Of a DNA stretch of 64,000 nucleotides, positions 1 through 64,000 are shown piece after piece (within the stretch, counting starts at the first letter, position 1; every line of letters starts with the position of its first letter). Where the stretch lies: the NCBI GenBank assembly GCA_031366005.1, contig JANLZB010000029.1, positions 24,393 through 88,392 of the forward strand. The letters run 5' to 3'. The stretch is from Bacteroidota bacterium (GTDB lineage: Bacteria; Bacteroidota; Bacteroidia; AKYH767-A; OLB10). The position numbers were made by a program, and so were the translations under genes. The notes under the pieces are model-generated. The model did no database searches. It was given only the letters and a program-made list of their open reading frames with translations, and was not told where the DNA came from.

Positions 1-216
1 AAAAATCTTAAAGTCTTTCATCTCAACGACAGCAAAGGCGATCTCGGTAGCCATCTTGATCGTCATGAGAACATAGGTAAAGGAAAATTAGGTCTCGCAC
101 CTTTCCGTTACATCATGCAAAACTTTCCTGATATTCCTAAAGTGCTTGAAACACCTAAAGAAGATGATGGAGATAAAATAAATCTTTCGGTGCTGAGGAG
201 GTTAATAAATGCATGA
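1..216 (+). CDS. nfo: Endonuclease IV (deoxyribonuclease IV), C-terminal fragment; 5' end lies outside the window
   Basis: Frame 1 translates to ...KVFHLNDSKGDLGSHLDRHENIGKGKLGLAPFRYIM..., which matches the conserved C-terminal motifs of AP endonuclease family 2. A stop codon occupies 214-216. Confidence 0.7.
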   Translation, partial: KNLKVFHLNDSKGDLGSHLDRHENIGKGKLGLAPFRYIMQNFPDIPKVLETPKEDDGDKINLSVLRRLINA

Positions 217-224
217 AATATCGC

Positions 225-1064
225 TTACTCAAACAAACTCATCTGCACACTTTCTCTTTTTAAAATTACCTTTCTCAATGATGGCAATGAAGCAGGAGCA
301 GTACGGATTGCATACACATCTGTTTCTTTATCTCTTGACGCAACTACAATTTTAATTTTTCCTGCATTATTTTCAAACAACTCATGCACCAGCTCAGGAC
401 AATTATTGTTTTTACTTAAATGAGATAAAAATAAATGGCTCATATAAGCAGGCTTGTGATCAAGAAAAAGTTTTAATGCCTGAAGATTTGATAAATGCCC
501 TTTACCTCCTCGTATTCGATTTTTTAAATGAATGGGATATCCACCGGTTTCCAGCATTTGCTCATCATAATTTGTTTCAAGAAAACACGCATGACATTGT
601 TTAAAATAATGGATCACTTGCTTGCATGCTATTCCAATATCGGTAATCACACCCACACGGATTCCATTTCCTTCTACTAGAAAACTATATGGATCAATGC
701 CATCATGAAACTTTGCAAAGGGAATTACGGAGAGATTTCCAATCGAAACAGGTTCGTTCGCATTAAATATGCGGAGTAAATCTTTCTCCAGGAAAAGCTG
801 CGAGTGCCTTAATGTATCAGGAGTAATATAAACAGGCAGCTGATACTTTCGTGCAAGCACAACCACACCACGTATATGATCAATATGTTCATGCGAAATA
901 AAAAGCGCATTAACCAATTCGATGTTAAGGTTAAGATTGCGCATTCGTTTTTCAATTTCACGACATGAAATACCTGCATCAATAAGCACTGCTTCTTTTT
1001 CATTACCTACATAATAACAATTTCCATTGCTGCCTGAATTCAAAGAAGCTGTAAATAGGGGCAT
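225..1064 (-). CDS. MBL-fold metallo-hydrolase
   Basis: Metallo-beta-lactamase signature SHEHIDH (HxHxDH) and an N-terminal LNSGSNGNCYYV motif typical of the family. The start was moved to the internal Met (cat at 1062-1064) giving MPLFTASLNSGSNGN; the ORF-track start at 1127 is also possible. Confidence 0.75.
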   Translation of the reverse strand: MPLFTASLNSGSNGNCYYVGNEKEAVLIDAGISCREIEKRMRNLNLNIELVNALFISHEHIDHIRGVVVLARKYQLPVYITPDTLRHSQLFLEKDLLRIFNANEPVSIGNLSVIPFAKFHDGIDPYSFLVEGNGIRVGVITDIGIACKQVIHYFKQCHACFLETNYDEQMLETGGYPIHLKNRIRGGKGHLSNLQALKLFLDHKPAYMSHLFLSHLSKNNNCPELVHELFENNAGKIKIVVASRDKETDVYAIRTAPASLPSLRKVILKRESVQMSLFE

Positions 1065-1147
1065 GTTGCAAAGAACAGAAAAATGTTTTTGAAAACAATT
1101 CATAGCACTGCAAATATTTTTTAACACTGTATTATTAATTTTACCTT

Positions 1148-1624
1148 ATGAATCTCTCTCAATACCTCATCGACACCTGGAACTGGAACAGCAGTGCCAA
1201 TAAAACTGTTTTGAAAAAGATAGCACTACTACCAGACAAAAGCGAATGCATCCGTTTGCTTAGCCACTTAATCAATTGTCAATACAAATGGATGGATCGT
1301 ATCAATGTTTATTCTGAATATTCAAAGCTTGATTGGTGGGAACCAGTGTATGAATTAGAACAATTAATTATTGAATGGGATAAAAGCCTGAAGCCTTGGA
1401 TTGATTTGCTTAATAATAAAACCGAGGATGAGCTTTTGCAAAAAGTTAAATGGGTTGGTAATGACCAGATCACCATATTCACTGCTCCATTAAGCGACAT
1501 TGCATTGCAATTAAATTATCATTCCATTCATCACCGTGCACAGATGCAAACGATCATACGGAAGCAAGGATTAGAACCTGCATTTGTTGATTATATTGGT
1601 ACGCGCGTTGAGAAAGTAAAATAA
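1148..1624 (+). CDS. DinB/YfiT-like family protein (putative metal-dependent hydrolase)
   Basis: About 158 aa with spaced His residues (LSHLINCQY ... HSIHHRAQMQTI) that resemble the DinB_2 four-helix-bundle family. Family recognition is weak. Confidence 0.45.
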   Translation: MNLSQYLIDTWNWNSSANKTVLKKIALLPDKSECIRLLSHLINCQYKWMDRINVYSEYSKLDWWEPVYELEQLIIEWDKSLKPWIDLLNNKTEDELLQKVKWVGNDQITIFTAPLSDIALQLNYHSIHHRAQMQTIIRKQGLEPAFVDYIGTRVEKVK

Positions 1625-1673
1625 ATTTAAATTTCAAAGCTTCAATACCCCAGCACCTTAACACAATTAAAAA

Positions 1674-2072
1674 TTGTCTTTTCAAAACGGAATAAAATTT
1701 CAATCCTTCGTAGAGTTCTGGGAATATTTACCGAAAGAAGAACGTATCATTACAGATGTATTGCGTGAAATAATTTTAAATACCTTGCCATCCATAACCA
1801 AAGAAAAACTCACTTACAATGTTCCTTTTTACTATGGCAAACGCAGAATTTGTATGATATGGCCAGCCTCTGTTCCATGGGGTGGAATAAAAAATGGTGT
1901 GTTATTAGGATTTAGTTATGGTTTTAAAATAAAAGATGCAGATGCTTATTTAACCCACGGAACTAACAAACAAGTGTATTATAAAATTTATCATTCAACA
2001 GATGAAATAAACAGCAAAGCTATTATTCGTTTATTGAATGTAGCAATTAAATTCGATTCGGGTTTTAAATAA
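1674..2072 (+). CDS. Hypothetical protein (DUF1801/YdhG-like fold is possible)
   Basis: Clean 132-aa ORF in good context, without signal peptide or recognisable catalytic motif. Confidence 0.4.
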   Translation: MSFQNGIKFQSFVEFWEYLPKEERIITDVLREIILNTLPSITKEKLTYNVPFYYGKRRICMIWPASVPWGGIKNGVLLGFSYGFKIKDADAYLTHGTNKQVYYKIYHSTDEINSKAIIRLLNVAIKFDSGFK

Positions 2073-2111
2073 TAAGTTGTTATTATTGTATTTAATCCTT
2101 AAATATTTTTT

Positions 2112-2426
2112 ATGCCTACTGAACAATATCACGAACCACCAAATGAATTAACAGAGGAAGTAAGAACTTTTGCGCGCATGATTCAATCACTGATTGAAGA
2201 AGCGGAAGCAATCAACTGGTATGAACAACGTATCAGTGTAGAGAAAGATTCTGAAGCAAAAGCAATCATGGAAAATGCACAAAAAGAGGAGTTCAAACAT
2301 TTCAGCATGGACCTGGAATTTTTGTTACGCAAGAAAGATAACTGGCGCACCATGGTGAAAAGTGTGATTAATAAAACAGGTGATATTGTTAAAAATGCGG
2401 AGAAAGGAGAAGATAAAATTGATTAG
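2112..2426 (+). CDS. Encapsulated-ferritin-like (EncFtn/Flp) mini-ferritin
   Basis: 104 aa with N-terminal HEP and the run EEAEAINWYEQR...ENAQKEEFKHFSMDLEFLLRKKDNW. This closely follows the EncFtn pattern recalled from Rhodospirillum (EELEAVDWYDQR...NRDEEKEHAAMTLEWLRRNDAKW), including the di-iron ligands Glu/Glu/His (ExxH). Confidence 0.55.
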   Translation: MPTEQYHEPPNELTEEVRTFARMIQSLIEEAEAINWYEQRISVEKDSEAKAIMENAQKEEFKHFSMDLEFLLRKKDNWRTMVKSVINKTGDIVKNAEKGEDKID

Positions 2427-2433
2427 CCCCTAT

Positions 2434-2730
2434 TTACTCCAATAAAAAAATCTCCCGTGTACCGCCATTCACTAAATCCAGATATCCTTTCATAATTTCC
2501 TGCAATTCGGGGCTGGCAGTGGCGCTACGGAGATTTGTAAAAAATTTTCCCATATCGTCTGTTTCAAATTCAATTACAACAGTCCAGTAATTTCCGACTG
2601 CATCCGTCATGATTTTAAAATTCATTCCTTCACCTTCTTTTTCAAAATGAGGTGAAGCCTGTTTGAATTTTTTTACCAGCTCTTTTGCTTTGCCCGGTTT
2701 GGCATTAAATACTTCGCGAATAAGATACAT
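2434..2730 (-). CDS. Hypothetical small protein (alpha/beta-barrel, Dabb/NIPSNAP-like is possible)
   Basis: 98-aa ORF filling the gap between flanking genes. No motif recognised. Confidence 0.4.
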   Translation of the reverse strand: MYLIREVFNAKPGKAKELVKKFKQASPHFEKEGEGMNFKIMTDAVGNYWTVVIEFETDDMGKFFTNLRSATASPELQEIMKGYLDLVNGGTREIFLLE

Positions 2731-2788
2731 GTGTGTTGATTTTAGAAGGTTGAAATTAATATAAATTATGAAACTCGAATTTAAGAAA

Positions 2789-3154
2789 TTATTCTTTTTT
2801 TATCCATCCTCTGCAACCTTTGGTTGTTAATCCCTGTAAAAATTCAATGATTTTTTTACGATCCTTCTCCGTATAGAAATGACTTTTCATTAACATCACA
2901 AAACGTTTTAGCTCACTGTAAATACATTCCACTTCATCACGCAAAATGGATTCAGGTGTTCGCATTCTGCTCCAGTTATGATACTCCTCTCCCCTCTCAA
3001 TTTCTGGATTGGGAAATAATCTTTCCAACTGTTCAACCCATTGCTGATAATCTTTCTCGAGATTTTTTAGAAGCTTGTGAAGTGCTTCCTGTGTAATTTC
3101 ATTGGTAACAAGAACAGGTGTAGCACGGTTACGCGCAATTTCATCAACAGGCAT
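2789..3154 (-). CDS. Hypothetical protein
   Basis: 121-aa ORF. No motif recognised. Confidence 0.4.
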   Translation of the reverse strand: MPVDEIARNRATPVLVTNEITQEALHKLLKNLEKDYQQWVEQLERLFPNPEIERGEEYHNWSRMRTPESILRDEVECIYSELKRFVMLMKSHFYTEKDRKKIIEFLQGLTTKGCRGWIKKE

Positions 3155-3241
3155 ACTTACGGTTTTACGTTAATTCAATAAAAAAGAATACCAATATTAC
3201 GTTTCACCTGAAATTCAAATTTTTTTCTCATTATTGTTAGG

Positions 3242-4183
3242 ATGAAAAAATGTAACTGTTTTAAAATTGCCTCATTGCTGCTATTGCTTCTGTGCAACAT
3301 TCAGACTTTTGCTCAATATGAGAGCGAAGACGATCCCAACGATCCGGCAAACTTTAAACGCCAGAGCGGATTTTATATGGGAGCTTTTATGGGTGGATAT
3401 ATTCCCAATAAGTACACTGCAAATAATTATAACGGATATGGCTTTGACCTGGCAGGAAATAAAAATTATTTTGCAAACAGCTGGATATACCAGAAAATTT
3501 ATAACCAATATGGAGGAGGTTATGGTAGCCAGCCGGATCTGATTGCTACCGCACTTGGTGTTGATCCTGGAGCCAATCCCAAAGAATGGACTTTTGTTGA
3601 AAGCGATATGCCGAATCACATGAAGTATCAATTCGGATTTCTGCTGGGCATTAACACACAATATCTGCTTAATAAAAACAATGGAATAATGTTGAATGTA
3701 AATTTTGTTAAGCTTAATGTAACCGGAAGTTTTACCATGGAGAGAAATAAAAAAAACAGTCCGCCTGCATCCTATGATTCGTTATTAACCTTTGGTATTG
3801 TGGGAGGAGAGCAACGCTTGTTTATTCAACTTGGATACCAAAGAATGATCACCAACAATCAAAAAACAAATTTATTTGTTGAAGGCGGATTAAATATTAA
3901 TTCTACTCAATTTCAAAAAAATGAAATTGCAATTAACAGTCTTACTATTGACTTAGTGACAAACTTTAATCAGATTGCTTATCCGTCTTCTACTTATTAT
4001 ATCCGCAAGCCAAGCAAAACAGGAATTGGTGCCTTTGCGGGATTAGGACTCGATTTAGTGATTGGTAAAAGAGTGATAAGTCAGATTGTTTATCAGCCAA
4101 CGTATGATAAAATAAATATCGGGATTGATCCGAAATTAAAATTGCAACACGCAGCAGGATTAAGAGTTTATTACAGATTGTAA
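3242..4183 (+). CDS. Secreted/outer-membrane hypothetical protein (beta-barrel-like)
   Basis: N-terminal signal peptide MKKCNCFKIASLLLLLLCNIQTFAQ. The body is rich in Gly, Tyr and Asn with alternating hydrophobic residues, and the protein ends in an aromatic C-terminus (RVYYRL) typical of outer-membrane barrels. Confidence 0.5.
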   Translation: MKKCNCFKIASLLLLLLCNIQTFAQYESEDDPNDPANFKRQSGFYMGAFMGGYIPNKYTANNYNGYGFDLAGNKNYFANSWIYQKIYNQYGGGYGSQPDLIATALGVDPGANPKEWTFVESDMPNHMKYQFGFLLGINTQYLLNKNNGIMLNVNFVKLNVTGSFTMERNKKNSPPASYDSLLTFGIVGGEQRLFIQLGYQRMITNNQKTNLFVEGGLNINSTQFQKNEIAINSLTIDLVTNFNQIAYPSSTYYIRKPSKTGIGAFAGLGLDLVIGKRVISQIVYQPTYDKINIGIDPKLKLQHAAGLRVYYRL

Positions 4184-4185
4184 AT

Positions 4186-5091
4186 TTAATTCAACGTTTT
4201 AAGTCTGGCGAAAACACCTAACGGCAACACAGGTCCTGTTGTGCTTTGCAGATACAATTCTCCAGATTCTGCATTGTTGCCTGATGTTGGAAACACTTCG
4301 TTAATTAAATTTTGTAAAATGAGAGAAGAGAAACCCAGAGAATAAGTATTCAAAACCAAAAAATTTTTTTCCTCTAAAAGCTGTGCAACCATTTGCATCA
4401 TCTCATTAATATGATCTTCTAATTGCCAGCTCTCGCCATTCGGACCATGACCATACGCAGGTGGATCTAAAATAATTCCGTGATATTTTTTTCCACGTTT
4501 TATTTCCCGTTTTACATAAGTCATTGCATCTTCCACAAGCCATCGGATATCTTTCAATCCACTTAACTCCATATTTTCTTTCGACCAGGACACCACTTGT
4601 TTAATAGAATCAAGATGTGTTACATCCGCACCCGCTGCTCTCGCTGCAAGTGATGCTCCACCTGTGTATGCAAATAAATTTAAAATGCGCGGTTGATTAA
4701 TTCCTTCCGATTTTAATGTTTCAACACTTTCAAAAATAAAATCCCAGTTAACCGCCTGTTCAGGAAAAACTCCAACATGTTTAAATGATGTTAGTCCTAA
4801 TCTGAAATTAATCTCGCTCCCTGTTTTATACTTTGTACTATCTACTTTATACTTTATACTCCATTGATCCGGCATTTCCTTCAGCTTATTCCACACACCG
4901 GCTGAACTTGATTTTGATTTGAATTCAACATGTGCACGCTGCATCCATTCTTTCTTACTTAGCTTTTTACTCCACACCGCCTGTGGCTCCGGACGAATGA
5001 GAATATATTTTCCGAATCGTTCTAACTTTTCAAAATCTCCACTGTCAATTAATTCATAATCCGGAAAATTGGTGGGAGTAAGTAACAACAT
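4186..5091 (-). CDS. Class I SAM-dependent rRNA methyltransferase (RlmI/RlmK-like catalytic domain, no PUA domain)
   Basis: Contains NLFAYTGGASLAARAAGA (SAM-binding motif I) and ILDPPAYG (the DPP motif IV of nucleic-acid methyltransferases). The start was trimmed to the internal Met (cat at 5089-5091), because the 396-aa ORF-track version overlaps the gltX start by 140 nt. Confidence 0.7.
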   Translation of the reverse strand: MLLLTPTNFPDYELIDSGDFEKLERFGKYILIRPEPQAVWSKKLSKKEWMQRAHVEFKSKSSSAGVWNKLKEMPDQWSIKYKVDSTKYKTGSEINFRLGLTSFKHVGVFPEQAVNWDFIFESVETLKSEGINQPRILNLFAYTGGASLAARAAGADVTHLDSIKQVVSWSKENMELSGLKDIRWLVEDAMTYVKREIKRGKKYHGIILDPPAYGHGPNGESWQLEDHINEMMQMVAQLLEEKNFLVLNTYSLGFSSLILQNLINEVFPTSGNNAESGELYLQSTTGPVLPLGVFARLKTLN

Positions 5092-5143
5092 TGCGCAAAA
5101 ATAAATAAATGCCTTTGGTATCTTTGGCGGGTGTAATTCTTTC

Positions 5144-5209
5144 TCGTCATTGCGAGGAACGAAGCAATCTCCCGCTATGTAAAGATTGCTTCGTTCCTCG
5201 CAATGACGA
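5144..5209. repeat. Perfect 26-bp inverted repeat (hairpin with a 14-nt loop) in the divergent intergenic region between the methyltransferase gene and gltX
   Basis: tcgtcattgcgaggaacgaagcaatc (5144-5169) is the exact reverse complement of gattgcttcgttcctcgcaatgacga (5184-5209). Confidence 0.85.
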
Positions 5210-5236
5210 AACAATTTTGAATGTTTATTTTTAATT

Positions 5237-6814
5237 ATGACTACAAAAATTATCAGAACACGTTTTGCGCCAAGCCCTACAGGGCCGTTGCACATGGGTG
5301 GAGTGCGTACTGCATTATATGCATATCTCTTTGCACGAAAACACAACGGAAAATTTTTATTGCGCATTGAAGACACAGATCAAAACCGTTATGTGGAAGG
5401 AGCAGAACAATATATCATTGACTCATTGAAGTGGTGTGGAATTGAAGTGGATGAAGGTCCAAATGTTGGTGGTGCTTATTCACCTTATCGCCAATCTGAG
5501 AGAAAAAGTTTAGGATACTATCAGCAATACGCTGAAAAATTAATTGCAAGCGGACATGCTTATTATGCTTTTGATACCAATGAAGAATTAGAAATAAAAA
5601 GAAAAGAAGCAGAAGCAAATAAAACATCCTTTCAGTACAATGCACAAACACGAACATCTTTAAAAAATTCGCTTACACTTTCAGCAAATGAAACAGCTGA
5701 ACTATTGAAACAAAATGTTCCGCATGTGATACGTTTAAAAGTTCCTGAAGCAGAAGAAATTTCTTTTACAGATATGATTCGCGGTGAAGTCACCTTTCAT
5801 TCTTCTCAGGTTGATGATAAAGTTTTAATAAAAGCAGACGGAATGCCCACTTATCATCTTGCACATATAGTAGATGATGTTATGATGGAAATAACGCATG
5901 CAATCCGTGGTGAAGAATGGTTGCCCTCTGCACCAGCACATATTTTAATTTATAAATATTTGGGATTACTGGATTCGATGCCGCAGTATGCACATCTTCC
6001 GTTATTATTAAAACCTGATGGCAACGGAAAACTCAGCAAACGTGATGGCGACCGCTTGGGATTTCCTGTTTTTCCATTGCAATGGACCGATCCTGTTACC
6101 AAAGAAATTTCTTCCGGTTATCGCGAACGTAATTATTATCCTGAAGCATTTGTAAACATGCTTGCATTTCTCGGTTGGAATGATGGAACAGAAAAAGAAA
6201 TTTTTTCAATGGATGAATTGATTGAAGCATTTTCCTTTGAACGTGTACACAAAGCAGGAGCAAAATTTGATCCTGAAAAAGCAAAATGGTTCAATCAGCA
6301 ATATCTGCGTAAGCAAAACAACGAAGTAATTGCACAACGTTTTATTCCTGTTATCAAACAACAATTAAATTGTGATGAAACAGATTATCGCGTGCAGCTG
6401 ATTTATGTTACACAAGCTGTTGCGTTATTAAAAGACCGTGTACATTTTGAAAACGAATTATGGAACAGCGGAATTTATTTATTTGTTCCACCTACATCCT
6501 TTGATGAAAAAGTAATTGAAATAAAATGGAATACAGCATCTGCATCTTTCTTTGAAAAATTAATTGTTGCCTATAATTCATTAGGAGAATTTTCTGCAAC
6601 AAGCACAGAAATTTGTTTTAAAGAAACTGCTGTTCAAAATAATTTGAAACCCGGTGATGTACTGCAATTATTCAGAGTATTGTTAACCGGAGTTACAAAC
6701 GGTGTTGCATTGTTTGATATGGTTGCATTGCTTGGAAAAATAGCGGTGAAAGAAAGAATCGAGTTTGCGTTGAAGGAATTGGAGGGTTATAAAACGAGTT
6801 CTGTTAATTCTTAA
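5237..6814 (+). CDS. gltX: Glutamate--tRNA ligase
   Basis: Class I aaRS HIGH motif (PTGPLHMGGVRTA) and KMSKS motif (KLSKR). The 525-aa length is typical of bacterial GluRS. Confidence 0.93.
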   Translation: MTTKIIRTRFAPSPTGPLHMGGVRTALYAYLFARKHNGKFLLRIEDTDQNRYVEGAEQYIIDSLKWCGIEVDEGPNVGGAYSPYRQSERKSLGYYQQYAEKLIASGHAYYAFDTNEELEIKRKEAEANKTSFQYNAQTRTSLKNSLTLSANETAELLKQNVPHVIRLKVPEAEEISFTDMIRGEVTFHSSQVDDKVLIKADGMPTYHLAHIVDDVMMEITHAIRGEEWLPSAPAHILIYKYLGLLDSMPQYAHLPLLLKPDGNGKLSKRDGDRLGFPVFPLQWTDPVTKEISSGYRERNYYPEAFVNMLAFLGWNDGTEKEIFSMDELIEAFSFERVHKAGAKFDPEKAKWFNQQYLRKQNNEVIAQRFIPVIKQQLNCDETDYRVQLIYVTQAVALLKDRVHFENELWNSGIYLFVPPTSFDEKVIEIKWNTASASFFEKLIVAYNSLGEFSATSTEICFKETAVQNNLKPGDVLQLFRVLLTGVTNGVALFDMVALLGKIAVKERIEFALKELEGYKTSSVNS

Positions 6815-6997
6815 TGAACATTATAATCAAAAAGTGCAGACTTCATAAGTTGAATCATTGGTTATATCAAAAAACAATTTTTCCTTTAACCACCCTTTCC
6901 ACTTCTTCAGCCATCAAAAGATATTCTTTAGCTTCAGTTAGTTCGGGCATTATAAAATCATCCGATAACGCACCTCCACAGCAAACTTTGTTAACTC

Positions 6998-7255
6998 TTA
7001 CAAATCAATTGCAGCAAAATCATTATCAATACCAGAACACTTGTTTTGCAAATCAATTAAATCATGAGTCTTGGTATTCTCTTCTCCATGAAAAATAAGA
7101 AATGCTTTAAAATATTTTTTTACTGCTTGCTGACAATGAAAACAAACTACAGCTAATACTAAAGGTTCATACTCAAGAATAGTTCGGGCAGTAATCAAAT
7201 CATGATCTGCCTTGATAAACCATCGCTCGATATATTCTTTCAGTTCCTTACTCAC
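6998..7255 (-). CDS. HEPN-domain protein (toxin/partner of the adjacent nucleotidyltransferase)
   Basis: 85 aa with the HEPN-like helix ADHDLITARTILEYE...HCQQAVKKYFKAFL. It overlaps the upstream MNT gene by 4 nt, the typical arrangement of MNT-HEPN pairs. Confidence 0.65.
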   Translation of the reverse strand: MSKELKEYIERWFIKADHDLITARTILEYEPLVLAVVCFHCQQAVKKYFKAFLIFHGEENTKTHDLIDLQNKCSGIDNDFAAIDL

Positions 7256-7572
7256 AACTCAATTCCCTCCTTTAGTGCCCATTTAACAATGTGACCCGGC
7301 AAAGTCTTCTTGATACTAATTTCTTGTTCACTGTTTAATAGCACATCAACAGGAGCTTTCAAAGTATTTACGAGTAACCGATGAACTTTCCCCCAATAAC
7401 TCATCTTTTCTTTGTGAGAATACTGTTCTTTGGTAATCACTAACACATCATAATCGCTGTGATTATTGAAATCACCTCTTGCTCTTGAACCAAAAAGCAA
7501 AACTCTTGCATCAGGAAGCAAAGCGTGAACAGATGTTTTTATTGATCCTAAATCTGCATTGTTGAAATTCAT
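7252..7572 (-). CDS. Nucleotidyltransferase (MNT/Pol-beta superfamily) antitoxin-like protein
   Basis: GSRARGDFNNHSDYDVLV, which is the canonical GS...D.D minimal-nucleotidyltransferase motif. Confidence 0.8.
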   Translation of the reverse strand: MNFNNADLGSIKTSVHALLPDARVLLFGSRARGDFNNHSDYDVLVITKEQYSHKEKMSYWGKVHRLLVNTLKAPVDVLLNSEQEISIKKTLPGHIVKWALKEGIEL

Positions 7573-7758
7573 ATTACAAACTTACAGTAAATACTTTTTA
7601 CACTCTTACCTGTTTACATGTCTTAACACACAACTCAATTAATTATGATCGCTTTATAAATGCTAGCACATGAATAAAATAATCACAGAAAAGGAGATAA
7701 TTTTTAAGAAGTTGCAGAAGACGATTAAAAACTAAAAAAAATAATTAGGTGGTTTAAC

Positions 7759-8292
7759 TCAATTAAAAACAGAATTCAAATCCAACTTTAAAAAACAATC
7801 ACTATTTAAATTAAAAGTTCCCATTGCATTTTCCATATATCCATTTTCTGTCAATTCAAACACTTTAATTGATTTAGCAATAGGATCAGCAATCAGATAA
7901 TATTTTACTTTTTGTTTTTCGTAGATATCAAATTTTACAGTGCGGTCTTTAATTGCGGTTGCGGGAGATAAAATTTCCAGGATTAAGGTTGGAGGAAACT
8001 TTAAAAACTCTTCTTGAAAATCACCGCAAACAATTATAACGTCCGGACGCACGATAGTATCATCTGATATTATCCAATCCAATTCATAAAACACCTCACA
8101 GTCTTTACATTTTGTCTTTAATGCGGAAAGTGCATTTGTAATTAAATTAAATAATTTGCCTCCAAGACTCTGATGTCTTTTACCGGGAGAAGGACTCATC
8201 GCATAAGGAATTCCCTGGATGAGTTCCCAATCTCCTTCCCAGATTTTATAATCTTCATATGTGTAATGAGGAAGGTAGCGTAACGAATTCAT
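7759..8292 (-). CDS. Uma2-family (DUF820) PD-(D/E)xK endonuclease
   Basis: 177 aa carrying ...PDVIIVCGD...LILEILSPAT...KVKYYLIADP..., the characteristic Uma2 restriction-endonuclease-like core. Confidence 0.7.
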   Translation of the reverse strand: MNSLRYLPHYTYEDYKIWEGDWELIQGIPYAMSPSPGKRHQSLGGKLFNLITNALSALKTKCKDCEVFYELDWIISDDTIVRPDVIIVCGDFQEEFLKFPPTLILEILSPATAIKDRTVKFDIYEKQKVKYYLIADPIAKSIKVFELTENGYMENAMGTFNLNSDCFLKLDLNSVFN

Positions 8293-8363
8293 TTGGCTAA
8301 GTTACGATATATAAATAAGTTTTTCTCCCCTTATAATGTTCGCTTCTCCCAATATCAAATCAA

Positions 8364-8371
8364 TTAATTTT
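8364..8371 (+). promoter_or_regulatory. Candidate Bacteroidetes sigma-A -7 element (TAnnTTTG) upstream of glnS
   Basis: TAATTTTG sits 33 nt upstream of the glnS ATG. This is a motif match only. Confidence 0.3.
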
Positions 8372-8403
8372 GAACGCTCGATAATCATTTATCAATTAAT
8401 AAA

Positions 8404-10065
8404 ATGACCACAGAAAAAGGACCAAACTTCTTAGAAGAAATAATTGCTGAAGACATTAAAAATAAAAAACATGATGGACGTGTGTTAACGCGTTTTCCTC
8501 CGGAGCCAAACGGTTACCTTCACATGGGTCATGCAACTTCTATTTGTTTAAACTTCGGGCTTGCAAAACAATTCGGAGGAAAAACAAATCTTCGTTTTGA
8601 CGATACCAATCCTGAGACAGAAGAAACAGAATATGTAGAAGGCATTAAAGAAGATATTCGTTGGTTAGGTTTTGAATGGGCAAACGAATATTATGCTTCC
8701 GATTATTTTGAAAAGCTTTATGAGTTTGCTGTAACGCTGATCAAAAAAAATTTGGCTTATGTAGATGATTCTTCAGCAGAAGAAATTGCTGCTACCAAAG
8801 GAACACCGACTGAATCCGGTAAGGAAAGTGTTTATCGCAACAGAAGTGTGGAGGAAAATCTTGATCTGTTTTCACGCATGCGCAACGGAGAATTTAAAGA
8901 TGGAGAAAAAGTGTTGCGTGCAAAAATTGATATGGCTTCTCCTAATATGATGTTGCGTGATCCGCTTATGTATCGCATCAAACATGCTGCACATCATCGC
9001 ACCGGAAACAAATGGTGCATTTATCCGCTCTATGATTTTGCGCACGGACAAAGCGATTCCATTGAACAGATAACGCATTCTATTTGCACATTAGAATTTG
9101 AAGTTCATCGTCCGTTATATGATTGGTTTATTGAGAAGCTGGAAATTTATCCGAGTCATCAGTATGAATTTGCAAGACGTAATCTTTCTTACACCGTGAT
9201 GAGCAAACGTAAGTTGTTACAACTGGTAAACGAAAAGCACGTGAATGGCTGGGACGATCCTCGTATGCCTACTATCACAGCAATGAGAAGAAGAGGTTAC
9301 ACTCCTGAAAGCATACGTAATTTTTGTGATAAGACAGGAATAGCGCGCAGAGAAAATATTATTGATTTGAGTTTACTTGAGTTTTGTGTACGTGAAGATT
9401 TGAACAAAACTGCATCGCGTGTGATGGTAGTGCTTGACCCAATTAAATTAATCATCACCAATTATCCGAAAGGTCAAACAGAATTATTGCCGACAGAAAA
9501 TAATACCGAAGCAGAAAATGCAGGAACACGCGATTTGAATTTCGGTGCAGAATTATGGATAGATCGCGAAGATTTTATGGATGAACCACCAAAGAAATTT
9601 TTTCGTTTAGGACCGGGTTTGATGGTAAGGTTAAAGAGCGCATACATTGTTCGTTGTGATGAATTTAAAAAAGATGCAGCTGGCAATGTCACAGAAATAC
9701 ATTGCACTTATTTTCCTGAAAGCAAAAGCGGACATGATAAAAGTGGTTTGCAAACAAAAGGTGTGATACACTGGGTAAGTGTTGCACATGCAGTAAATGC
9801 AAAAGTACGTTTATATGAACGCTTATTTAAAGTTGAAAATCCTGCTGCTGAAGAAGGCGATTTTAAAACGTTGTTGAATCCGGATAGTTTGCAAATCATC
9901 ACCAACGCAAAAGCAGAGCAATCATTAAAAGATACAAAACCCGGAGATAAATTTCAGTTTATGCGTAAAGGATATTTCTGTACGGATACTGATTCCACTG
10001 CCGGTAATTTGGTTTTTAACAGAACAGTAACATTGAAAGATGCCTGGGCGAAACAAAATCACTGA
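8404..10065 (+). CDS. glnS: Glutamine--tRNA ligase
   Basis: HIGH motif ([11 protein letters not shown]) and KMSKS-type motif (VMSKR). 553 aa. Confidence 0.93.
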
Positions 10066-10080
10066 ACACTTATCATTGAT

Positions 10081-10228
10081 GTCATTCAGGAGGAAACTTG
10101 TCACGTTTGAAACACGAAGACTGAAAAACCAACGAAGGTTATTTAAAAGCAAGCTGCTGTTTTCTATACAAACATTTCTCGGACTTTATACTAACTACTA
10201 CTATTTGACAGGTTTCCTCCTGAATGAC
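10081..10228. repeat. 22-bp terminal inverted repeats (1 mismatch) enclosing about 105 nt in the glnS-folB spacer
   Basis: gtcattcaggaggaaacttgtc (10081-10102) pairs with gacaggtttcctcctgaatgac (10207-10228). Confidence 0.75.
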
Positions 10229-10254
10229 GACTCCACTAAAAATATTTTTAACCA

Positions 10255-10614
10255 ATGAACAACACAAATCACATCATCCAAATCGAAGGCATTGAATGTT
10301 TTGCTTTTCATGGTTGCATGGAAGAAGAAACAAAAATCGGTGGGCGTTTTTCTGTTGATGTAAGCCTGCATCTTGATTTAACAAAAGCAATTGCAAGTGA
10401 TAACTTAACAGATACTATAGATTACGGTATGATTCATCAAATCGTTCGAGGGCAAATGATAATTCCTTCCAAACTGATTGAACATGTTGCAGGAAGAATT
10501 TTAGAAAAAATAAAATCCGCTTATCCTCAATGCTCACAAGTGATTGTAAAAGTCACAAAGTTTAATCCTCCGGTTAACGGGCATATTGAGAAGGCGAGTG
10601 TGATTCTTCAATAA
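10255..10614 (+). CDS. folB: Dihydroneopterin aldolase
   Basis: 119 aa with FHGCMEEE...GGRFSVDV and a conserved Lys near the C-terminus. This is the typical FolB fold signature. Confidence 0.88.
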   Translation: MNNTNHIIQIEGIECFAFHGCMEEETKIGGRFSVDVSLHLDLTKAIASDNLTDTIDYGMIHQIVRGQMIIPSKLIEHVAGRILEKIKSAYPQCSQVIVKVTKFNPPVNGHIEKASVILQ

Positions 10615-10617
10615 AAA

Positions 10618-10657
10618 ATGATGTTACCAAATAGTAAGTTACCACCTGGTAACATCA
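10618..10657. terminator. Nested hairpin between the convergent folB and M4 protease genes (possible bidirectional terminator)
   Basis: Outer stem atgatgttacc/ggtaacatcat, with an inner stem gttacc-ACCT-ggtaac. The hairpin is flanked by A/T-rich runs. Confidence 0.45.
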
Positions 10658-10679
10658 TAGTTAGTTCAACAAAAATAAT

Positions 10680-12908
10680 TTAATGTGCAATCACAAACTT
10701 GTTTTTGTATGTTTCGTTTTCTGTTGTTGCTATCAGAAAATAAATACCGGGAGATAAATCGCTTGTGGCTATTTTATTTTCAATTCCGCTTTCAGCATTT
10801 AGTGCCCTTACCAATTGCATGGTGCTGTTGTAAATTTTGAAATTAGTTTCTGAATCTGAATTATTTATTTGCACTGTTATGAAATCACTTGCAGGATTGG
10901 GAAATACACTTATCAGAGAAGGGCTTGAAAACGAATTTAAAATTGTTTGTCCTCCACCATTTCTTTCCGCATCACTCATCATATCAGAACCAGTTCGATA
11001 CATTGTGATGGAACATGGTTCGATGTAAGCAATAAAATTACTGCCGTTTAATGCGGTAAATCCAGGTTCTAAGATTACATTTTGACTCGCTGTAAAAGTT
11101 ACTGTTGAAGAACTCGCTGTAATAGTATTGGTACAGGTACTTGCTGCAATCACGTTTTCTATGGCCTGTACAAAGGTTCCATTGGCAGGGTAATTACCAC
11201 AAGTGTATTTTGTATGCAGAAAAAATAATTGATCGCCTACACCTACTGCACGCCATGCTAATCCGGTTTGAATTGCTTCATTTGAGCAACTTCCATATAA
11301 ATCAATAGCTGCATGTATCCAGGCAGCCCGTGCATTAATAAATTGAGATGTGGAATTAAGATAAACTGTTAATGCACGGTAAGCAATATCACGCGCTTTA
11401 AATCTTCCTATTCCGCTTACAGTGTAATTTGTTGCGAAATCATTAGTGCCACTACCACCTTCTGATAAAAGATAGAAACATAAATTTTGTACTCCACTAT
11501 TATTATGGACACCACAATAATCATTTCCGATAACTGGCGTACATCCAGAAGTACTTGTCCAATAAGTTCCCTGATAAGTATCAGGATCATTGTAAGGATT
11601 AGCACTTGGATTAGAGAAACTTCTTATTGCTCCGGTGGCTCGGTTTGCACCCACCAGCCAATCGGCACTACCAGTAGAAAAACTTTCTACCATCTCACCA
11701 AAAATATCGCTGAAAGATTCATTCAAAGCACCGGGTTCCTTTTCATAAATTAAGTTTGCTGATGATTGTGTTACCCCATGTGTAAATTCGTGTCCCACTA
11801 TATCAAGTGTGTTCCAGTCATCATTTGCATTGTTGGTACTACCGGCATAAAAAGCAGGAGCATTTAATGATGGTGACCATGCAGCATTATTCTGTCCGGC
11901 ATTAGCATTGTTGTAAGCAACCATATTTGAATTGGCATTATCCCAACTGTTGCGACCATGAATATTATAATAATAGACTGTAGTGCGCTCTGTACCATAC
12001 ATGCATTGACTTGCAGATTGATCCGTCCAAACATTATCCTGATCCCGATAAATAGTTGTGTTAGGTGCACTGCCTCCGCCACAATTATAAACGTAGAGAA
12101 AAGGAGGTGAACAGTCGTTGATAGAACCATAACCGATTCCAGGAAATAAGGTTGTACTTATAGCTTTGCTCCCATTAAAAGTAGTGTTGGCAGTACCCGT
12201 AAAACAAGTTGGCTCTGTAGTAACACTTAAAATAATTCTTCCAGTAGCAGCATCAACAAAAACTTTTTTCGATGGTACTTCTGTATCATTTGTATAAATA
12301 TCAAAAGCCCATGCAAGATGAAAACTTGAAGCATCAAATAAATTATCAAAGTGGTCAGGAGTTATCACCAATTCGCCTTTTGGATAATAGGTTGCTGTGT
12401 TATCCTTTCGTTCTTTTTTCAACTGCGCTTCAGCCACCTCATTTTGCCACATATATTTTTTTGCATTTACAAATTGAAGTGCAGAAGTTAAGGCCTGCTG
12501 TTCATTTACGCTGTTTTTATTACTAAGACCTAATCCTTTTACTAAAACCCCATTTGCAGATTTCACTTTATCTTCCGCAGATTGATGTACAATGTATTCT
12601 GCATACATCACTTTCAAATTCTTATAATACTGCTGATATCGAAAGTGAGTAAACCCTAAATTATCCGTTTCTGTTTTAGTAATTCTCATCTCATCATCCG
12701 CACTTAAACCAAATTCGCTCTTGTAAGTATCAAAAATGGAAGTGGCATTGATGGGATTATCATCCGTAAAATTAATCCAGCCTTTTAACTCTTCGGATTG
12801 AATATAATCGCTTAACGTTTTTTGACCTTTAGTTTGAGCCATCATTGATGTTATGCAACTGCATATTATCAATGTGATCATTAAACCTTTTTGAATTTTG
12901 TTTTTCAT
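10680..12908 (-). CDS. Secreted M4 (thermolysin-like) zinc metalloprotease with T9SS C-terminal sorting domain
   Basis: Signal peptide, the zinc motif HEFTHGV (HExxH), and GxxNESFSD with the third-ligand Glu. The C-terminal ~80 aa form a beta-sandwich with the T9SS CTD pattern (...SVFPNPASDFITV...KIY...). Confidence 0.85.
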   Translation of the reverse strand: MKNKIQKGLMITLIICSCITSMMAQTKGQKTLSDYIQSEELKGWINFTDDNPINATSIFDTYKSEFGLSADDEMRITKTETDNLGFTHFRYQQYYKNLKVMYAEYIVHQSAEDKVKSANGVLVKGLGLSNKNSVNEQQALTSALQFVNAKKYMWQNEVAEAQLKKERKDNTATYYPKGELVITPDHFDNLFDASSFHLAWAFDIYTNDTEVPSKKVFVDAATGRIILSVTTEPTCFTGTANTTFNGSKAISTTLFPGIGYGSINDCSPPFLYVYNCGGGSAPNTTIYRDQDNVWTDQSASQCMYGTERTTVYYYNIHGRNSWDNANSNMVAYNNANAGQNNAAWSPSLNAPAFYAGSTNNANDDWNTLDIVGHEFTHGVTQSSANLIYEKEPGALNESFSDIFGEMVESFSTGSADWLVGANRATGAIRSFSNPSANPYNDPDTYQGTYWTSTSGCTPVIGNDYCGVHNNSGVQNLCFYLLSEGGSGTNDFATNYTVSGIGRFKARDIAYRALTVYLNSTSQFINARAAWIHAAIDLYGSCSNEAIQTGLAWRAVGVGDQLFFLHTKYTCGNYPANGTFVQAIENVIAASTCTNTITASSSTVTFTASQNVILEPGFTALNGSNFIAYIEPCSITMYRTGSDMMSDAERNGGGQTILNSFSSPSLISVFPNPASDFITVQINNSDSETNFKIYNSTMQLVRALNAESGIENKIATSDLSPGIYFLIATTENETYKNKFVIAH

Positions 12909-12951
12909 ATCAATAGTTTTTTTATGAGTGTTGTTTTCATTTTTATAAAAA

Positions 12952-14124
12952 CTATTTGCTATTCTTCAACTCATTCAATTGCTTTTGTAAATCAATTACG
13001 TAAAGAGTCAACTCTTCTATTTTCTTAATCATCTGTGCAGCTGTTTTTCCCACTTCCAATCCTTCGCCTTCTATTACAGAACCCGGAGTTACATCAGGTA
13101 AATGCTTGTTTGTTTTAATAAATGCTTCAACATCATTCAATGAAGGTAATTTATAATCATCTGCAAAAACATAATCGCACCATCCTGTTGCAACACGTAC
13201 TTCTTTGGCACGCATTGTTCCGCATACATCTAATTTATAAGCTGGATTTGCTGTACCTATTCCTACATTATTTGTTAAGTCAGCAATAATTACATTAGAG
13301 GTAGGTTTGCCACCTCTTATGTAAGTATCCTCATTTGCACCATAGCAAAAATGCGATGCGAAATTTGAAGTAGCTCCCCAAAAACTTGCAGCAGCAGCTG
13401 TTCCGGATTTAAGCTTTACATCCAAAGTGCTCGGACCATTGTAATAATTGATCCCAACATTGCCCACCGAATTTATAAGCAAAGCATTTCCGGACGCTAA
13501 TGCATCACCGGCACCTGCTGCACTATTTGTTGTGACACCAAAACCCATAGTCCCGGTATTTTGATCCAAATAAATCTGCGAACCGTATCCTGAAGACATC
13601 GCCTTCTGTCCACTGTTATAATACATATTGAAATACACACTTGGTGCATCACCAATTATTGAAACTCCAGCACCTGTTGCGGTTCTTCTAAATAATGCAA
13701 TAGTGTTTCCAATAGAACCCTCCACTTGTAATTTTGCTATAGTAGGAGTAAGTGTTCCAATACCGACATTACCTGATTTAAAAATCCCTGTAGCTTTAGC
13801 AAGGAGTATATTTCCTGGAGTTCCGCTGGCAGGTGCATAAGGTAGAATATTTAAATCGTTTCCTGTTTGCTTTATAACTGTAGGATTTACATCGCCAACA
13901 TTTAGATAGCCTGTTTTAAAATTTGCATAACCGTTGGCACCAATAGACATACGAACAATGTTGGCAGTTTTAATTCGTAATTCTTTCGAATCAGATGTTC
14001 CAAGATATTGTGATGCAGTAGTTGCTGCATTTCCTGTCAGGTTCCAGCTTTGGGCTGATGAACTGTTGAATCTGAGTACGGTAGTTATCACTAAGCCGGC
14101 CAGTAGTAATCTCTTTGTTTTCAT
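12952..14124 (-). CDS. Secreted tail-fibre-like protein with a C-terminal coiled-coil (intramolecular-chaperone-like) segment
   Basis: Signal peptide and repeated GN-VGIGT-x-P-x-KL-V-G motifs. The C-terminus (CDYVFADDYKLPSLNDVEAFIKTNKHLPDV ... EELTLYVIDLQKQLNELK) resembles the Bacteroidetes tail-fibre/S74-chaperone-like family. Confidence 0.5.
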   Translation of the reverse strand: MKTKRLLLAGLVITTVLRFNSSSAQSWNLTGNAATTASQYLGTSDSKELRIKTANIVRMSIGANGYANFKTGYLNVGDVNPTVIKQTGNDLNILPYAPASGTPGNILLAKATGIFKSGNVGIGTLTPTIAKLQVEGSIGNTIALFRRTATGAGVSIIGDAPSVYFNMYYNSGQKAMSSGYGSQIYLDQNTGTMGFGVTTNSAAGAGDALASGNALLINSVGNVGINYYNGPSTLDVKLKSGTAAAASFWGATSNFASHFCYGANEDTYIRGGKPTSNVIIADLTNNVGIGTANPAYKLDVCGTMRAKEVRVATGWCDYVFADDYKLPSLNDVEAFIKTNKHLPDVTPGSVIEGEGLEVGKTAAQMIKKIEELTLYVIDLQKQLNELKNSK

Positions 14125-14268
14125 AATAATGGTTTTTATCCGGCTGAACCGGGAGTTAGAATTTATTTTAATTATAAAGCAATGATAGGGATAGGTTAAA
14201 GTTTTAAAACCTACATAAAAAGGGGGGATGAAATTCAGGTTAGTTGGTTTAAATCAAGAAACTTATAC

Positions 14269-16086
14269 TTAACAATACCTCGGCATAGTTAAATTTATTT
14301 GTGTGCCTTTATTTATTTCAGAAAATATTGAAATCTCTCCCTTTATTTCATCAGCACGATGCTGCATATTACTTAATCCTCCACGATGTTTTATCTCCTC
14401 TTCGTTAAAACCTTTTCCGTTGTCTTCAATTTTAAGATGTATGTTTTTCTCATCAAATGTCAATGAGAGGTTTGCTTTGCTTGCTCCTGAATATTTTGAA
14501 AGATTATTTACTGCTTCTTTAAAAATCAAGTACATATTATTTTTTACTTCCATTGAAAGCGTGCAATCCATTTTTTCTCTTGGGAAGTTAAAGGTATAAT
14601 CAATGTTTTTTGCTTCGAGAATTGTTGTTGCATATTCTCTCATGCGGCTCATTACTTCTTCAATTGTATCGTTACCGGGATTAATGTTCCAGATTATGTC
14701 ACTCATGTTATCCAACAAGCGTTGACTGCGTTCATTAATTTTTTCTAACGAGAGTTTTGTTTTTTCATCACCACTTTGTTGAACATTTTTTTGCGCGGTG
14801 CGGCTTAAAATATTAATGCTGCTCAGTGTGCTTCCGATATCATCATGCAAATCGCGTGATAAGCGTGAACGCATTTTTTCCATCTCCACAGTGCGCTTTA
14901 GTTTGTTGCGATTTATTAACACAACGATTAACAGCATCAACAAAATTGAACCGGCAATTAATGAGTTGCGTACTATTTTTTGTTGTTGAAGCTGTTGTTG
15001 GGCGATTAACTCTTTATTTTTATGTTCCTCTTCAATAGCAAAAATGTTTTGAGAAAATGTCAATTCTTCAATTGCACTTAATTTTTGGTTGCTGTACACA
15101 CTATCTCTTATGCTATTATTAAAATTCGAATAATAGTAGGCGCTGTCATACATTTTAAATTTGCTATATATCTCACTAAGAATCTCAGTGATTTCAATAC
15201 TCAATACCCCAAACTGATTTGAAATTTTTTTGTGTTCATTCCAACTTCTTAATGCAACTGATTTAGCAACTTCAATTTTATGTTGTTTTATTAGCAGCCT
15301 GCTGTATTGGTTAAGTGATTCAATAAGATTTATTGCCAGTTGCGCAGAATCGGAAAATGAAATTGCTTTCTCGAAGTAGGCAACAGCCCTATCATAATTC
15401 TCCATTTGAAGATAGATGACACCAAACTGAAATAATATTCTGGAGTATCCCCATGGGTCATCACTTCTAACAACTTCATTGGCTTTCTGATTATAAAATA
15501 GTGCGGAGTCTATCTGGTTAACAAAAAGATACGCTCCGGCTTTATTTGCATATATGGCGCGAGCAAGCCATGAATTTTTCACTGCGGGAATAATAAGAAA
15601 TTGCTGAGCCTTGTTAAGATATTTTAAACCTTCATTAATATTTTTCAATTCATTGTACACAACAGCAATTTGTTCGGATGTTTGACAAATACCGACCTCA
15701 TCACTTATCTTCTCAAATATCTGCAAAGCTTTAAAATGGTACTTCAAAGCAAGTTTAAAATCCGCCTTGTCTTCATACAAGCTTCCAAGAGCAAGGTATG
15801 CAATTGCCATTGACGAATCGGTATTATCTTCAGTAGCAGAACGCACCAATTGTTGAATGGCATACTCTGAACCTGGTCCATTGCCTTTTTGGAAATAAAG
15901 AAATCCTATCTCACCCCATAATTGAACTCGAACAGCAGGGGATTTTTCTTTTGCGACAGCACTCAATAAACTATCAATACTTTGGGCATCTAAATGTTGC
16001 ATGCACAAAAGAAAAAGTAAGAAGGTGAAAAAAACTTTCTTACTTCCCCTTTTATGAAATGCTGTTTTATTTTTTATTTTATACAC
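14269..16086 (-). CDS. Sensor histidine kinase with a periplasmic TPR array (HisKA_3/NarL-partner type)
   Basis: Signal peptide, a ~330-aa TPR-like repeat region, one transmembrane segment (LIAGSILLMLLIVVLI), the HisKA_3 box LHDDIGSTLSS, and an HATPase_c domain with N and G boxes. Confidence 0.85.
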   Translation of the reverse strand: MYKIKNKTAFHKRGSKKVFFTFLLFLLCMQHLDAQSIDSLLSAVAKEKSPAVRVQLWGEIGFLYFQKGNGPGSEYAIQQLVRSATEDNTDSSMAIAYLALGSLYEDKADFKLALKYHFKALQIFEKISDEVGICQTSEQIAVVYNELKNINEGLKYLNKAQQFLIIPAVKNSWLARAIYANKAGAYLFVNQIDSALFYNQKANEVVRSDDPWGYSRILFQFGVIYLQMENYDRAVAYFEKAISFSDSAQLAINLIESLNQYSRLLIKQHKIEVAKSVALRSWNEHKKISNQFGVLSIEITEILSEIYSKFKMYDSAYYYSNFNNSIRDSVYSNQKLSAIEELTFSQNIFAIEEEHKNKELIAQQQLQQQKIVRNSLIAGSILLMLLIVVLINRNKLKRTVEMEKMRSRLSRDLHDDIGSTLSSINILSRTAQKNVQQSGDEKTKLSLEKINERSQRLLDNMSDIIWNINPGNDTIEEVMSRMREYATTILEAKNIDYTFNFPREKMDCTLSMEVKNNMYLIFKEAVNNLSKYSGASKANLSLTFDEKNIHLKIEDNGKGFNEEEIKHRGGLSNMQHRADEIKGEISIFSEINKGTQINLTMPRYC

Positions 16087-16117
16087 GTCTTCATTACTAC
16101 ATGCTTTTTGGCTCAGT

Positions 16118-19100
16118 TTATTTTACCAAACTAATTTTCTTGGTTACCATTCCGTTTACCGTTTGCATTTTTATAAAATATAAACTTTGTTGATAGGCTG
16201 ACATGTCAATAGACTGATGTATCTGTTTTGAACTGTTATTATAAATCATTTTTCCATGCTGATCGAACACTTGCACATTTGTTATGGAATTATCAGGATC
16301 GCTTATATAAATTTTTCCATTCGTTGGATTTGGAAAAACATTGATATTATCCTTTTTATTTTCTGCAATGGAAACTGTGCCATGAATTAAATTAATATCA
16401 TCTAAGTATAATAAGTTGCCATAACCACTATGTGCTTCAAAACGCACTTTGATCTTTTGACCGATGTACGCTGATAAATCAATGTAAGTGGTTACCCACT
16501 CGCTTGCTGCAGGATAATAAGGATTAGTAACAAAATTTAAAACCGTTGTAAGGTCTTGTGCAGACTTAGAAAATAATGTGTCCCAATTACCTCCGCAGTC
16601 ATTGGTTGCTGTTATCATTAAAGTGTCTAAATATTGTGCGCTATACATTGCATAGGCATGCACAAATGATAAGAACGGAGTTGGAGTTGCATTTGTTAAA
16701 TCTATTCTCATAGTGCTTAAAAAATCTGTTCCGCTATTTACATTGTAAAAATTAGCTACTGCAGAGTGAGCAGAAGCATTGTAAGCTCCAATGGTATCTG
16801 CATACCAAAGTGAACCTGTTGAACGCAGCCAATCAACGGGTGGAAATGTTCCGCTTTCAAATCCTTCTGCAAAGGGAAATGCAGCAATAGCGGTGCCCAC
16901 TGTTATATTCTGTGATTTGGAATCGTTTAAAGGATTCATATCTGTTGAACTATTCGGGTTTGAAGTAAAAGTGTTCAAATGATGATTACCTCCATACAAC
17001 GTTATCATAGCAAGTGTGTCTGTAATAAATTGAAACGGAGCTAAGGCACCTGTCCAAATAATGGATTGAATAGTGCCATTGTCAATTGAATAATTAACAG
17101 TTACATTGTAAAGCGTGTCGCTTGCGTAATTTTTGATATTTACTGCGAATGGTGTTGTCAGACTATCACAATAATCTTTAACTACCGGACTTATAATTTT
17201 TGCAATTGCAGCATCATTAGTAACAGGTGTTACAGGCGAAACCAAATCAATACTATAAATTCCACGACCATGCGTTGCAGTGTATAATTTTCCGTTGCGG
17301 TAATTCAAATTCAAATCCGCAATAATTACTCCCGGCAAATTTGTGTTGAATGAAACCCAGTCATTCATTGTATCATTTTTAAAGAATACACCAAAATCAC
17401 AACCGGCATACAAATCATTATTAAAATTATTTTGAGCTATAATGGTATTGAAAGGAACATTTGGCAATGAACCGGATATGTTTGTCCATGTAAGTCCACC
17501 ATCCATTGTTTTATAAATTTTTTCTCCGTTATGAAAACCGGAGAAGGTGACATACACAGTGTTTGAATTATTATCCGCAGTTTTTACATCAGTAATAGAT
17601 ACTGAATCTGCAGGTAAGCCCGGTGTAATAGTACTCCAGTTAACACCATTATCATGTGTAACAAAAATATTTCGATAAGATGCAGCATATAATGTAGAGG
17701 TATCAGCAGGTGATTGAGCAATAGATGTTATCACAAAATTTGTGTCTAATACAGGAGAGATAACTTGCCATGAATCACCTTTGTTTTCAGAAGCATAAAC
17801 ACGATCACCTGCAAAAAATAATTTATTTGTATTAAGAGGATTAGCAAGATGAGGTGCTTCCCAGTCGCCAATAAATCCTGCGGGTGTTATTAAATTGGGA
17901 AAGGTATGCCCTCCATCACTGGAGCGATACAAAAATCCATTTTGAATAGAAGCATACGCTGTGTTTTCATCTCCCTTATCAAAACTGCAATCCAATCCAT
18001 CAGCACCGGTTACAAGGGTCCAGTTTACTCCGTCAAATAAATGATTTGAATTATCCTGTGCTCCTGCTAAAATCAAATCTGGATTTAAGTACGAAGAACT
18101 CATTTTATAATATTGTGTAACATTTAGTCCATGATTAAGTGAAGTCCATGTTTCACCAATATCATGACTAACATACACGCCACCATCATTAATAGCATAT
18201 AAATTATTGGAATTAAATATTGAAAATTCCAGTTCATGAAAATCAACATGTAATCCATTATTATAAGAATCCATAGAATCAATAATGGCAAATGTTGCAC
18301 CTTTATTAATTGATTTAATAAGAGGAACAAGTCCGATTAGCATGACATTGGTATCAACTGGGGATAGAGCCAATGCTTTATCATAATCATACTGATGACC
18401 GAATAATATTCCGAAATTTTTAACGATCGTAAATGATTGTCCGCCATTAGTACTGCGATATAAAAATCCTGTTCCGCGCACTACGTAAATTTTATTGGTA
18501 TCGGCAGCTGAAACACGAACACGTGTAAGTCCGGCTCCGCCAGCAAAACCTACTGCATTGGTAATGGCAAACGTTGCTCCGCCATCATAACTTCTTTCTA
18601 ATTTTCTTCCACTATCAGCAACAGCATAATACTTCGATGCATCAAGGGGATTAATTTGAAGATCATAAATAATTGTAGTATCCATCTGTGTCCATGTGGC
18701 ACCTGCATCTATGGAGCGATACAAACCTTTATCACAGCCAACCATCAAATTATTTGTTATAACAGGATCAATAACCAGGCGATAAATATTTTCCGTTTGC
18801 ATTTGCTGATAGGTAAACCCTGATTGAGTCCATGTAGTGCCACCATCTATTGACATAATAATTCCGCACGAGTAATGCCCCTGATGAAAATCAGGAATTG
18901 ATGCCACATAATAATTTCCAACAGCATCACCCGTTGCTGCATACATGGTGTCAGGATGCACAGGATTAATAGCAATATCACTGATGCTCATACTCGGCAA
19001 ATTTTGATCAAGACAAACCCATGTACCACCTGCGTCTATAGTTTTCCAAATACCACCACCCATTGTTCCGATAAATAAAATGTTGCTGTCGAGCGGATGC

Positions 19101-19522
19101 TGAGCGATGCAATTCATGCGCCCCACTCCTACTTTAAGAATTTGTGAAGCATCGCTTATATCAGTAAAAGGGCCAATTGCTTCCCATGAATTACTGCTCA
19201 CTGTTTTGTTTTGATCATGAATGGAATAATAATTTTTATAGGATTTATAAACTGCATCCGCATCAAAAAAAGTACCGGTTGGTCCAACACGAGGCAACAT
19301 AAAATGTTCCCACCGTTTAAATTTCGCCATTGCGTCATCTTGCTCTCTTTCCTCTTCATTGTAAGAACCTTCTTCTTTTTCCTTTTCAATTTGCCTGCGT
19401 ATTTCATCACGCACTTGAAAGAATGTTTTTGAGGTTTGTGTTGTTTTTGAATTTTGTGCCTGTGTATTGTTTATGGATAACAATAGAAGCATGGTAATAA
19501 AAGGTAAAATTTGGTTTTTCAT
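16118..19522 (-). CDS. Large secreted BNR/Asp-box (sortilin/GH74/Ycf48-like beta-propeller) protein with T9SS C-terminal sorting domain
   Basis: Signal peptide MKNQILPFITMLLLLSINNTQAQ. At least 8 S/T-x-D-G-G-x-T-W/F Asp-box repeats (SIDGGTTW, SIDAGATW, SYDGGATF, STNGGQSF, SSDGGHTF, THDNGVNW, TMDGGLTW, ...). The C-terminal T9SS CTD reads ...NVFPNPTNGKIYI...VNGMVTKKISLVK. Confidence 0.7.
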   Translation of the reverse strand: MKNQILPFITMLLLLSINNTQAQNSKTTQTSKTFFQVRDEIRRQIEKEKEEGSYNEEEREQDDAMAKFKRWEHFMLPRVGPTGTFFDADAVYKSYKNYYSIHDQNKTVSSNSWEAIGPFTDISDASQILKVGVGRMNCIAQHPLDSNILFIGTMGGGIWKTIDAGGTWVCLDQNLPSMSISDIAINPVHPDTMYAATGDAVGNYYVASIPDFHQGHYSCGIIMSIDGGTTWTQSGFTYQQMQTENIYRLVIDPVITNNLMVGCDKGLYRSIDAGATWTQMDTTIIYDLQINPLDASKYYAVADSGRKLERSYDGGATFAITNAVGFAGGAGLTRVRVSAADTNKIYVVRGTGFLYRSTNGGQSFTIVKNFGILFGHQYDYDKALALSPVDTNVMLIGLVPLIKSINKGATFAIIDSMDSYNNGLHVDFHELEFSIFNSNNLYAINDGGVYVSHDIGETWTSLNHGLNVTQYYKMSSSYLNPDLILAGAQDNSNHLFDGVNWTLVTGADGLDCSFDKGDENTAYASIQNGFLYRSSDGGHTFPNLITPAGFIGDWEAPHLANPLNTNKLFFAGDRVYASENKGDSWQVISPVLDTNFVITSIAQSPADTSTLYAASYRNIFVTHDNGVNWSTITPGLPADSVSITDVKTADNNSNTVYVTFSGFHNGEKIYKTMDGGLTWTNISGSLPNVPFNTIIAQNNFNNDLYAGCDFGVFFKNDTMNDWVSFNTNLPGVIIADLNLNYRNGKLYTATHGRGIYSIDLVSPVTPVTNDAAIAKIISPVVKDYCDSLTTPFAVNIKNYASDTLYNVTVNYSIDNGTIQSIIWTGALAPFQFITDTLAMITLYGGNHHLNTFTSNPNSSTDMNPLNDSKSQNITVGTAIAAFPFAEGFESGTFPPVDWLRSTGSLWYADTIGAYNASAHSAVANFYNVNSGTDFLSTMRIDLTNATPTPFLSFVHAYAMYSAQYLDTLMITATNDCGGNWDTLFSKSAQDLTTVLNFVTNPYYPAASEWVTTYIDLSAYIGQKIKVRFEAHSGYGNLLYLDDINLIHGTVSIAENKKDNINVFPNPTNGKIYISDPDNSITNVQVFDQHGKMIYNNSSKQIHQSIDMSAYQQSLYFIKMQTVNGMVTKKISLVK

Positions 19523-19699
19523 ATTCTTGTTTTTTTAGTTAATAATGGTGTTAGATAAGCTTATGGTGCAATATTAATTCAAAATGAAATCTATAATTCT
19601 CCCATAAAAAGGGGAGAAGTTAATAGATTATTAGACTTGATACTGATATTAGAGAGTATATTTTTGAAGTGTACTAATGTAGTTTTTATAAATGGAATG

Positions 19700-20332
19700 T
19701 CAAACAAGCTTATTTTGTATTGCCTTTGCCACGGCCTCACTCTTTGAATTAACATGCAGTTTGCTATAAATATTTTTAATATGATAACGCAGGGTTTCAA
19801 TGCTTACATTCATTTCGCCTGCTGCCATTTTATAGCTGTAACCCCGCACTAAGAAAGACAGTACATCATGTTCACGTGGAGTAAGTGTTTGCAGCTCTGC
19901 TGATTTTTGAAATGGTTTAGAAAAAAGTTTCAATACTTGTTTGGCTACAGAGGGTGTCATGGGCGCACCACCTGTGTGTGCTTCATTAATTGCTTCAATT
20001 ATTTTTTCCGGTGCCGTGCGTTTTAAAATATATCCACTTGCTCCATGGCATATTGATTGAAAAACCCTTTCATTATCATCAAAAACTGTAAGCATCAACA
20101 CACTCACTTCATTGCCTGCTGCACGTAAACTACGCAAACCCTGCAACCCGTTTTCCACTGGCATATCAATATCCATAAGCACCACATCGGGTTGATGATG
20201 TTCTACGTTTTTAATTACGTTTTTGCAATTATTATAAACGCCTGCCAATTCCATTCCATCAGCATTGCTTATTAATTCGCTTAAACTGTCAATGAAATCT
20301 ATGTTGTCTTCAAAAATTAATATGCGTATCAT
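19700..20332 (-). CDS. Two-component response regulator, NarL/LuxR family
   Basis: REC domain (DVVLMDIDMP with the phospho-acceptor Asp) plus a C-terminal LuxR-type HTH (LTPREHDVLSFLVRGYSYKMAAGEMNVSIETLRYHIKNIYSKL). Confidence 0.9.
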   Translation of the reverse strand: MIRILIFEDNIDFIDSLSELISNADGMELAGVYNNCKNVIKNVEHHQPDVVLMDIDMPVENGLQGLRSLRAAGNEVSVLMLTVFDDNERVFQSICHGASGYILKRTAPEKIIEAINEAHTGGAPMTPSVAKQVLKLFSKPFQKSAELQTLTPREHDVLSFLVRGYSYKMAAGEMNVSIETLRYHIKNIYSKLHVNSKSEAVAKAIQNKLV

Positions 20333-20531
20333 TTGTGTTATTAAGTTATTGGGTTCTTTAAAGACCCACTTCTTTCGGTTAGCAAAATAATAAATAATAG
20401 CTGGATGGAATTCCTACATGTTTGGGTGGGGAAAAAATGTGCGAAGAGGTGTTCCAAATTTTTTGGATTTCGATCTTCTAAAGTTATATCAAACACTCAT
20501 AATAACTACTTTCGTTTCACAAATTTTTATC

Positions 20532-22838
20532 ATGTCAAAAAAGAAAAAAACATCCATTGACACCATTGGGCTTTTAAAAGCTTTAATCATTGAAATATTT
20601 AAACAACATCCATATAAACATTATAATTATAAGCAGGTAATAAAAAAATTATCTCACGAACCTATTGCTGAGCAATCACAAATTTTGTTTGATACGCTGG
20701 ATGAATACAGCTTACGTGAATCGGTGCAAACTGCTATGGTTGCTTTAACTGCTTCCGGTGAACTGATGGAGGTTGACCGTGGTAAGTATAAATTATTTCC
20801 TGTTCAGCAATTCATTACAGGAAAAATTGATATTAGTTCGAGCGGTACTGCGTATGTGGTGAATGAAAATTTTGAAGAAGATATTATTATTCAGCGCCAG
20901 CACACGTTGAATGCGATGAATGGTGATTTAGTAAAAGTGAGTTTGTTTGCACAACGTCCGGGGAAGCGTGGCGAAGGAGAGGTGGTTGAAGTTTTAGAAC
21001 GTGCACGCACAGAGTTTGTCGGCATTGTGCAGTTATCTCAACGCTTTGCATTTCTTTCAACAGGTAATCCACGTAATGGTGTTGACATTTTTATTCCTTT
21101 TTCAGTTTTGAATGGTGCTGCGGATGGTGATAAAGCAATGGCTCGCATAACTGAATGGAAACCGGAAGCAAAAAATCCTACAGGAGAAATTATCAAAGTT
21201 CTTGGCAGGCCAGGAAATAACGACACAGAGATGGACGCCATTTTAGTAGAGTATGGTTTTCCACTTTCGTTTCCTGATAAAGTTGAGCGTGAATCGGAAC
21301 AAATTCCTTTTGAGATTTCCAAAAAAGAAATTGCAGCAAGAAAAGATTTTAGAAAGATTACAACATTCACCATTGACCCGGTGGATGCAAAAGATTTTGA
21401 TGATGCATTATCAATAAGAAAGTTAAAAAATAATAATTGGGAAATCGGAGTACACATTGCAGATGTGACTTATTACATGCAAACAGGAACTGCATTGGAT
21501 GATGAAGCTTTTGACCGTGCAACTTCGGTTTATCTGGTTGACCGTGTTATACCTATGTTACCAGAAAAATTAAGTAACCATGTTTGTTCATTGCGGCCTA
21601 ATGAAGATAAGCTTTGTTACAGCGCAGTATTTGAAATGAATGATAAAGCAGAAGTTTTAAATGAATGGTTTGGCAGAACTGTTATTCATTCTGATAAACG
21701 CTTTAGCTATGAAGAAGCACAACAGGTTATTGAAACAGGAAATGGTGATTTGAAAGAGGAGATATTGACGATGGATCGCCTTGCAAAAATTTTGCGTAAA
21801 GAAAGATTTAAAAAAGGAGCCATCAGTTTTGAAAAAGCAGAAGTAAAATTTCGCCTGGATGAAAAAGGTTTTCCATTGGATGTTTATATAAAAGAAAGTA
21901 AAGACAGCAATAAACTGATTGAAGAGTTTATGTTGCTTGCCAATAGAAAAGTGGCGGAGTTTGTTGGCATGATGCATTTGAAATCAGATACATCTAAAGA
22001 AGAAAAACCATTTGTTTACCGCGTACATGACTCTCCCGTTGAAGATCGGTTAAACACATTCGCATTATTTGCAAGCAAGTTTGGTTATCGCATCAATACT
22101 AAATCGGAAAAAGAAATTGCAAGTTCGCTCAATCAATTATTGAAAGACGTGCATGGAAAAAAAGAACAGAATGTATTAGAACAACTTGCCATACGAACCA
22201 TGGCAAAAGCGATTTATACAACTGATAACATTGGTCATTACGGATTGGCTTTTGATTATTACACACATTTTACTTCTCCGATAAGACGTTATCCGGATGT
22301 ATTAGTTCACCGTTTGTTAGATCATTATTTGAAAGGAGGCAAACCTGTTGATGTAGAAACTTTGGAAAAACAATGCAAGCACAGTACAGAAAATGAAATA
22401 CGTGCATCAGAAGCTGAACGCGCATCTATCAAATTTAAACAGGTTCAATATTTATTAAACCGTGAAGGAGAAGTTTTCGATGGAATTATTTCCGGTGTTA
22501 CCGAATGGGGCATTTATGTGGAGTTATCAGAAAGTAAATGTGAAGGCTTAATTCGTCTGCGCGATCTGGATGATGATTTTTATGAATTGGATGACAAAAA
22601 TTATTGCATCATCGGTCACCGGACAAGAAAAAAATTTCAGTTGGGAGATTCATTAAAAGTGCAATTAAAATCTGCAGACCTGACAAAAAAACAAATAGAT
22701 TTTATTTTATATGATGAATTCCGTAAACCTTCTTTTAAACAATCGAGGGGAGAATCACCAAGACCTGATCGGAATCGCAGAGTGAGGGAACGTCATCCAG
22801 AGAAAAAAAATAAAAAACCATTTTATAAACGTAAATAA
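20532..22838 (+). CDS. rnr: Ribonuclease R
   Basis: RNB catalytic motif (TIDPVDAKDFDDALS), an S1 domain and a Lys/Arg-rich C-terminal tail. The start was taken at the internal Met MSKKKK (atg at 20532); the ORF-track start at 20418 is a less likely upstream extension. Confidence 0.88.
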   Translation: MSKKKKTSIDTIGLLKALIIEIFKQHPYKHYNYKQVIKKLSHEPIAEQSQILFDTLDEYSLRESVQTAMVALTASGELMEVDRGKYKLFPVQQFITGKIDISSSGTAYVVNENFEEDIIIQRQHTLNAMNGDLVKVSLFAQRPGKRGEGEVVEVLERARTEFVGIVQLSQRFAFLSTGNPRNGVDIFIPFSVLNGAADGDKAMARITEWKPEAKNPTGEIIKVLGRPGNNDTEMDAILVEYGFPLSFPDKVERESEQIPFEISKKEIAARKDFRKITTFTIDPVDAKDFDDALSIRKLKNNNWEIGVHIADVTYYMQTGTALDDEAFDRATSVYLVDRVIPMLPEKLSNHVCSLRPNEDKLCYSAVFEMNDKAEVLNEWFGRTVIHSDKRFSYEEAQQVIETGNGDLKEEILTMDRLAKILRKERFKKGAISFEKAEVKFRLDEKGFPLDVYIKESKDSNKLIEEFMLLANRKVAEFVGMMHLKSDTSKEEKPFVYRVHDSPVEDRLNTFALFASKFGYRINTKSEKEIASSLNQLLKDVHGKKEQNVLEQLAIRTMAKAIYTTDNIGHYGLAFDYYTHFTSPIRRYPDVLVHRLLDHYLKGGKPVDVETLEKQCKHSTENEIRASEAERASIKFKQVQYLLNREGEVFDGIISGVTEWGIYVELSESKCEGLIRLRDLDDDFYELDDKNYCIIGHRTRKKFQLGDSLKVQLKSADLTKKQIDFILYDEFRKPSFKQSRGESPRPDRNRRVRERHPEKKNKKPFYKRK

Positions 22839-22875
22839 ATTTTGAGCGCTAAGGATTGAAGTTTAGAAAATCCAT

Positions 22876-23913
22876 TTAACTTTTTGCAGGATCAAAAATT
22901 CCATTTACTTCCAGCTTTTCAATAGTTGACAGCTTATCAAATTCTTCCGGAGTTTTTGCCGTTTGAGAAATTGATAGTTTCTGTTTTATAAAATCTTTTA
23001 TTTTTCTAGTATGCAATGGCATTAATGCTTTTTGAATAAAAAAAAGAGACCTGTTTTTACGCAAGTCACTCATTTGATATTTATCAGGAAAATCGTCAAA
23101 CAATCTTTTACATACCTCTTCAATCATAATGATATCCGGTTCACTCATGCCGGTTTTCCATTTGCCAAAATTGTTTTTCATAAAATCATTATTCAGGTTT
23201 GCCTTCCAGCTTTCTCCACTGGCAGCCACCTGATCCGAACTTTTATAAAACTCCATCATAGCCGGCTCAAACCTTACTTCCAATTCCTCACAAATTCTTT
23301 TTATCTCGGTTAACGGATCAGTAATAAGATCCTCATAAAAAACGCGTACATAACGTTTACCAAAAAGCTTTTGAGCAATGTCAACTCCACACTCATATTG
23401 TAAAAGATAATGCTCTGCAATGATCTGAATATTTACATCAAACTTTTTGGTGTATTCCGCTTTCATGGTTGACATCACTACATCACGCGGATCTCGGATG
23501 ATATGCAGTATATAGGAGGAAGGAAATTGTTCTTTCAATCTTCTTGCAAGCCACACATTTTGTGGTGTGCCTTCAACAAGAATATCTTTTTTACGCTCCT
23601 GCGCAAAAAGATTCATATACGTTGTAAATAATTCTACCGGATTGAAGCCAGGTTTAAGATGAGATAAAACTTCTTCGGCAGAAATATTTAAACGCTGCAC
23701 TTTTTCATCCTCATTAAGAATTTTTTTCAGGCTTGTAAAATCGTTAAATGCCTTTTTTGTTTTGTTGGTAGCAGCATAAGCATAAGTGGGAAGTAAATGT
23801 GATTCAGGAGGAGAAACACACTCGCTATGCTGATTAAAAATAGCCTGGAGCAGGGAGGTTCCTGATCTGGGAGCTCCACCAATAAAAATCCATTTTTTAA
23901 TTTTATTCTCCAC
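22876..23913 (-). CDS. PAPS-dependent sulfotransferase family protein
   Basis: 5'-PSB loop GAPRSGTS and 3'-PB region IIRDPRDVVMS. A cytosolic ~345-aa sulfotransferase fold. Confidence 0.75.
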   Translation of the reverse strand: MENKIKKWIFIGGAPRSGTSLLQAIFNQHSECVSPPESHLLPTYAYAATNKTKKAFNDFTSLKKILNEDEKVQRLNISAEEVLSHLKPGFNPVELFTTYMNLFAQERKKDILVEGTPQNVWLARRLKEQFPSSYILHIIRDPRDVVMSTMKAEYTKKFDVNIQIIAEHYLLQYECGVDIAQKLFGKRYVRVFYEDLITDPLTEIKRICEELEVRFEPAMMEFYKSSDQVAASGESWKANLNNDFMKNNFGKWKTGMSEPDIIMIEEVCKRLFDDFPDKYQMSDLRKNRSLFFIQKALMPLHTRKIKDFIKQKLSISQTAKTPEEFDKLSTIEKLEVNGIFDPAKS

Positions 23914-24001
23914 CTGTAATTTCCAATATTACTAATATGAGGAGGATAAAGTTACACTGATATCCTATTTTTTCAACAAACGGTTGTAAATAGCTTTTCT
24001 A

Positions 24002-25489
24002 CTAATTTTTCACTCCTTCATATTTTTTCACTTCACCGTTTTCATAAGTTGTGGTCAGTATTAATTCACCATTCACATCATAGGTTTTCCAGTTACCCTC
24101 CTTTAAACCTAAACGGTAGTAGCGTTCTTCACGAATCTTTCCATTGTCAAAATAAAAGATGTGCTTACCGTTTTCATTGCCTTCAAAATATTCTCCTTCA
24201 AAAGCAATTTTTCCATTTTGAAAATACTGTTTCCAAACTCCATCCTGATTTCCCTCCACATAATTTCCTTCTGCAATGTATTCACCATTCTTAAATTTCC
24301 AGTGTCCTTCGCGTAAACCATTAACATAATTTCCTTCTGCAATTGAACCACTGTCACTGTATTCTTTTGAAAGGCCTTCTTCTTTTCCAAGCTTAAAATT
24401 TTCTTCGCGTAATAAATTTCCATTGGGATAATACCATTTCCAGATAGAATCAGGTTGATTATTTTTATAAAAACCCTGTTGTTGAATTTGCTGACCGGGA
24501 TAATAAAATGTCCACAATCCATCCCGTTTTCCATTCTTGAAATTTCCTTCTGATTTTATTTTTCCATCCGGATAAAAATATTTCCAGTTACCTTGCTGAC
24601 TTCCTGTTTCATCAACAGTTCCACCTTCTGCAACTACTTTATCCTTATCATACAACTTTGATGATATAATTTTTCCTTCTCTGTCAAAATCACGATACAC
24701 ACCTTCTTTAACACCATTGATAAGATTTACTGAAGATTTAGGACGACCATTGTTATGATAATCGCGTTTAATATCTAACTGCACATTAGCTGCTTCATCA
24801 GGTACCAATTCACCATTCTTATAAATCTCCATCTTCGTCATCATTCCATCACGAGTGTATTCGCGAAACACTCCGTTCTTTTTGTCATCCTTGTAAGTTC
24901 CCTCACTCTTCACCACATCATCCGGATAAAATTCCTTCCAAACACCTTGCTTGAATCCGAATTTATCAATGCGGTTAATCTTTTGTTCTTTTTGAAAATA
25001 TCCGTTCTTAAAAGTGGTAATCGTTATGATTCTTCCGTCATCAGCATACTCTTTGGCGTTACCATTCTCAACCCCATCTTTATAACGAATCGTTTTTGCT
25101 AATTTTCCATTCTCGTTAAAATATTTTGCTGTGCTGTCAATCACATTGTTGTTCATCCAAATTTCTGATGAAACATTTCCATTCTCATAAAATTCACGCT
25201 GCAATCCATTCTTAACTCCAGCTTCATAATCATACTCCGCAGTTTTATTTCCTTTCTCGCTGTAAAATTTCCACTCACCTTTTAACTGGGAATTTACCCT
25301 GTTGCCCCCTGATTTTAGTATTCCGTTTTCATAATAACTTTTCCAGATGCCATCAGGTTTACCATTTACAAAATTTCCTTCGCTGCTAACTTTTCCATTT
25401 CCATAATAAAATTTAACCGGTCCGTTTTGCTGGGCGCAAAGCAATTGCACATTGCACAAAATCAAAAAAATCAAAAAATATTTTTTCAT
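24002..25489 (-). CDS. Secreted MORN-repeat (YwqK-like) protein
   Basis: About 20 tandem ~23-aa repeats of the form G-x-W-K-x-Y-Y-x-N-G-x-L-K-x-E-G-N-F-x-N-G-K-x-D. The start was moved to MKKYFLIFLILCNVQLLCAQ (signal peptide; cat at 25487-25489). Confidence 0.75.
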   Translation of the reverse strand: MKKYFLIFLILCNVQLLCAQQNGPVKFYYGNGKVSSEGNFVNGKPDGIWKSYYENGILKSGGNRVNSQLKGEWKFYSEKGNKTAEYDYEAGVKNGLQREFYENGNVSSEIWMNNNVIDSTAKYFNENGKLAKTIRYKDGVENGNAKEYADDGRIITITTFKNGYFQKEQKINRIDKFGFKQGVWKEFYPDDVVKSEGTYKDDKKNGVFREYTRDGMMTKMEIYKNGELVPDEAANVQLDIKRDYHNNGRPKSSVNLINGVKEGVYRDFDREGKIISSKLYDKDKVVAEGGTVDETGSQQGNWKYFYPDGKIKSEGNFKNGKRDGLWTFYYPGQQIQQQGFYKNNQPDSIWKWYYPNGNLLREENFKLGKEEGLSKEYSDSGSIAEGNYVNGLREGHWKFKNGEYIAEGNYVEGNQDGVWKQYFQNGKIAFEGEYFEGNENGKHIFYFDNGKIREERYYRLGLKEGNWKTYDVNGELILTTTYENGEVKKYEGVKN

Positions 25490-25505
25490 ATTGAGATTAA
25501 TTTTT

Positions 25506-25576
25506 GAGACGCAGATTTGCAGATTGGAACAGATTAGGCAGGTATTTAATCTGTTCCAATATTTAAATCTGCGTCT
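25506..25576. repeat. Composite inverted repeat immediately upstream of the MORN-repeat gene
   Basis: Outer stem agacgcagattt (25506-25517) pairs with aaatctgcgtct (25565-25576). Inner stem ttggaacagatt (25524-25535) pairs with aatctgttccaa (25548-25559). Confidence 0.75.
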
Positions 25577-26238
25577 GTAATCCTGAATCATCATACCAAA
25601 GATACCCACATCAATTCAGATTTTCCAACTTCAAATTTTAAACCTGAAACTTCAAACTCTATTTATAATATATCTTTTTAATTTAAATATTTATATATTG
25701 TTATATGCCTGTTAGTATGGTTCAAAACAAATTGCTTGTTTGCTTGACTAATCCACTTATCTGAGTTTAAACACAGTTTGTTAACATGTTGTATTTTCCA
25801 ATTACTTGATTTTGAAACAAGAGTTATGCTTATTAACAACTGTTGATAACAGCAAGCGTTAACTCGTTTACTGAATAAAGTTGTTAGTTGCTGTTGATAA
25901 GGCTGTGCAGTAATTAACCGCAAATACCACTGACAGGATTTGGATGAGTGGTTTATTTGATTAAGCAGATGCATGTTTTTAAAAACCAAATTTTTTTGTG
26001 AGTTATTATCACCATGTTATAGTATGTAATAAACATCTTTTTTGTTGATAACTAAAAAGTTAAAGGCTTATTATGCAGGGCTATAGTTTTTGCCTGTTGA
26101 AAACAATGAATGCAACGCGGATGACACGGATCGAACAGATAAAAGCTGATTTTATCAATGCAAAATCTTACCTATCCGCGTCATTTGCTTTCTATTACTG
26201 ACGTATAAATTTTACCTTTACATCCAATAAAAATAAAC

Positions 26239-26670
26239 ATGCAAACAATAATAATAGGAGCTGATCATGCCGGTTTCGAGATGAAAGAAAAAGTAAAAGT
26301 CTATTTATCAGCCAAAGGTTTTTCAATAACTGACAAAGGAACTTACTCAGCCGAATCGGTTGACTATCCTGATTTTGCACATGCTGTTGCCCGTGAACTG
26401 GAAAATGATAAAACCAAAACCGGTATTTTATTATGCGGAAGCGCAAACGGTGTAGCAATCACCGCCAACAAACATGCACACATAAGAGCTGCAGTTTGCT
26501 GGACAGAAGAAATTGCAAAACTGGCACGTCAGCATAACAACGCAAATATTATTTGTATCCCATCCCGTTTTGTGGAAGAATCAACAGCAGAAAAAATGAT
26601 AAATATTTTTTTAAGTACTGAGTTTGAAGGTGGAAGACATGAGAGAAGGGTAGAGAAGATTGAGTGCTAA
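26239..26670 (+). CDS. rpiB: Ribose-5-phosphate isomerase B
   Basis: 143 aa with MQTIIIGADHAGFEMKEKV...GILLCGSANGVAITANK, the RpiB/LacAB family signature. Confidence 0.9.
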   Translation: MQTIIIGADHAGFEMKEKVKVYLSAKGFSITDKGTYSAESVDYPDFAHAVARELENDKTKTGILLCGSANGVAITANKHAHIRAAVCWTEEIAKLARQHNNANIICIPSRFVEESTAEKMINIFLSTEFEGGRHERRVEKIEC

Positions 26671-26973
26671 TCACACAAACTCCATCATCTTTTCAACCAA
26701 TTCATCACCCATCATAAAGCCGGGCATTCGCCACAGTAATTCTCCGTTTTTAAAAATCATTAAAGTAGGAACACTTTTTATGGCAAACTCATTTTGTAAT
26801 TCAGGATGTTTATCCAGATCAATTTTTTCTACTTTAATTTTTCCTGCAAGTTGTGGTTTTATTACTTCTAAAATAGTATCGAGAATTTTGCATGGTTCGC
26901 ACCAGTCAGCATAAAAATCAATAAAAACCGGTTTATTGTTTTGTGTAAGTTTTTTGAATTCTTCTATAGTCAC
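26671..26973 (-). CDS. trxA: Thioredoxin
   Basis: Active site WCEPC (a CxxC variant of WCGPC) in a 101-aa thioredoxin fold. A GTG start at 26973-26971 is proposed, giving MTIEEFKKLTQ... The ORF-track ATG at 27036 would add 21 aa that span a GC-rich 15-bp hairpin. Confidence 0.75.
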   Translation of the reverse strand: MTIEEFKKLTQNNKPVFIDFYADWCEPCKILDTILEVIKPQLAGKIKVEKIDLDKHPELQNEFAIKSVPTLMIFKNGELLWRMPGFMMGDELVEKMMEFV

Positions 26974-26988
26974 AATGGTTAATTTTTT

Positions 26989-27021
26989 ACCCCTGTCAGG
27001 GTTCAAAACCCTGACAGGGGT
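26989..27021. promoter_or_regulatory. Perfect GC-rich hairpin (15-bp stem, 3-nt loop) in the trxA leader or N-terminal extension
   Basis: acccctgtcagggtt-caa-aaccctgacaggggt. No downstream T-tract is present on either strand, so it is not a canonical terminator. Confidence 0.7.
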
Positions 27022-27259
27022 TGCATTTGAATGCAAAAGTACAATAACACCGTTGCAATATTTTTTGAAAAACCGTAACCTATTCTTTATTCTACCGTTA
27101 AATTGAATTACGGAAAGTTAAAATGAACAATGGAAGGATAATTCTTTGCGAAAGCAAGCGCTTAAACTCCGTGTTTCTCTGCGTTAAAAATTTAAACGCA
27201 TTGTTCACGAAGAAAAAAAATGCAGAAAACAACAAAGAATAAGTAAAAAAGGCAACAGT

Positions 27260-28033
27260 GTGTCATCCAAAATGCAAATCATAATTCAATTATTAAATAA
27301 GTTAAATATTAAGCTGCAGCTGATTTTTATTTCAGCGGCTTTACTGTTTTCATCGTGTAACAAACAAGTGTTGTTTTCACACTCCTCTTCAAATAAAAAT
27401 GTAGCGATAGATAAGGATACAGGAGAATCACGTCTTGAAAAAATATTAATGCCGGATGATAAAATTATGGTAAGCGTGTGGGACCATGATGATTTAAGCG
27501 TTGGCAATCTTCAAAATGTGGTGAGCCTTCAGGAAGAATATGGCAAATGGGTAATGATAGATGCAAAAGGAGAAGTAAAACTTCCGCAGATAGGAAACAT
27601 AAAACTACAAGGACTCACAGTGCGTGAAGCAACTGCTGCGCTCGAAAAATCTTATTCGCAGTTTGTACAAAAACCAAATGTAAATATCCGCGTATTAAAT
27701 AACCAGGTTACGTTATTGGGCGAAGTAAAGGCACAAGGCAATTATATTTTCAGCAGCGATAATATTCGTTTGGTGGATTTGATTGGTAAAGCCCAGGGCT
27801 TCACAGACTATGCAAAGACAAAAAGTATTCAGATCGTGCGCGGTGATAAACAATTTAAAGTGGACTTAACAAACACTTATAATGTTTCTAACCAGGAACT
27901 AATTATTTATCCCGGTGATGTAGTATATGTTCCACCTGCAGGTAATAAAGGCTTCGATCGTTTCACCACCAAGTTGATTCCTATTGCAAGTTTGTTTACT
28001 GCCATCGCATTAATATATAGTGTAACACATTAA
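27260..28033 (+). CDS. wza: Polysaccharide export outer-membrane protein (Wza/GumB family)
   Basis: Lipoprotein-type signal (…LLFSSC), a Poly_export motif region (IMVSVWDHDDLS) and an SLBB domain (GEVKLPQIGNIKLQGLTVREA...). A C-terminal hydrophobic helix is also present. Confidence 0.85.
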   Translation: MSSKMQIIIQLLNKLNIKLQLIFISAALLFSSCNKQVLFSHSSSNKNVAIDKDTGESRLEKILMPDDKIMVSVWDHDDLSVGNLQNVVSLQEEYGKWVMIDAKGEVKLPQIGNIKLQGLTVREATAALEKSYSQFVQKPNVNIRVLNNQVTLLGEVKAQGNYIFSSDNIRLVDLIGKAQGFTDYAKTKSIQIVRGDKQFKVDLTNTYNVSNQELIIYPGDVVYVPPAGNKGFDRFTTKLIPIASLFTAIALIYSVTH

Positions 28034-28049
28034 GTGAGAAATAAAAAAC

Positions 28050-30344
28050 ATGGTTCGTCATAATTCAATAAAATCATTGTTAGTTCCATTGCAAAAGCGA
28101 TGGTATGTGATTGTGATTTTTATTTTGATTGCTGCTATTGCTGCCACAAGATATTTATATGTTGCAACACCCACGTACCAGGCAAGCTGCACCCTGAAAA
28201 TTGAAGACCAGGAAACCAGCAATACAAATCTCTATCGCGACTTTGATGTGTTTAAAACAAATACTAAAGTGCAATCGGAAGTAGAAGTGTTGCGCTCGCA
28301 TTACCTATTTGAAAAAGCATTGGATAAATTGGATTTCAATGTAGAATATTACCGTGTGGGTGAAATGGCGGATGAAGAATTATATCACAACTGTCCGTTC
28401 AAATTAAACTTTACAACTACTGACAGCAGTTTTTATGATCAACATTTTGATTTCAGTTATCTTGGAGGCTATCGTTATAAAATAACTTATCAGCAGGGCA
28501 ATCAGAAAACAATAAGAGAAGCCAAGTTAGGACAAGAAATTTGCGAAAAAGAATGGTGCATCACAATCACGAAAGATGAAAATGTAGCTAACTATAAAAC
28601 AAAAGCAGCATTAGCTGATCAATACCGGTTTGCGATTTATTCAAAATATGCATTGGTTTCGCACCTGATGAATAAGGATTACATCGTGCGTGCAATTGAT
28701 AAAGATGTAAATATTGTTAAGCTGTATTATAAACATCCCGTTCCGGAAAAAGCAATGCGGTTGGTTAATGCTGTTGCAGAGGCATATATAGAACAAGGTA
28801 TTAATGATAAAAAAGATTATGCAGGAAACACGGTTGATTTTATCAATCAGCAACTGGCCATTGTGGGAGGAGAATTGGAGAAAGCAAAGGTTGCTATCAA
28901 ACAGTATAAAATAAAAAATGAGATTGTAAATATTCCTCAGCAAACGGATGCTACATTCAGAACATTGAGCCAGCTTGAATTGCAAAAAGTGGATATCAAT
29001 ATGCAATTAGCGGTGCTCGAAAACATGAGCGAATATTTGAGAAGAAATAAGGAATTAAACATATCAGGACCTGATTACAGCAGCATAACAGACCCGCTAT
29101 TTACTGAAGGTGTTTCAAAACTAAATAACAAATTGCGCGAACGCGAAACACTTGAAGCCAAATACACCAATGAAGATGATCACATAGGAAATATTGATAA
29201 AGAAATTACTCAGTTGCGTGCATATCTGGTGGAAAGTATAAACAACACAAGAAAAAAATTACTTATCAAACAGGATGAAATTTTTTCTTCCATTAATGAA
29301 CAGAAAGCAAGCTTTGAAGGCGTACCTGAAAAAGAAAGCACACTGAATGAACTAAACCGTAATTTTCTTTTATATGAAAAAGTTTATAATTTCTTAATAG
29401 AAAAAAGAACGGAAGCCATCATCACCCAACAGGTGAATATATCTTTCAACAGAATATTAGAAGAAGCAAATATTCCGCGCACTGCCGTATTTCCAATTCC
29501 TGAAGTGGTGTGGAGTGTTGCGTTGTTCATTGGTTTGATACTTGGAATTGTCGCAGCATATGTACGCCATGCAATGAAATCCTTAGTAAGCAATCGTGAA
29601 GACATTGAAAAAATTTCAACCATTCCGTTTATCGGGAATGTTGAACGTTTTACAAAAGCCGGAAGAGGTTACAATACTTTCACTTCGCTCACCACACGCA
29701 TTTTGCTTACACAACAACACCAGGGTAAGATGCTGATAACTGTTACCTCCACAACCTGCGGTGAAGGAAAATCTTTTATTGCTGCCAACATAGCACGCAC
29801 TTTGGCTGCTATGGATAAAAAAGTTTTGTTGCTTGATATTAATCCACACAGCCCTACATTGTGTAATATGTTTGATGTGAGAACGCATCATGGCATTGCA
29901 GATGTATATCGCAACACCATGAAATTACAGGACGTGATAAACATTACTTCGTTTCCAAATCTTGATTTAATTAACACTGGTGATGAGGCGGAAACCATCA
30001 GTCATTTACTGGCAACAGAAAAAACCAGCGAGATTTTAAATGAGTTGCGTAGTCAATACGACATTGTGATTGTTGATACACCTGAAGTTGGAAAATATAC
30101 TGACGCTATTCCTTTTATGAAATGGAGTGATATGAATTTATATGTTGTAAAAGCTGACTCCACCAAAACAGAATTGGTTGCTAATGCAGAATTGGTAAAA
30201 GAAGAATACCGTTTGCAGGAAGTTTACTTTGTGCTGAATGCAATGAACGAAAAGAAAAATCATACCGGCTATTTAAATGCGAAAAGTTTTAATGCAAAGC
30301 GCAAAAAAATAATTCCGCAAATAACCTCTTTGTTTGCCTGGTAA
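28050..30344 (+). CDS. wzc: Polysaccharide co-polymerase/BY-kinase (Wzc/ExoP/GumC family; Wzz domain plus C-terminal P-loop)
   Basis: N-terminal transmembrane helix, a long coiled-coil periplasmic Wzz domain, a second transmembrane helix, then a Walker A motif (TSTTCGEGKS) and the DTP Walker B motif (IVIVDTPEVG). Confidence 0.85.
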   Translation: MVRHNSIKSLLVPLQKRWYVIVIFILIAAIAATRYLYVATPTYQASCTLKIEDQETSNTNLYRDFDVFKTNTKVQSEVEVLRSHYLFEKALDKLDFNVEYYRVGEMADEELYHNCPFKLNFTTTDSSFYDQHFDFSYLGGYRYKITYQQGNQKTIREAKLGQEICEKEWCITITKDENVANYKTKAALADQYRFAIYSKYALVSHLMNKDYIVRAIDKDVNIVKLYYKHPVPEKAMRLVNAVAEAYIEQGINDKKDYAGNTVDFINQQLAIVGGELEKAKVAIKQYKIKNEIVNIPQQTDATFRTLSQLELQKVDINMQLAVLENMSEYLRRNKELNISGPDYSSITDPLFTEGVSKLNNKLRERETLEAKYTNEDDHIGNIDKEITQLRAYLVESINNTRKKLLIKQDEIFSSINEQKASFEGVPEKESTLNELNRNFLLYEKVYNFLIEKRTEAIITQQVNISFNRILEEANIPRTAVFPIPEVVWSVALFIGLILGIVAAYVRHAMKSLVSNREDIEKISTIPFIGNVERFTKAGRGYNTFTSLTTRILLTQQHQGKMLITVTSTTCGEGKSFIAANIARTLAAMDKKVLLLDINPHSPTLCNMFDVRTHHGIADVYRNTMKLQDVINITSFPNLDLINTGDEAETISHLLATEKTSEILNELRSQYDIVIVDTPEVGKYTDAIPFMKWSDMNLYVVKADSTKTELVANAELVKEEYRLQEVYFVLNAMNEKKNHTGYLNAKSFNAKRKKIIPQITSLFAW

Positions 30345-30346
30345 TT

Positions 30347-31609
30347 ATGCAACTTTCCATTCCGGTTACAAAAAAATTTCTTAAAAACTCTACACTCCTC
30401 GTTTACACTGATCAGTTAATAGTAAGCGGACTGAGTTTTCTTTCAGGCATCACGCTTGCACGTTTATTGGGTGTTCAGGGTTTTGGTATTTATTCTATAG
30501 CATGGTTGGGTGTATTGATTGCAAGCAGCATTAATCAGCCTTTTATCATAACCCCAATGCTAACATTGAGTGCTAAAAAAGCGGGAAACGATCAGGAAAA
30601 TTATTTACAGGCGATTGTATTCAAGCAATTATTTTTTGCTGCATTTATGTCATTCATCGCATTTATTGCTGTGATTGTTATGAGTTTTGTTCTGCATGAC
30701 TGGAAGGTGGACAGCATCATCATTGCATTTCCATTAGCGGTGTTTTCCTTTTTATTACAGGATTTTTTCAGACGTTATTTTTTTATCATCAAGCGTCAGC
30801 ACATTGCATTGATTATTGACCTCATTGCTTATGGAGGAGTTTTACTCTGCGCGTTTTGCATTCATTTCTTCAGAGATATGGATGCACAGTTTATTTTGTT
30901 GTTAACGGCACTATTCTTTTTATATGCATCACTCACAGCACTATTCTGCTTGCCGCAATTAAAATTTAATTTAGAAAATATTCGATCAACAATATCAGAG
31001 CATTGGAATTTTTCCAAATGGCTGACAGCTACTGCTGTATTGCAATGGTTTTCCGGAAACTTATTCATCATTGCCGCAGGCGCCATCTTAGGTCCTGTAG
31101 CTGTGGGTGCAACACGCATGGCACAAAATATTGTAGGAGTAACGCATGTTTTATTTCTTGCAATGGAAAATATTATTCCATCGCGTGCAGCAAAAGCCCA
31201 GCAGGTGGGAGGCAATGAAAAAATGTTTAAATACCTCTGGAAATTTACGCTTCAAATGGGAATGATAACCTTTTCAATCCTTGCATTGATCTCCATTTTT
31301 TCATCACAGATAATTGAAATATGTTATGGATCAACGTATCTTGAATACAAAAATGTATTGATTGGTTTTTGCCTTTTATATGTGATTGTATTTTTAGGTT
31401 ATCCGTTGCGTTATGCAATCCGCACCATGGAAAACACCAGGCTTATTTTCATTTCATTTATAGTTAGTTCTGCATTTAGTTTGTTATGTGCATACCCGAT
31501 AATTAAAAACTTCGGGCTTTATGGAGTTGTTGCAGGTTTAATGATCACACAATTAATTACTCTCGGAATTTATATGTGGTCGTTGAGAAAAATGATCCGG
31601 TGGATCTGA
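30347..31609 (+). CDS. wzx: Wzx-type oligosaccharide flippase (MOP/polysaccharide biosynthesis protein family)
   Basis: About 12 predicted transmembrane helices in 420 aa. The start codon lies 3 nt after the wzc stop. Confidence 0.7.
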   Translation: MQLSIPVTKKFLKNSTLLVYTDQLIVSGLSFLSGITLARLLGVQGFGIYSIAWLGVLIASSINQPFIITPMLTLSAKKAGNDQENYLQAIVFKQLFFAAFMSFIAFIAVIVMSFVLHDWKVDSIIIAFPLAVFSFLLQDFFRRYFFIIKRQHIALIIDLIAYGGVLLCAFCIHFFRDMDAQFILLLTALFFLYASLTALFCLPQLKFNLENIRSTISEHWNFSKWLTATAVLQWFSGNLFIIAAGAILGPVAVGATRMAQNIVGVTHVLFLAMENIIPSRAAKAQQVGGNEKMFKYLWKFTLQMGMITFSILALISIFSSQIIEICYGSTYLEYKNVLIGFCLLYVIVFLGYPLRYAIRTMENTRLIFISFIVSSAFSLLCAYPIIKNFGLYGVVAGLMITQLITLGIYMWSLRKMIRWI

Positions 31610-31642
31610 TCTTTATTTTTCCAAGTATCAAAAGTTTTTATT

Positions 31643-32449
31643 TTATAAACTGATCTGTAGTCCGCAAAGAAAAATGTATTCAACACCATACACTTTATGT
31701 TTTGCGCGACCGGCACCTGCAACTAAAACATTATTATAATTGGCATACACACCTTTTAAAGTTGTTTCCATAAAAAAGTATTTAAGAAAATCAAAACGAA
31801 AACCGCTTTCAACACCTGTAATATATCCTGCTACATGATACCTGTCATTGCGATTGACTCCGAAAATAGTTACATCGCTTCGCGGATAAACAAAACCAAA
31901 TCCATATTTAAAGACAGCACCAAGCCACAACTTATTGTTTTTACTGTGAAGAAGATTTTGTCTTTTAATAATATTTATCAAACAAAAATTAGCACCGTTA
32001 CTATGCTCAAAAGTTAAAAAGTCTGCTCTCACCACTGTGTCCTGATCAAATTCCTGATCATTAATCTCACCTTTTAAATGCAGGTTCTGATTCCGCAGCA
32101 TCACATACTTAGCGTGATCATAATTAATTTCAAAACCAATATCTCTTTTGTTGTTTAACCAATATCCAATTCGAAAAGAATACTGAGGAATAGTTATGTC
32201 TTCATTCAACAAATGTTTTAATCCATCGCGGTCAACGGCTTTAACGCCCGATAAAGTAAAATCATAATTATTAGTCGTGTGATCTCTGAAATGCAAAGTG
32301 CTTTTTGCATACCAATCAAGGTTGTATCCTCCGGTAATATAAAAGGTTCCTTTTCCTTTTATAGATTGCTGAGGGCAATTACATTTTTCCTGCGCAGAAA
32401 CGCGAAATGAGAATGCAAAAATTAATGCGATGCCGAACAGGTGCTTCAT
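31643..32449 (-). CDS. Hypothetical outer-membrane beta-barrel protein
   Basis: Signal peptide MKHLFGIALIFAFSFRVSAQ, a Tyr/Gly-rich alternating pattern, and a C-terminal aromatic residue. Confidence 0.5.
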   Translation of the reverse strand: MKHLFGIALIFAFSFRVSAQEKCNCPQQSIKGKGTFYITGGYNLDWYAKSTLHFRDHTTNNYDFTLSGVKAVDRDGLKHLLNEDITIPQYSFRIGYWLNNKRDIGFEINYDHAKYVMLRNQNLHLKGEINDQEFDQDTVVRADFLTFEHSNGANFCLINIIKRQNLLHSKNNKLWLGAVFKYGFGFVYPRSDVTIFGVNRNDRYHVAGYITGVESGFRFDFLKYFFMETTLKGVYANYNNVLVAGAGRAKHKVYGVEYIFLCGLQISL

Positions 32450-32548
32450 AAATATTTGAGGGAATTTGAGGGGTGTGCAAATATATCCTGTTTTATTTTC
32501 AGCTTAAGTATTTCTTAAATACTTTTAGAAAAAATTTATATAATTCAA

Positions 32549-34243
32549 ATGTCAAATCAGGAAATAGCTGAAATATTGGATCAGACTGCAAAGTTGATGT
32601 CATTGCATGATGAGAATCCTTTTAAAGTGAAATCATATCAAACTGCTGCTTTTAAATTAGAGAGAAATCAGGAAGATTTAAATGGAAAAACAGCAGCTGA
32701 ATTAGAGAAAGTGGATGGCATTGGTAAAAGCTTAAGCGTTAAAATATTTGATCTGTTAAACAAAAGTGTTTTTGAAGATTTGAATCGTTTAATGCAACAA
32801 ACTCCGGAAGGGGTTTTGCAGATGATGCATATTAAAGGCATCGGTCCAAAAAAAGTTTCAGTGTTGTGGAAAGAACTGGGTGTTGAAACCATCGGAGAGC
32901 TGATGTATGCATGTAAAGAAAACCGGCTGATAGAACTAAAAGGTTTTGGTGCGAAAACGCAAGAGCAGGTTTTGAAAGCACTTGAATTTACAATCTCTAA
33001 CCAGGGATTGTTTCACTATGCCACGGTGGATGTTTTTGCGAATGAATTTGAAATCCTTTTAAAGAAAAAATTTCAATACTTAATAGTTTCAAGAACGGGT
33101 TCGTTAAGAAGAAAAAACGAAGTGCTGGACGCAGCTGAATTTGTGGTGGCTTCAGTTGATTTAAAAGAAATTAAAAATGTTACAGACAGCATTGATTTAT
33201 TTGATCAAACTAAAACAGAGATTACTGATAATAAATTAAGATTAGTAACCACACATAATTTAAAAGTAATTATTCATGCAAGTGAAAAATCACATTTTGC
33301 TTTAGATCTTTTTAATACTTCTGGAAATGCAGATCACTTGGAAAAACTAAAATCAATTTCCGGCTTTGAAAAACTTACAACTGAAAACTTTAGTAACGAA
33401 GAAGAAATTTACCGCTCGTTGAATCTTACGTTTATCGAACCTGAATTGCGCGAAGGATTGAATGAAATAGAATGGGCACAACAAAATAAATTACCGAAGC
33501 TTGTTGAGTTAACGGATCTAAAAGGAATATTACATAATCATTCTACTTATAGTGATGGAATTCATACGCTGGAGCAAATGGCTTCGCATTGCAAAGAGTT
33601 GGGTTATGAATATTTAGGTATTTGTGATCATAGCAAGAGTGCTTTTTATGCAAATGGTTTACAACCCGAAAGAGTATTGCAACAACATGCAGAGATTGAT
33701 GAGCTGAATAAAAAACTTGCTCCGTTTCATATCTTCAAAGGAATTGAATCAGATATTTTAAATGATGGATCATTGGATTATGACGAAGACATACTTCAAA
33801 AATTTGATTTTATTGTAGCGTCTGTTCATTCTAATTTAAGAATGAGTGAAGAGAAAGCAACCCAACGTGTGATTGCTGCAGTAAAAAATCCTTACACAAC
33901 AATTTTAGGACATCCAACAGGAAGATTATTGTTAGCGCGTGAAGGTTATCCCATTGATCATAAAGCGGTGATTGATGCGTGTGCTGAGCATGGTGTGGTG
34001 ATTGAATTGAATGCACATCCTTACCGTTTAGATCTTGATTGGAGATGGCTTCAATATGCATTAAGTAAAGGAGTAAAAATCTCGATCAACCCTGATGCAC
34101 ACAGCAAAGAAGAATATTCAAACATGTATTATGGTGTGTGTGTTGCAAGAAAAGGAGGGTTAACAAAAGAGAATACTTTTAATGCTTTGAGTAAAGAGGA
34201 GATTGAAAAAAATTTTATAAATCGTAAATTGATTCACCAGTAA
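32549..34243 (+). CDS. polX: DNA polymerase/3'-5' exonuclease PolX (family X polymerase with C-terminal PHP domain)
   Basis: N-terminal HhH/Pol-beta-like region followed by a PHP domain with His motifs (ILHNHSTYSDG, ICDHS, ASVHS, LGHPTGR). Confidence 0.85.
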   Translation: MSNQEIAEILDQTAKLMSLHDENPFKVKSYQTAAFKLERNQEDLNGKTAAELEKVDGIGKSLSVKIFDLLNKSVFEDLNRLMQQTPEGVLQMMHIKGIGPKKVSVLWKELGVETIGELMYACKENRLIELKGFGAKTQEQVLKALEFTISNQGLFHYATVDVFANEFEILLKKKFQYLIVSRTGSLRRKNEVLDAAEFVVASVDLKEIKNVTDSIDLFDQTKTEITDNKLRLVTTHNLKVIIHASEKSHFALDLFNTSGNADHLEKLKSISGFEKLTTENFSNEEEIYRSLNLTFIEPELREGLNEIEWAQQNKLPKLVELTDLKGILHNHSTYSDGIHTLEQMASHCKELGYEYLGICDHSKSAFYANGLQPERVLQQHAEIDELNKKLAPFHIFKGIESDILNDGSLDYDEDILQKFDFIVASVHSNLRMSEEKATQRVIAAVKNPYTTILGHPTGRLLLAREGYPIDHKAVIDACAEHGVVIELNAHPYRLDLDWRWLQYALSKGVKISINPDAHSKEEYSNMYYGVCVARKGGLTKENTFNALSKEEIEKNFINRKLIHQ

Positions 34244-34274
34244 AATATTCCAAATCTTTAAGATTTGGAATATT
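34244..34274. promoter_or_regulatory. Perfect 31-nt AT-rich palindrome immediately after the polX stop and upstream of the GH3 gene
   Basis: aatattccaaatctt-t-aagatttggaatatt; every position pairs across the centre. Confidence 0.7.
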
Positions 34275-34315
34275 TAAACAGAATAAATCTAAATATCCAA
34301 AATCATAAATCTATA

Positions 34316-35836
34316 ATGTCCTTTCTCTCTTCCGTCTTCTCCTGGTTTATTAAACAACGTATTCATCAAATTGAGTTGTTTATAAAATATCCACATGAAG
34401 TGCAGGAAGATTTATTGCGTAAGCTTGTTTCTCAGGCACGTTACACGGAATGGGGAAGGCAACATGATTATTCATCAATTGAAAATGCTGAACAATTTAA
34501 ACAGCGGGTTCCATTGCAGGATTATGAAACATTAAAGCCCTATATTTTTCGTTTAAAAAATGGCGAACAAAATTTATTGTGGAACACAGAAATTAAATGG
34601 TTTGCAAAATCATCGGGCACCACAAATGATAAATCCAAATTCATTCCTGTAAGCGCTGAAGCATTGGAAGAGTGTCATTTTAAAGGTGGAAAAGATTTGC
34701 TCTGTATTTATTTTCATAACAAACCTGAATCAGAATTATTCAATGGTAAATTACTTACCATGGGTGGAAGCCAGCAGATCAATTCACTCAACAACGAATC
34801 TTATTATGGTGACCTGAGTGCAATACTGATACAAAATCTTCCGATATGGATTGAACTGTTCCGCACTCCGGGTGTTGATGTCGCATTGATGGATGAGTGG
34901 GAAAGTAAAATTGAAAAGATGGCGCGTATCACCATGACGGAAAATGTAACCAATATTGCGGGCGTTCCCTCATGGACTTTAGTTTTGTTAAAACGGGTTT
35001 TGGAATTAAGTGGCAAGCAAACATTAAACGAAGTGTGGCCCAATCTCGAATTGTTTGTGCATGGTGCAGTAAATTTTAGTCCTTATCGAGAACAATTCAA
35101 AAAAATGATTCCTAAAAATGAAATGTATTATCTTGAAACATATAATGCATCCGAAGGTTTTTTTGGCATTCAGGATCAACGCAATTCGGAAGAGATGTTG
35201 CTGATGCTGGATTACGGAATTTATTATGAGTTTATTCCTTTTAATGAAATCGATAATGCACAGGAAAAAACGGTAGGGCTGCACGAAGTAAAATTGAATG
35301 AGCAATATGCAATGGTAATAACTACCAATGCAGGATTGTGGAGATATAAAATCGGTGACACTATAACCTTCACATCATTGAGTCCATATCGCATTCGCAT
35401 TACAGGACGCACAGCGCATTTCATCAATGCGTTTGGCGAAGAGTTAATTATTGACAATGCAGAAAAAGCGTTGTCAGAAAGTTGCAAAAGCACCGGAGCC
35501 GTAATTCGTGAATACACTGCTGCTCCTGTTTATTTTTCTGAACAGGCAAGTGGAGCTCATGAGTGGCTCATTGAATTTGAACAAGAGCCATCGGATATTG
35601 ATCAATTTGCAAATGCGCTTGACGAAGCACTTAAAAAATTAAACTCTGATTATGAAGCAAAACGTTATCATGATAAAGTACTGCGAAATCCGCTGATACG
35701 AAAAATGCCTGCAGGTACGTTTTACAACTGGCTGAAATCAAAAGATAAAATCGGTGGGCAGTATAAAGTACCACGCCTTGCAAACAATCGTAAATTTGCA
35801 GATGATATTTTATCGTTCATTAATGCAGTAGCATGA
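34316..35836 (+). CDS. GH3-family (auxin-responsive-promoter/acyl-acid amido synthetase-like) adenylate-forming enzyme
   Basis: Bacteroidetes GH3-type N-terminus MSFLSSVFSWFIKQRIHQIE with the ANL-superfamily core (FAKSSGTT, YNASEG). The start was moved to the internal Met at 34316. Confidence 0.75.
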   Translation: MSFLSSVFSWFIKQRIHQIELFIKYPHEVQEDLLRKLVSQARYTEWGRQHDYSSIENAEQFKQRVPLQDYETLKPYIFRLKNGEQNLLWNTEIKWFAKSSGTTNDKSKFIPVSAEALEECHFKGGKDLLCIYFHNKPESELFNGKLLTMGGSQQINSLNNESYYGDLSAILIQNLPIWIELFRTPGVDVALMDEWESKIEKMARITMTENVTNIAGVPSWTLVLLKRVLELSGKQTLNEVWPNLELFVHGAVNFSPYREQFKKMIPKNEMYYLETYNASEGFFGIQDQRNSEEMLLMLDYGIYYEFIPFNEIDNAQEKTVGLHEVKLNEQYAMVITTNAGLWRYKIGDTITFTSLSPYRIRITGRTAHFINAFGEELIIDNAEKALSESCKSTGAVIREYTAAPVYFSEQASGAHEWLIEFEQEPSDIDQFANALDEALKKLNSDYEAKRYHDKVLRNPLIRKMPAGTFYNWLKSKDKIGGQYKVPRLANNRKFADDILSFINAVA

Positions 35837-36624
35837 AAAAAATTATAAGCATTCTCTTTTTGTTGGTATTGCATTTCACATTACATGCACAACAATTATT
35901 CACACCATTATTTGAAATTAATACTGATGCAGATTTTTTTACTGTAGATGCTTTAGGGAATTCTTACCTGGTTAATGGTTCTGAAATCGTGAAGCTGGAT
36001 GATAAAGGAGAGTTGTATTCCAGGTTCAACAAAAAAGATTATGGCAATATAACTTATGTGGATGCACGTGACCCATTGCGTGTGCTTGTTTTTTATAAAT
36101 CATTTGCCGCATTACGTATCCTTGATAATAAACTGGCGGAGCAAAGTGTCATTGATCTCCGTACGCTTGAATTGCAGGATCCCACATTAATTTGCAGTGC
36201 TGATGTGCAGGGATTCTGGGTGTATGATAACACAACTTCACGGTTAACAAAATACAATGCACAGCTACAGGCCATCTCCATCAGCAATGATTTAAACAAA
36301 ACTGTGAACGAAAAAATTAATGCAACTATGCTGATGGAATCAGACAACTGGTTAGTGATGAATAACGGCAGTGATGTTTTGGTTTTTGATAAGCTTGGTA
36401 ATTTTTTTAAACCTGTTGTCATTCCCGAAGGCACATCACAAATACAAATGATGCGGGATAACTTAGTAATGTTCAACATAAGCAAAATGACCTCCATTGA
36501 TCTACGCAAAGGAAACACCACAGAAATGGATTTGCCAATGAGTTGTGCCGCCTGCAAATACATTGTGAGTGCAGGACATTTATATACACTCGAAAAAAAT
36601 AAGTTGAAAGCATTTACTTTTTAA
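35833..36624 (+). CDS. Hypothetical secreted protein
   Basis: Signal peptide MKKIISILFLLVLHFTLHAQ. Its start overlaps the upstream stop (ATGA), so it is translationally coupled to the GH3 gene. Confidence 0.5.
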   Translation: MKKIISILFLLVLHFTLHAQQLFTPLFEINTDADFFTVDALGNSYLVNGSEIVKLDDKGELYSRFNKKDYGNITYVDARDPLRVLVFYKSFAALRILDNKLAEQSVIDLRTLELQDPTLICSADVQGFWVYDNTTSRLTKYNAQLQAISISNDLNKTVNEKINATMLMESDNWLVMNNGSDVLVFDKLGNFFKPVVIPEGTSQIQMMRDNLVMFNISKMTSIDLRKGNTTEMDLPMSCAACKYIVSAGHLYTLEKNKLKAFTF

Positions 36625-36701
36625 GCCGACAAGTTTTCAACAAAGTTTGTCTATGCATCAGCATGCTTATACTTTTGAACACACCATAAAATTTTATTCT
36701 A

Positions 36702-37337
36702 TTGGCTACTGATAAAAAAACGTTGCATATTGCTGTTGCAGGAAATATAGGTTCTGGCAAAACAACGCTTACAACTTTACTCGCAAAAAATTTAAAGTGG
36801 GAACCGCACTATGAAGATGTAGATGATAATCCTTACCTGAATGATTTTTATGAGGACATGCAACGCTGGTCATTCAACCTGCAGATTTATTTTTTGAATT
36901 CGCGTTTCAACCAGGTTACTAAAATCCGTAAGAGCAGCAAAACAGTAATTCAGGATAGAACGATTTATGAAGATGCATACATCTTTGCTCCTAACTTGCA
37001 TGCAATGGGTTTGATGACCACCCGTGATTTCAATAATTACATTGAGTTGTTTAACCTGATGGGTAATTTCGTTCAGGCACCTGATTTATTAATTTATTTA
37101 CGCGGAACTGTTCCGGCACTTGTAAATCAAATTCAAAAACGTGGTCGTGCTTATGAAAATTCAATCCGTATTGATTACTTAAAACGTTTGAATGAACGTT
37201 ACGAAGCATGGATATCACAATATGATAATGGCAAACTTTTAATTATTGATATTGATGATATCAATTTTGCTGATAACCCTGAACATCTGGGAATGATCAT
37301 TAATAAAATCAATGCTGAGTTGCATGGATTGTTTTGA
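36702..37337 (+). CDS. Deoxynucleoside kinase
   Basis: P-loop VAGNIGSGKTT and the dNK-family ERS-like motif (QDRTIYED). Confidence 0.85.
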   Translation: MATDKKTLHIAVAGNIGSGKTTLTTLLAKNLKWEPHYEDVDDNPYLNDFYEDMQRWSFNLQIYFLNSRFNQVTKIRKSSKTVIQDRTIYEDAYIFAPNLHAMGLMTTRDFNNYIELFNLMGNFVQAPDLLIYLRGTVPALVNQIQKRGRAYENSIRIDYLKRLNERYEAWISQYDNGKLLIIDIDDINFADNPEHLGMIINKINAELHGLF

Positions 37338-37369
37338 GGCTGGTGATTGCAATAAAAATTCACAAAAAT

Positions 37370-38221
37370 TTACACAGGTAAATACTTAGAATGATCGTTA
37401 GTCTCAACAGGTTTTAATATTTTCCGCGTATCCTCAACTACACCATCAGGAAATTTAGAAACTCTTTTTGTTAAATGCGGATGTGAGCTTAACTTCTCCG
37501 CAAACCAATGCCAGAAACCATCTTCACGATTTTGTTGCATTATAAACTCTTTAGCATTTACTTCCTGATATAATTCTCGTCCTGCAGCAAGCACTAACAA
37601 TCCTGATTGCGCACCTTTGGGAGCAAGTGCATGTCCTATTCTGTCGCAGGTATATTCGCACGCACGCGAATAAGCACTATTCAAAAAAGGCACAATGAAA
37701 GTTGGAAACAAAAGCATGCGTTTTAAAATATGTTTACGCTTAATATGTCCTAATTCGTGACCGATAACAAAATCTAATGTCTCAGGATTTTTTGAAAATG
37801 CGAGCGCTAAAATTTCCGAATAAATAACCACATAATTCCGGCCAATAAACCTTGTGGCAAAAGCATTCAATGCGCCACCGCTTTGTAATAAATAGGAATC
37901 CGGAATTTTACTTAATCCAAGTTGTTGCGACTGCCGAACAATTGAATTATAAATATCAGGAAACTGGCGCTCTGTAATTTTTACTGCATTGCCTTTTATA
38001 TATCCAACTAATAAACCTAATTGTATAAAAATAAAGAACACGATTATCGCAGCATAAAACAAAATGATTTTGGAATATAGTTTTGCTATCGGGTTAGAAA
38101 AATCATTTAAACGATACAACACATATCCAATTATTGAATATAGAAATATGCTGATTATAACTTTAATGCCGAAGTATAAATTTTCTTTTGGATACACTTC
38201 ATAATGTACAGATTCGTTCAT
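37370..38221 (-). CDS. M48-family zinc metallopeptidase (membrane-anchored, HtpX-like)
   Basis: Two N-terminal transmembrane helices, the zinc motif GHELGHIKRKH (HExxH) and a downstream Glu. Confidence 0.8.
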   Translation of the reverse strand: MNESVHYEVYPKENLYFGIKVIISIFLYSIIGYVLYRLNDFSNPIAKLYSKIILFYAAIIVFFIFIQLGLLVGYIKGNAVKITERQFPDIYNSIVRQSQQLGLSKIPDSYLLQSGGALNAFATRFIGRNYVVIYSEILALAFSKNPETLDFVIGHELGHIKRKHILKRMLLFPTFIVPFLNSAYSRACEYTCDRIGHALAPKGAQSGLLVLAAGRELYQEVNAKEFIMQQNREDGFWHWFAEKLSSHPHLTKRVSKFPDGVVEDTRKILKPVETNDHSKYLPV

Positions 38222-38513
38222 TTTTTTAAGATTTACAGGATTAAGTAAGAGAGTAATAGTGTCTACAAAACAACGGATAATTATTTAAAAATAAAAAAAA
38301 GAATTCCCGTTGCTGAAAACTCTTTTTTTCTGTTGGGATTAACCCGGTTTAATTTCCTTGTTAGTTAAATTTTGAGCCATCATTAACTTGTTGTCAACGT
38401 TATTACAACTTGAAATAATTAAATATTTCAGAGTTATGAAAACCGTTATTCCTTTCATTAGTCAAATAAAAAGAAAAAACGGAAAACTTGCATTAGCATT
38501 ATCAGTTATTAAA

Positions 38514-39266
38514 TTATTTCTTTCTCTTATATCTACTAATAAAATTATACAAAGGTGTAAGAATGACAGCTGAAATCTTTGCAAAAAAATGAAGTATAGA
38601 TAAAGGGATAAATATTATGTAAAACCAAAAGGTAGACCTTCTAATCATTGGTTGAAGAGATAATGTAGCTAATACATTAGAACAAATCAATCTTTTTCTA
38701 TTCATGTATTCAGGTTTGATTATATCTAAAAGTAAAATATAGCGATCTTGATTAGTATGATTCCATCCTGAATGCTCATATCCATCACAAAATATCAGGA
38801 CTTTTCCTTCTTCCCAGGAGCGGGAAATACCATTTACTTTAAATCCAACAGTTGGCAGGTTATCAGGAATACTTAAGCCCAGATGCACTCTTACACTTGC
38901 ATTTGTTTCACCAAAATGGTGTTTGATTTCCGATTTTTTTTCCAGCAAATTAAAGGAAGCAGATACAAGGCCGGGAATCTGTTTTATAACTTCTGTTGTC
39001 ACAGGGAAATTACAAATGTTTTTATGAAATTCTAAACCCCAGGTCATGAGCGGCATCGTCTTCCACGAACCATGATAATTCACCATTTGCTTTTTAATAC
39101 CCGGAATGAATTGAGGATTTGATGATAAATGAGCGCCCAGTTCGTTCTTAATTTCTAACCAGTTATTCTCAATGGCTTCAGCCCAGACAAAATCCTCACT
39201 TCGGTAAAAAGCCGGTTCGTTTCCTCTATAGGCGTTGATATTAAATATAGAATACCAAATTTTCAT
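38514..39266 (-). CDS. Aspartyl/asparaginyl beta-hydroxylase (AspH/LpxO-like Fe(II)/2-OG dioxygenase) with a C-terminal membrane anchor
   Basis: Asp_Arg_Hydrox-like core (…HHFGETNASVRVHLGL…GYEHSGWNH…) and a hydrophobic C-terminal ~30 aa. Confidence 0.6.
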   Translation of the reverse strand: MKIWYSIFNINAYRGNEPAFYRSEDFVWAEAIENNWLEIKNELGAHLSSNPQFIPGIKKQMVNYHGSWKTMPLMTWGLEFHKNICNFPVTTEVIKQIPGLVSASFNLLEKKSEIKHHFGETNASVRVHLGLSIPDNLPTVGFKVNGISRSWEEGKVLIFCDGYEHSGWNHTNQDRYILLLDIIKPEYMNRKRLICSNVLATLSLQPMIRRSTFWFYIIFIPLSILHFFAKISAVILTPLYNFISRYKRKK

Positions 39267-39570
39267 GGTTGTATCCGCATCACCATTGGTTGGATTAAAA
39301 ATAGTATTTCAAAATTATATGTATGTATTCCCGTGAGGAGGTGTTACTCGTATTATTTTGTTTAAAAAACTAAGAGTAATTGGATGTCACGAATTTATCT
39401 TTCATCTATGCTTAGTTAATTTACCTACACTGTTTATTAGAAGCACTCCCGATAGTTATCGGGATGTTTGTTTACCTCTCAAAGCCCTTCTTTTTAAATT
39501 TCTTTTAATATTATTATGCGGTCGTGCTATTGTTCGTTCCGAGTTCGTCTGCCCGAAGTTCGCAAACTGC

Positions 39571-40233
39571 TTATTCATTGTTAGTATTTGTTTTAGTGGT
39601 GAAGCAAATTATCCAATAATAAGTCAAGTTGAACAATTTAAACTCACCTCCAATGTCTTTAAGTTTCTGTTGTAAAAATATTTCTGTCGGGAAGTTTTTC
39701 AAAACTAAATGTGTTGTATTGTCTTCAAGTTTTCTTGTCTGAAAACTGTTGCCATGTTCGTCTCTTTCTGTAATTGGATGATTACTCCCTTCAACAAAAT
39801 TGTTGTCCATAAAAACTACTATGCCGCCAGGAGATACCAAACTGTTTACAATTGAAAGAAATTTGTCAAGATCTTGCAGTAAAATATGACTCCAAATAAA
39901 ACCGCCAAACAAACTTTCAAATTTATTACGGTCAGAAAAATTATAAATGTCAGCAATTCCAAATGAAACTTGTTTGCTTGAGAAATCTTTTTTCTTAGCA
40001 ATATTAATAACCGATTCATTGATGTCGATCGCAAAAATAGAAGTTGTCGTTGCTGCAATTTTCTCTGTCCAATAACCCGTTCCACAAGCAATTTCTAAAA
40101 CTTGTTTGTCGGCAAAAATTTCCTGCAAAATAGTTGCTGCAATTTTCAAGTCCTCTTGTCGTTCAGGTTTGGAATATATTTTCTCATATTCCTTTGCTCT
40201 GTCTTTGTAGTATGAAACTATGTCGGTATTCAT
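39571..40233 (-). CDS. Class I SAM-dependent methyltransferase
   Basis: Motif I VLEIACGTGYWT and motif II/post-I (IFAIDINE). Confidence 0.8.
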   Translation of the reverse strand: MNTDIVSYYKDRAKEYEKIYSKPERQEDLKIAATILQEIFADKQVLEIACGTGYWTEKIAATTTSIFAIDINESVINIAKKKDFSSKQVSFGIADIYNFSDRNKFESLFGGFIWSHILLQDLDKFLSIVNSLVSPGGIVVFMDNNFVEGSNHPITERDEHGNSFQTRKLEDNTTHLVLKNFPTEIFLQQKLKDIGGEFKLFNLTYYWIICFTTKTNTNNE

Positions 40234-40342
40234 TTTGTCGTCTGTCTATTTCTGTTTGTTTCTTGCAGTCAGTTTGATGTTAGCAGTGTCGCCATAGCAT
40301 GCAGAAATCAATTAAATATAAGCATGTTTTCACTCAAAACCT

Positions 40343-40392
40343 TCCGAATATTTCCCGAATATCAGTATTCGGTACGTTTCAGGAAATATTCG
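40343..40392. promoter_or_regulatory. Cluster of CCGAATAT / ATATTCGG half-sites (two direct copies followed by two inverted copies), a candidate operator upstream of the glycan locus
   Basis: ttCCGAATATttCCCGAATATcagtATTCGGtacgtttcaggaaATATTCGGtaag. It lies 265 nt upstream of the epimerase start, in the divergent region shared with the methyltransferase/AspH pair. Confidence 0.35.
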
Positions 40393-40656
40393 GTAAGTCC
40401 CCTTTTTCTAAATCCCCACCTCCAAAAAAACCCCTACTTCCAATCCACTTCTTCAATTCCAATTGCATAACGTCCTTTCTGCGTTTATCTTAATTTTGCC
40501 CACATATATTTGACGCACCATCGCATCGCAAGCACACACTTTTAATGCACATACCGGTCTCTGTATTACCAGCTTATCAGGTTTTTAAAAATATCTGAAA
40601 AAAAACAAAACAATTTTTAATAATCCACGTATATCCACATTCATAAATAAAAATAA

Positions 40657-41583
40657 ATGCAAAAAATTTTAGTTACCGGAGGAGCCGGTTTTATAGGATC
40701 AGCAGTTATTGACAAGCTGCAACGAGAGGGAAAAGAAATCTTTGTTATTGATAACTTATCATTTGGAAATAGAAAATTTATCCAGCTTGATGATGATCAT
40801 TTTTATCAAACAGATATTTTAAATAAACCGGAGATAGATAAAATAATTGACTCCATTCAGCCGGAGATTATCATTCACCTTGCTGCAATACATTTTATCC
40901 CGTATTGCAATCAGCATCCTTATGAGTCAAGCAATGTTAACATCCTTGGCACCACGCATATCCTTGATGCAGCCAAACGCAATAAGGTAAAACAATTTTT
41001 CTTCGCCTCCACCGCTGCCGTTTATCCCATTTATGATGGAGCAGTCAGCGAAACCCATCCCACAGGTCCAATGGATATTTACGGATTAAGCAAATTAGTG
41101 GGCGAGCATTTATGTAATGAGTTTCACCTACTATCCGGAATCCCCACCATCGTTTGCCGTTTCTTCAATGCCTTTGGTCCTAATGAAACCAACGCGCATT
41201 TAATTCCTGAAATACAAAAGCAGGTCAACAACGGCTTGCGTAAAATTCAATTGGGCAACCTCACTCCTAAAAGAGATTTTATTCATACCTCTGATATGGC
41301 AAATGCAGTTCATGTACTGTTAAATAAAGTAACATCCGGCATTCATACTTATAACCTGGGCAGAGGCATCGAGTATTCAGTTACAGATATTGTTGATTCT
41401 TTCTCGCGCCAGACAGGTGAGAAAATAGAAATAGAAGTGGATCCTGCGCGTGTGCGTAAAGTAGAGCGCATGCACTTGCTTGCTGATGTGAGTAAATTAA
41501 AAAGTATTGGCTGGCAGCCTTTGGTTAATATTGACCAGGGTATAAAAACTTTAGTGGAAGAATGGCAGGACCAAAGCAAGTAG
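40657..41583 (+). CDS. NAD-dependent sugar epimerase/dehydratase (SDR family; UDP-sugar 4-epimerase-like)
   Basis: Rossmann motif VTGGAGFIGS and the catalytic YxxxK (YGLSKLVGE). Confidence 0.88.
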   Translation: MQKILVTGGAGFIGSAVIDKLQREGKEIFVIDNLSFGNRKFIQLDDDHFYQTDILNKPEIDKIIDSIQPEIIIHLAAIHFIPYCNQHPYESSNVNILGTTHILDAAKRNKVKQFFFASTAAVYPIYDGAVSETHPTGPMDIYGLSKLVGEHLCNEFHLLSGIPTIVCRFFNAFGPNETNAHLIPEIQKQVNNGLRKIQLGNLTPKRDFIHTSDMANAVHVLLNKVTSGIHTYNLGRGIEYSVTDIVDSFSRQTGEKIEIEVDPARVRKVERMHLLADVSKLKSIGWQPLVNIDQGIKTLVEEWQDQSK

Positions 41584-42680
41584 TTTTTTGTACTGATGGC
41601 ATTTTTCCGCACGCTGTCGGAGGGATGCAGCGCCATTCAGCATTACTTATCCAAGAGTTGTCGCGCCTTAATAAGTACGAGATCATTGTCATTCATCCGC
41701 ATGATAAAAAAGTTTTCAGTCCTGAACTTAATGTTAAGGAGATTGCTTTGAATTTTCCCGTTAACGGAAATTATATTTACTGGTGTTATCAGTATTCAAA
41801 AAAAGTATTTGAGCAGTTGCAGTCTTATCCTCGTGCTGTTATTTATGCGCAGGGGCTTTCAATGTGGCATGGAATAAAAAAAATTGGCAACCGTGTAATT
41901 GTTAATCCTCATGGGTTAGAACCTTTTCAGACGTTCACTGTAAAAGAAAAATTAATAACGGCACCCTTCCGTAAAATTGAACGCTATCTGTTTAAACATG
42001 CGGCAAAGGTGGTTTCCTTAGGAGGCAGATTAACCGATATACTTAAAAAAGAAATTCCCAATTCGCGTAATAAGATTGTGGTGTTGCCCAATGCGGTTAA
42101 TCCTTGTAATTATATCAAACGCAATTTTAAGGATGATAAAATTCAACTCTTGTATGTAGGTCGCTTTGCTTTTAATAAAGGAATAAATATTTTATTGGAA
42201 GCAGTAAGACAATTAAACAATGAAGGGTATCAGAACAAGCTGCAGTTTAATATTGTTGGCAAAGGTCCATTGTATGATGCCTATACAAAACAATATTCGT
42301 TTTCCAATGTAAATTTTATTGGCTTTGCCGCTGATGATTTCCTTCAGCAGCTCTATCGTGAAAATGATCTCTTTGTGTTTCCAACTTTGTTTGAAGGTAT
42401 GCCCACTGTGGTGTTGGAAGCGATGGCAAATGCAATGCCTGTCATCGTGAGCGATACAGGAGCAACCGCTGAATTAGTGAATCAGGATAACGGCTACCTC
42501 ATTGAAAGCAACAATGTGCGTGCATTAAAATGCGCCATCCAAAGTTTTTTTCAACTCAATGCTGCTGACCGTTCAAAGCGCTCTGAAAATTCTTATCAAA
42601 AGCTGATGGCTAATTTTACCTGGCAGGTTGTGGCTGAAAAACATGCTGCATTATTTGATACTTTTAATCACCACGCATGA
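41562..42680 (+). CDS. Glycosyltransferase family 4 (GT-B fold)
   Basis: C-terminal GT1/GT4 motif (FPTLFEGMPTVVLEAMANAMPVIVSD) with the E-x7-E signature. Its start overlaps the epimerase gene. Confidence 0.85.
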   Translation: MAGPKQVVFCTDGIFPHAVGGMQRHSALLIQELSRLNKYEIIVIHPHDKKVFSPELNVKEIALNFPVNGNYIYWCYQYSKKVFEQLQSYPRAVIYAQGLSMWHGIKKIGNRVIVNPHGLEPFQTFTVKEKLITAPFRKIERYLFKHAAKVVSLGGRLTDILKKEIPNSRNKIVVLPNAVNPCNYIKRNFKDDKIQLLYVGRFAFNKGINILLEAVRQLNNEGYQNKLQFNIVGKGPLYDAYTKQYSFSNVNFIGFAADDFLQQLYRENDLFVFPTLFEGMPTVVLEAMANAMPVIVSDTGATAELVNQDNGYLIESNNVRALKCAIQSFFQLNAADRSKRSENSYQKLMANFTWQVVAEKHAALFDTFNHHA

Positions 42681-43987
42681 TTTCATTTATTAAAAAAAAC
42701 GCACAGTTTATTTTAATGTTAATGGTGTGGATTGTTGTAGGAATGTTTGTAAAGGAAACTGCGTTCGTGCTCGTTCCGCTCAGCTTTATGATATTAAAAA
42801 GTAAGAATCGTTACACTGAAATAATTCTTGCTTTTGCTTTAATTCTTTTTCTGTCAGATAACAGGCACCACATGCTTGCTGATATTGCAAACGAAACACG
42901 CGACATGTCAATCGTGCTGCTATCCCTGTTTGTTTTTTTTGATTCAAAACAATTTCCGGTAAAAAGCAGGTTGTTTATGCCTTTCATTCTTTTTCTCTCA
43001 ATGGCACTTTTTCTTGTCCTGAGAAATCCTAATCCGCTTAATTCATTTATGAGAACGGTTTCTTATGGATTGATGCTGTTAACTATTCCAAGTTATTTTA
43101 TCAAAGAATTAAATCGTGACGCAAAAGATTTTCTATGGAATATTGTTTGGTTTTGCGTGCTATTCCTCACCATTGGACTTATTATGATATTGCTGGTGAA
43201 TAATTGGGTATTTATTGGAGGACGTTACAACGGATTATTTGGAAATCCTAATGGTGTCGGAATCATGTGTACGCTTTTAACCATTCTCATTGCTGTTACC
43301 AGGCATCATTTCCCTGATATCTTTAGCCGCACAGAGTTATATTTTATTTATGCAGTCATTATAACCTCCATATTATTATCCAGTTCACGCAACTGTATTT
43401 TTTCCCTGATGATATTTTTATTCTTTATGCGTTTTTATAAAATATCTTATCTGTATGGTTTTATAATTGTGATAGTGGTTGCCGTTGTCTTTCAATTCAT
43501 AAATGAAAACCTGATTTTCATAATCGACTCCTTAGGGCTTGGTTCATATTTTCGGGTTGAACATTTAGATGACGGCTCAGGCAGATTGGTAGCATGGACA
43601 TTTGCGTGGGAGGAGATTCAAAGAAATTTTTACGCGGGAAGGGGTTTTGGTTTTGATAAATATTATTTTGAATTACACAAAGATTATCTATCATCATTGG
43701 GTCACCAGGGTGGTGTACACAACAGCTATCTCACCATTTGGATGAACACTGGTTTAATAGGTTTGATTCTTTTTATCATTGCTTACTTCCGTATTTTTTT
43801 CAAAGCTGCCACAATAAATTATCTTGCTATTCCCGCCATGTTTGCCATCATGTTTTCCATCAGTTTTGAATCATGGGCTGCATCCTCTTTAAGTCCGTTC
43901 ACTATAATTTTTCTTCTCATCATTACTTTATTGCAATATCAAAAAAATGAATCTCCAGCGCAAGAAGCTCTTGTTCCTTTACAATGA
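42677..43987 (+). CDS. wzy: O-antigen polymerase/ligase-family membrane protein (Wzy-like)
   Basis: About 10-12 transmembrane helices with a large periplasmic loop, located in a glycan cluster. ATGA overlap with the upstream glycosyltransferase gene. Confidence 0.6.
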   Translation: MISFIKKNAQFILMLMVWIVVGMFVKETAFVLVPLSFMILKSKNRYTEIILAFALILFLSDNRHHMLADIANETRDMSIVLLSLFVFFDSKQFPVKSRLFMPFILFLSMALFLVLRNPNPLNSFMRTVSYGLMLLTIPSYFIKELNRDAKDFLWNIVWFCVLFLTIGLIMILLVNNWVFIGGRYNGLFGNPNGVGIMCTLLTILIAVTRHHFPDIFSRTELYFIYAVIITSILLSSSRNCIFSLMIFLFFMRFYKISYLYGFIIVIVVAVVFQFINENLIFIIDSLGLGSYFRVEHLDDGSGRLVAWTFAWEEIQRNFYAGRGFGFDKYYFELHKDYLSSLGHQGGVHNSYLTIWMNTGLIGLILFIIAYFRIFFKAATINYLAIPAMFAIMFSISFESWAASSLSPFTIIFLLIITLLQYQKNESPAQEALVPLQ

Positions 43988-45014
43988 ACTGGCAGGTTAT
44001 TTCCTCGCATGTATTGATAAACTGTCAATGCTTCATGATGTGGATATTCATATCGTAAGATATCCGCTTAATCCGGTTGCACCATTTGAATTTAAGTTTA
44101 ACAATCATGTTAAATATTACGAACGAAAAGAGTATAACCGTACACAATTAATCGCATTAGCGAAAGAAATTAATCCTGATTTTATTTATACGGGAGGTTG
44201 GATGGATAAAGATTACATTGCAGTAAGCAAAAGTTTTAAAAATATTCCAATCGTTCTTACTTGCGATATGCCGTGGCTCGGTACTGCGAGACAAAAATTA
44301 GCATCCGTACTCGGACCATTATATCTGCCACGCATATTTACGCATTGCTGGGTACCCGGTGAGCCCAATGCTTTTTATGCAAGAAAACTTGGGTTCAAAG
44401 GCAATCGTTTATTAATGGGAGTGTATTCTGCCGATTATGATTTGTTTCATAATTATTATTTGCAGCATCGCGAAGCAAAGCAAAAACAATTTCCAAAACG
44501 GTTTATTTATGTAGGAAGATATGCAGAGTTAAAAGGTGTGCGCGAATTGTGGAAAGCATTTATGCAATTACAGAATGAGCAGCCCAATGAATGGGAATTA
44601 TGGTGTCTGGGTAAAGGAGATTTTGATGCTGAATTTCCTATAAACGAAAAGATTAAGAACTTTGGCTTTGTGCAACCCAAAGACTTAAATAAATTTATTG
44701 AGCAAACTGGCGTATTTATTTTTCCAACATACTATGAGCATTGGGGTGTAGTTGTTCATGAGTTTGCTGCTGCAGGTTTTCCGTTAGTGTGCAGTACTAC
44801 TACCAGCGCTGCAACCACTTTTCTCCGCGAAGCGTATAATGGTTATTATACAAAGCCAAGAGAGGTCTCGTCCATAGTAGATGCGATGAAAAAAATTATT
44901 GCAATGGATAACCAAGCGTTGTTTGAAATGGGAGAGCGCAGCGTTGAACTCTCCAGGCAAATTACTCCTGAAACATGGAGCAGTATCATTATGAATCTGG
45001 CGAATAAAAATTAA
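43947..45014 (+). CDS. Glycosyltransferase family 4
   Basis: FPTYYEHWGVVVHEFAAAGFPLVCS, the E-x7-E GT4 motif. Confidence 0.8.
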   Translation: MNLQRKKLLFLYNELAGYFLACIDKLSMLHDVDIHIVRYPLNPVAPFEFKFNNHVKYYERKEYNRTQLIALAKEINPDFIYTGGWMDKDYIAVSKSFKNIPIVLTCDMPWLGTARQKLASVLGPLYLPRIFTHCWVPGEPNAFYARKLGFKGNRLLMGVYSADYDLFHNYYLQHREAKQKQFPKRFIYVGRYAELKGVRELWKAFMQLQNEQPNEWELWCLGKGDFDAEFPINEKIKNFGFVQPKDLNKFIEQTGVFIFPTYYEHWGVVVHEFAAAGFPLVCSTTTSAATTFLREAYNGYYTKPREVSSIVDAMKKIIAMDNQALFEMGERSVELSRQITPETWSSIIMNLANKN

Positions 45015-45017
45015 AAC

Positions 45018-46889
45018 ATGTGTGGCATTTGCGGAATTTACGGATTGAATAAAGCGGAATCAACACCAATGGTTCAGAAGATGAATGATTGCATTGCACA
45101 TCGCGGACCTGATGATGATGGTTTTTATGTGGATGATAAAGTTGCACTCGGCCATCGCAGGCTTGCCATTATTGATTTAAGTCCGGCAGGTCATCAACCG
45201 ATGCAGGATGCTTCGCAGGATCTGGAATTAATTTTCAATGGTGAGATTTATAATTTTCTTGAGGTACAACCTCTAATTAATGATTACCCTTTTAAAACTA
45301 AAAGTGATTCGGAAGTTATACTTGCTTCTTATAAAAAATGGGGAGCGGATTGTGTGCATCAGTTCAATGGAATGTTTGCATTTGCAATATGGGATAAAAA
45401 GAAAGAAGAGTTGTTTATTGCACGCGATCGTTTAGGCATTAAGCCACTATATTATTATCAAAAAGATAATGTTTTTTTGTTTGCTTCTGAAGTTCGTGCA
45501 TTACTTGCTACAGGATTAGTTCCTCGTAAAATAAACCAACATGCACTGGCTGATTATTTCACTTATCAAACTGTGCATGCTCCGCAAACTTTAATTGAAG
45601 GTGTGCAGATGCTGATGCCCGGTCATCATATTATTATCAATAAAGGTGGAGTAAAAATTGAGCAATACTGGAGTCCGCAGAAAAACTTTACGGATGATTC
45701 AAAAAGCAAATCATACAATGAAGTTTGTGATGATGTGTATGAGTTATTGAAAGCATCTGTGAAAAGGAGATTGATAAGTGATGTTCCTTTCGGAGCATTT
45801 CTTTCAGGAGGAATTGATTCAAGCGCAGTGGTTGGATTGATGAGTGAAGCACAACAGCAACCTGTAAAAACATTTACCATCGTTTTTGGTGAGAAAGAAT
45901 TCAGCGAAGCTCAATATGCACGTGTTATTGCAGATAAATTTAAAACGGATCATCATGAGTTTCATCTTAGCCCTAAAGATTTTTTAGATGATTTGCCTCA
46001 TGCGTTAAATGCATTGGATCATCCAAGTGGGGACGGACCAAATTCTTTTATCGTATCACGCATCACACGTGAAAATGGAATCACAATGGCCTTATCAGGT
46101 TTAGGTGGTGATGAATTGTTTGCAGGCTATCCTGTGTTCAACCGTTATTTAAAATTAAAAGATAAAGAATGGTTGTGGAGAACACCCGAAGCAATCAGAA
46201 AACTGGCTGGTGTCGCACTCGCAACTGCCAAACCCGGTATCACATCCAATAAAGTAAAACAGTTTTTAGAATTGGAGAATGTAGATCTTGCAAATTCATT
46301 TCCTGTTTTTCGCCAGGTAGGAAATCCTTCTGCACTTGCAGCATTACTTAATCTGAAAAAATTACCTGCTGATCAGATTCAACGAATTTTAAAAACAGAG
46401 TTGAATGGAAAGGCATCATCGCTTCCGTTACTTAGCCAGGTAAGCATTGCGGAGATTACCACTTACATGCAAAATGTTTTGTTACGTGATACTGATCAGA
46501 TGAGTATGGCTGTTGCTTTGGAAGTGCGTGTTCCGTTTTTAGATTATAAGTTAGTGGAATATGTTTTAGGAATTCCCGATCAGTATAAGAAACCAATCTA
46601 TCCGAAAAAATTGTTGGTAGATAGTCTCAAAGGTTTGTTGCCCGATGAAATTGTTCATCGTAAAAAAATGGGGTTCGTGTTTCCCTGGGAAGTGTGGCTG
46701 AAAAACGAATTGCGTGATTTTTGTGAAGAGCGCATCAATCAATTATCAAAAAGAAATTTTATTAATGGAAAACATTTGCAAAATCAATGGATTAAATTTT
46801 TGCAGGGAGATAAGAACATTCGCTGGTTAGATATGTGGTTATGTGTAGTGCTTGAAGACTGGATGGAAAAAAACAGGGTTGTAGAATAA
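45018..46889 (+). CDS. asnB: Asparagine synthase (glutamine-hydrolysing)-family amidotransferase (WbpS-like, glycan-associated)
   Basis: N-terminal nucleophile MCGICG and the PP-loop SGGIDSS. 623 aa. Confidence 0.88.
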   Translation: MCGICGIYGLNKAESTPMVQKMNDCIAHRGPDDDGFYVDDKVALGHRRLAIIDLSPAGHQPMQDASQDLELIFNGEIYNFLEVQPLINDYPFKTKSDSEVILASYKKWGADCVHQFNGMFAFAIWDKKKEELFIARDRLGIKPLYYYQKDNVFLFASEVRALLATGLVPRKINQHALADYFTYQTVHAPQTLIEGVQMLMPGHHIIINKGGVKIEQYWSPQKNFTDDSKSKSYNEVCDDVYELLKASVKRRLISDVPFGAFLSGGIDSSAVVGLMSEAQQQPVKTFTIVFGEKEFSEAQYARVIADKFKTDHHEFHLSPKDFLDDLPHALNALDHPSGDGPNSFIVSRITRENGITMALSGLGGDELFAGYPVFNRYLKLKDKEWLWRTPEAIRKLAGVALATAKPGITSNKVKQFLELENVDLANSFPVFRQVGNPSALAALLNLKKLPADQIQRILKTELNGKASSLPLLSQVSIAEITTYMQNVLLRDTDQMSMAVALEVRVPFLDYKLVEYVLGIPDQYKKPIYPKKLLVDSLKGLLPDEIVHRKKMGFVFPWEVWLKNELRDFCEERINQLSKRNFINGKHLQNQWIKFLQGDKNIRWLDMWLCVVLEDWMEKNRVVE

Positions 46890-48046
46890 TGAACGAAAAA
46901 CGCAGAAAAAAAATTGTGGTATTAATTGACTGGTATCTTCCCGGATATAAGGCAGGTGGCCCGATTCAATCAGTTGCAAACATGGTTGTCAGGTTAAAAG
47001 AAGATTTTGAATTTGTAATCATTACCGGTGATACTGACGAAAGTGAAACCACTCCTTATACAACTGTAAAAAGCGATGCATGGAACACATTGTCTGATGG
47101 CACACGGGTTTATTATTTCTCAAAGAATGGCAGAAAATTCGGCACACTAAAAAAGATTATGCTGAAGGAACAGGCTGATGTATTTTATCTCAACAGTTTA
47201 TTCTCTGTTTTTTTTACTATGTATCCACTGATAATCAGGAAATATTTTATGCCTGCGCGAAAAATAATTTTGGCTTGCCGTGGCATGTTGGGTAAAGGAG
47301 CATTGGATATCAAATCAGGAAAGAAAAAATTGTTTTTATCTACTGCACGTTTAATAGGTTTATATAAAAATGTTAACTGGCATGCTTCTACAGAAATAGA
47401 AGCCAAAGAAATTGCATTGAATTTCGGAAAGCATCAAAAAGTTTCAGTCGCCACCAATCTCACTGCTTTAAAATCCTGTCCATCATTTGATAGGAAAAAA
47501 GAAGTTGGTAAAGTATGTTTTGTGTATTTATCACGAATCTCGCCAATCAAAAATCTGCTTGCAAGCATTCATGCAATTTTAAAATTACCCGACACTTATC
47601 AGGTGGAGTTTGATATCTATGGACCCATTGATGATATTTCCTATTGGGAAAAGTGCAAACTTGCAATTTCAAAAACCCCTCCGCACATTAAAATAAATTA
47701 TAAGGGCGCAATTGCTAACAGTGAGGCGATAAAAGTGCTGGAAAGCTATCATTTTGTTTTGTTGCAGACACACCATGAAAATTTCTGTCACTCTATAATT
47801 GAAAGCATGGCTGCAGGTTGTGTGACTGTTATTACTGACCAAACACCGTGGCGAAATCTTACAGCAGTTAAAGCGGGTTGGGATCTTCCGCTCAATGATG
47901 AACCTGCATTATTAGAAACATTAAAAATCTGTTGCGAAATGGATCAGGAAACTTTTAATGAATGGAGTAAAGCGGCTTTTAACTTTGCCGAAAAAGTAAT
48001 TAATAATCCCCAGCTGATAGAAGACAACAAAAGATTGTTTGCTTGA
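46889..48046 (+). CDS. Glycosyltransferase (GT4-like, GT-B fold)
   Basis: Capsule-locus-type glycosyltransferase with a C-terminal E-x7-E-like region (HHENFCHSIIESMAAGCVTVITD). ATGA overlap with asnB. Confidence 0.65.
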   Translation: MNEKRRKKIVVLIDWYLPGYKAGGPIQSVANMVVRLKEDFEFVIITGDTDESETTPYTTVKSDAWNTLSDGTRVYYFSKNGRKFGTLKKIMLKEQADVFYLNSLFSVFFTMYPLIIRKYFMPARKIILACRGMLGKGALDIKSGKKKLFLSTARLIGLYKNVNWHASTEIEAKEIALNFGKHQKVSVATNLTALKSCPSFDRKKEVGKVCFVYLSRISPIKNLLASIHAILKLPDTYQVEFDIYGPIDDISYWEKCKLAISKTPPHIKINYKGAIANSEAIKVLESYHFVLLQTHHENFCHSIIESMAAGCVTVITDQTPWRNLTAVKAGWDLPLNDEPALLETLKICCEMDQETFNEWSKAAFNFAEKVINNPQLIEDNKRLFA

Positions 48047-48128
48047 GGAACCTCTATCTTTACATACTGCAACTTTACAGACTGAAAGACGTATAAAAAA
48101 ACTGCCGCAGAAAAACGATTATTTACAC

Positions 48129-48902
48129 ATGAAAGTTTCCATAATTACAATTACTTACAACAGTGCACAAACAGTGGAAGATACCATTAAAACAGTGGTA
48201 TCTCAGGATTATCCTGATATAGAATATTTAATCATTGACGGTAAATCAAAGGACAGGACGCTTGAAATCGCAGCGAAATTTCAAAACAAAATTTCAAAAA
48301 TTGTTTCTGAAAAAGACAAAGGACTTTATGATGCACTAAACAAAGGCATTGCACATGCTACAGGTGATATAATCGGTATGTTGCACAGCGATGATTTATA
48401 TGCACACAATCAGGTAATCAGTAAAGTGGTTCAGAAATTTAAGGAAGATGCGAACCTTGAAGGGGTGTATGCAGATCTTGTTTTTGTAAATCGTAAAGAC
48501 ATAAATAAACCAATGCGGGTTTGGGAATCCGGTGAATATGAAGAAGGCGCTTTTTTAAAAGGGTGGATGCCTCCTCATCCTACTTTCTTTGTGAAAAAAG
48601 AAGTGTATGAAAAATTTGGAGGATTTAATACCGGACTTAAACTTTCAGCTGACTATGAGTTGATGCTGCGTTTGATTCATAAGAACGGAATTAAAATCGC
48701 TTATTTAAAAGATACCATTGTAAAAATGCGTATGGGTGGCGTGAGCAACGTGAGCATATTTGTTAAAATAAAAGCAAATCTTGAAGACAAGCTCGCATGG
48801 AAATTAAATGGAATTAATCCCGGTATTGCCACCACATTATTAAAGCCATTGAAAAAAATAAAACAGTATTTCAAACGGGCTTATGCGACAGTTTTTATGT
48901 AA
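48129..48902 (+). CDS. Glycosyltransferase family 2
   Basis: MKVSIITITYNSAQTVEDTI...YLIIDGKSKD, i.e. the GT-A DxD region. The start was moved to the internal Met at 48129. Confidence 0.85.
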   Translation: MKVSIITITYNSAQTVEDTIKTVVSQDYPDIEYLIIDGKSKDRTLEIAAKFQNKISKIVSEKDKGLYDALNKGIAHATGDIIGMLHSDDLYAHNQVISKVVQKFKEDANLEGVYADLVFVNRKDINKPMRVWESGEYEEGAFLKGWMPPHPTFFVKKEVYEKFGGFNTGLKLSADYELMLRLIHKNGIKIAYLKDTIVKMRMGGVSNVSIFVKIKANLEDKLAWKLNGINPGIATTLLKPLKKIKQYFKRAYATVFM

Positions 48903-48963
48903 AGGATTAATTTTATCGTTTTGCAAATTTTTATCTTAAGATTTAAAAATTCCTATTAATAAA

Positions 48964-49566
48964 ATGAGTGACCAACAGGCAAAAGTTGATCTTTCCCGTT
49001 TCAATTCAGCTGAATTTGATATTGGTGCTTCATGGTTTAAATATGGTATATGGCACTTGTGCAGCATTCTGTTTTTCAACAGCCCGTTTTGTCCTTCAAG
49101 TAAAATACGCGCAACAATACTTCGCTGGTTCGGTGCTAAGGTTGGCAATGGTTTGGTAATGAGTAAGCCGAATGTTAACATTAAATTTCCGTGGCGGTTA
49201 ACCATCGGCAATCATGTGTGGATAGGAGAAAAAGCCTGGATATATAACATTGATCAGGTAAATATTGGTGATAATGTAAATATTGCACAAGGTGCTTTGC
49301 TTTTAACCGGTAATCACAATTATAAGAGTGTGGAGTTTGAAACCATAACAGGTCCGATAATAATTGAAGATGGTGTTTTCATTGGAGCACAATCTATCGT
49401 TTGCCCGGGTGTTACCTGCAAATCACACAGTATTCTCGGTGCAGGTTCTGTTGCCACGCATAATCTTGAACCTTATAAAATTTATATGGGTGTACCTGCA
49501 GTTTATAAAAAAGACCGGGTAGTGATGGAGCGGAATCAGTTAGAGAAGAAGAATGTATCTGTATAA
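48964..49566 (+). CDS. Hexapeptide-repeat (LbH) sugar O-acetyltransferase (WcaF/colanic-acid acetyltransferase-like)
   Basis: Left-handed beta-helix hexapeptide repeats (IGNHVWIGEKAWI, IGDNVNIAQGALL, IEDGVFIGAQSIV). The last ~20 codons appear to have been replaced by an insertion. Confidence 0.8.
   Translation: MSDQQAKVDLSRFNSAEFDIGASWFKYGIWHLCSILFFNSPFCPSSKIRATILRWFGAKVGNGLVMSKPNVNIKFPWRLTIGNHVWIGEKAWIYNIDQVNIGDNVNIAQGALLLTGNHNYKSVEFETITGPIIIEDGVFIGAQSIVCPGVTCKSHSILGAGSVATHNLEPYKIYMGVPAVYKKDRVVMERNQLEKKNVSV
49505..49540. repeat. Direct repeat, copy 1 (within the 3' end of the acetyltransferase gene)
   Basis: tataaaaaagaccgggtagtgatggagcggaatcag. It recurs at 50274-50314 with 1 substitution and 1 indel. 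Confidence 0.85.
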
Positions 49567-49602
49567 ATAATTCTAATAGCGAAATCATATACTTAAATTT
49601 GC

Positions 49603-49896
49603 ATGATGCATTCGCACACTGAAATAGAAAATAAATTACGATTGCTGAAACCTGTTTTAACTGAAACCTATTCAGTAAAAAATATCGGGTATTTTGGCTC
49701 TTATGCTGACCAAAATCAAAATCAACAAAGTGATCTTGACATCCTTGTAGAATTTACCAAACCTGTTGGATGGAATTTTTTTGCTCTGGAAAAATATCTT
49801 GAAGAACAATTTGGTTTAAAGGTGGATTTAGTTACACCCAATGCTCTCAAAGAACAGCTGAAAGAAAGAATATTAAATCAAGTCAGGTTTGTGTGA
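49603..49896 (+). CDS. MntA-type nucleotidyltransferase antitoxin
   Basis: GSYADQNQNQQSDLDILVEF, the minimal nucleotidyltransferase GS-x(n)-D-x-D motif. Confidence 0.8.
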   Translation: MMHSHTEIENKLRLLKPVLTETYSVKNIGYFGSYADQNQNQQSDLDILVEFTKPVGWNFFALEKYLEEQFGLKVDLVTPNALKEQLKERILNQVRFV

Positions 49897-50252
49897 AAAA
49901 GGACGAAAGAAGCTATTTGCTTTTTCTTGAAGACATTCTTCTTTCGATGAATCGGATTGAAGAATATGTGATAGGACTTGACCTTCAGCATTTCAAATGG
50001 GATTATAAAACAGTAGATGCAGTAATACGCAATTTTGAAATTATCGGAGAAGCGTCAAAAAATCTTCCGGATGAATTCAAGTTAAAATACCCGGCTCTTC
50101 CCTGGGAAGAGATGTATCGTTTACGTAACAGAATATCACATGAATACTTTGGAATTGATTACGAGATAATTTGGGATATTGCTAATAATTATATTCCTGT
50201 TAACAGAAAAGAAATAGAAATGATATTAAATAATTTGAAAAACACGAATTAG
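49893..50252 (+). CDS. HepT-type (DUF86) HEPN toxin
   Basis: R-x4-HEY motif (RNRISHEYFGID). 4-nt overlap with the MntA gene. Confidence 0.8.
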   Translation: MKKDERSYLLFLEDILLSMNRIEEYVIGLDLQHFKWDYKTVDAVIRNFEIIGEASKNLPDEFKLKYPALPWEEMYRLRNRISHEYFGIDYEIIWDIANNYIPVNRKEIEMILNNLKNTN

Positions 50253-50273
50253 ATTTTCTTAATGGATACAGCA

Positions 50274-50314
50274 CTTTATAAAAAAGACCGGGTAGTGATG
50301 GAGCCGAATTCAGC
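50274..50314. repeat. Direct repeat, copy 2 (a relic of the acetyltransferase 3' end, downstream of the toxin-antitoxin cassette)
   Basis: tttataaaaaagaccgggtagtgatggagccgaattcag. In frame it encodes YKKDRVVMEPNSAIKNPVTNQIR*, which parallels the ...YKKDRVVMERNQLEKKNVSV* end of the current acetyltransferase. Confidence 0.85.
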
Positions 50315-50479
50315 AATAAAAAATCCTGTGACTAATCAAATCAGATAAGCATTGTTTTTAACCATTTATGCAATGCCATTTTAATTTTAAATTAATTTTA
50401 AAGAACACACAACTTTATTTAAACTTCCCTCGTAAAAAAACGAATGTTAGCTTTGCGCTTTAATTATCAGGATAAATAA

Positions 50480-51076
50480 ATGCAGTCAACCAATATTGTA
50501 AAACAGGATTACAAGATCAGTAAGAAGGATCGCGTTCAGCTATTGAATCAGCGTCCGGTTATTATCTGGCTTACTGGTTTGAGTGGTTCAGGCAAATCAA
50601 CAATTGCTGATCGTTTGGAACAGGAATTGTTTCAGAAAGGATATAAAACTTATTTACTGGATGGCGACAACATTCGCCATGGTTTGAATAAAAATATTGA
50701 TTTTACTGATGATGGAAGAAAAGAAAACATCAGGCGTATAGGCGAAGTGGCAAAGCTGTTTGTGGATGCTGGCATCATTGTTATTACCGCATTTATCTCT
50801 CCCTTTATTGAGGATAGAAACTCAGTGCGTGCATTGGTTGAAAAAAACGAATTTATTGAAGTGTTTGTAGAGTGTCCCATTGAAGTTTGCGAAAGCCGCG
50901 ATGTGAAAGGCTTATATCAGAAAGCACGCAAAGGTGAAATTCCTAATTTTACAGGCATTAGCTCAGCTTTTGAGACTCCATTAAACCCGGAAATAATTGT
51001 GCATACTGCACAGCATACTTTAGAAAATTGTGTGAACCAAATTTTAGATTTTACGTTAAACAGAATTAAAAAATAA
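50480..51076 (+). CDS. cysC: Adenylyl-sulfate (APS) kinase
   Basis: P-loop IWLTGLSGSGKSTIA. The 198-aa length and motifs are typical of CysC. Confidence 0.9.
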   Translation: MQSTNIVKQDYKISKKDRVQLLNQRPVIIWLTGLSGSGKSTIADRLEQELFQKGYKTYLLDGDNIRHGLNKNIDFTDDGRKENIRRIGEVAKLFVDAGIIVITAFISPFIEDRNSVRALVEKNEFIEVFVECPIEVCESRDVKGLYQKARKGEIPNFTGISSAFETPLNPEIIVHTAQHTLENCVNQILDFTLNRIKK

Positions 51077-51083
51077 ATAATAC

Positions 51084-51989
51084 ATGATTCTTTATCATTT
51101 AAATCATTTAAGAGAGTTAGAAGCAGAAGCCATTTACATCATTCGCGAAACAGCTTCTCAATTTGATCGCCCAGCATTATTATTTTCAGGTGGAAAAGAT
51201 TCCATCGTGATGACACATCTTGCACAAAAAGCATTTTATCCGGCACGCATTCCCTTTCCTTTGGTGCACGTTGATACAGGACATAACTTTCCTGAAACAA
51301 TAACTTTCCGTGATGAGATGGTGGAAAGAATTGGCGCGCAATTAATAGTGCGATATGTTCAGGATTCAATTGATAAAGGGCGTGCTAAAGAAGAGAAAGG
51401 TCCGAATGCAAGTCGTAATGTATTGCAGACAGTCACTTTGTTAGATGCATTGGAAGAATTAAAAATTGATGCTGCATTAGGCGGTGCCCGCAGGGATGAA
51501 GAAAAGGCTCGTGCTAAAGAACGTTTCTTTTCACATCGTGATGACTTCGGCCAGTGGGATCCAAAAAATCAGCGCCCTGAATTATGGAATTTATTAAACG
51601 GAAGAAAAAATGTTGGTGAACACTTCCGTGTGTTTCCGCTCAGCAACTGGACAGAAATGGATGTGTGGCAATACATTCAATTAGAGAAATTAGAAATACC
51701 AACTATTTATTTCTCTCACGTTCGTGATATTGTGGAGCGTGATGGAATGTTGTTGTATGCTTCTGAATTTATTACAATACGACCAAATGAAGAAGTACAA
51801 AAACGTGTTGTTCGTTACCGCACCGTTGGTGACATGACTTGCACCGGTGCAGTAGCATCTCCTGCAAGCACACTGGATGAAATTATTGATGAAGTGGCAA
51901 CAAGCAGAACTACAGAACGTGGTACACGTGCAGATGATAAGCGAAGCGAGAGTGCAATGGAAGACAGAAAAAAAGCAGGATACTTTTAA
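51084..51989 (+). CDS. cysD: Sulfate adenylyltransferase subunit 2
   Basis: PAPS-reductase-like PP-loop (LLFSGGKDS) and a CysD-specific C-terminal region. Confidence 0.9.
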   Translation: MILYHLNHLRELEAEAIYIIRETASQFDRPALLFSGGKDSIVMTHLAQKAFYPARIPFPLVHVDTGHNFPETITFRDEMVERIGAQLIVRYVQDSIDKGRAKEEKGPNASRNVLQTVTLLDALEELKIDAALGGARRDEEKARAKERFFSHRDDFGQWDPKNQRPELWNLLNGRKNVGEHFRVFPLSNWTEMDVWQYIQLEKLEIPTIYFSHVRDIVERDGMLLYASEFITIRPNEEVQKRVVRYRTVGDMTCTGAVASPASTLDEIIDEVATSRTTERGTRADDKRSESAMEDRKKAGYF

Positions 51990-52052
51990 AAAAAATGTTG
52001 AATGTTGAGTTATGAATTATAAATTGAATAAAAACATATTCATAAGTAACAG

Positions 52053-52087
52053 TAACTCATAACTCATAACTCAAAATTCAAAATTCA
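52053..52087. repeat. Tandem heptamers (3x TAACTCA, then 2x AAAATTCA) in the unusually long cysD-cysN spacer
   Basis: agtaactcataactcataactcaaaattcaaaattcaaaactta. Confidence 0.8.
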
Positions 52088-52110
52088 AAACTTAAAATTA
52101 AAATAAAGCA

Positions 52111-53385
52111 ATGAGCAATTACAGCCAGGAAGGCTATTTGAATATGGAGCTGTTACGATTTACAACAGCAGGAAGTGTTGACGATGGAAAAAGTACATTG
52201 ATCGGACGTTTATTGTACGATAGCAAATCAATTTTTGAAGACCAGATAGAAGCCATTGAAAGAACAAGTAAACAGAAAGGCTTTGAACATGTTGACCTTA
52301 GTTTATTAACTGATGGTTTGCGTGCTGAACGTGAACAGGGAATTACAATTGATGTTGCTTATCGTTACTTCGCTACACCGCGCAGAAAATTTATCATTGC
52401 AGATACACCCGGACATATTCAATATACACGCAACATGGTTACGGGTGCATCCACTGCAAACGTTGCACTTATATTAGTGGATGCGCGCAAAGGTGTTTTA
52501 GAACAAACCATCCGACATTCGTTTATTGCAGCGTTATTGCAAATTCCTCATCTTATCATTTGCATTAACAAAATGGATCTGGTGGATTATAATGAGGAGG
52601 CTTATTGGAAGGTAGTGGAAGAATATAAAAAGCTTTCTTCAAAGCTTGAAATAAAAGATGTAACATTTATTCCTGTGAGTGCATTGAAAGGAGATAACGT
52701 GGTGGATAAGAGTGAAAACATGCCATGGTATAAAGGCACCACACTAATGTATCTCTTGGAAAATATTCACATCAGCAGTGATGAAAATCATATTGACTGC
52801 AGGTTTCCGATTCAGTATGTAATACGTCCGCAGCAAACAGAATATCATGATTACCGTGGTTATGCCGGACGCATTGCGAGTGGAATTTTTAAACCTGGTG
52901 ATAAAATAAAAGTGTTGCCTAACGGTGAATCGGCTACAGTTAAAACGATTGAAATATTTGGTAAGGAAATTAAGGAAGCTTATTCTCCAATGTCAGTAAC
53001 AATGACACTTGATCGCGATGTAGATATAAGCCGTGGAGATATGTTGGTACGTGAAAACAATCTTCCGGAAGTTGCAAATGAACTCGATGTAATGGTTTGC
53101 TGGATGCATACAAATAAATTGCAGCCTGGTGGAAAATATATTTTACGTCATACCACACGCGAAGCCCGTTGCGTGGTAAAAGATGTTCGTTATAAAGTTG
53201 ACATCAATACACTTCATCGTAATGAAATAGATAAAGAAATTGGCATGAATGACATTGCACGGATTCAAATCAAGTCAGCCGTTCCATTGTATCATGATCC
53301 TTATCGTAAAAACAGAACCACAGGAAGTGTAATTTTAATTGACGAAGGCACTAATGAAACTGTGGCTGCAGGAATGATCGTATAA
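52111..53385 (+). CDS. cysN: Sulfate adenylyltransferase subunit 1 (GTPase)
   Basis: GTPase G1 GSVDDGKST, G3 DTPGH and G4 NKMD. The 424-aa length means it is not fused to an APS-kinase domain, which is consistent with a separate cysC gene. Confidence 0.9.
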   Translation: MSNYSQEGYLNMELLRFTTAGSVDDGKSTLIGRLLYDSKSIFEDQIEAIERTSKQKGFEHVDLSLLTDGLRAEREQGITIDVAYRYFATPRRKFIIADTPGHIQYTRNMVTGASTANVALILVDARKGVLEQTIRHSFIAALLQIPHLIICINKMDLVDYNEEAYWKVVEEYKKLSSKLEIKDVTFIPVSALKGDNVVDKSENMPWYKGTTLMYLLENIHISSDENHIDCRFPIQYVIRPQQTEYHDYRGYAGRIASGIFKPGDKIKVLPNGESATVKTIEIFGKEIKEAYSPMSVTMTLDRDVDISRGDMLVRENNLPEVANELDVMVCWMHTNKLQPGGKYILRHTTREARCVVKDVRYKVDINTLHRNEIDKEIGMNDIARIQIKSAVPLYHDPYRKNRTTGSVILIDEGTNETVAAGMIV

Positions 53386-53460
53386 TATAAGCAGCAGTAA
53401 ACAGTGGCAGTATTCAGTTCTGCCTCCTGTTGCTGCTTACTGCTGTTAACACAATAAATA

Positions 53461-54279
53461 ATGGACAACTACAACCCCTTACTCTCTCTCGCATTAAAAG
53501 CAGCAGTGATTGCTGGTAAAGAAATTAATAAAGTTTATTCCGGTGAAATCACTGTTGAGTTAAAACAGGATCAGTCGCCACTAACAGAAGCGGATAAACG
53601 TTCTCATGATAAAATTGTTGAAGTTTTATCTGAATCCATGTTGCCTGTTTTAAGCGAAGAAGGCAAGGCGATTGATTTCACTGAACGCAGCAAATGGAAA
53701 ATGTTCTGGATGATTGATCCTCTTGATGGCACTAAAGAATTTATTAAACGCAATGGAGAATTTACAGTAAACATTGCTTTGATCAGAAATGATGAACCGG
53801 TGATGGGTGTAATTTATGCTCCTGTAATTGATGTATTGTATTTCGGTTGTGAAGGAACAGGCAGTTATCGTGTGGAGGCGGATGAAGAGCATTTATCACA
53901 CCTTATCCAATCCAATCATGTTGCCGATCGTTTTGTAAGTGCATCCAAAAAGCTTCCGTTAAAAAAAGAAGAAAAAAAATTTACTGTTGTTGCAAGCCGT
54001 TCTCACATGAGTGAAGAAACGCAAAAATTTATTGAATCACTTCGCGAAAAACACGGAGAAGTCAACCTGATCTCCAAAGGAAGTTCATTAAAACTTTGTT
54101 TAGTCGCAGAAGGCAGTGCTGATGTTTACCCGCGTTTTGCTCCTACTATGGAATGGGACACAGCGGCAGGACAAGCCATTGCACGTTATGCAGGTTTTAA
54201 AGTTTTAAATGTGCTCGATAAAAATCCGATGCTTTACAACAAAACGGAATTATTGAATCCGTGGTTTATTGTGGAGTGA
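53461..54279 (+). CDS. cysQ: 3'(2'),5'-bisphosphate nucleotidase (inositol-monophosphatase family)
   Basis: WMIDPLDGTKEF and downstream WD/GG motifs of the IMPase/CysQ family. Confidence 0.85.
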   Translation: MDNYNPLLSLALKAAVIAGKEINKVYSGEITVELKQDQSPLTEADKRSHDKIVEVLSESMLPVLSEEGKAIDFTERSKWKMFWMIDPLDGTKEFIKRNGEFTVNIALIRNDEPVMGVIYAPVIDVLYFGCEGTGSYRVEADEEHLSHLIQSNHVADRFVSASKKLPLKKEEKKFTVVASRSHMSEETQKFIESLREKHGEVNLISKGSSLKLCLVAEGSADVYPRFAPTMEWDTAAGQAIARYAGFKVLNVLDKNPMLYNKTELLNPWFIVE

Positions 54280-54327
54280 AAAATCCAATACCGGTTTAAG
54301 TATTAATTTTGATAAAAACAATGGAAC

Positions 54328-54543
54328 ATGAGAGCTGTCGAATTTAAAACCCGAGTAAAGAAAAATTCATTGCCTATTCCGGATCGCTTGCAAACCGAAA
54401 TAAATGCTGCAAAATCAAAAGATGTGCGTGTAATAGTTTTAATAGATGAAACAGAATCATTAGAAGAAATAGATTTTAAAAATATTGCAAAGGAGCAGTT
54501 TTTAAAAGGTTATGATGATGTTGACGCTGTTTATGACAACTAA
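54328..54543 (+). CDS. Putative antitoxin (small acidic protein upstream of PemK/MazF)
   Basis: 71 aa, sharing the TAATG stop/start overlap with the toxin gene. It is not an obvious AbrB/MazE fold. Confidence 0.5.
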   Translation: MRAVEFKTRVKKNSLPIPDRLQTEINAAKSKDVRVIVLIDETESLEEIDFKNIAKEQFLKGYDDVDAVYDN

Positions 54544-54872
54544 TGCAGATGCCTGATTTAAAATTCGGAGATATTGTTTTAATTAAATTCCCTTTTACTG
54601 ATGGTAAAGGTTTTAAAAAACGCCCCGCTCTGGTTATAAGAAATTCTGATGATGGAGATATTCTTGTGTGCCGTATCACAGGAAAAAAATATGATACTTC
54701 TTTTGATATAGATTTAAAAAACTGGAGTCATTACGGATTAAAATTACCATCAGTAATCAGGACTCATAAATTAGTTACATTAGAATCTGATCTAGTAGAA
54801 GAAAAATTAGGAGTTATAAAGACGGTGGATAAAAACTCAGTAAAAGCACTTTTTAAAAAACTTCCAGGATAA
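54543..54872 (+). CDS. PemK/MazF-family type II toxin (mRNA interferase)
   Basis: GDIVLIKFPFTDGKGFKKRPALVI...SVIRTHKLVTLE, the canonical PemK/MazF core. Confidence 0.8.
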   Translation: MQMPDLKFGDIVLIKFPFTDGKGFKKRPALVIRNSDDGDILVCRITGKKYDTSFDIDLKNWSHYGLKLPSVIRTHKLVTLESDLVEEKLGVIKTVDKNSVKALFKKLPG

Positions 54873-55004
54873 AACAAACCACTGCACGGTTCTCCTTCTT
54901 CTTATAACATCCAATTAAAGAAATAAAAAAAAGGCCTTTGTTCGTTAAAAGTGTGCTGGTGCTTCTAACAAACAGATTAGCATACACACCGACACATTGA
55001 AAGG

Positions 55005-55931
55005 TTAAAGAATTGTATTTTGCTTGCCAGCCATAACTGAATCACGCTCTGATTTTCTTTCTGTAATTACCGGAAGAAAATTTTCAATTTCCGTATTTAA
55101 TTCTTCTTCGTTATGATGTGTTGCAAGATAGTTATCTGGTAATTGCAACCATGGTTTTCGTTTACCAAAAGGATAAGAACCGAAAATAATTACAGGAGTT
55201 CCATAAGCAGCTATGTTATGATCGTCAATCAATATCCATTGTTCAGCCCAATCATAAAACCAATGAGCATCTTCTTCATACAATCGCATGCAGGCATGTG
55301 ATGCCGGGAAACCTGGTAAGTCGTATTGATGTAATGAAACACCTCTTGCATTATCAAGATTAAAATACCAGTTTAACTTCCAGTCAGGATTTTCTGTACT
55401 GATTGTTTGCTTTGCTTTCCAGTTTGTAAAATACAAACCAGTAGGTGTAGGAGTGCTGCGTTTGCCCATACTTGTTGATCCCCAGCGGACAAGATTACCA
55501 TATTCGTAAGCTGCAAACATTTGCGAATAGTATGAAAAGAAAATCAGTTTAGGAATATCTTTTATAAGTATTAAGCTATCCGGAAAAGGGCTATACCTTT
55601 TTAAATCTTCAATGAATGTATCAGGAACAACCAGCGTATCCACTTTCCAAACATGTTCAAAGTCAACACGGTTCAATGCGAGAATTAATTTCAGGTTTTC
55701 AGGGCTAAATTTATCTTTCAATTGTGTGATCAGTAAACTGTCAAGAGGAAGATAATGATAAGTGATTGCTGAAAGGATGGAATCATGTTGAATGGTATCA
55801 GTCCTTAAGGCTTCAATAACCGGTTTAATTTCTTTCTCACTTTTTTTATCCTCATTTGTATGTTGATTACATGAAATGGTAAACACACTAACCGCAGTTA
55901 AAAAGAAAAAATTAATTTTTGGAGGGAACAT
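55005..55931 (-). CDS. L,D-transpeptidase-family protein (YkuD domain)
   Basis: Catalytic region GVSLHQYDLPGFPASHACMRL (His...Ser-His-x-Cys). Signal peptide or lipobox (…VFTISC) after the revised start. Confidence 0.65.
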   Translation of the reverse strand: MFPPKINFFFLTAVSVFTISCNQHTNEDKKSEKEIKPVIEALRTDTIQHDSILSAITYHYLPLDSLLITQLKDKFSPENLKLILALNRVDFEHVWKVDTLVVPDTFIEDLKRYSPFPDSLILIKDIPKLIFFSYYSQMFAAYEYGNLVRWGSTSMGKRSTPTPTGLYFTNWKAKQTISTENPDWKLNWYFNLDNARGVSLHQYDLPGFPASHACMRLYEEDAHWFYDWAEQWILIDDHNIAAYGTPVIIFGSYPFGKRKPWLQLPDNYLATHHNEEELNTEIENFLPVITERKSERDSVMAGKQNTIL

Positions 55932-56001
55932 TAAAAAATCAGGAGGCAAACCTAATCAAAACCATTAAGTTCGGTTTTCATTTGGAAGAATTGCAAAACA
56001 A

Positions 56002-57837
56002 TTATTCCACAGTTACACTCTTCGCAAGATTCCTCGGTTGATCAACATTGCAACCACGCATCACAGCAATGTGATAAGAAAGAAGTTGCAACGGAATAAC
56101 GGAAACCAAAGGCACCAGTACATCATCTGTTTCAGGAATTTCAATAACATAGTCAGCAAGTTTTTTAACTTCCACGTCACCTTCAGTTACAATGGCAATG
56201 ATGGTTCCTTTGCGTGCTTTAACTTCCTGTATGTTGCTAACTACTTTTTCATAAGATGAATTCTTAGTTGCAATTACAACCACAGGCATGTTCTCATCTA
56301 TTAAAGCGATTGGTCCGTGTTTCATCTCAGCAGCAGGATATCCTTCCGCATGGATATATGAAATCTCTTTGAGTTTCAACGCTCCTTCTAATGCAACAGG
56401 AAATCCATAACCACGTCCTAAGTATAAAAAGTTTTTAGAGTCTTTAAATTTTGCTGCAATCTCTTTTACTTTATCATTTGATTTTAAAGCTGTCTCCACC
56501 TTGGCGGGAATCTTCTCCAGCTCATTTAACAATTGACGGAAACGTGATTCTGTTATAGTTCCTTTTTTATGCGCTATCTGCAATGCAAGCAAAGTCAACA
56601 CTGTTACCTGGGCTGTAAATGCTTTGGTAGATGCAACACCAATCTCAGGACCAGCGTGCGTATACGAACCAGCGTGTGTGGCACGTGGAATGGATGATCC
56701 AACCACATTGCAAATTCCCATCACAGTAACGCCTTTTGATTTCGCTAATTCAACTGCAGCTAAAGTATCTGCCGTTTCCCCTGACTGTGAAATAGCAATC
56801 AATACATCATCATCATAAAGCACAGGATTGCGGTAACGGAATTCAGAAGCATATTCTACCTCCACAGGAATTCGTGCTAAGTCTTCAATCAAATATTCTG
56901 CAACCAAACCAGCGTGCCACGAAGTTCCGCAGGCAGCAATTAAAAAACGTTTGGCATTAATTAATTTTTTTTCAAACTCGCGTAAGCCACCAAGCTTAAG
57001 TGTTCCCAGCTTTGCATTAAATCTTCCGCGCATACTGTCAGCAATGGAACGTGGCTGCTCATAAATTTCTTTGAGCATGAAATGATCATAACCACCTTTC
57101 TCCAACATCTCTAACTGTAGTTCCAGTTCCTGCACATAAGGAATCTTTACCTGGTTCTCAATTGTTTTTACTGTGAGCTTACCATTTTCTATAACGGCTA
57201 CTTCACCATCATTAAGGTAAGCTACATTCTTGGTGTATTCAACAATAGGAGTTGCATCAGAAGCAACAAAAAATTCGTCCTTGCCAATACCCACCACAAT
57301 AGGGCTTCCCTTACGTGCTGCGATTAATTTATTGGGTTCGTTTCTGCTAAGCACAACAATGGCATAAGCTCCTACAACTTCACCTAATGCTAAACGTACT
57401 GCTTCTTCAAGGGCGACACTACCCTTATTATAAATTGCTTCTATCAGATGTATTAAAACCTCTGTATCAGTATCACTATTAAAAGTATGCCCCTGGTTTA
57501 TAAGCTCTTTTTTTATAGGCGCATAATTCTCAATAATACCATTATGGATAATTGCAAAATCATTGCTTTGCGAAAAATGCGGATGCGCATTTCTATCGTT
57601 TGGTTCACCATGAGTAGCCCAACGGGTGTGACCCATTCCAACATTTCCACGTAAGTTTTTGTCCTGCACAAATTCAGCAAGATCGCTTACCTTACCGGCT
57701 TTCTTATACACATTTAATTCGCCATTTAGCAATGCGACACCGGCACTGTCATAGCCACGGTATTCTAACCGCTGAAGTCCTTTGATAATGATCGGGTAAG
57801 CTTCACGTTTACCGATATAAGCAACAATTCCACACAT
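56002..57837 (-). CDS. glmS: Glutamine--fructose-6-phosphate aminotransferase
   Basis: Begins MCGIVAYIG (Ntn-Cys), has two SIS domains and ends ...KSVTVE. 611 aa. Confidence 0.95.
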   Translation of the reverse strand: MCGIVAYIGKREAYPIIIKGLQRLEYRGYDSAGVALLNGELNVYKKAGKVSDLAEFVQDKNLRGNVGMGHTRWATHGEPNDRNAHPHFSQSNDFAIIHNGIIENYAPIKKELINQGHTFNSDTDTEVLIHLIEAIYNKGSVALEEAVRLALGEVVGAYAIVVLSRNEPNKLIAARKGSPIVVGIGKDEFFVASDATPIVEYTKNVAYLNDGEVAVIENGKLTVKTIENQVKIPYVQELELQLEMLEKGGYDHFMLKEIYEQPRSIADSMRGRFNAKLGTLKLGGLREFEKKLINAKRFLIAACGTSWHAGLVAEYLIEDLARIPVEVEYASEFRYRNPVLYDDDVLIAISQSGETADTLAAVELAKSKGVTVMGICNVVGSSIPRATHAGSYTHAGPEIGVASTKAFTAQVTVLTLLALQIAHKKGTITESRFRQLLNELEKIPAKVETALKSNDKVKEIAAKFKDSKNFLYLGRGYGFPVALEGALKLKEISYIHAEGYPAAEMKHGPIALIDENMPVVVIATKNSSYEKVVSNIQEVKARKGTIIAIVTEGDVEVKKLADYVIEIPETDDVLVPLVSVIPLQLLSYHIAVMRGCNVDQPRNLAKSVTVE

Positions 57838-57843
57838 GATTAT

Positions 57844-59127
57844 TTAGTTGTTTTGTTGTGTGTAAGTAATATTAATTTTCATGGATGAACCTCCGTTTAA
57901 AATTGTACGTCTTGCATTGGAAGTACTTCCTCCTGCAACAATATACAATCCATAATCTTTTACGTTGCCATTTAAAATTCGTTGCAAATGACGTGTTAAA
58001 TTTAATTTATACTGTTTATCAGTTGAACTATAGGTTCCGCCAAGTTCAAAAAAATCAATAGTAAACACTTCTTTGCCCGCAGAGTCAGAGGCAACCAACA
58101 AAAGATTTTCGTGGGGTTTAAACAATCCACCATCTGAGCCATCTTTAATTGTTAAAATTAAATCGGCACGGTTGATAGATACTTTTTTATAATTAAAAAC
58201 CTGGTTCCAGTCAGGCAACTTAATCTTTGTTTTTAAACCACCCAACGATTGTACATACACCGTATCATGATTCATGGTTGGATAAATGGGATTACAGACT
58301 TGAGGAGAAACTCCATATGAATTACAATACTCATGTTTGAATCTAAGTGATCTTACAGAGTTACCATTGATCTCCAGTTCAAAAGTTTTGGCTACTGTAT
58401 CATGATAATAAATCACCATTCGATGGAAGGCTGAAGAAGCAGCACAGCTTACGATACTTCCGCTTCCATCCGAGCTGTCAACAACGTAAATACCCTGAAA
58501 ATAATTTTTATAGAAATCCTCACCATTATGTAAGGATAAGTCCCGCATGAATTCCCTTCCAACTGCTGTATCTAATGGTATTCGCAAATGCGGAGCTTTA
58601 TTTATTCCATTAATGTTCACACTGTCATTAACTCTTGGAATGATATCCACATGACCTAACATTCTTAAAAGAATAAAGTCTTCAGTAGAATAATGTACAG
58701 TGTCTTTTAACTCCTGATTTACCTGATAAACACTTATGTGATGCACACTATTGGTATCACCATAAATTCCATCTTTAATATAACCCAACGTAAGGAAAAC
58801 AGAATCAGGAGTGGTGCTCCCATTAAATGTATTTGATAAAACAGTGCTGCTAAGTCGTACTTGTGCATAAAAAAATGCAGCAGTTATACCGGTTTCATTG
58901 TCATTAATAATACCCAAAAATAAAGGAGAACCTTTGCTGCTGCTTATCAGTGAATCTTCTTTCACCGTATAAGTTGTTAAACCATCAATATCTGTATTAA
59001 TAACACCGGGTTGATCACCTGTTGGCTGCACACCCAATCCTACTTCATCGGGTTCATTGCATGAAATTGATAAAACACCAATAAAAATAACCCATAACAA
59101 AAGAAAATTTTTTCGCACTTGCACCAT
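57844..59127 (-). CDS. DUF4270-like lipoprotein (conserved glmS-adjacent gene in Bacteroidetes)
   Basis: Lipoprotein signal MVQVRKNFLLLWVIFIGVLSISC after the revised start (cat at 59125-59127). Its position just downstream of glmS matches a known Bacteroidetes synteny. Confidence 0.55.
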   Translation of the reverse strand: MVQVRKNFLLLWVIFIGVLSISCNEPDEVGLGVQPTGDQPGVINTDIDGLTTYTVKEDSLISSSKGSPLFLGIINDNETGITAAFFYAQVRLSSTVLSNTFNGSTTPDSVFLTLGYIKDGIYGDTNSVHHISVYQVNQELKDTVHYSTEDFILLRMLGHVDIIPRVNDSVNINGINKAPHLRIPLDTAVGREFMRDLSLHNGEDFYKNYFQGIYVVDSSDGSGSIVSCAASSAFHRMVIYYHDTVAKTFELEINGNSVRSLRFKHEYCNSYGVSPQVCNPIYPTMNHDTVYVQSLGGLKTKIKLPDWNQVFNYKKVSINRADLILTIKDGSDGGLFKPHENLLLVASDSAGKEVFTIDFFELGGTYSSTDKQYKLNLTRHLQRILNGNVKDYGLYIVAGGSTSNARRTILNGGSSMKINITYTQQNN

Positions 59128-59191
59128 GGCGCGAAGGTACATATATTTAAAGGTTATGAAAACGCACAACAGCGTTCGGATTCAAGAGTGC

Positions 59192-60031
59192 TTAATCAAC
59201 TAAAACAGCATCTTCAAGTAACACCTCATCATAAAAGTTATCATACGCATCAATGTACTCCTCAGGCGCCTGATAATTTAAAACCGGTTTACTTAATTTT
59301 TTAAGCTCTTTAGTCAATAAAGGATTCAAAGTAGGAGTGCCTACAACTACTGCGTCAGCAAATTTCATAGCGGTTGTAGAAATGCCAACAAAATCAGGAC
59401 TCTTAAGATCTTTAATTTCATCTTTTCCTAAGCCATCCATTGCCATTTTTTTCCAGTAATCAGCATGAAATGATTCTTTGAACTCATCATTATACAATGA
59501 ATAAACCACCTTGGAATTATGAAACATTGGATCATCCTTGTAACTTGTTTTCACAAAAAGAGGAATAAGACTTGTCATCCAGCCATGGCAATGAATAATA
59601 TCAGGAGCCCAGCCTAATTTTTTAACTGTCTCCAATACTCCACGACAGAAGAAAATAGTACGGTCATCATTATCCTTAAAGAAGTTTTCATCATCATCAT
59701 GATAAACATTTTTACGTTGAAAATATTCTTCATTATCTATAAAGTAAACCTGCATGCGGGCTGCCTGAATAGAAGCTACTTTAATAATCAGTGGATGGTC
59801 ACTATCGTTGATAATCAGGTTCATACCACTAAGACGAATCACTTCGTGCAACTGATGCCTTCTCTCATTAATATTACCAAAACGGGGCATGAAAGTTCTG
59901 ATTTCTTTTCCACGTTCCTGAATGCCCTGCGGCAGATACCGGGCTATTGTACTTTGCTCATTAGGTTCGAGATAAGGGATAATTTCACTTGAAATAAACA
60001 ACACACGGGCTTTTCTCATAGCTTTCTTCAC
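59192..60031 (-). CDS. Short glycogen/starch-synthase-like protein (GT5 N-terminal domain only)
   Basis: MKKAMRKARVLFISSEIIPYLEPNEQSTIARYLP...DIIHCHGWMTSLIPL matches the GlgA N-terminal Rossmann half. The protein is only 279 aa. Confidence 0.6.
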   Translation of the reverse strand: MKKAMRKARVLFISSEIIPYLEPNEQSTIARYLPQGIQERGKEIRTFMPRFGNINERRHQLHEVIRLSGMNLIINDSDHPLIIKVASIQAARMQVYFIDNEEYFQRKNVYHDDDENFFKDNDDRTIFFCRGVLETVKKLGWAPDIIHCHGWMTSLIPLFVKTSYKDDPMFHNSKVVYSLYNDEFKESFHADYWKKMAMDGLGKDEIKDLKSPDFVGISTTAMKFADAVVVGTPTLNPLLTKELKKLSKPVLNYQAPEEYIDAYDNFYDEVLLEDAVLVD

Positions 60032-60180
60032 AGTTAATTAATATTTGATTGCAAAGGTACGCAATATGATAGAACTATGCAATGATACTTCCAAGTGCAA
60101 GACGATAATTAAGTGATTTAATGATGCTAATTACTCAGTATCAGGTTATTTTTTATCATTGTCAGGCTAATTAATATGAC

Positions 60181-61032
60181 GTGTTTCTTGTAGTTTGCAA
60201 CACTATTGACCAGCTCCGGCAGCATCTTTCTATGGAACACACCATGGGCAGATCAATTGGATTTGTGCCCACCATGGGAGCCCTGCACCAAGGTCATATT
60301 TCATTAGTGGAGAGAGCCCTGGACGAAACATCCATTGTGGTGAGCAGTATTTTTGTTAATCCAACCCAGTTTAATGATCCAAAAGATTTAGAACGATACC
60401 CAAGAACTCCTGAAAAAGATCTAAAATTACTGGAGGAGGCGGGTTGTCATTATGTTTTTATGCCGGAGGCAAAAGAAATTTATCCGGATAACGATGTGTT
60501 TCCGGATCTCAATTTTGGTAATCTTGATAAAGTAATGGAAGGAGCGTATCGCCCTGGACATTTTAAGGGAGTAGCCACTGTTGTGGATAAGCTTTTTAGA
60601 ATCGTAGAACCTCATTGTGCTTATTTCGGAGAAAAAGATTTTCAGCAATTAACCATTATAAGGTTTTTGGTTCAAAAATTAAATCACAGGATAAAAATTG
60701 TTGGTTGCCCTACTTTAAGAGAACCTGATGGTTTGGCAATGAGTTCACGCAATCAACTGCTAACAACTGAGCAAAGAAATGATGCTCCTGTTATTTATAG
60801 AGCTTTAAAAGAATCCACTTACTGGATAAATGAATTTCCTATTGAAGAAGTCAAGAAAAAAGTAATTGACCTTATTAATGCAAGTCCTTTTTTAAAAGTG
60901 CAGTACTTTGAGATTGTTAATTCGGTTTCACTTGAAAATGTGCTTTTGTATAATGAAAGCCAGCCCACAAGAGGATGCATTGCAGTTTTAACAGATGGCC
61001 CGCGATTGATTGATAATATCGCCTACTCATAA
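60181..61032 (+). CDS. panC: Pantoate--beta-alanine ligase
   Basis: [17 protein letters not shown] (the HIGH-like motif of PanC). Confidence 0.9.
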
Positions 61033-61063
61033 CTTCCTTTTGTTAAGATTAACTTTGCCTTCT

Positions 61064-61417
61064 ATGCATATTGAGATATTGAAATCAAAAATTCACCGTG
61101 TTAGTGTTACCGAAGCACAACTGCATTATGTGGGCAGCATAACCATTGATGAGGATTTAATGGATGCAGCCAATCTTATCGAAAATGAAAAAGTCCAGGT
61201 GTTAAATGTGAATAATGGTGAAAGGCTTGAAACGTATGTAATAAAAGGTGAACGCAACAGTGGAACGATTTGTATTAATGGTCCTGCAGCAAGAAAAATG
61301 CTGGTAGGTGATGTTGTGATTATTATCTCTTTTGCAAGTATGGAGTTTGAAACAGCCAAAAAATTTCAACCTGCAGTTATTTTTCCTAATGACCAAAACC
61401 GGATTATCAAATCATAA
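61064..61417 (+). CDS. panD: Aspartate 1-decarboxylase
   Basis: [32 protein letters not shown], with the Gly-Ser self-cleavage site (VGSI). The start was moved to the internal Met at 61064. Confidence 0.9.
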
Positions 61418-61420
61418 ATT

Positions 61421-62416
61421 TTGAAAAAAAAGCTGCTTACCATTTTAAAATATCTTGCTTTTCTGGGAGTTGGTATCGGACTACTGTTATGGACTTTCAG
61501 GAAACAATCGCTCTCATTTCAAGAAATTATTGACCAGATATTTGCAGTTGACTTACGATGGTTATCCTTATCACTCCTGCTTTCAATATTTGCATTGTTC
61601 AGCAGAGCATACAGATGGAATCTTCTGATTCATCCTTTAGGTTATCGTCCAAAACTGATGAATGCTTTTCATTCATTAATGATAGGATACTTCGCTAACC
61701 TGGCAATACCACGCATCGGAGAAATAAGCCGTTGTGCTGCATTAAACAAAGCAGAAAATGTTCCTTTTGACAAACTCATCGGCACAGTAATTATTGAACG
61801 TGTTTCGGATGTAATAATGTTACTGGTTTCTATTTTATTGGTTTTATCAATAGAATATAACCGATTAGGCAGTTTTTTTAATGACCAGTTTTTTTCTCCG
61901 GCAATTGATACACTTCATCATTCAACATTACTATTAACTATCGTAGTATTAAGCATCATTGTGCTTATTCTTTTATTGATCCGGTATTATAAAAAGAATA
62001 AAGAATCTGCTTTGGTAAAAAAAATAAACAAACTCACTTCCGGTATCGTTACTGGTTTAAAAACCATTATCACCATGAAAAGCCGTGGCGAATTTTTATT
62101 TCACACACTTTTTATCTGGCTGATGTATTTCTTAATGACTTACACTTCTTTTTTTGCATTAACATCCACTTCCATTCTTGATGCAAAAGCAGGATTACTG
62201 ATAATGGTTATTGGCGGTATTGCAATGTCAGCACCGGTGCAAGGTGGTATCGGCACTTATCATTTTTTAGTTTCACAGGCGTTATTGTTATTTGGCATCG
62301 CAAATGGAATAGTGTTTGCCACAATGGTGCATACATGGCAAATTATTATAAGTGTTGTATTAGGATTAACGGGATGGTTAATAATCTTTGTGTTTCCTAA
62401 AAAGAAATCAGTATGA
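61421..62416 (+). CDS. Flippase-like (UPF0104/LPG-synthase TM-domain) membrane protein
   Basis: 8 predicted transmembrane helices in 331 aa. It follows panD, as is common in Bacteroidetes. Confidence 0.6.
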   Translation: MKKKLLTILKYLAFLGVGIGLLLWTFRKQSLSFQEIIDQIFAVDLRWLSLSLLLSIFALFSRAYRWNLLIHPLGYRPKLMNAFHSLMIGYFANLAIPRIGEISRCAALNKAENVPFDKLIGTVIIERVSDVIMLLVSILLVLSIEYNRLGSFFNDQFFSPAIDTLHHSTLLLTIVVLSIIVLILLLIRYYKKNKESALVKKINKLTSGIVTGLKTIITMKSRGEFLFHTLFIWLMYFLMTYTSFFALTSTSILDAKAGLLIMVIGGIAMSAPVQGGIGTYHFLVSQALLLFGIANGIVFATMVHTWQIIISVVLGLTGWLIIFVFPKKKSV

Positions 62417-62919
62417 ATCATCTCGAAATAATAAAAAATAAGATCCAGAACATTGAAAGAGCTACCTCCACAATACAACAATGGCGGGTTGAAAAATGTA
62501 AGATTGTTTTCACAAATGGTTGTTTTGATATTCTGCACCTTGGGCATATTGATTATCTCGCAAAAGCTGCCGATTTAGGTGATAAGCTAATAATAGGTGT
62601 CAATACAGATGCTTCTGTTTCCAGGATTAAAGGTCCTTCACGTCCTATCAGTGATCAGATGTCAAGAGCAATGGTGCTGGCTTCGCTTTCGTTTGTTTCT
62701 TTAATAGTTTTATTTGATGATTCTACTCCTTACAATCTTATTAAGCATGTTCAACCGGATGTGCTAGTAAAAGGAGCGGACTATAAGATTGAAGAGATTG
62801 TAGGTTATGATATAGTTACAGCTAAGGGAGGTAAAATCATTACACTTAATTACCTCGCTGGTTATTCAACTTCAGGCATTGAAAAAAGAATTCTGGAAAA
62901 AAATAAATCACATCTGTAA
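62413..62919 (+). CDS. D-glycero-beta-D-manno-heptose-1-phosphate adenylyltransferase (RfaE domain II-like cytidylyltransferase)
   Basis: FTNGCFDILHLGHIDYL, the (H/T)xGH nucleotidyltransferase motif. Confidence 0.85.
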   Translation: MNHLEIIKNKIQNIERATSTIQQWRVEKCKIVFTNGCFDILHLGHIDYLAKAADLGDKLIIGVNTDASVSRIKGPSRPISDQMSRAMVLASLSFVSLIVLFDDSTPYNLIKHVQPDVLVKGADYKIEEIVGYDIVTAKGGKIITLNYLAGYSTSGIEKRILEKNKSHL

Positions 62920-62985
62920 TGTTTTTCGAATATTTCATGTTACTTTTGAGAAACCCTTCGTACATATACCTAAAATTTTGAAACT

Positions 62986-63405
62986 ATGAAAAAACTACTT
63001 TATGTCCTTAGCCTTTGCTCATTCCTGTTGACAGGATGTGATAATAAAGACTTACTTCAATCAGAAGATAAAATTCGCGGACAATTAGAAAACAAAAACT
63101 GGAAGAGGATTCCTGCCACTCCTGATCCCAGCAAAGATTTTCATGAGATATGGACCTTTAAAGAGGGAAAGTTGGTGATTGCTAAAGACAGTACTGACTT
63201 AAACGGTACTTATTCTGTTGACACTAAATTTTCTGCAAGCTATGTTTCCTTTTTAGGATTTCCTCAGCTTCATAACTTAGTTGGGCTTGATTATACAAAC
63301 CTGAATATTAAATGGACGATTGCAGAGATAAATAATAATGTTCTATATCTGTCTGCTTCAAATGAAACCGGTACTATTAAATCACTTGAATTTGTAGTGC
63401 AATAA
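62986..63405 (+). CDS. Hypothetical lipoprotein
   Basis: Lipobox MKKLLYVLSLCSFLLTGC. Confidence 0.5.
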   Translation: MKKLLYVLSLCSFLLTGCDNKDLLQSEDKIRGQLENKNWKRIPATPDPSKDFHEIWTFKEGKLVIAKDSTDLNGTYSVDTKFSASYVSFLGFPQLHNLVGLDYTNLNIKWTIAEINNNVLYLSASNETGTIKSLEFVVQ

Positions 63406-63428
63406 AAATTCTTTAAACGCTATTTTTA

Positions 63429-63460
63429 ACTCCCGGCAGAATGACCGGGAGTTTTTTTTA
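63429..63460. terminator. Rho-independent terminator between the convergent lipoprotein and S46 peptidase genes
   Basis: actcccgg-cagaatga-ccgggagt followed by TTTTTTTT. The + strand is A/T-rich upstream as well, so it could serve both genes. Confidence 0.7.
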
Positions 63461-63505
63461 CAAAATTATTCGGCTACTGAAGGCTTAAAATATTTCGAAA
63501 AAAAA

Positions 63506-64000
63506 TCAGTCATTCACCAGCTGCATTTCATCCACCAGATACGTGGCTCCTGCAAATTTATCAATGATAAAAAGTGTGTAACGAATATCAAGTGTTATAT
63601 TTCTGCATATTTCCGGATTGAAATCAATATCACTCATCGTACCTTCCCACACACGATCGAAGTTAGTTCCCAGTAAATGTCCTTTGGCATTCAGCACCGG
63701 ACTTCCTGAGTTACCACCTGTGGTATGATTGGTTGCGATAAACGCTAAAGGCATTGTTCCGTTCACTCCATATCTGCCATAATCTTTTTGATTGTAAAGC
63801 TGAATAAGTTTTGCCGGAACATCAAACTCTTCATCCTTCGGTTTATATTTTTCTATCACACCTTCAAGTGTGGTGTAAAAAGTATAATCAACTCCATCAC
63901 GCGGATGATATGGTTTTACATTTCCATAAGCTATGCGTAAAGTAAGATTGGCATCAGGATACATTTTTTTACCATCTGCCATTTCCCGTTGTGCCTGCAT
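63506..64000 (-). CDS. S46-family serine peptidase (dipeptidyl-peptidase 7/11-like), C-terminal part; the N-terminus lies beyond the window
   Basis: Catalytic serine region TTGGNSGSPV and the conserved C-terminal helical region. The ORF runs off the window edge. Confidence 0.8.
   Translation of the reverse strand: MQAQREMADGKKMYPDANLTLRIAYGNVKPYHPRDGVDYTFYTTLEGVIEKYKPKDEEFDVPAKLIQLYNQKDYGRYGVNGTMPLAFIATNHTTGGNSGSPVLNAKGHLLGTNFDRVWEGTMSDIDFNPEICRNITLDIRYTLFIIDKFAGATYLVDEMQLVND

Follow-up and report, generated by a model that had tools for sequence, protein, structure and literature searches.

A PAPS synthesis and recycling cassette beside a glycan operon in a Bacteroidota bacterium is probably a separate unit

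Introduction

Does a set of sulfate activation genes that follows a glycan operon mark the operon product as a sulfated polysaccharide? The question is raised by a 64-kb stretch of DNA from an uncultured member of the Bacteroidia (Bacteroidota), called the window as a whole, in which a glycan operon (40657-49566) is followed in the same direction by cysC-cysD-cysN-cysQ (50480-54279). CysDN converts sulfate and ATP to APS with use of GTP, CysC phosphorylates APS to PAPS and CysQ clears the product inhibitor PAP after sulfo-transfer. PAPS-dependent assimilation needs exactly this set, cysDNC plus cysQ. A sequence-only reading had described ten genes running straight into the cys genes, a glycan locus fused to a PAPS pathway, and proposed that the polysaccharide is sulfated.

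Results

The glycan operon and its conservation

Pfam and NCBIfam searches, with family assignments that all exceed the curated cutoffs, gave the same identities to the glycan and cys genes as the sequence-only reading (Table 1) and, as it had described, neighboring glycan genes overlap or almost touch, but the count of ten was in error: there are eight glycan and four cys genes. The GT2 reading frame opens at 48039, but the ATG at 48129 was taken as the start in agreement with homologues. The GT4-type protein that precedes it matches the XrtY-associated GT1 model NF046085 over residues 8-378 at 82.9 bits, below the 400-bit cutoff of that model. The epimerase is 88% identical in a sister MAG (locus L088) and 75-79% identical in loci L090, L092 and L093. 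The first GT4 gene is kept in L088, L090 and L093, the Wzy_C protein has 48-59% identity in relatives, and the AsnB-type amidotransferase gene is present in L088, L092 and L093 and absent from L090. The GT2 protein is highly conserved, with at least 120 protein clusters, all at least 73% identical, among the matches listed. These eight genes would form a tightly packed, clade-conserved operon of the Wzy type.

Table 1 Features of the window
Feature	Position	Strand	Match or basis
PAPS-type sulfotransferase, CurM ST/TPST-like branch	22876-23913	-	PF13469 (Sulfotransfer_3), 109 bits
Secreted MORN_2-repeat protein, upstream partner of the sulfotransferase	24002-25489	-	PF07661, 171 bits
wza	27260-28033	+	Poly_export, SLBB
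wzc	28050-30344	+	Wzz, GNVR, AAA_31
wzx-like flippase	30347-31609	+	Polysacc_synt_3, 31.5 bits (cutoff 23)
NAD-dependent sugar epimerase/dehydratase (SDR), operon gene 1	40657-41583	+	PF01370, 191 bits
GT4 glycosyltransferase	41562-42680	+	PF00534 and PF13692, ~108 bits
Wzy_C-domain membrane protein, polymerase or ligase type	42677-43987	+	PF04932, 61 bits (cutoff 31.7)
GT4 glycosyltransferase	43947-45014	+	PF00534, 74 bits
AsnB-type glutamine-dependent amidotransferase	45018-46889	+	PF00733, 287 bits; TIGR01536, 492 bits
GT4-type glycosyltransferase	46889-48046	+	PF00534, 40.8 bits
GT2 glycosyltransferase, 257 aa	48129-48902	+	PF00535, 101.6 bits
WcaF-family hexapeptide O-acetyltransferase, last operon gene	48964-49566	+	NF007797, 203.8 bits (cutoff 192)
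Direct repeat, 30 bp, exact, left copy (acetyltransferase gene 3' end)	49502-49531	+	TTTATAAAAAAGACCGGGTAGTGATGGAGC
MNT-type nucleotidyltransferase antitoxin	49603-49896	+	PF01909, 47.8 bits
HepT-like RNase toxin	49893-50252	+	PF01934, 90.1 bits
Direct repeat, 30 bp, right copy, beyond MNT/HepT	50275-50304	+	TTTATAAAAAAGACCGGGTAGTGATGGAGC
Promoter-like block upstream of cysC	50436-50465	+	Bacteroidetes -7 motif TAGCTTTG at 50448-50455
cysC, APS kinase	50480-51076	+	PF01583, 229.6 bits; NF003013, 291 bits (cutoff 163)
cysD, sulfate adenylyltransferase small subunit	51084-51989	+	NF003587, 459.8 bits (cutoff 195)
cysN, sulfate adenylyltransferase GTPase subunit, unfused to cysC	52111-53385	+	TIGR02034, 571.9 bits (cutoff 336)
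cysQ, 3'(2'),5'-bisphosphate nucleotidase, PAP recycling	53461-54279	+	TIGR01331, 284.5 bits (cutoff 228.8)
mazE-like small ORF	54328-54543	+	Antitoxin by position only, no family match
MazF/PemK toxin	54543-54872	+	PF02452, 44.7 bits

An insertion and a promoter-like block part the operon from the cys genes

The operon and the cys genes are not fused. The acetyltransferase gene and cysC are kept apart by an MNT/HepT toxin-antitoxin pair (49603-50252) and, after it, a spacer of 228 bp, and a mazEF-like pair (54328-54872) follows cysQ; both pairs had been overlooked. In L088 the operon-to-cysC junction is free of toxin-antitoxin modules, the gap is 163 bp and the repeat sequence is present in single copy. 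Given the exact 30-bp duplication at both sides of the MNT/HepT module and the lack of the module in L088, we consider it an insertion, which would have entered the acetyltransferase gene at its 3' end in the lineage of the window. The mazEF-like pair was not found downstream of cysQ in L088; its genes were called on a Logan contig (L082).

The second element that parts the two units is the 30-nt promoter-like block, which is near-identical in the window and L088 whereas the surrounding spacer has diverged; the CysD proteins of the two loci are 98% identical. In the 100 nt that precede gene starts, the motif TAnnTTTG occurs about 5 times as often as expected (11 of 50 hits versus 2.3, p = 1.4e-5). 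On the basis of this short motif and of conservation with a single sister genome, the cassette probably has a promoter of its own, 25 nt before cysC. Read-through transcription from the glycan operon into cysC may also occur.

The operon and cassette are neighbors in relatives

The operon plus cassette neighborhood was observed directly in three further genomes or contigs, and we infer it in two more genomes (L092 and L093), where the cassette would lie beyond the 10-kb flank examined. The operon-to-cassette distance is 7.5 kb in L090 and about 4 kb on contig P0188. Only the window and the sister MAG showed direct juxtaposition, which is probably a derived state, because more distant relatives that have the operon carry unrelated genes, over 4 to >10 kb, between it and the cassette. 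Linkage also extends across orders: in the Cytophagales, Algoriphagus limi (L067) and a Catalinimonas MAG (L041) each have a related GT4-WcaF-GT2 block (46-53% identity) upstream of their transporter-cys cassette. Within a single clade, inheritance of the gene order, with no functional coupling, could explain the linkage.

The sole sulfotransferase of the window is paired with a MORN protein

The stand-alone PAPS-type sulfotransferase to which the sequence-only reading had pointed is a genuine member of its family with intact motifs (GAPRSGTS, 5'-PSB; RDPRDVVMS, 3'-PB), and is the sole window ORF having a 5'-PSB motif. It was also the only window match of a custom sulfotransferase HMM. The locus itself indeed lacks a sulfotransferase by Pfam, motif or custom HMM. 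Neither the window nor L088, L090, L092 or L093 has one inside the operon or up to 10 kb from it; a fifth operon contig (P0188) has no sulfotransferase family among those listed. The nearest PDB structures are 4gbm (CurM ST, E = 1e-12), the sulfotransferase domain of a polyketide synthase, and TPST1/2. The PPExHLLP segment, which we take to be the catalytic-base region, aligns with CurM ST and is kept in the window protein.

The Tyr-rich MORN protein encoded upstream has a signal-peptide-like N-terminus (MKKYFLIFLILCNVQLLCAQ). All three orthologous loci (L085-L087), among which the identity of the sulfotransferase falls as low as 44%, have an upstream gene of about 500 aa, with spacers of 30-88 nt; its MORN homology was checked for L085 alone (83%). 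The pair is kept even at loci having no wza/wzc nearby. In the window, 17 kb separate the sulfotransferase from the operon, which is on the opposite strand, and 27 kb separate the pair from the cassette. The sister MAG GCA_031409815.1 has the sulfotransferase-MORN pair as well as the operon-cassette junction.

The wza-wzc-wzx genes (27260-31609), syntenic in sister locus L085 at 77-85% identity, are present as claimed, but a 9-kb stretch lies between them and the operon, and most of its genes are unrelated and of housekeeping type (PolX, GH3, dNK, M48 peptidase, Asp hydroxylase, methyltransferase). The wza-wzc-wzx genes do not complete a Wzx/Wzy pathway in the window, because no initiating phosphoglycosyltransferase of the Bac_transf or WecA type was found among the ORFs scanned (nearly all of at least 100 aa).

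Related cassettes accompany sulfotransferases and glycan genes

Only the four cys genes are common to the window and the seven cassettes most similar to its own (CysD identity 81-85%), and hence the cassette is an autonomous module. Sulfotransfer_1/3 genes adjoin five of the seven, and in most an SLC13/CitMHS-TrkA_C transporter gene lies immediately upstream of cysC. Sulfotransferases, SLC13-type transporters and Wzx/Wzy glycan genes are the recurrent partners: L001, L004 and L057 have the architecture sulfotransferase-transporter-cysCDNQ, and L003 has transporter-cysCDNQ-wzx-four sulfotransferases-wzy, with L006 and L067 alike. In the last three, all related Bacteroidota, the cassette is inside polysaccharide loci of the Wzx/Wzy type with up to four carbohydrate-type sulfotransferases. 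The nearest solved structures of the cassette-linked sulfotransferases are heparan-sulfate sulfotransferases.

We compared 80 CysD loci, 31 having both cysC and cysQ and 49 others. Glycan-type or sulfotransferase genes were within 10 kb in 17/31 of the former versus 3/49 of the latter (Fisher p = 1.5e-6). Sugar epimerases/dehydratases (13) and RmlD (9) led the families among the 148 ORFs flanking the 31 cassettes, followed by sulfotransferases (8), Polysacc_synt_2 (6) and Wzx (5). PAPS reductase (cysH) and sulfite reductase were absent from the families listed for these flanks, and the 64-kb window has no cysH, sulfite reductase or cysK. That the cys genes are a dedicated module for sulfation, with PAPS as the donor, and not an operon for assimilation is a prediction well supported by these comparisons.

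Discussion

A PAPS cassette that follows a sugar-polymer operon is an already known kind of arrangement. In rhizobial Nod-factor and LPS sulfation (nodPQ-nodH, lpsS), nodPQ are dedicated duplicate copies of cysDNC and dedicated sulfotransferases are encoded within the systems. Synechan (xss) of Synechocystis PCC 6803 is a Wzx/Wzy-type polysaccharide sulfated from PAPS that, unlike the window, has dedicated in-system sulfotransferases (PMC8205485). Both are from other phyla and are related to the window in sequence only through shared enzyme families. Vibrio sp. KMM 8419 and Cobetia marina KMM 1449 make capsular polysaccharides (CPS) shown by NMR to be sulfated (PMC11641403, PMC11766843) and, like the window, have cysD, cysN and cysC (Cobetia also cysQ) in or beside the polysaccharide cluster; the Vibrio PAPS genes are second copies. 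However, these clusters include sulfotransferase genes, one to three in number, and that of Cobetia a sulfate permease gene, neither of which is found in the window locus, and these Gammaproteobacteria use ABC (Kps) export, whereas the window, known from its genes alone, has Wza/Wzc/Wzx-type genes 9 kb off. A sulfotransferase inside the cluster is the hallmark of sulfated-polysaccharide clusters (PMC11641403), and neither the window nor the four related loci (L088, L090, L092, L093) have one.

Within the phylum, BT_0411-BT_0415 and BT_0416 of Bacteroides thetaiotaomicron combine a sulfate importer, PAPS genes and an adjacent sulfotransferase in one module (PMC9417993), the architecture of L001, L004 and L057, which are close relatives of the window cassette. 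The BT_0416 acceptor is cholesterol, not a glycan (PMC9417993). In the window the transporter and sulfotransferase were lost or never present, and a glycan operon adjoins. L003, L006 and L067 share with the window the cysC-cysD-cysN-cysQ order, CysD proteins 74-82% identical and adjacent polysaccharide genes (Wzx and Wzy in L003 and L006; Wzi and DegT in L067), but have four, three and one sulfotransferase-like genes, respectively (that of L067 a custom HMM match with no Pfam match), versus none in the window operon, the genes of which lack homology to those of L003 and L006. With transporter and sulfotransferase missing, the analogy of the window cassette with its relatives is incomplete.

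We favor, with moderate confidence, the reading that several separate units make up the stretch, namely the glycan operon, the MNT/HepT module, an autonomous cassette for PAPS supply and recycling and the mazEF-like module, and not one fused operon. Judged by its relatives, the cassette would feed PAPS-dependent sulfotransferases rather than cysteine synthesis, with a cell-surface glycan as the leading candidate acceptor. A glycan acceptor would require a sulfotransferase encoded elsewhere, as the operon and its conserved versions lack one. Of the proposed sulfated-polysaccharide locus there remain the PAPS module and the recurring operon neighborhood; the fusion into a single unit does not. 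Sulfation of the window glycan is plausible.

A tentative alternative is that the operon product is sulfated and the cys genes belong functionally to the locus, the sulfotransferase being that of the window or one outside it. The recurrence of the neighborhood, the Cytophagales block, the sister MAG that has both junction and pair, and the cysDNC, cysQ and sulfate permease genes of published sulfated-CPS clusters (PMC11641403, PMC11766843) all argue for it. Against it are the sulfotransferase-free surroundings of the operon in five loci and the promoter-like block before cysC. The window sulfotransferase also speaks against it by its distance and strand, its conserved MORN pairing and its resemblance to CurM ST and TPST, not to carbohydrate sulfotransferases such as those linked to the relatives' cassettes.

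That same resemblance, the kept PPExHLLP segment, the conserved pairing and the standing of this gene as the only sulfotransferase in 64 kb suggest that PAPS might instead serve a non-glycan acceptor (a lipid, a hydroxy-acyl group or tyrosines of the secreted MORN protein), much as the Bacteroides PAPS cluster supplies a small-molecule sulfotransferase. We consider this unlikely: pair and cassette are physically unlinked, Sulfotransfer_3 includes carbohydrate sulfotransferases and so leaves the acceptor unfixed, and the MORN protein as substrate is conjecture. It is also compatible with the other models rather than exclusive of them.

Under the favored composite reading the cassette could also serve assimilation, with cysH and sulfite reductase beyond the visible 64 kb. 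Ordinary assimilatory sulfate activation by an E. coli-type PAPS route, with the glycan operon nearby by coincidence of synteny, would fit the exact gene set, the lack of an adjacent sulfotransferase or transporter and an inherited one-clade linkage, but is very doubtful given the reductase and cysK genes missing from the window, the flanks of the 31 related cassettes, the association of cysC+cysQ cassettes with sulfotransferase and glycan genes and the sulfotransferases that adjoin most of the closest cassettes.

A PAPS cassette beside a glycan operon

The arrangement of the cys and glycan genes is probably best explained by an autonomous cassette for PAPS supply and recycling that would lie alongside, and not belong to, a glycan operon conserved within the clade, with what would be two lineage-specific toxin-antitoxin insertions at the cassette borders. 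The window has a GC content of 35%, and its T9SS-tailed proteins together with DUF4270 place it in a Bacteroidia genome. As its exact proteins were found only in Logan assemblies, on short metagenome contigs (SRR20217206, SRR20217216 and SRR20217217), we regard the organism as an uncultured MAG.

Features of the window and the evidence for each
Feature	Position	Strand	Evidence or remark
Sulfotransferase	22876-23913	-	PF13469, 109 bits (cutoff 27); 5'-PSB GAPRSGTS, 3'-PB RDPRDVVMS
Secreted MORN_2-repeat protein	24002-25489	-	
wza-wzc-wzx	27260-31609	+	Wzx flippase and Wza/Wzc export proteins present
Epimerase	40657-41583	+	Pfam/NCBIfam
GT4	41562-42680	+	Pfam/NCBIfam
Wzy_C protein	42677-43987	+	Pfam/NCBIfam
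GT4	43947-45014	+	Pfam/NCBIfam
AsnB-type amidotransferase	45018-46889	+	Pfam/NCBIfam
GT4	46889-48046	+	Pfam/NCBIfam
GT2	48129-48902	+	257 aa; true start (ATG 48129) agrees with all homologs
WcaF-family acetyltransferase	48964-49566	+	Pfam/NCBIfam
MNT antitoxin	49603-49896	+	NTP_transf_2, 47.8 bits, above cutoff
HepT toxin	49893-50252	+	HepT-like, 90.1 bits, above cutoff
cysC	50480-51076	+	NF003013, 291 (cutoff 163)
cysD	51084-51989	+	NF003587, 460 (cutoff 195)
cysN	52111-53385	+	TIGR02034, 572 (cutoff 336)
cysQ	53461-54279	+	TIGR01331, 285 (cutoff 229)
mazE-like ORF and MazF	54328-54872	+	PemK_toxin, 44.7 bits, above cutoff; mazE-like by position alone

The genes named in the sequence-only reading were all confirmed in place by Pfam and NCBIfam, and its wza-wzc-wzx export module is real. 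That this module completes a Wzx/Wzy-dependent pathway did not hold within the window: none of the scanned window ORFs, which took in nearly all of those of at least 100 aa, matched an initiating phosphoglycosyltransferase (WbaP/Bac_transf PF02397 or WecA PF00953), and the missing priming glycosyltransferase may be encoded outside the window. The Wzy_C protein scored 61 bits (cutoff 31.7); as the same Pfam family also takes in O-antigen ligases, it may be either a polymerase or a ligase. The wza-wzc-wzx module lies upstream of the glycan operon, 9 kb away, and the genes between them are mostly unrelated and of housekeeping type. A full-length GH3-family (plant auxin-amido-synthetase-type) protein, unrelated to the cassette question, is encoded at 34265-35836 between PolX and a hypothetical gene.

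The four cys proteins each exceed the curated cutoff of their family, giving a complete set for PAPS synthesis and recycling. The order cysC-cysD-cysN-cysQ is retained as one block in comparison loci L001-L006 and L057, in L088 (the sister MAG, GCA_031409815.1) and in many further Bacteroidota loci. A CysD-seeded scan of species-representative genomes gave 80 loci, with a best CysD match of 85%, and the cysC-cysD-cysN block, with or without cysQ, proved common across Bacteroidota and Verrucomicrobiota. The seven loci closest to the window (CysD 81-85% identical) had only the four cys genes in common with it; in most, cysC was immediately preceded by an SLC13/CitMHS-TrkA_C transporter gene, and five of the seven had a sulfotransferase gene. 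The gene order was transporter-cysCDNQ-wzx-four sulfotransferases-wzy in L003, transporter-cysCDNQ-wzx-sulfotransferase-wzy-GT4-two sulfotransferases in L006, and GT4-GT4-WcaF-GT2-Wzi-transporter-cysCDNQ-DegT-ATP-grasp/epimerase-sulfotransferase-like in Algoriphagus limi CAU 1643 (L067).

Among 148 ORFs lying within 3.7 kb of 31 cassettes having both cysC and cysQ, the top families were Epimerase/GDP_Man_Dehyd (13), RmlD (9), Sulfotransfer_1/3 (8), Polysacc_synt_2 (6) and Wzx (5), and neither PAPS/APS reductase nor sulfite reductase was among the families listed. Glycan-type or sulfotransferase neighbors were present at 17 of these 31 loci, at 3 of 31 loci having cysC without cysQ and at none of 18 cysDN-only loci (Fisher p = 1.5e-6 for the cysC plus cysQ loci versus the remainder). 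The cysC-less cysDN loci L042, L035, L066, L075 and L016 had no adjacent cysH or sulfite reductase, and their flanks were unrelated, the sole exception being an ABC transporter at L075. In gene content the window cassette is one of those that accompany sulfotransferases and glycan genes; as it falls in this class, a dedicated PAPS donor function seems favored and an assimilatory role disfavored. These comparisons argue for a portable, autonomous PAPS supply module having such a dedicated function.

The junction of the operon and the cassette

The glycan genes had been said to run straight into cysC. The two sets are rather co-directional neighbors, with the MNT/HepT pair and, after it, a 228-bp spacer intervening, and the start of cysC lies 914 bp past the acetyltransferase gene. 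In L088 the distance is 163 bp, and the operon is followed directly by cysC-D-N-Q without toxin-antitoxin genes. Alignment of the window with L088 showed a duplication of the 3' end of the acetyltransferase gene, with one copy on each side of MNT/HepT. A 30-bp exact direct repeat, TTTATAAAAAAGACCGGGTAGTGATGGAGC, occurs at 49502-49531 and 50275-50304 and is present in one copy in L088; on this comparison it is a clean insertion footprint of the MNT/HepT module. Both MNT/HepT and MazEF are paired small genes with family matches, as type II toxin-antitoxin modules are; the mazE-like ORF itself had no family match, its antitoxin role being assigned from position.

The PAPS cassette is flanked by two differing toxin-antitoxin modules. 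The mazE-like/MazF pair is missing at the same position in L088. Arrival of the cys cassette and the modules as a mobile island was rejected, because the sister MAG has the junction without either module and GC is flat. In A. limi (L067) a small PDDEXK_3-family gene (6742-7119) lies where the glycan genes meet the transporter-cys cassette, and the glycan-cassette junction may be a target for selfish or accessory elements in at least two lineages.

The spacer has diverged apart from a block of 30 nt at 50436-50465, AAAAACGAATGTTAGCTTTGCGCTTTAATT, which is near-identical in the window and L088. This block contains TAGCTTTG, 25 nt before the cysC ATG, which matches TAnnTTTG, a sequence that we take to be the Bacteroidetes -7 promoter consensus. 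This motif is depleted overall in the window (50 occurrences versus 97 expected from shuffles); 11 of the 50 lie no more than 100 nt ahead of a gene start on the same strand, where 2.3 were expected (p = 1.4e-5), a roughly fivefold enrichment somewhat inflated by AT-rich intergenic sequence. We infer that the cys cassette is transcribed as a unit of its own, into which some read-through from the glycan operon may occur. The motif analysis was substituted for scans of 40000-55200 that were uninformative, in that sigma-70 promoter-like sites (50 versus 55.8 in shuffles) and intrinsic terminator-like sites (9 versus 10.1) gave no signal. An Rfam search of the whole window found neither a riboswitch nor any other RNA ahead of cysC. 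Copies of TAnnTTTG are concentrated 17-61 nt before start codons, while the motif is rare across the whole window, a pattern consistent with selection against spurious promoters; one copy, at 54304, stands ahead of the mazE-like ORF.

Conservation of the operon and its distance to the cassette

A strain-variable or hypervariable O-antigen island was ruled out. The GT2 protein has at least 120 clusters among the matches listed, every one at least 73% identical, and the whole operon was found in five other genomes or contigs (L088, P0188, L090, L092 and L093). The cassette lies about 4 kb from the operon on the P0188 contig, with Fasciclin, YceI and tRNA_anti-like genes intervening, and 7.5 kb off in L090 (operon proteins 47-77% identical to those of the window), where DUF5777, YceI, cytochrome, LytTR regulator, Y_Y_Y histidine kinase and YceI genes intervene. 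In L092 and L093 (48-81% identical) its presence is presumed more than 10 kb off, past the same intervening block. A large ORF pair that precedes the cassette in L001-L005 and L057 is presumably the same kinase/YceI block, judged by size and orientation. As the operon-cassette neighborhood recurs in these relatives, it appears old in the clade, and the tight junction of the window and L088 is most simply, and probably, due to loss of the intervening block, the comparison being unpolarized.

At the 3' end of the operon, GT2 precedes the acetyltransferase in the window and L088, and the acetyltransferase precedes GT2 in L090, L093, P0188 and Algoriphagus L067; this swap is at the site of the missing intervening block and the toxin-antitoxin insertion. 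Between the window and L088 the Cys proteins are 90-98% identical and the glycan-operon proteins 59-88% (Wzy 59%, first GT4 65%), and hence the cassette and the operon would differ greatly in constraint, or else differ in history.

The sulfotransferase and the sulfate acceptor

The sequence-only reading had no sulfotransferase inside the glycan locus and a stand-alone one, with intact 5'-PSB and 3'-PB motifs, at a distance, and both observations were borne out. No glycan-operon protein had a sulfotransferase family match, and a 5'-PSB motif scan of all ORFs together with a custom HMM built from 120-plus homologs found only the stand-alone gene in the window. A non-canonical sulfotransferase among the hypotheticals gained no support at HMM sensitivity, as 31643-32449, 35833-36624, 3242-4183, 12952-14124 and several small ORFs had no sulfotransferase-like Pfam match at E values up to 1.

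In Vibrio KMM 8419 and Cobetia marina, the structure-verified clusters for sulfated CPS include both cysDNC and sulfotransferases (PMC11641403, PMC11766843), that of C. marina also having cysQ and a sulfate permease (PMC11766843), and the Vibrio authors regard PAPS genes and sulfotransferases together as the hallmark by which synthesis of a sulfated polysaccharide is recognized (PMC11641403). The cholesterol-sulfating module of Bacteroides consists of a sulfate importer and PAPS genes, with the sulfotransferase BT_0416 next to them (PMC9417993). The window shares with the polysaccharide clusters PAPS genes that adjoin a polysaccharide cluster but lacks the sulfotransferase inside it, and for that reason fails as a sulfated-polysaccharide cluster. 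Relatives L001, L004 and L057 resemble BT_0411-0416 in that cysC/D/N directly adjoin genes for a transporter and a sulfotransferase, whereas the window has neither contiguous with its cassette and instead has MNT/HepT upstream and mazEF downstream. By analogy, the window resembles the PAPS-supply half of the Vibrio, Cobetia and Bacteroides systems, and a cassette by a glycan operon is a further example of an already known arrangement.

That the glycan product of the operon is sulfated, as originally proposed, is possible, although we lean against it. The PAPS genes do adjoin the operon, the cassette is of the sulfotransferase- and glycan-associated class, and the Cytophagales loci L041 and L067 have a related GT4-WcaF-GT2 block, at 46-53% identity, upstream of their transporter-cys cassettes, a linkage that hints, better than any other observation here, at a functional tie over and above inherited synteny. 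Against it, the 5'-PSB scan and custom HMM found no sulfotransferase in L088, L090, L092 or L093 either. Since few sulfated bacterial polysaccharides have been characterized and these are sought after as heparin-like biomaterials, it is useful to know the true genomic predictors. PAPS cassettes beside glycan operons recur in Bacteroidota, and of the cysC plus cysQ cassettes sampled about half have glycan or sulfotransferase neighbors. Adjacency alone is insufficient here, as the cassette appears autonomous, its placement beside the operon is probably recent and no sulfotransferase accompanies it; the discriminating marker for a sulfated polysaccharide would be the sulfotransferase, not the cys genes.

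An acceptor other than a glycan, modified by way of the distant sulfotransferase, seems unlikely. The nearest solved relatives of this protein are CurM ST (4gbm, E = 1e-12, aligned over residues 5-248), the sulfotransferase domain of a polyketide synthase, and tyrosylprotein sulfotransferases; those of the cassette-linked sulfotransferase of L001 are heparan-sulfate N- and 3-O-sulfotransferases. Its orthologs are rare and metagenome-only. A gene of about 500 aa lies directly upstream in three of three orthologous contexts (L085, from the sister MAG, L086 and L087), down to 44% identity, and the pair, with a 30-88 nt spacer and located between rpiB and RNase R, is kept whether or not wza/wzc is nearby. 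In the window the upstream gene encodes a signal-peptide-bearing, Tyr-rich MORN_2-repeat protein, of which the L085 copy is 83% identical. The two genes look like a conserved two-gene unit, the MORN identity coming from the window and L085. Owing to this conserved pairing and to the CurM and TPST relatives, the enzyme that had been offered as a candidate for the sulfation step is a real family member that fits a polysaccharide role weakly.

Rather improbable is a reading in which an uncultured Bacteroidia clade has, beside a conserved Wzy-type glycan operon, a dedicated PAPS cassette but no canonical sulfotransferase at the locus, sulfation being carried out by a non-adjacent CurM/TPST-like enzyme or on another acceptor. 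Within that reading the sulfotransferase-MORN pair could be a cassette-fed bacterial protein (tyrosine) or lipid sulfation system, which if true would, to our knowledge, have few bacterial precedents beyond RaxST/RaxX. Pure sulfate assimilation by the cassette is also improbable, given the company that cassettes of its class keep and the absence from the 64-kb window of cysH and sulfite reductase, the genes whose linkage to cysDN would mark an assimilatory operon. The autonomous cassette beside the operon, the sulfated glycan, the non-glycan acceptor and assimilation are models that can hold together.

GT2 genes of the Glyco_transf_21 (ceramide-glucosyltransferase-like) family recur in the comparison loci (L086 5799-6962, L087 5785-6951 and L093 1-773). 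In the distant relatives L086 and L087 the gene lies near the sulfotransferase-MORN pair, and both L093 and the P0188 contig have a 685-aa form at the head of the glycan operon, which is extended there.

Follow-up and report, generated by a model that had tools for sequence, protein, structure and literature searches.

We found that a 731-nt segment carrying a MntA/HepT toxin-antitoxin pair is, as judged by comparison with related genomes, an insertion in the final codons of a WcaF-family acetyltransferase gene, lying between this gene and cysC, in a 64-kb stretch of Bacteroidota DNA (the window; all features discussed here lie on its + strand). The insertion duplicated about 40 nt of the target, with the upstream copy now situated in the gene and the downstream copy forming, together with the old gene tail, an orphan remnant. 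As overall explanation we lean towards an insertion with long target duplication, in which a toxin-antitoxin cargo entered from a donor guided by homology, a mechanism that we infer from the arrangement of the sequences.

The empty site, which the earlier note had proposed to look for in relatives, was indeed found in four of them. In L003, L004, L006 and L098 (82-95% protein identity, with the acetyltransferase of the closest relative, L003, at 95%), the acetyltransferase gene is directly followed by cysC, with no toxin-antitoxin pair. A single 42-nt stretch of L003 (6535-6576) aligns with both 49498-49539 and 50271-50313 of the window, and up to each of the two blastn break points (49539 and 50271) the sequence keeps 93-100% identity to L003, giving the inserted segment, 49540 to 50270 and missing in all four relatives, sharp borders. 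The adenylylsulfate kinase gene cysC (50480 to 51076; Pfam PF01583, E = 2e-68) is the downstream neighbour in the window as well as in the four relatives, its upstream intergenic region is intact, including the conserved TAGCTTTG, and the gene neighbourhood of the window is that of the empty relatives. At the acetyltransferase-cysC site of these four we saw no other elements. Because all four are empty, an insertion in the lineage of the window is the most economical reading of the direction of the event.

The two repeat copies (49498-49536 and 50271-50309) are identical at 37 of 39 ungapped positions; with one 1-nt indel the repeat reaches 49539 on the upstream and 50313 on the downstream side, giving 42-43 nt. 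Within it, the 30-mer TTTATAAAAAAGACCGGGTAGTGATGGAGC is found exactly at 49502 and at 50275. No third copy of this 30-mer was detected in the 64-kb window with up to 3 mismatches allowed, none of 100 shuffled sequences contained a match like it, and the repeat is present twice in the window and once in each related locus. The repeat is real and chance is excluded. A direct repeat at this 3' end had already been noticed in the earlier note; its location stands, while the starts given there, 49505 and 50274, move to 49498 and 50271, making the repeat a few bases wider. Both copies encode YKKDRVVME, as had been claimed, and the translations agree. The upstream copy, that is the target sequence (49498 to 49539), lies within the acetyltransferase coding sequence and matches the single L003 copy at 41 of 42 positions; at one position where L003 has a G, both copies carry the same A. 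The downstream copy (50271 to 50313), delimited by the repeat comparison together with the alignment to L003, stays open in frame to a TAA at 50346-50348, with a product that ends in ...PNSAIKNPVTNQIR before the stop.

The acetyltransferase gene itself (48964 to 49566) encodes 200 aa with hexapeptide repeats (Pfam Hexapep; NCBIfam NF007797, 203.8 bits against a cut-off of 192) and is 93-100% identical to L003 as far as 49539. Judged from this alignment, the body of the gene with the YKKDRVVME stretch is native, and the last 9 codons plus the stop are derived from the insert. The left end of the insert (49540 to 49592) supplies the new tail LEKKNVSV and its stop (49564-49566), and this tail opens with the L-E-K-K codons that are typical of the acetyltransferase family, in the correct register. 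When anchored in register, the left end aligns with the acetyltransferase tail of L006 with a score of 25, which none of 3000 shuffles reaches (-3.4 +/- 6.1); the same anchored comparison with the tails of L097, L004 and L187 is not significant, and neither is free local alignment of the new tail with acetyltransferase tails (p = 0.28-0.60). The stretch 49540 to 49592 is not conserved in other MntA/HepT cassettes. These data suggest that the left end is an acetyltransferase tail from another lineage, a likeness that is significant for L006 only. The rebuilt gene terminus is probably no chance read-through, and an acetyltransferase tail seems to have been brought by the insert; the idea of a rebuilt terminus, put forward earlier, gains support and is refined in that the new tail resembles a foreign acetyltransferase end. 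The native 3' end now forms an orphan fragment (50271 to 50348, ending in ...LYKKDRVVMEPNSAIKNPVTNQIR and a stop). At 92-95% identity it runs colinearly with the tail and the intergenic DNA of L003 and therefore represents, as the earlier note had held, the displaced original end; the anchored test also shows its homology with the tail of L006 (p = 0.0017). The additional argument that this copy continues in frame to its own stop holds for the frame, which is open to the TAA, but is weaker than it looks, since L003, which has no extra T, ends earlier with ERNQQQKIL and a stop.

The insert has a GC content of 31.5%, compared to 39.1% for the acetyltransferase gene and 37.0% for cysC, and contains only mntA, hepT and a promoter-like region. 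The open reading frames and Pfam domains agree with the earlier description of exactly one MNT plus HepT pair with a 4-nt overlap between the copies. The first gene, mntA (49603 to 49896, 97 aa), encodes a predicted minimal nucleotidyltransferase antitoxin with a GS...DLD motif (Pfam PF01909, NTP_transf_2, E = 1.9e-12); the motif, GSYADQNQNQQSDLD, was read off the translation, and among solved structures the protein matches PDB 1WOT at 4e-5. The second, hepT (49893 to 50252, 119 aa), starts with GTG, overlaps the mntA stop by the 4 nt GTGA and encodes a predicted HEPN RNase toxin (Pfam PF01934, 90 bits), in which RNRISHEY represents the RX4HXY motif. The residues R78, H83 and Y85 are invariant across 25 homologues. 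A search of solved structures with the single HepT sequence gave no match and a profile was required; the profile of the homologues retrieves the Shewanella HepT (5YEP, 6M6U) with the RX4HXY motif aligned. Against the NCBIfam equivalog models for the pair (NF047752 and NF047751, cut-off 60 bits), MntA scores 46.3 bits (MntA_antitoxin) and HepT 40.3 bits (HepT_toxin), both below the cut-off. By these scores the pair is a distant MntA/HepT subfamily, a member at the Pfam level and outside the equivalog level. With motifs and domains complete, the type VII operon is intact-looking.

The Bacteroidota -7 promoter box has the consensus TAnnTTTG. A fitting box, TAAATTTG, is located at 49594 to 49601, 1 nt before the mntA ATG, and TAnnTTTG or a one-mismatch variant occurs 3-5 nt before the mntA start codon in most related loci inspected, which suggests that the cassette is transcribed from a promoter of its own into a leaderless or near-leaderless transcript. 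A scan for sigma-70 promoters and terminators, which has no model of Bacteroidota promoters, gave nothing above shuffle expectation. On the other side, only 18 nt (ATTTTCTTAATGGATACA, 50253 to 50270) lie between the hepT stop and the downstream repeat. We considered this right end as a further piece of acetyltransferase homologue and found it unconvincing, with about 10 of 22 matches by eye in AT-rich sequence; microhomology at the right joint amounts to at most 3 nt (GCA). No integrase or transposase is present in the insert or among the neighbouring genes, in line with the previous observation that no recombinase accompanies the cassette. Terminal inverted repeats, as expected of a transposon, insertion sequence or miniature inverted-repeat element, are absent from the insert ends, and the short duplication of fixed length left by transposons is not matched either, with 40 nt in the window against 31-372 nt at related loci. 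We detected no attC site in the window, for which the 18 nt from the hepT stop to the repeat leave no room, no tRNA genes in the window, and only sub-threshold noise in an Rfam search of 48800-50700.

Flanking direct repeats are found at about 23% of 140 related MntA/HepT loci, compared to about 1% of controls. They are 31 to 372 nt long, and most loci have repeats of unrelated sequence; a repeat family is common to a few loci, and in some the family occurs in 3-6 copies around the cassette. The canonical attC motif pair was absent from the repeats of 20 related loci. We rejected the view that all these repeats are target duplications, because at least 6 loci carry repeat families with three or more copies per locus; the flanking repeats are of mixed origins. 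At three loci the repeat is a duplicated end of a neighbouring gene, and the differences between the copies are mostly synonymous: 15/7/38 by codon position for gmd at L076, 5/2/11 at L051, and 6 synonymous changes, including the stop codon, versus 1 non-synonymous change for the guaB 3' end at L113. Such copies would therefore have diverged as working genes in different genomes. The guaB locus was also considered as a second clean pair of filled and empty sites and was rejected, being a multi-allelic hotspot instead. The closest HepT other than that of the window has 75-76% identity and lies in the context carB-DUF4834-mntA-hepT-yfhO; the donor search by protein gave no HepT above 76% identity beyond the window's own, and among about 170 toxin-antitoxin loci examined none has an acetyltransferase gene or fragment near the cassette.

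For the favoured entry from a donor, the source would be a related genome in which the cassette already stood directly behind its own acetyltransferase gene, with the donor gene ending in ...ERNQLEKKNVSV and a stop, immediately upstream of mntA. Given this order, a foreign version of the gene's 3' end would have come in with the DNA. The first junction would be the outcome of pairing between homologous sequences at the YKKDRVVME codons, where the gene end is most conserved; this would explain why the gene now has a donor-type tail. The second junction, 18 nt past the hepT stop, would be non-homologous. A single crossover with a circularised fragment, a template switch or a one-sided recombination are possible routes, and the sequence is compatible with each. 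A structure flanked by repeats would normally be lost by recombination between them; we propose that it persists because loss of the antitoxin gene would free the HepT RNase. That the pair would stabilise the glycan/PAPS locus by addiction, as suggested in the earlier note, is speculation. The duplicated neighbour-gene ends of L076, L113 and L051, with their mostly synonymous differences, argue for homology-guided entry. Against it speaks that none of the loci found has the acetyltransferase-MntA/HepT arrangement of a putative donor, and against a donor tail that the likeness concerns about 40 AT-rich nt and is significant for one lineage only (L006). A perfect 30-mer in common with the recipient would be unexpected for a donor that has diverged as far as L006, and the shared A, where L003 has G, would fit a duplication of recipient sequence in situ as well as a crossover.

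The repeats could also have arisen independently of homology, if foreign DNA had entered at widely staggered breaks that were then filled in, or by a replicative template switch, with about 40 nt of recipient sequence copied on both sides, and the likeness of the tail were chance. Such a course, which we consider unlikely, would account for near-identical copies that share an A against the G of L003, as if both were recipient-derived. It agrees with a tail similarity that is not significant by free local alignment or against three of the four other lineages, and restriction-modification insertions of such a kind have no known homology requirement (PMC2853133). However, the anchored similarity to L006 beats 3000 of 3000 shuffles, with L-E-K-K in register, and mainly synonymous differences at the parallel loci are not what duplication in situ followed by decay predicts.

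We give little credence to site-specific integration, in which a tyrosine or serine recombinase encoded elsewhere would have acted on a small circular cassette with an attachment site that imitates the 3' end of the acetyltransferase gene. In this case the repeats would be attL and attR, and a 773-bp circle junction (P-O-P') of the form ...GGATACAGCAC-repeat-TTAGAGAAG... is predicted. The geometry is classical, with the repeat at a gene 3' end that is restored by element-borne sequence; the 30-nt core is perfectly identical; and since the attP of an integrative element can mimic a gene end, the new tail is compatible with a recombinase acting in trans. The repeat families with 3-6 copies per locus point to some site-specific cassette system elsewhere in the MntA/HepT family. 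In the window, however, the 731-nt insert contains no recombinase and the neighbourhood is that of the empty relatives, terminal inverted repeats are missing, and the hepT stop lies just 18 nt from the repeat. The repeats differ between most related cassettes (31-372 nt, with a few loci sharing a family), those of 20 related loci lack a canonical attC, and the four relatives have no other element at this site.

It is very improbable that the cassette is ancestral and was lost from the seemingly empty relatives by recombination between the repeats. L003 does have the variants of the upstream copy (G, no extra T) joined to a tail of the downstream type, as excision could give, and excision would also account for its shorter, frame-shifted tail ERNQQQKIL. 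Yet four relatives at 82-95% protein identity would require repeated precise losses, selection is expected to act against losing an active toxin-antitoxin pair, and the insert's GC level is below that of its surroundings; even if true, this history would change the timing of the insertion and not its nature. Finally, an assembly error that joined variants of the strain, or a separate small molecule with the same 30-mer, into one sequence can be practically dismissed: all sources are short-read metagenome assemblies and an exact 30-nt repeat is near common k-mer sizes, but two independent Logan contigs, each from a different run, show the same structure, as does a 90-kb NCBI contig with identical proteins, the junction of hepT, 18-nt spacer and repeat must exist in reads, and a replicon of 773 bp that lacks any replication gene is not plausible.

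Little is understood of the way in which chromosomal toxin-antitoxin pairs pass from genome to genome when no transposon, phage or integron carries them. Insertion with long target duplication, documented for restriction-modification systems, was not found for toxin-antitoxin pairs in the literature that we searched. The present locus is a clean natural example, with one filled and four empty sites, break points known exactly, a gene end that was displaced and a replacement end that is seemingly donor-derived, and it links toxin-antitoxin mobility to a signature so far documented for restriction-modification systems. It argues that this signature may come from host recombination together with addiction and not from DNA cutting by the cargo. 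It also shows how an insertion can give a host enzyme a new C-terminus and leave the enzyme gene undestroyed. In practice its importance is modest, as the cassette is a member of a well-known family. One may tentatively, and with considerable doubt, speculate that the MntA/HepT pairs of Bacteroidota are recombinase-free mobile addiction modules, which pass from one related genome to another by one-sided, homology-anchored recombination at conserved host gene ends. If true, they would leave long, variable and often foreign target duplications that addiction guards against collapse, insertion with long target duplication would extend from restriction-modification systems to RNase toxins as a phenomenon independent of DNA cleavage by the cargo, and the movement of chromosomal toxin-antitoxin loci with no carrier element would have a concrete explanation.

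Compared with known systems, the cassette shares with the MntA/HepT pair SO_3165/SO_3166 of Shewanella oneidensis (PDB 5YEP, 6M6U) the order MNT then HEPN and the stop/start overlap, and with type VII systems in general the GSX10DXD-type and RX4HXY motifs and the domains PF01909 and PF01934. It differs from the Shewanella pair in that its proteins are distant, lie under the NCBIfam equivalog cut-offs and, in the case of HepT, are linked by profile only. Like integrative elements that target the 3' ends of tRNA and some protein-coding genes, the insert is bounded by repeats, has a restored gene end and displaces the original end downstream; unlike them, it has no integrase, is only 0.73 kb long and shares no core with most related cassettes. 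Toxin-antitoxin cassettes are common in chromosomal integron arrays, and the very compact unit with borders tight around its genes resembles an integron gene cassette, as do some related MntA/HepT loci that form cassette arrays separated by a repeat family. We rejected an integron reading for the window itself, which has no attC, array or integrase and whose repeat is a piece of host coding sequence with only one copy in relatives. Homology-facilitated illegitimate recombination has one homologous and one non-homologous junction and usually deletes recipient DNA, and the Campbell-type insertion-duplication of transformable bacteria doubles the homologous segment through one crossover with a circular molecule. 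One homologous junction, as we propose, and one non-homologous junction would place the window close to both, with the difference from classical homology-facilitated events that recipient DNA is duplicated and not deleted.

The closest likeness in our comparison is to the insertion with long target duplication of restriction-modification systems (Nobusato et al. 2000, as cited in Furuta, Abe & Kobayashi 2010, PMC2853133), whose repeats often cover the start or stop codon of a neighbouring gene and for which double-strand breakage by the cargo itself was proposed as the driver (PMC2853133). Furuta et al. 2010 ask for an empty site with one repeat copy, a duplication >30 bp, an insert <20 kb, a complete module and no other mobile-element genes. 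L003 provides an empty site with one copy, the duplication is 39 nt ungapped and 42-43 nt gapped, and the 731-nt insert holds complete mntA and hepT genes only. As in the restriction-modification cases, the insert is a compact addiction-type module without a mobility gene, its repeats exceed 30 bp and are single-copy at the empty site of the relative, the repeat lies in the stop codon region of a neighbouring gene that is still usable, and the GC content is unlike that of the host. The cargo, by contrast, is a predicted RNase toxin with a nucleotidyltransferase antitoxin and not a DNA-cleaving restriction enzyme, and thus double-strand breakage by the cargo could not serve as the driver here. 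In a further difference, the new tail resembles a foreign end of the target gene, pointing to homology-guided entry. Since the cargo is a toxin-antitoxin pair, we file the locus as one that would work like the restriction-modification class and not as a described member of it.

The feature is a genuine and well-delimited toxin-antitoxin cassette insertion with a 40-nt target duplication, by which the 3' end of the host gene was rebuilt. Reading the gene order between 48600 and 51200 from the ORF listing, we find a 200-aa hexapeptide-repeat acetyltransferase gene (48964-49566; NCBIfam WcaF family, score above the cut-off), a 97-aa gene (mntA, 49603-49896; Pfam NTP_transf_2, MNT), a 119-aa gene (hepT, 49893-50252; Pfam HepT-like) that overlaps the preceding one by 4 nt, and cysC (50480-51076; Pfam APS kinase). 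The direct repeat around the MntA/HepT cassette, which the earlier note had recognised, was confirmed with 37/39 identical positions between 49498-49536 and 50271-50309, only that its true start lies a few bases earlier than reported there; if one 1-nt indel is allowed, the copies reach 49539 and 50313. Across the 64-kb window, the exact 30-mer core of the repeat is present in two places and has no third match even at 3 mismatches; shuffled sequences gave no match to it.

For the next comparison, relatives were gathered by acetyltransferase protein search and gene-context look-ups. The window's sequence recurs in two further assemblies (L001, L002). In four relatives, L003 (95% protein identity), L004 (82%), L006 (85%) and L098 (86%), the acetyltransferase gene leads directly to cysC with no toxin-antitoxin pair; the earlier note had proposed looking for just such an empty site. 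Since none of the four carries the pair, it is most economical to place the insertion in the window lineage. By blastn, L003 2-6576 corresponds to window 42959-49539 and L003 6535-8252 to window 50271-51988, so that 42 nt of L003 align with both repeat copies, the signature of an insertion with target duplication. The identity to L003 is 93–100% up to both break points. The 731-nt insert (49540-50270) has a GC content of 31.5%, while the acetyltransferase gene has 39.1% and cysC 37.0%.

The downstream copy had been taken for the displaced original 3' end, and this holds, because it runs on colinear with the gene tail and intergenic region of L003, and the sequence after it also shows homology with the tail of L006 (p = 0.0017 in the anchored test). 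The additional argument that this copy continues in frame to its own stop is weak alone, since the native tail is variable: the L003 acetyltransferase has a shorter end, ERNQQQKIL*, without one T that is found in the orphan copy of the window (L003:6560-6600 vs window 50297-50348). With the extra T, the orphan copy reads to a stop position common to L006 (TNQIR* vs SNQFK*). The C-terminal tail is very variable in this acetyltransferase family and tolerates frameshifts.

The acetyltransferase gene itself now terminates with LEKKNVSV*, which the insert encodes in its first 27 nt. The earlier proposal of a cassette insertion that rebuilt the 3' end of its host gene is supported; its further idea, that the pair would stabilise the glycan/PAPS locus by addiction, is speculative. 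The C-termini of the relatives read ER[DS]ELE[TK][KQ]K.... In a register-anchored alignment, 49540-49581 scores 25 against the L006 tail (shuffles -3.4 ± 6.1; 0/3000 reach 25), equal in strength to true orthologous tail pairs. Because the similarity of the new tail is not significant against the tails of three other relatives (L097, L004, L187) or in free local alignment against acetyltransferase tails, we grade this evidence as moderate. At that strength, the simplest reading would be that the insert carried in a foreign acetyltransferase tail. Nucleotide similarity to other MntA/HepT cassettes is confined to 49618-50242, and the new-tail stretch lies outside this conserved cassette. At the right junction, 18 nt past the hepT stop, the microhomology is at most 3 nt.

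The insert contains no integrase or transposase, as the first reading had already remarked, and no terminal inverted repeats; its gene neighbourhood is identical to that in the empty relatives. The 18 nt between the hepT stop and the repeat offer no space for an attC site, a search of the repeats of 20 related loci gave no canonical attC motif, and neither an Rfam family (48800-50700) nor a tRNA gene (whole window) was found.

MntA carries the GS...DLD motif and HepT the RNRISHEY motif, of which R, H and Y do not vary among 25 homologues. A profile built from these HepT homologues hits the solved HepT of Shewanella, and the motifs line up. Both proteins score under the NCBIfam equivalog cut-offs and thus form a distant subfamily of MntA/HepT; toxicity of HepT and its neutralisation by MntA are predicted from family membership only. 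The Bacteroidota -7 promoter box has the consensus TAnnTTTG. It is matched by TAAATTTG (49594-49601), 1 nt before the mntA ATG, and such a box (exact or with one mismatch) precedes the mntA ATG by 1–5 nt both here and in most of the related cassettes inspected. This position suggests that the cassette is transcribed from a promoter of its own into a leaderless message. Upstream of cysC, the window, L003, L004 and L006 share the conserved block ACGAATGTTAGCTTTG(C/T)GCTTTAATT (window 50440-50460), read directly; because it includes TAGCTTTG, a -7-box match, cysC has probably retained a promoter of its own in spite of the insertion upstream. The closest HepT relatives (75–76% identity, L088-L096) all share one context, carB-DUF4834-mntA-hepT-yfhO followed by a glycosyltransferase gene. 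In some of them hepT extends over the start of yfhO, and flanking repeats were not seen. The arrangement resembles a copy that has long been resident in another glycan-related neighbourhood.

Flanking repeats were then surveyed at 80 HepT-relative loci from species-representative genomes (L008-L087) and 80 from metagenome contigs (L099-L178), by aligning the 600 nt upstream of mntA to the 600 nt downstream of hepT, with windows of the same geometry shifted along the same loci as controls. Significant direct repeats flank 17/76 loci in the genomes vs 2/369 controls (Fisher p 2e-12) and 15/64 loci in the contigs vs 3/193 controls (Fisher p 1e-7), hence about 23% of the loci. The unit between the repeats usually measures 0.7–0.9 kb, with the upstream repeat often ending 40–130 nt before mntA and the downstream one often starting 0–21 nt past the hepT stop. 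The enrichment is real, yet of mixed origins and not one phenomenon.

In a first class, the repeats are duplicated ends of a conserved neighbour gene: 372 nt of the gmd 5' end in L076 (differences 15/7/38 by codon position), the guaB 3' end in L113 (6 synonymous changes, the stop codon among them, vs 1 non-synonymous) and a helicase fragment in L051 (5/2/11). Such mostly synonymous differences indicate that the copies accumulated their changes while each was a functional gene in a different genome. These loci parallel the window and support a homology-guided arrival in which part of the donor's neighbour gene came along. The second class consists of repeat families with 3–6 copies per locus, spaced about 0.8–2.5 kb, mostly 0.8–1.3 kb (e.g. 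L015 at 2520, 3790, 4548, 5374, 6866 and 9334; L152 at 606, 1630, 2664 and 3669). Differing small genes lie between the copies in L015, L152, L159 and L120, where ORFs were listed. In all loci of this class, to which L131 also belongs, the repeat beside the toxin-antitoxin pair is a member of the family. One family is common to L131, L152 and L159, another to L041 and L141. These loci look like cassette arrays; a search of their repeats gave no canonical integron attC motif. The third class comprises two-copy intergenic repeats.

The region just downstream of guaB is a variable hotspot in a Mucilaginibacter-like population (L113, L179-L186) whose GuaB proteins are 98–100% identical between strains. 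There, L184 has MntA/HepT without repeats and a TIR-domain gene after the pair, L113 has MntA/HepT and then a foreign copy of the 3' end of guaB, and L179 has a DUF6364-PIN pair along with further small genes. L180:4530-6641 holds an MntA-like gene followed by a 557-aa reverse-transcriptase (RVT_1) gene in the hepT position, and its similarity to L113 breaks off roughly 45 nt past the start of hepT. A retroelement may here have broken into the toxin gene or taken its place.

For the window, we favour with somewhat better than even confidence a homology-anchored entry from a related donor. Its genome would have held the MntA/HepT pair directly behind an acetyltransferase gene, the first junction would have formed by homology within the conserved YKKDRVVME codons and the second joint without homology, and addiction would then have retained the cassette.

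Toxin-antitoxin pairs between direct repeats are known from isolated reports, e.g. in Microcystis (PMC7935541); our literature search, of incomplete coverage, turned up no account of such pairs inserting in this way. The term "insertion with long target duplication" was coined for restriction-modification systems (Nobusato et al. 2000; Furuta et al. 2010, PMC2853133) and denotes insertions with direct repeats >30 bp that are single-copy at the empty site and often span the neighbour's start or stop codon, and without mobility genes (PMC2853133). Its authors suggest as a possible driver a property common to restriction systems, e.g. double-strand breakage (PMC2853133). The insertion in the window shows these structural features and differs in its cargo, which is a toxin-antitoxin and not a restriction-modification system. 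As HepT is an RNase, a mechanism shared by both would have to work without the cargo cutting DNA.
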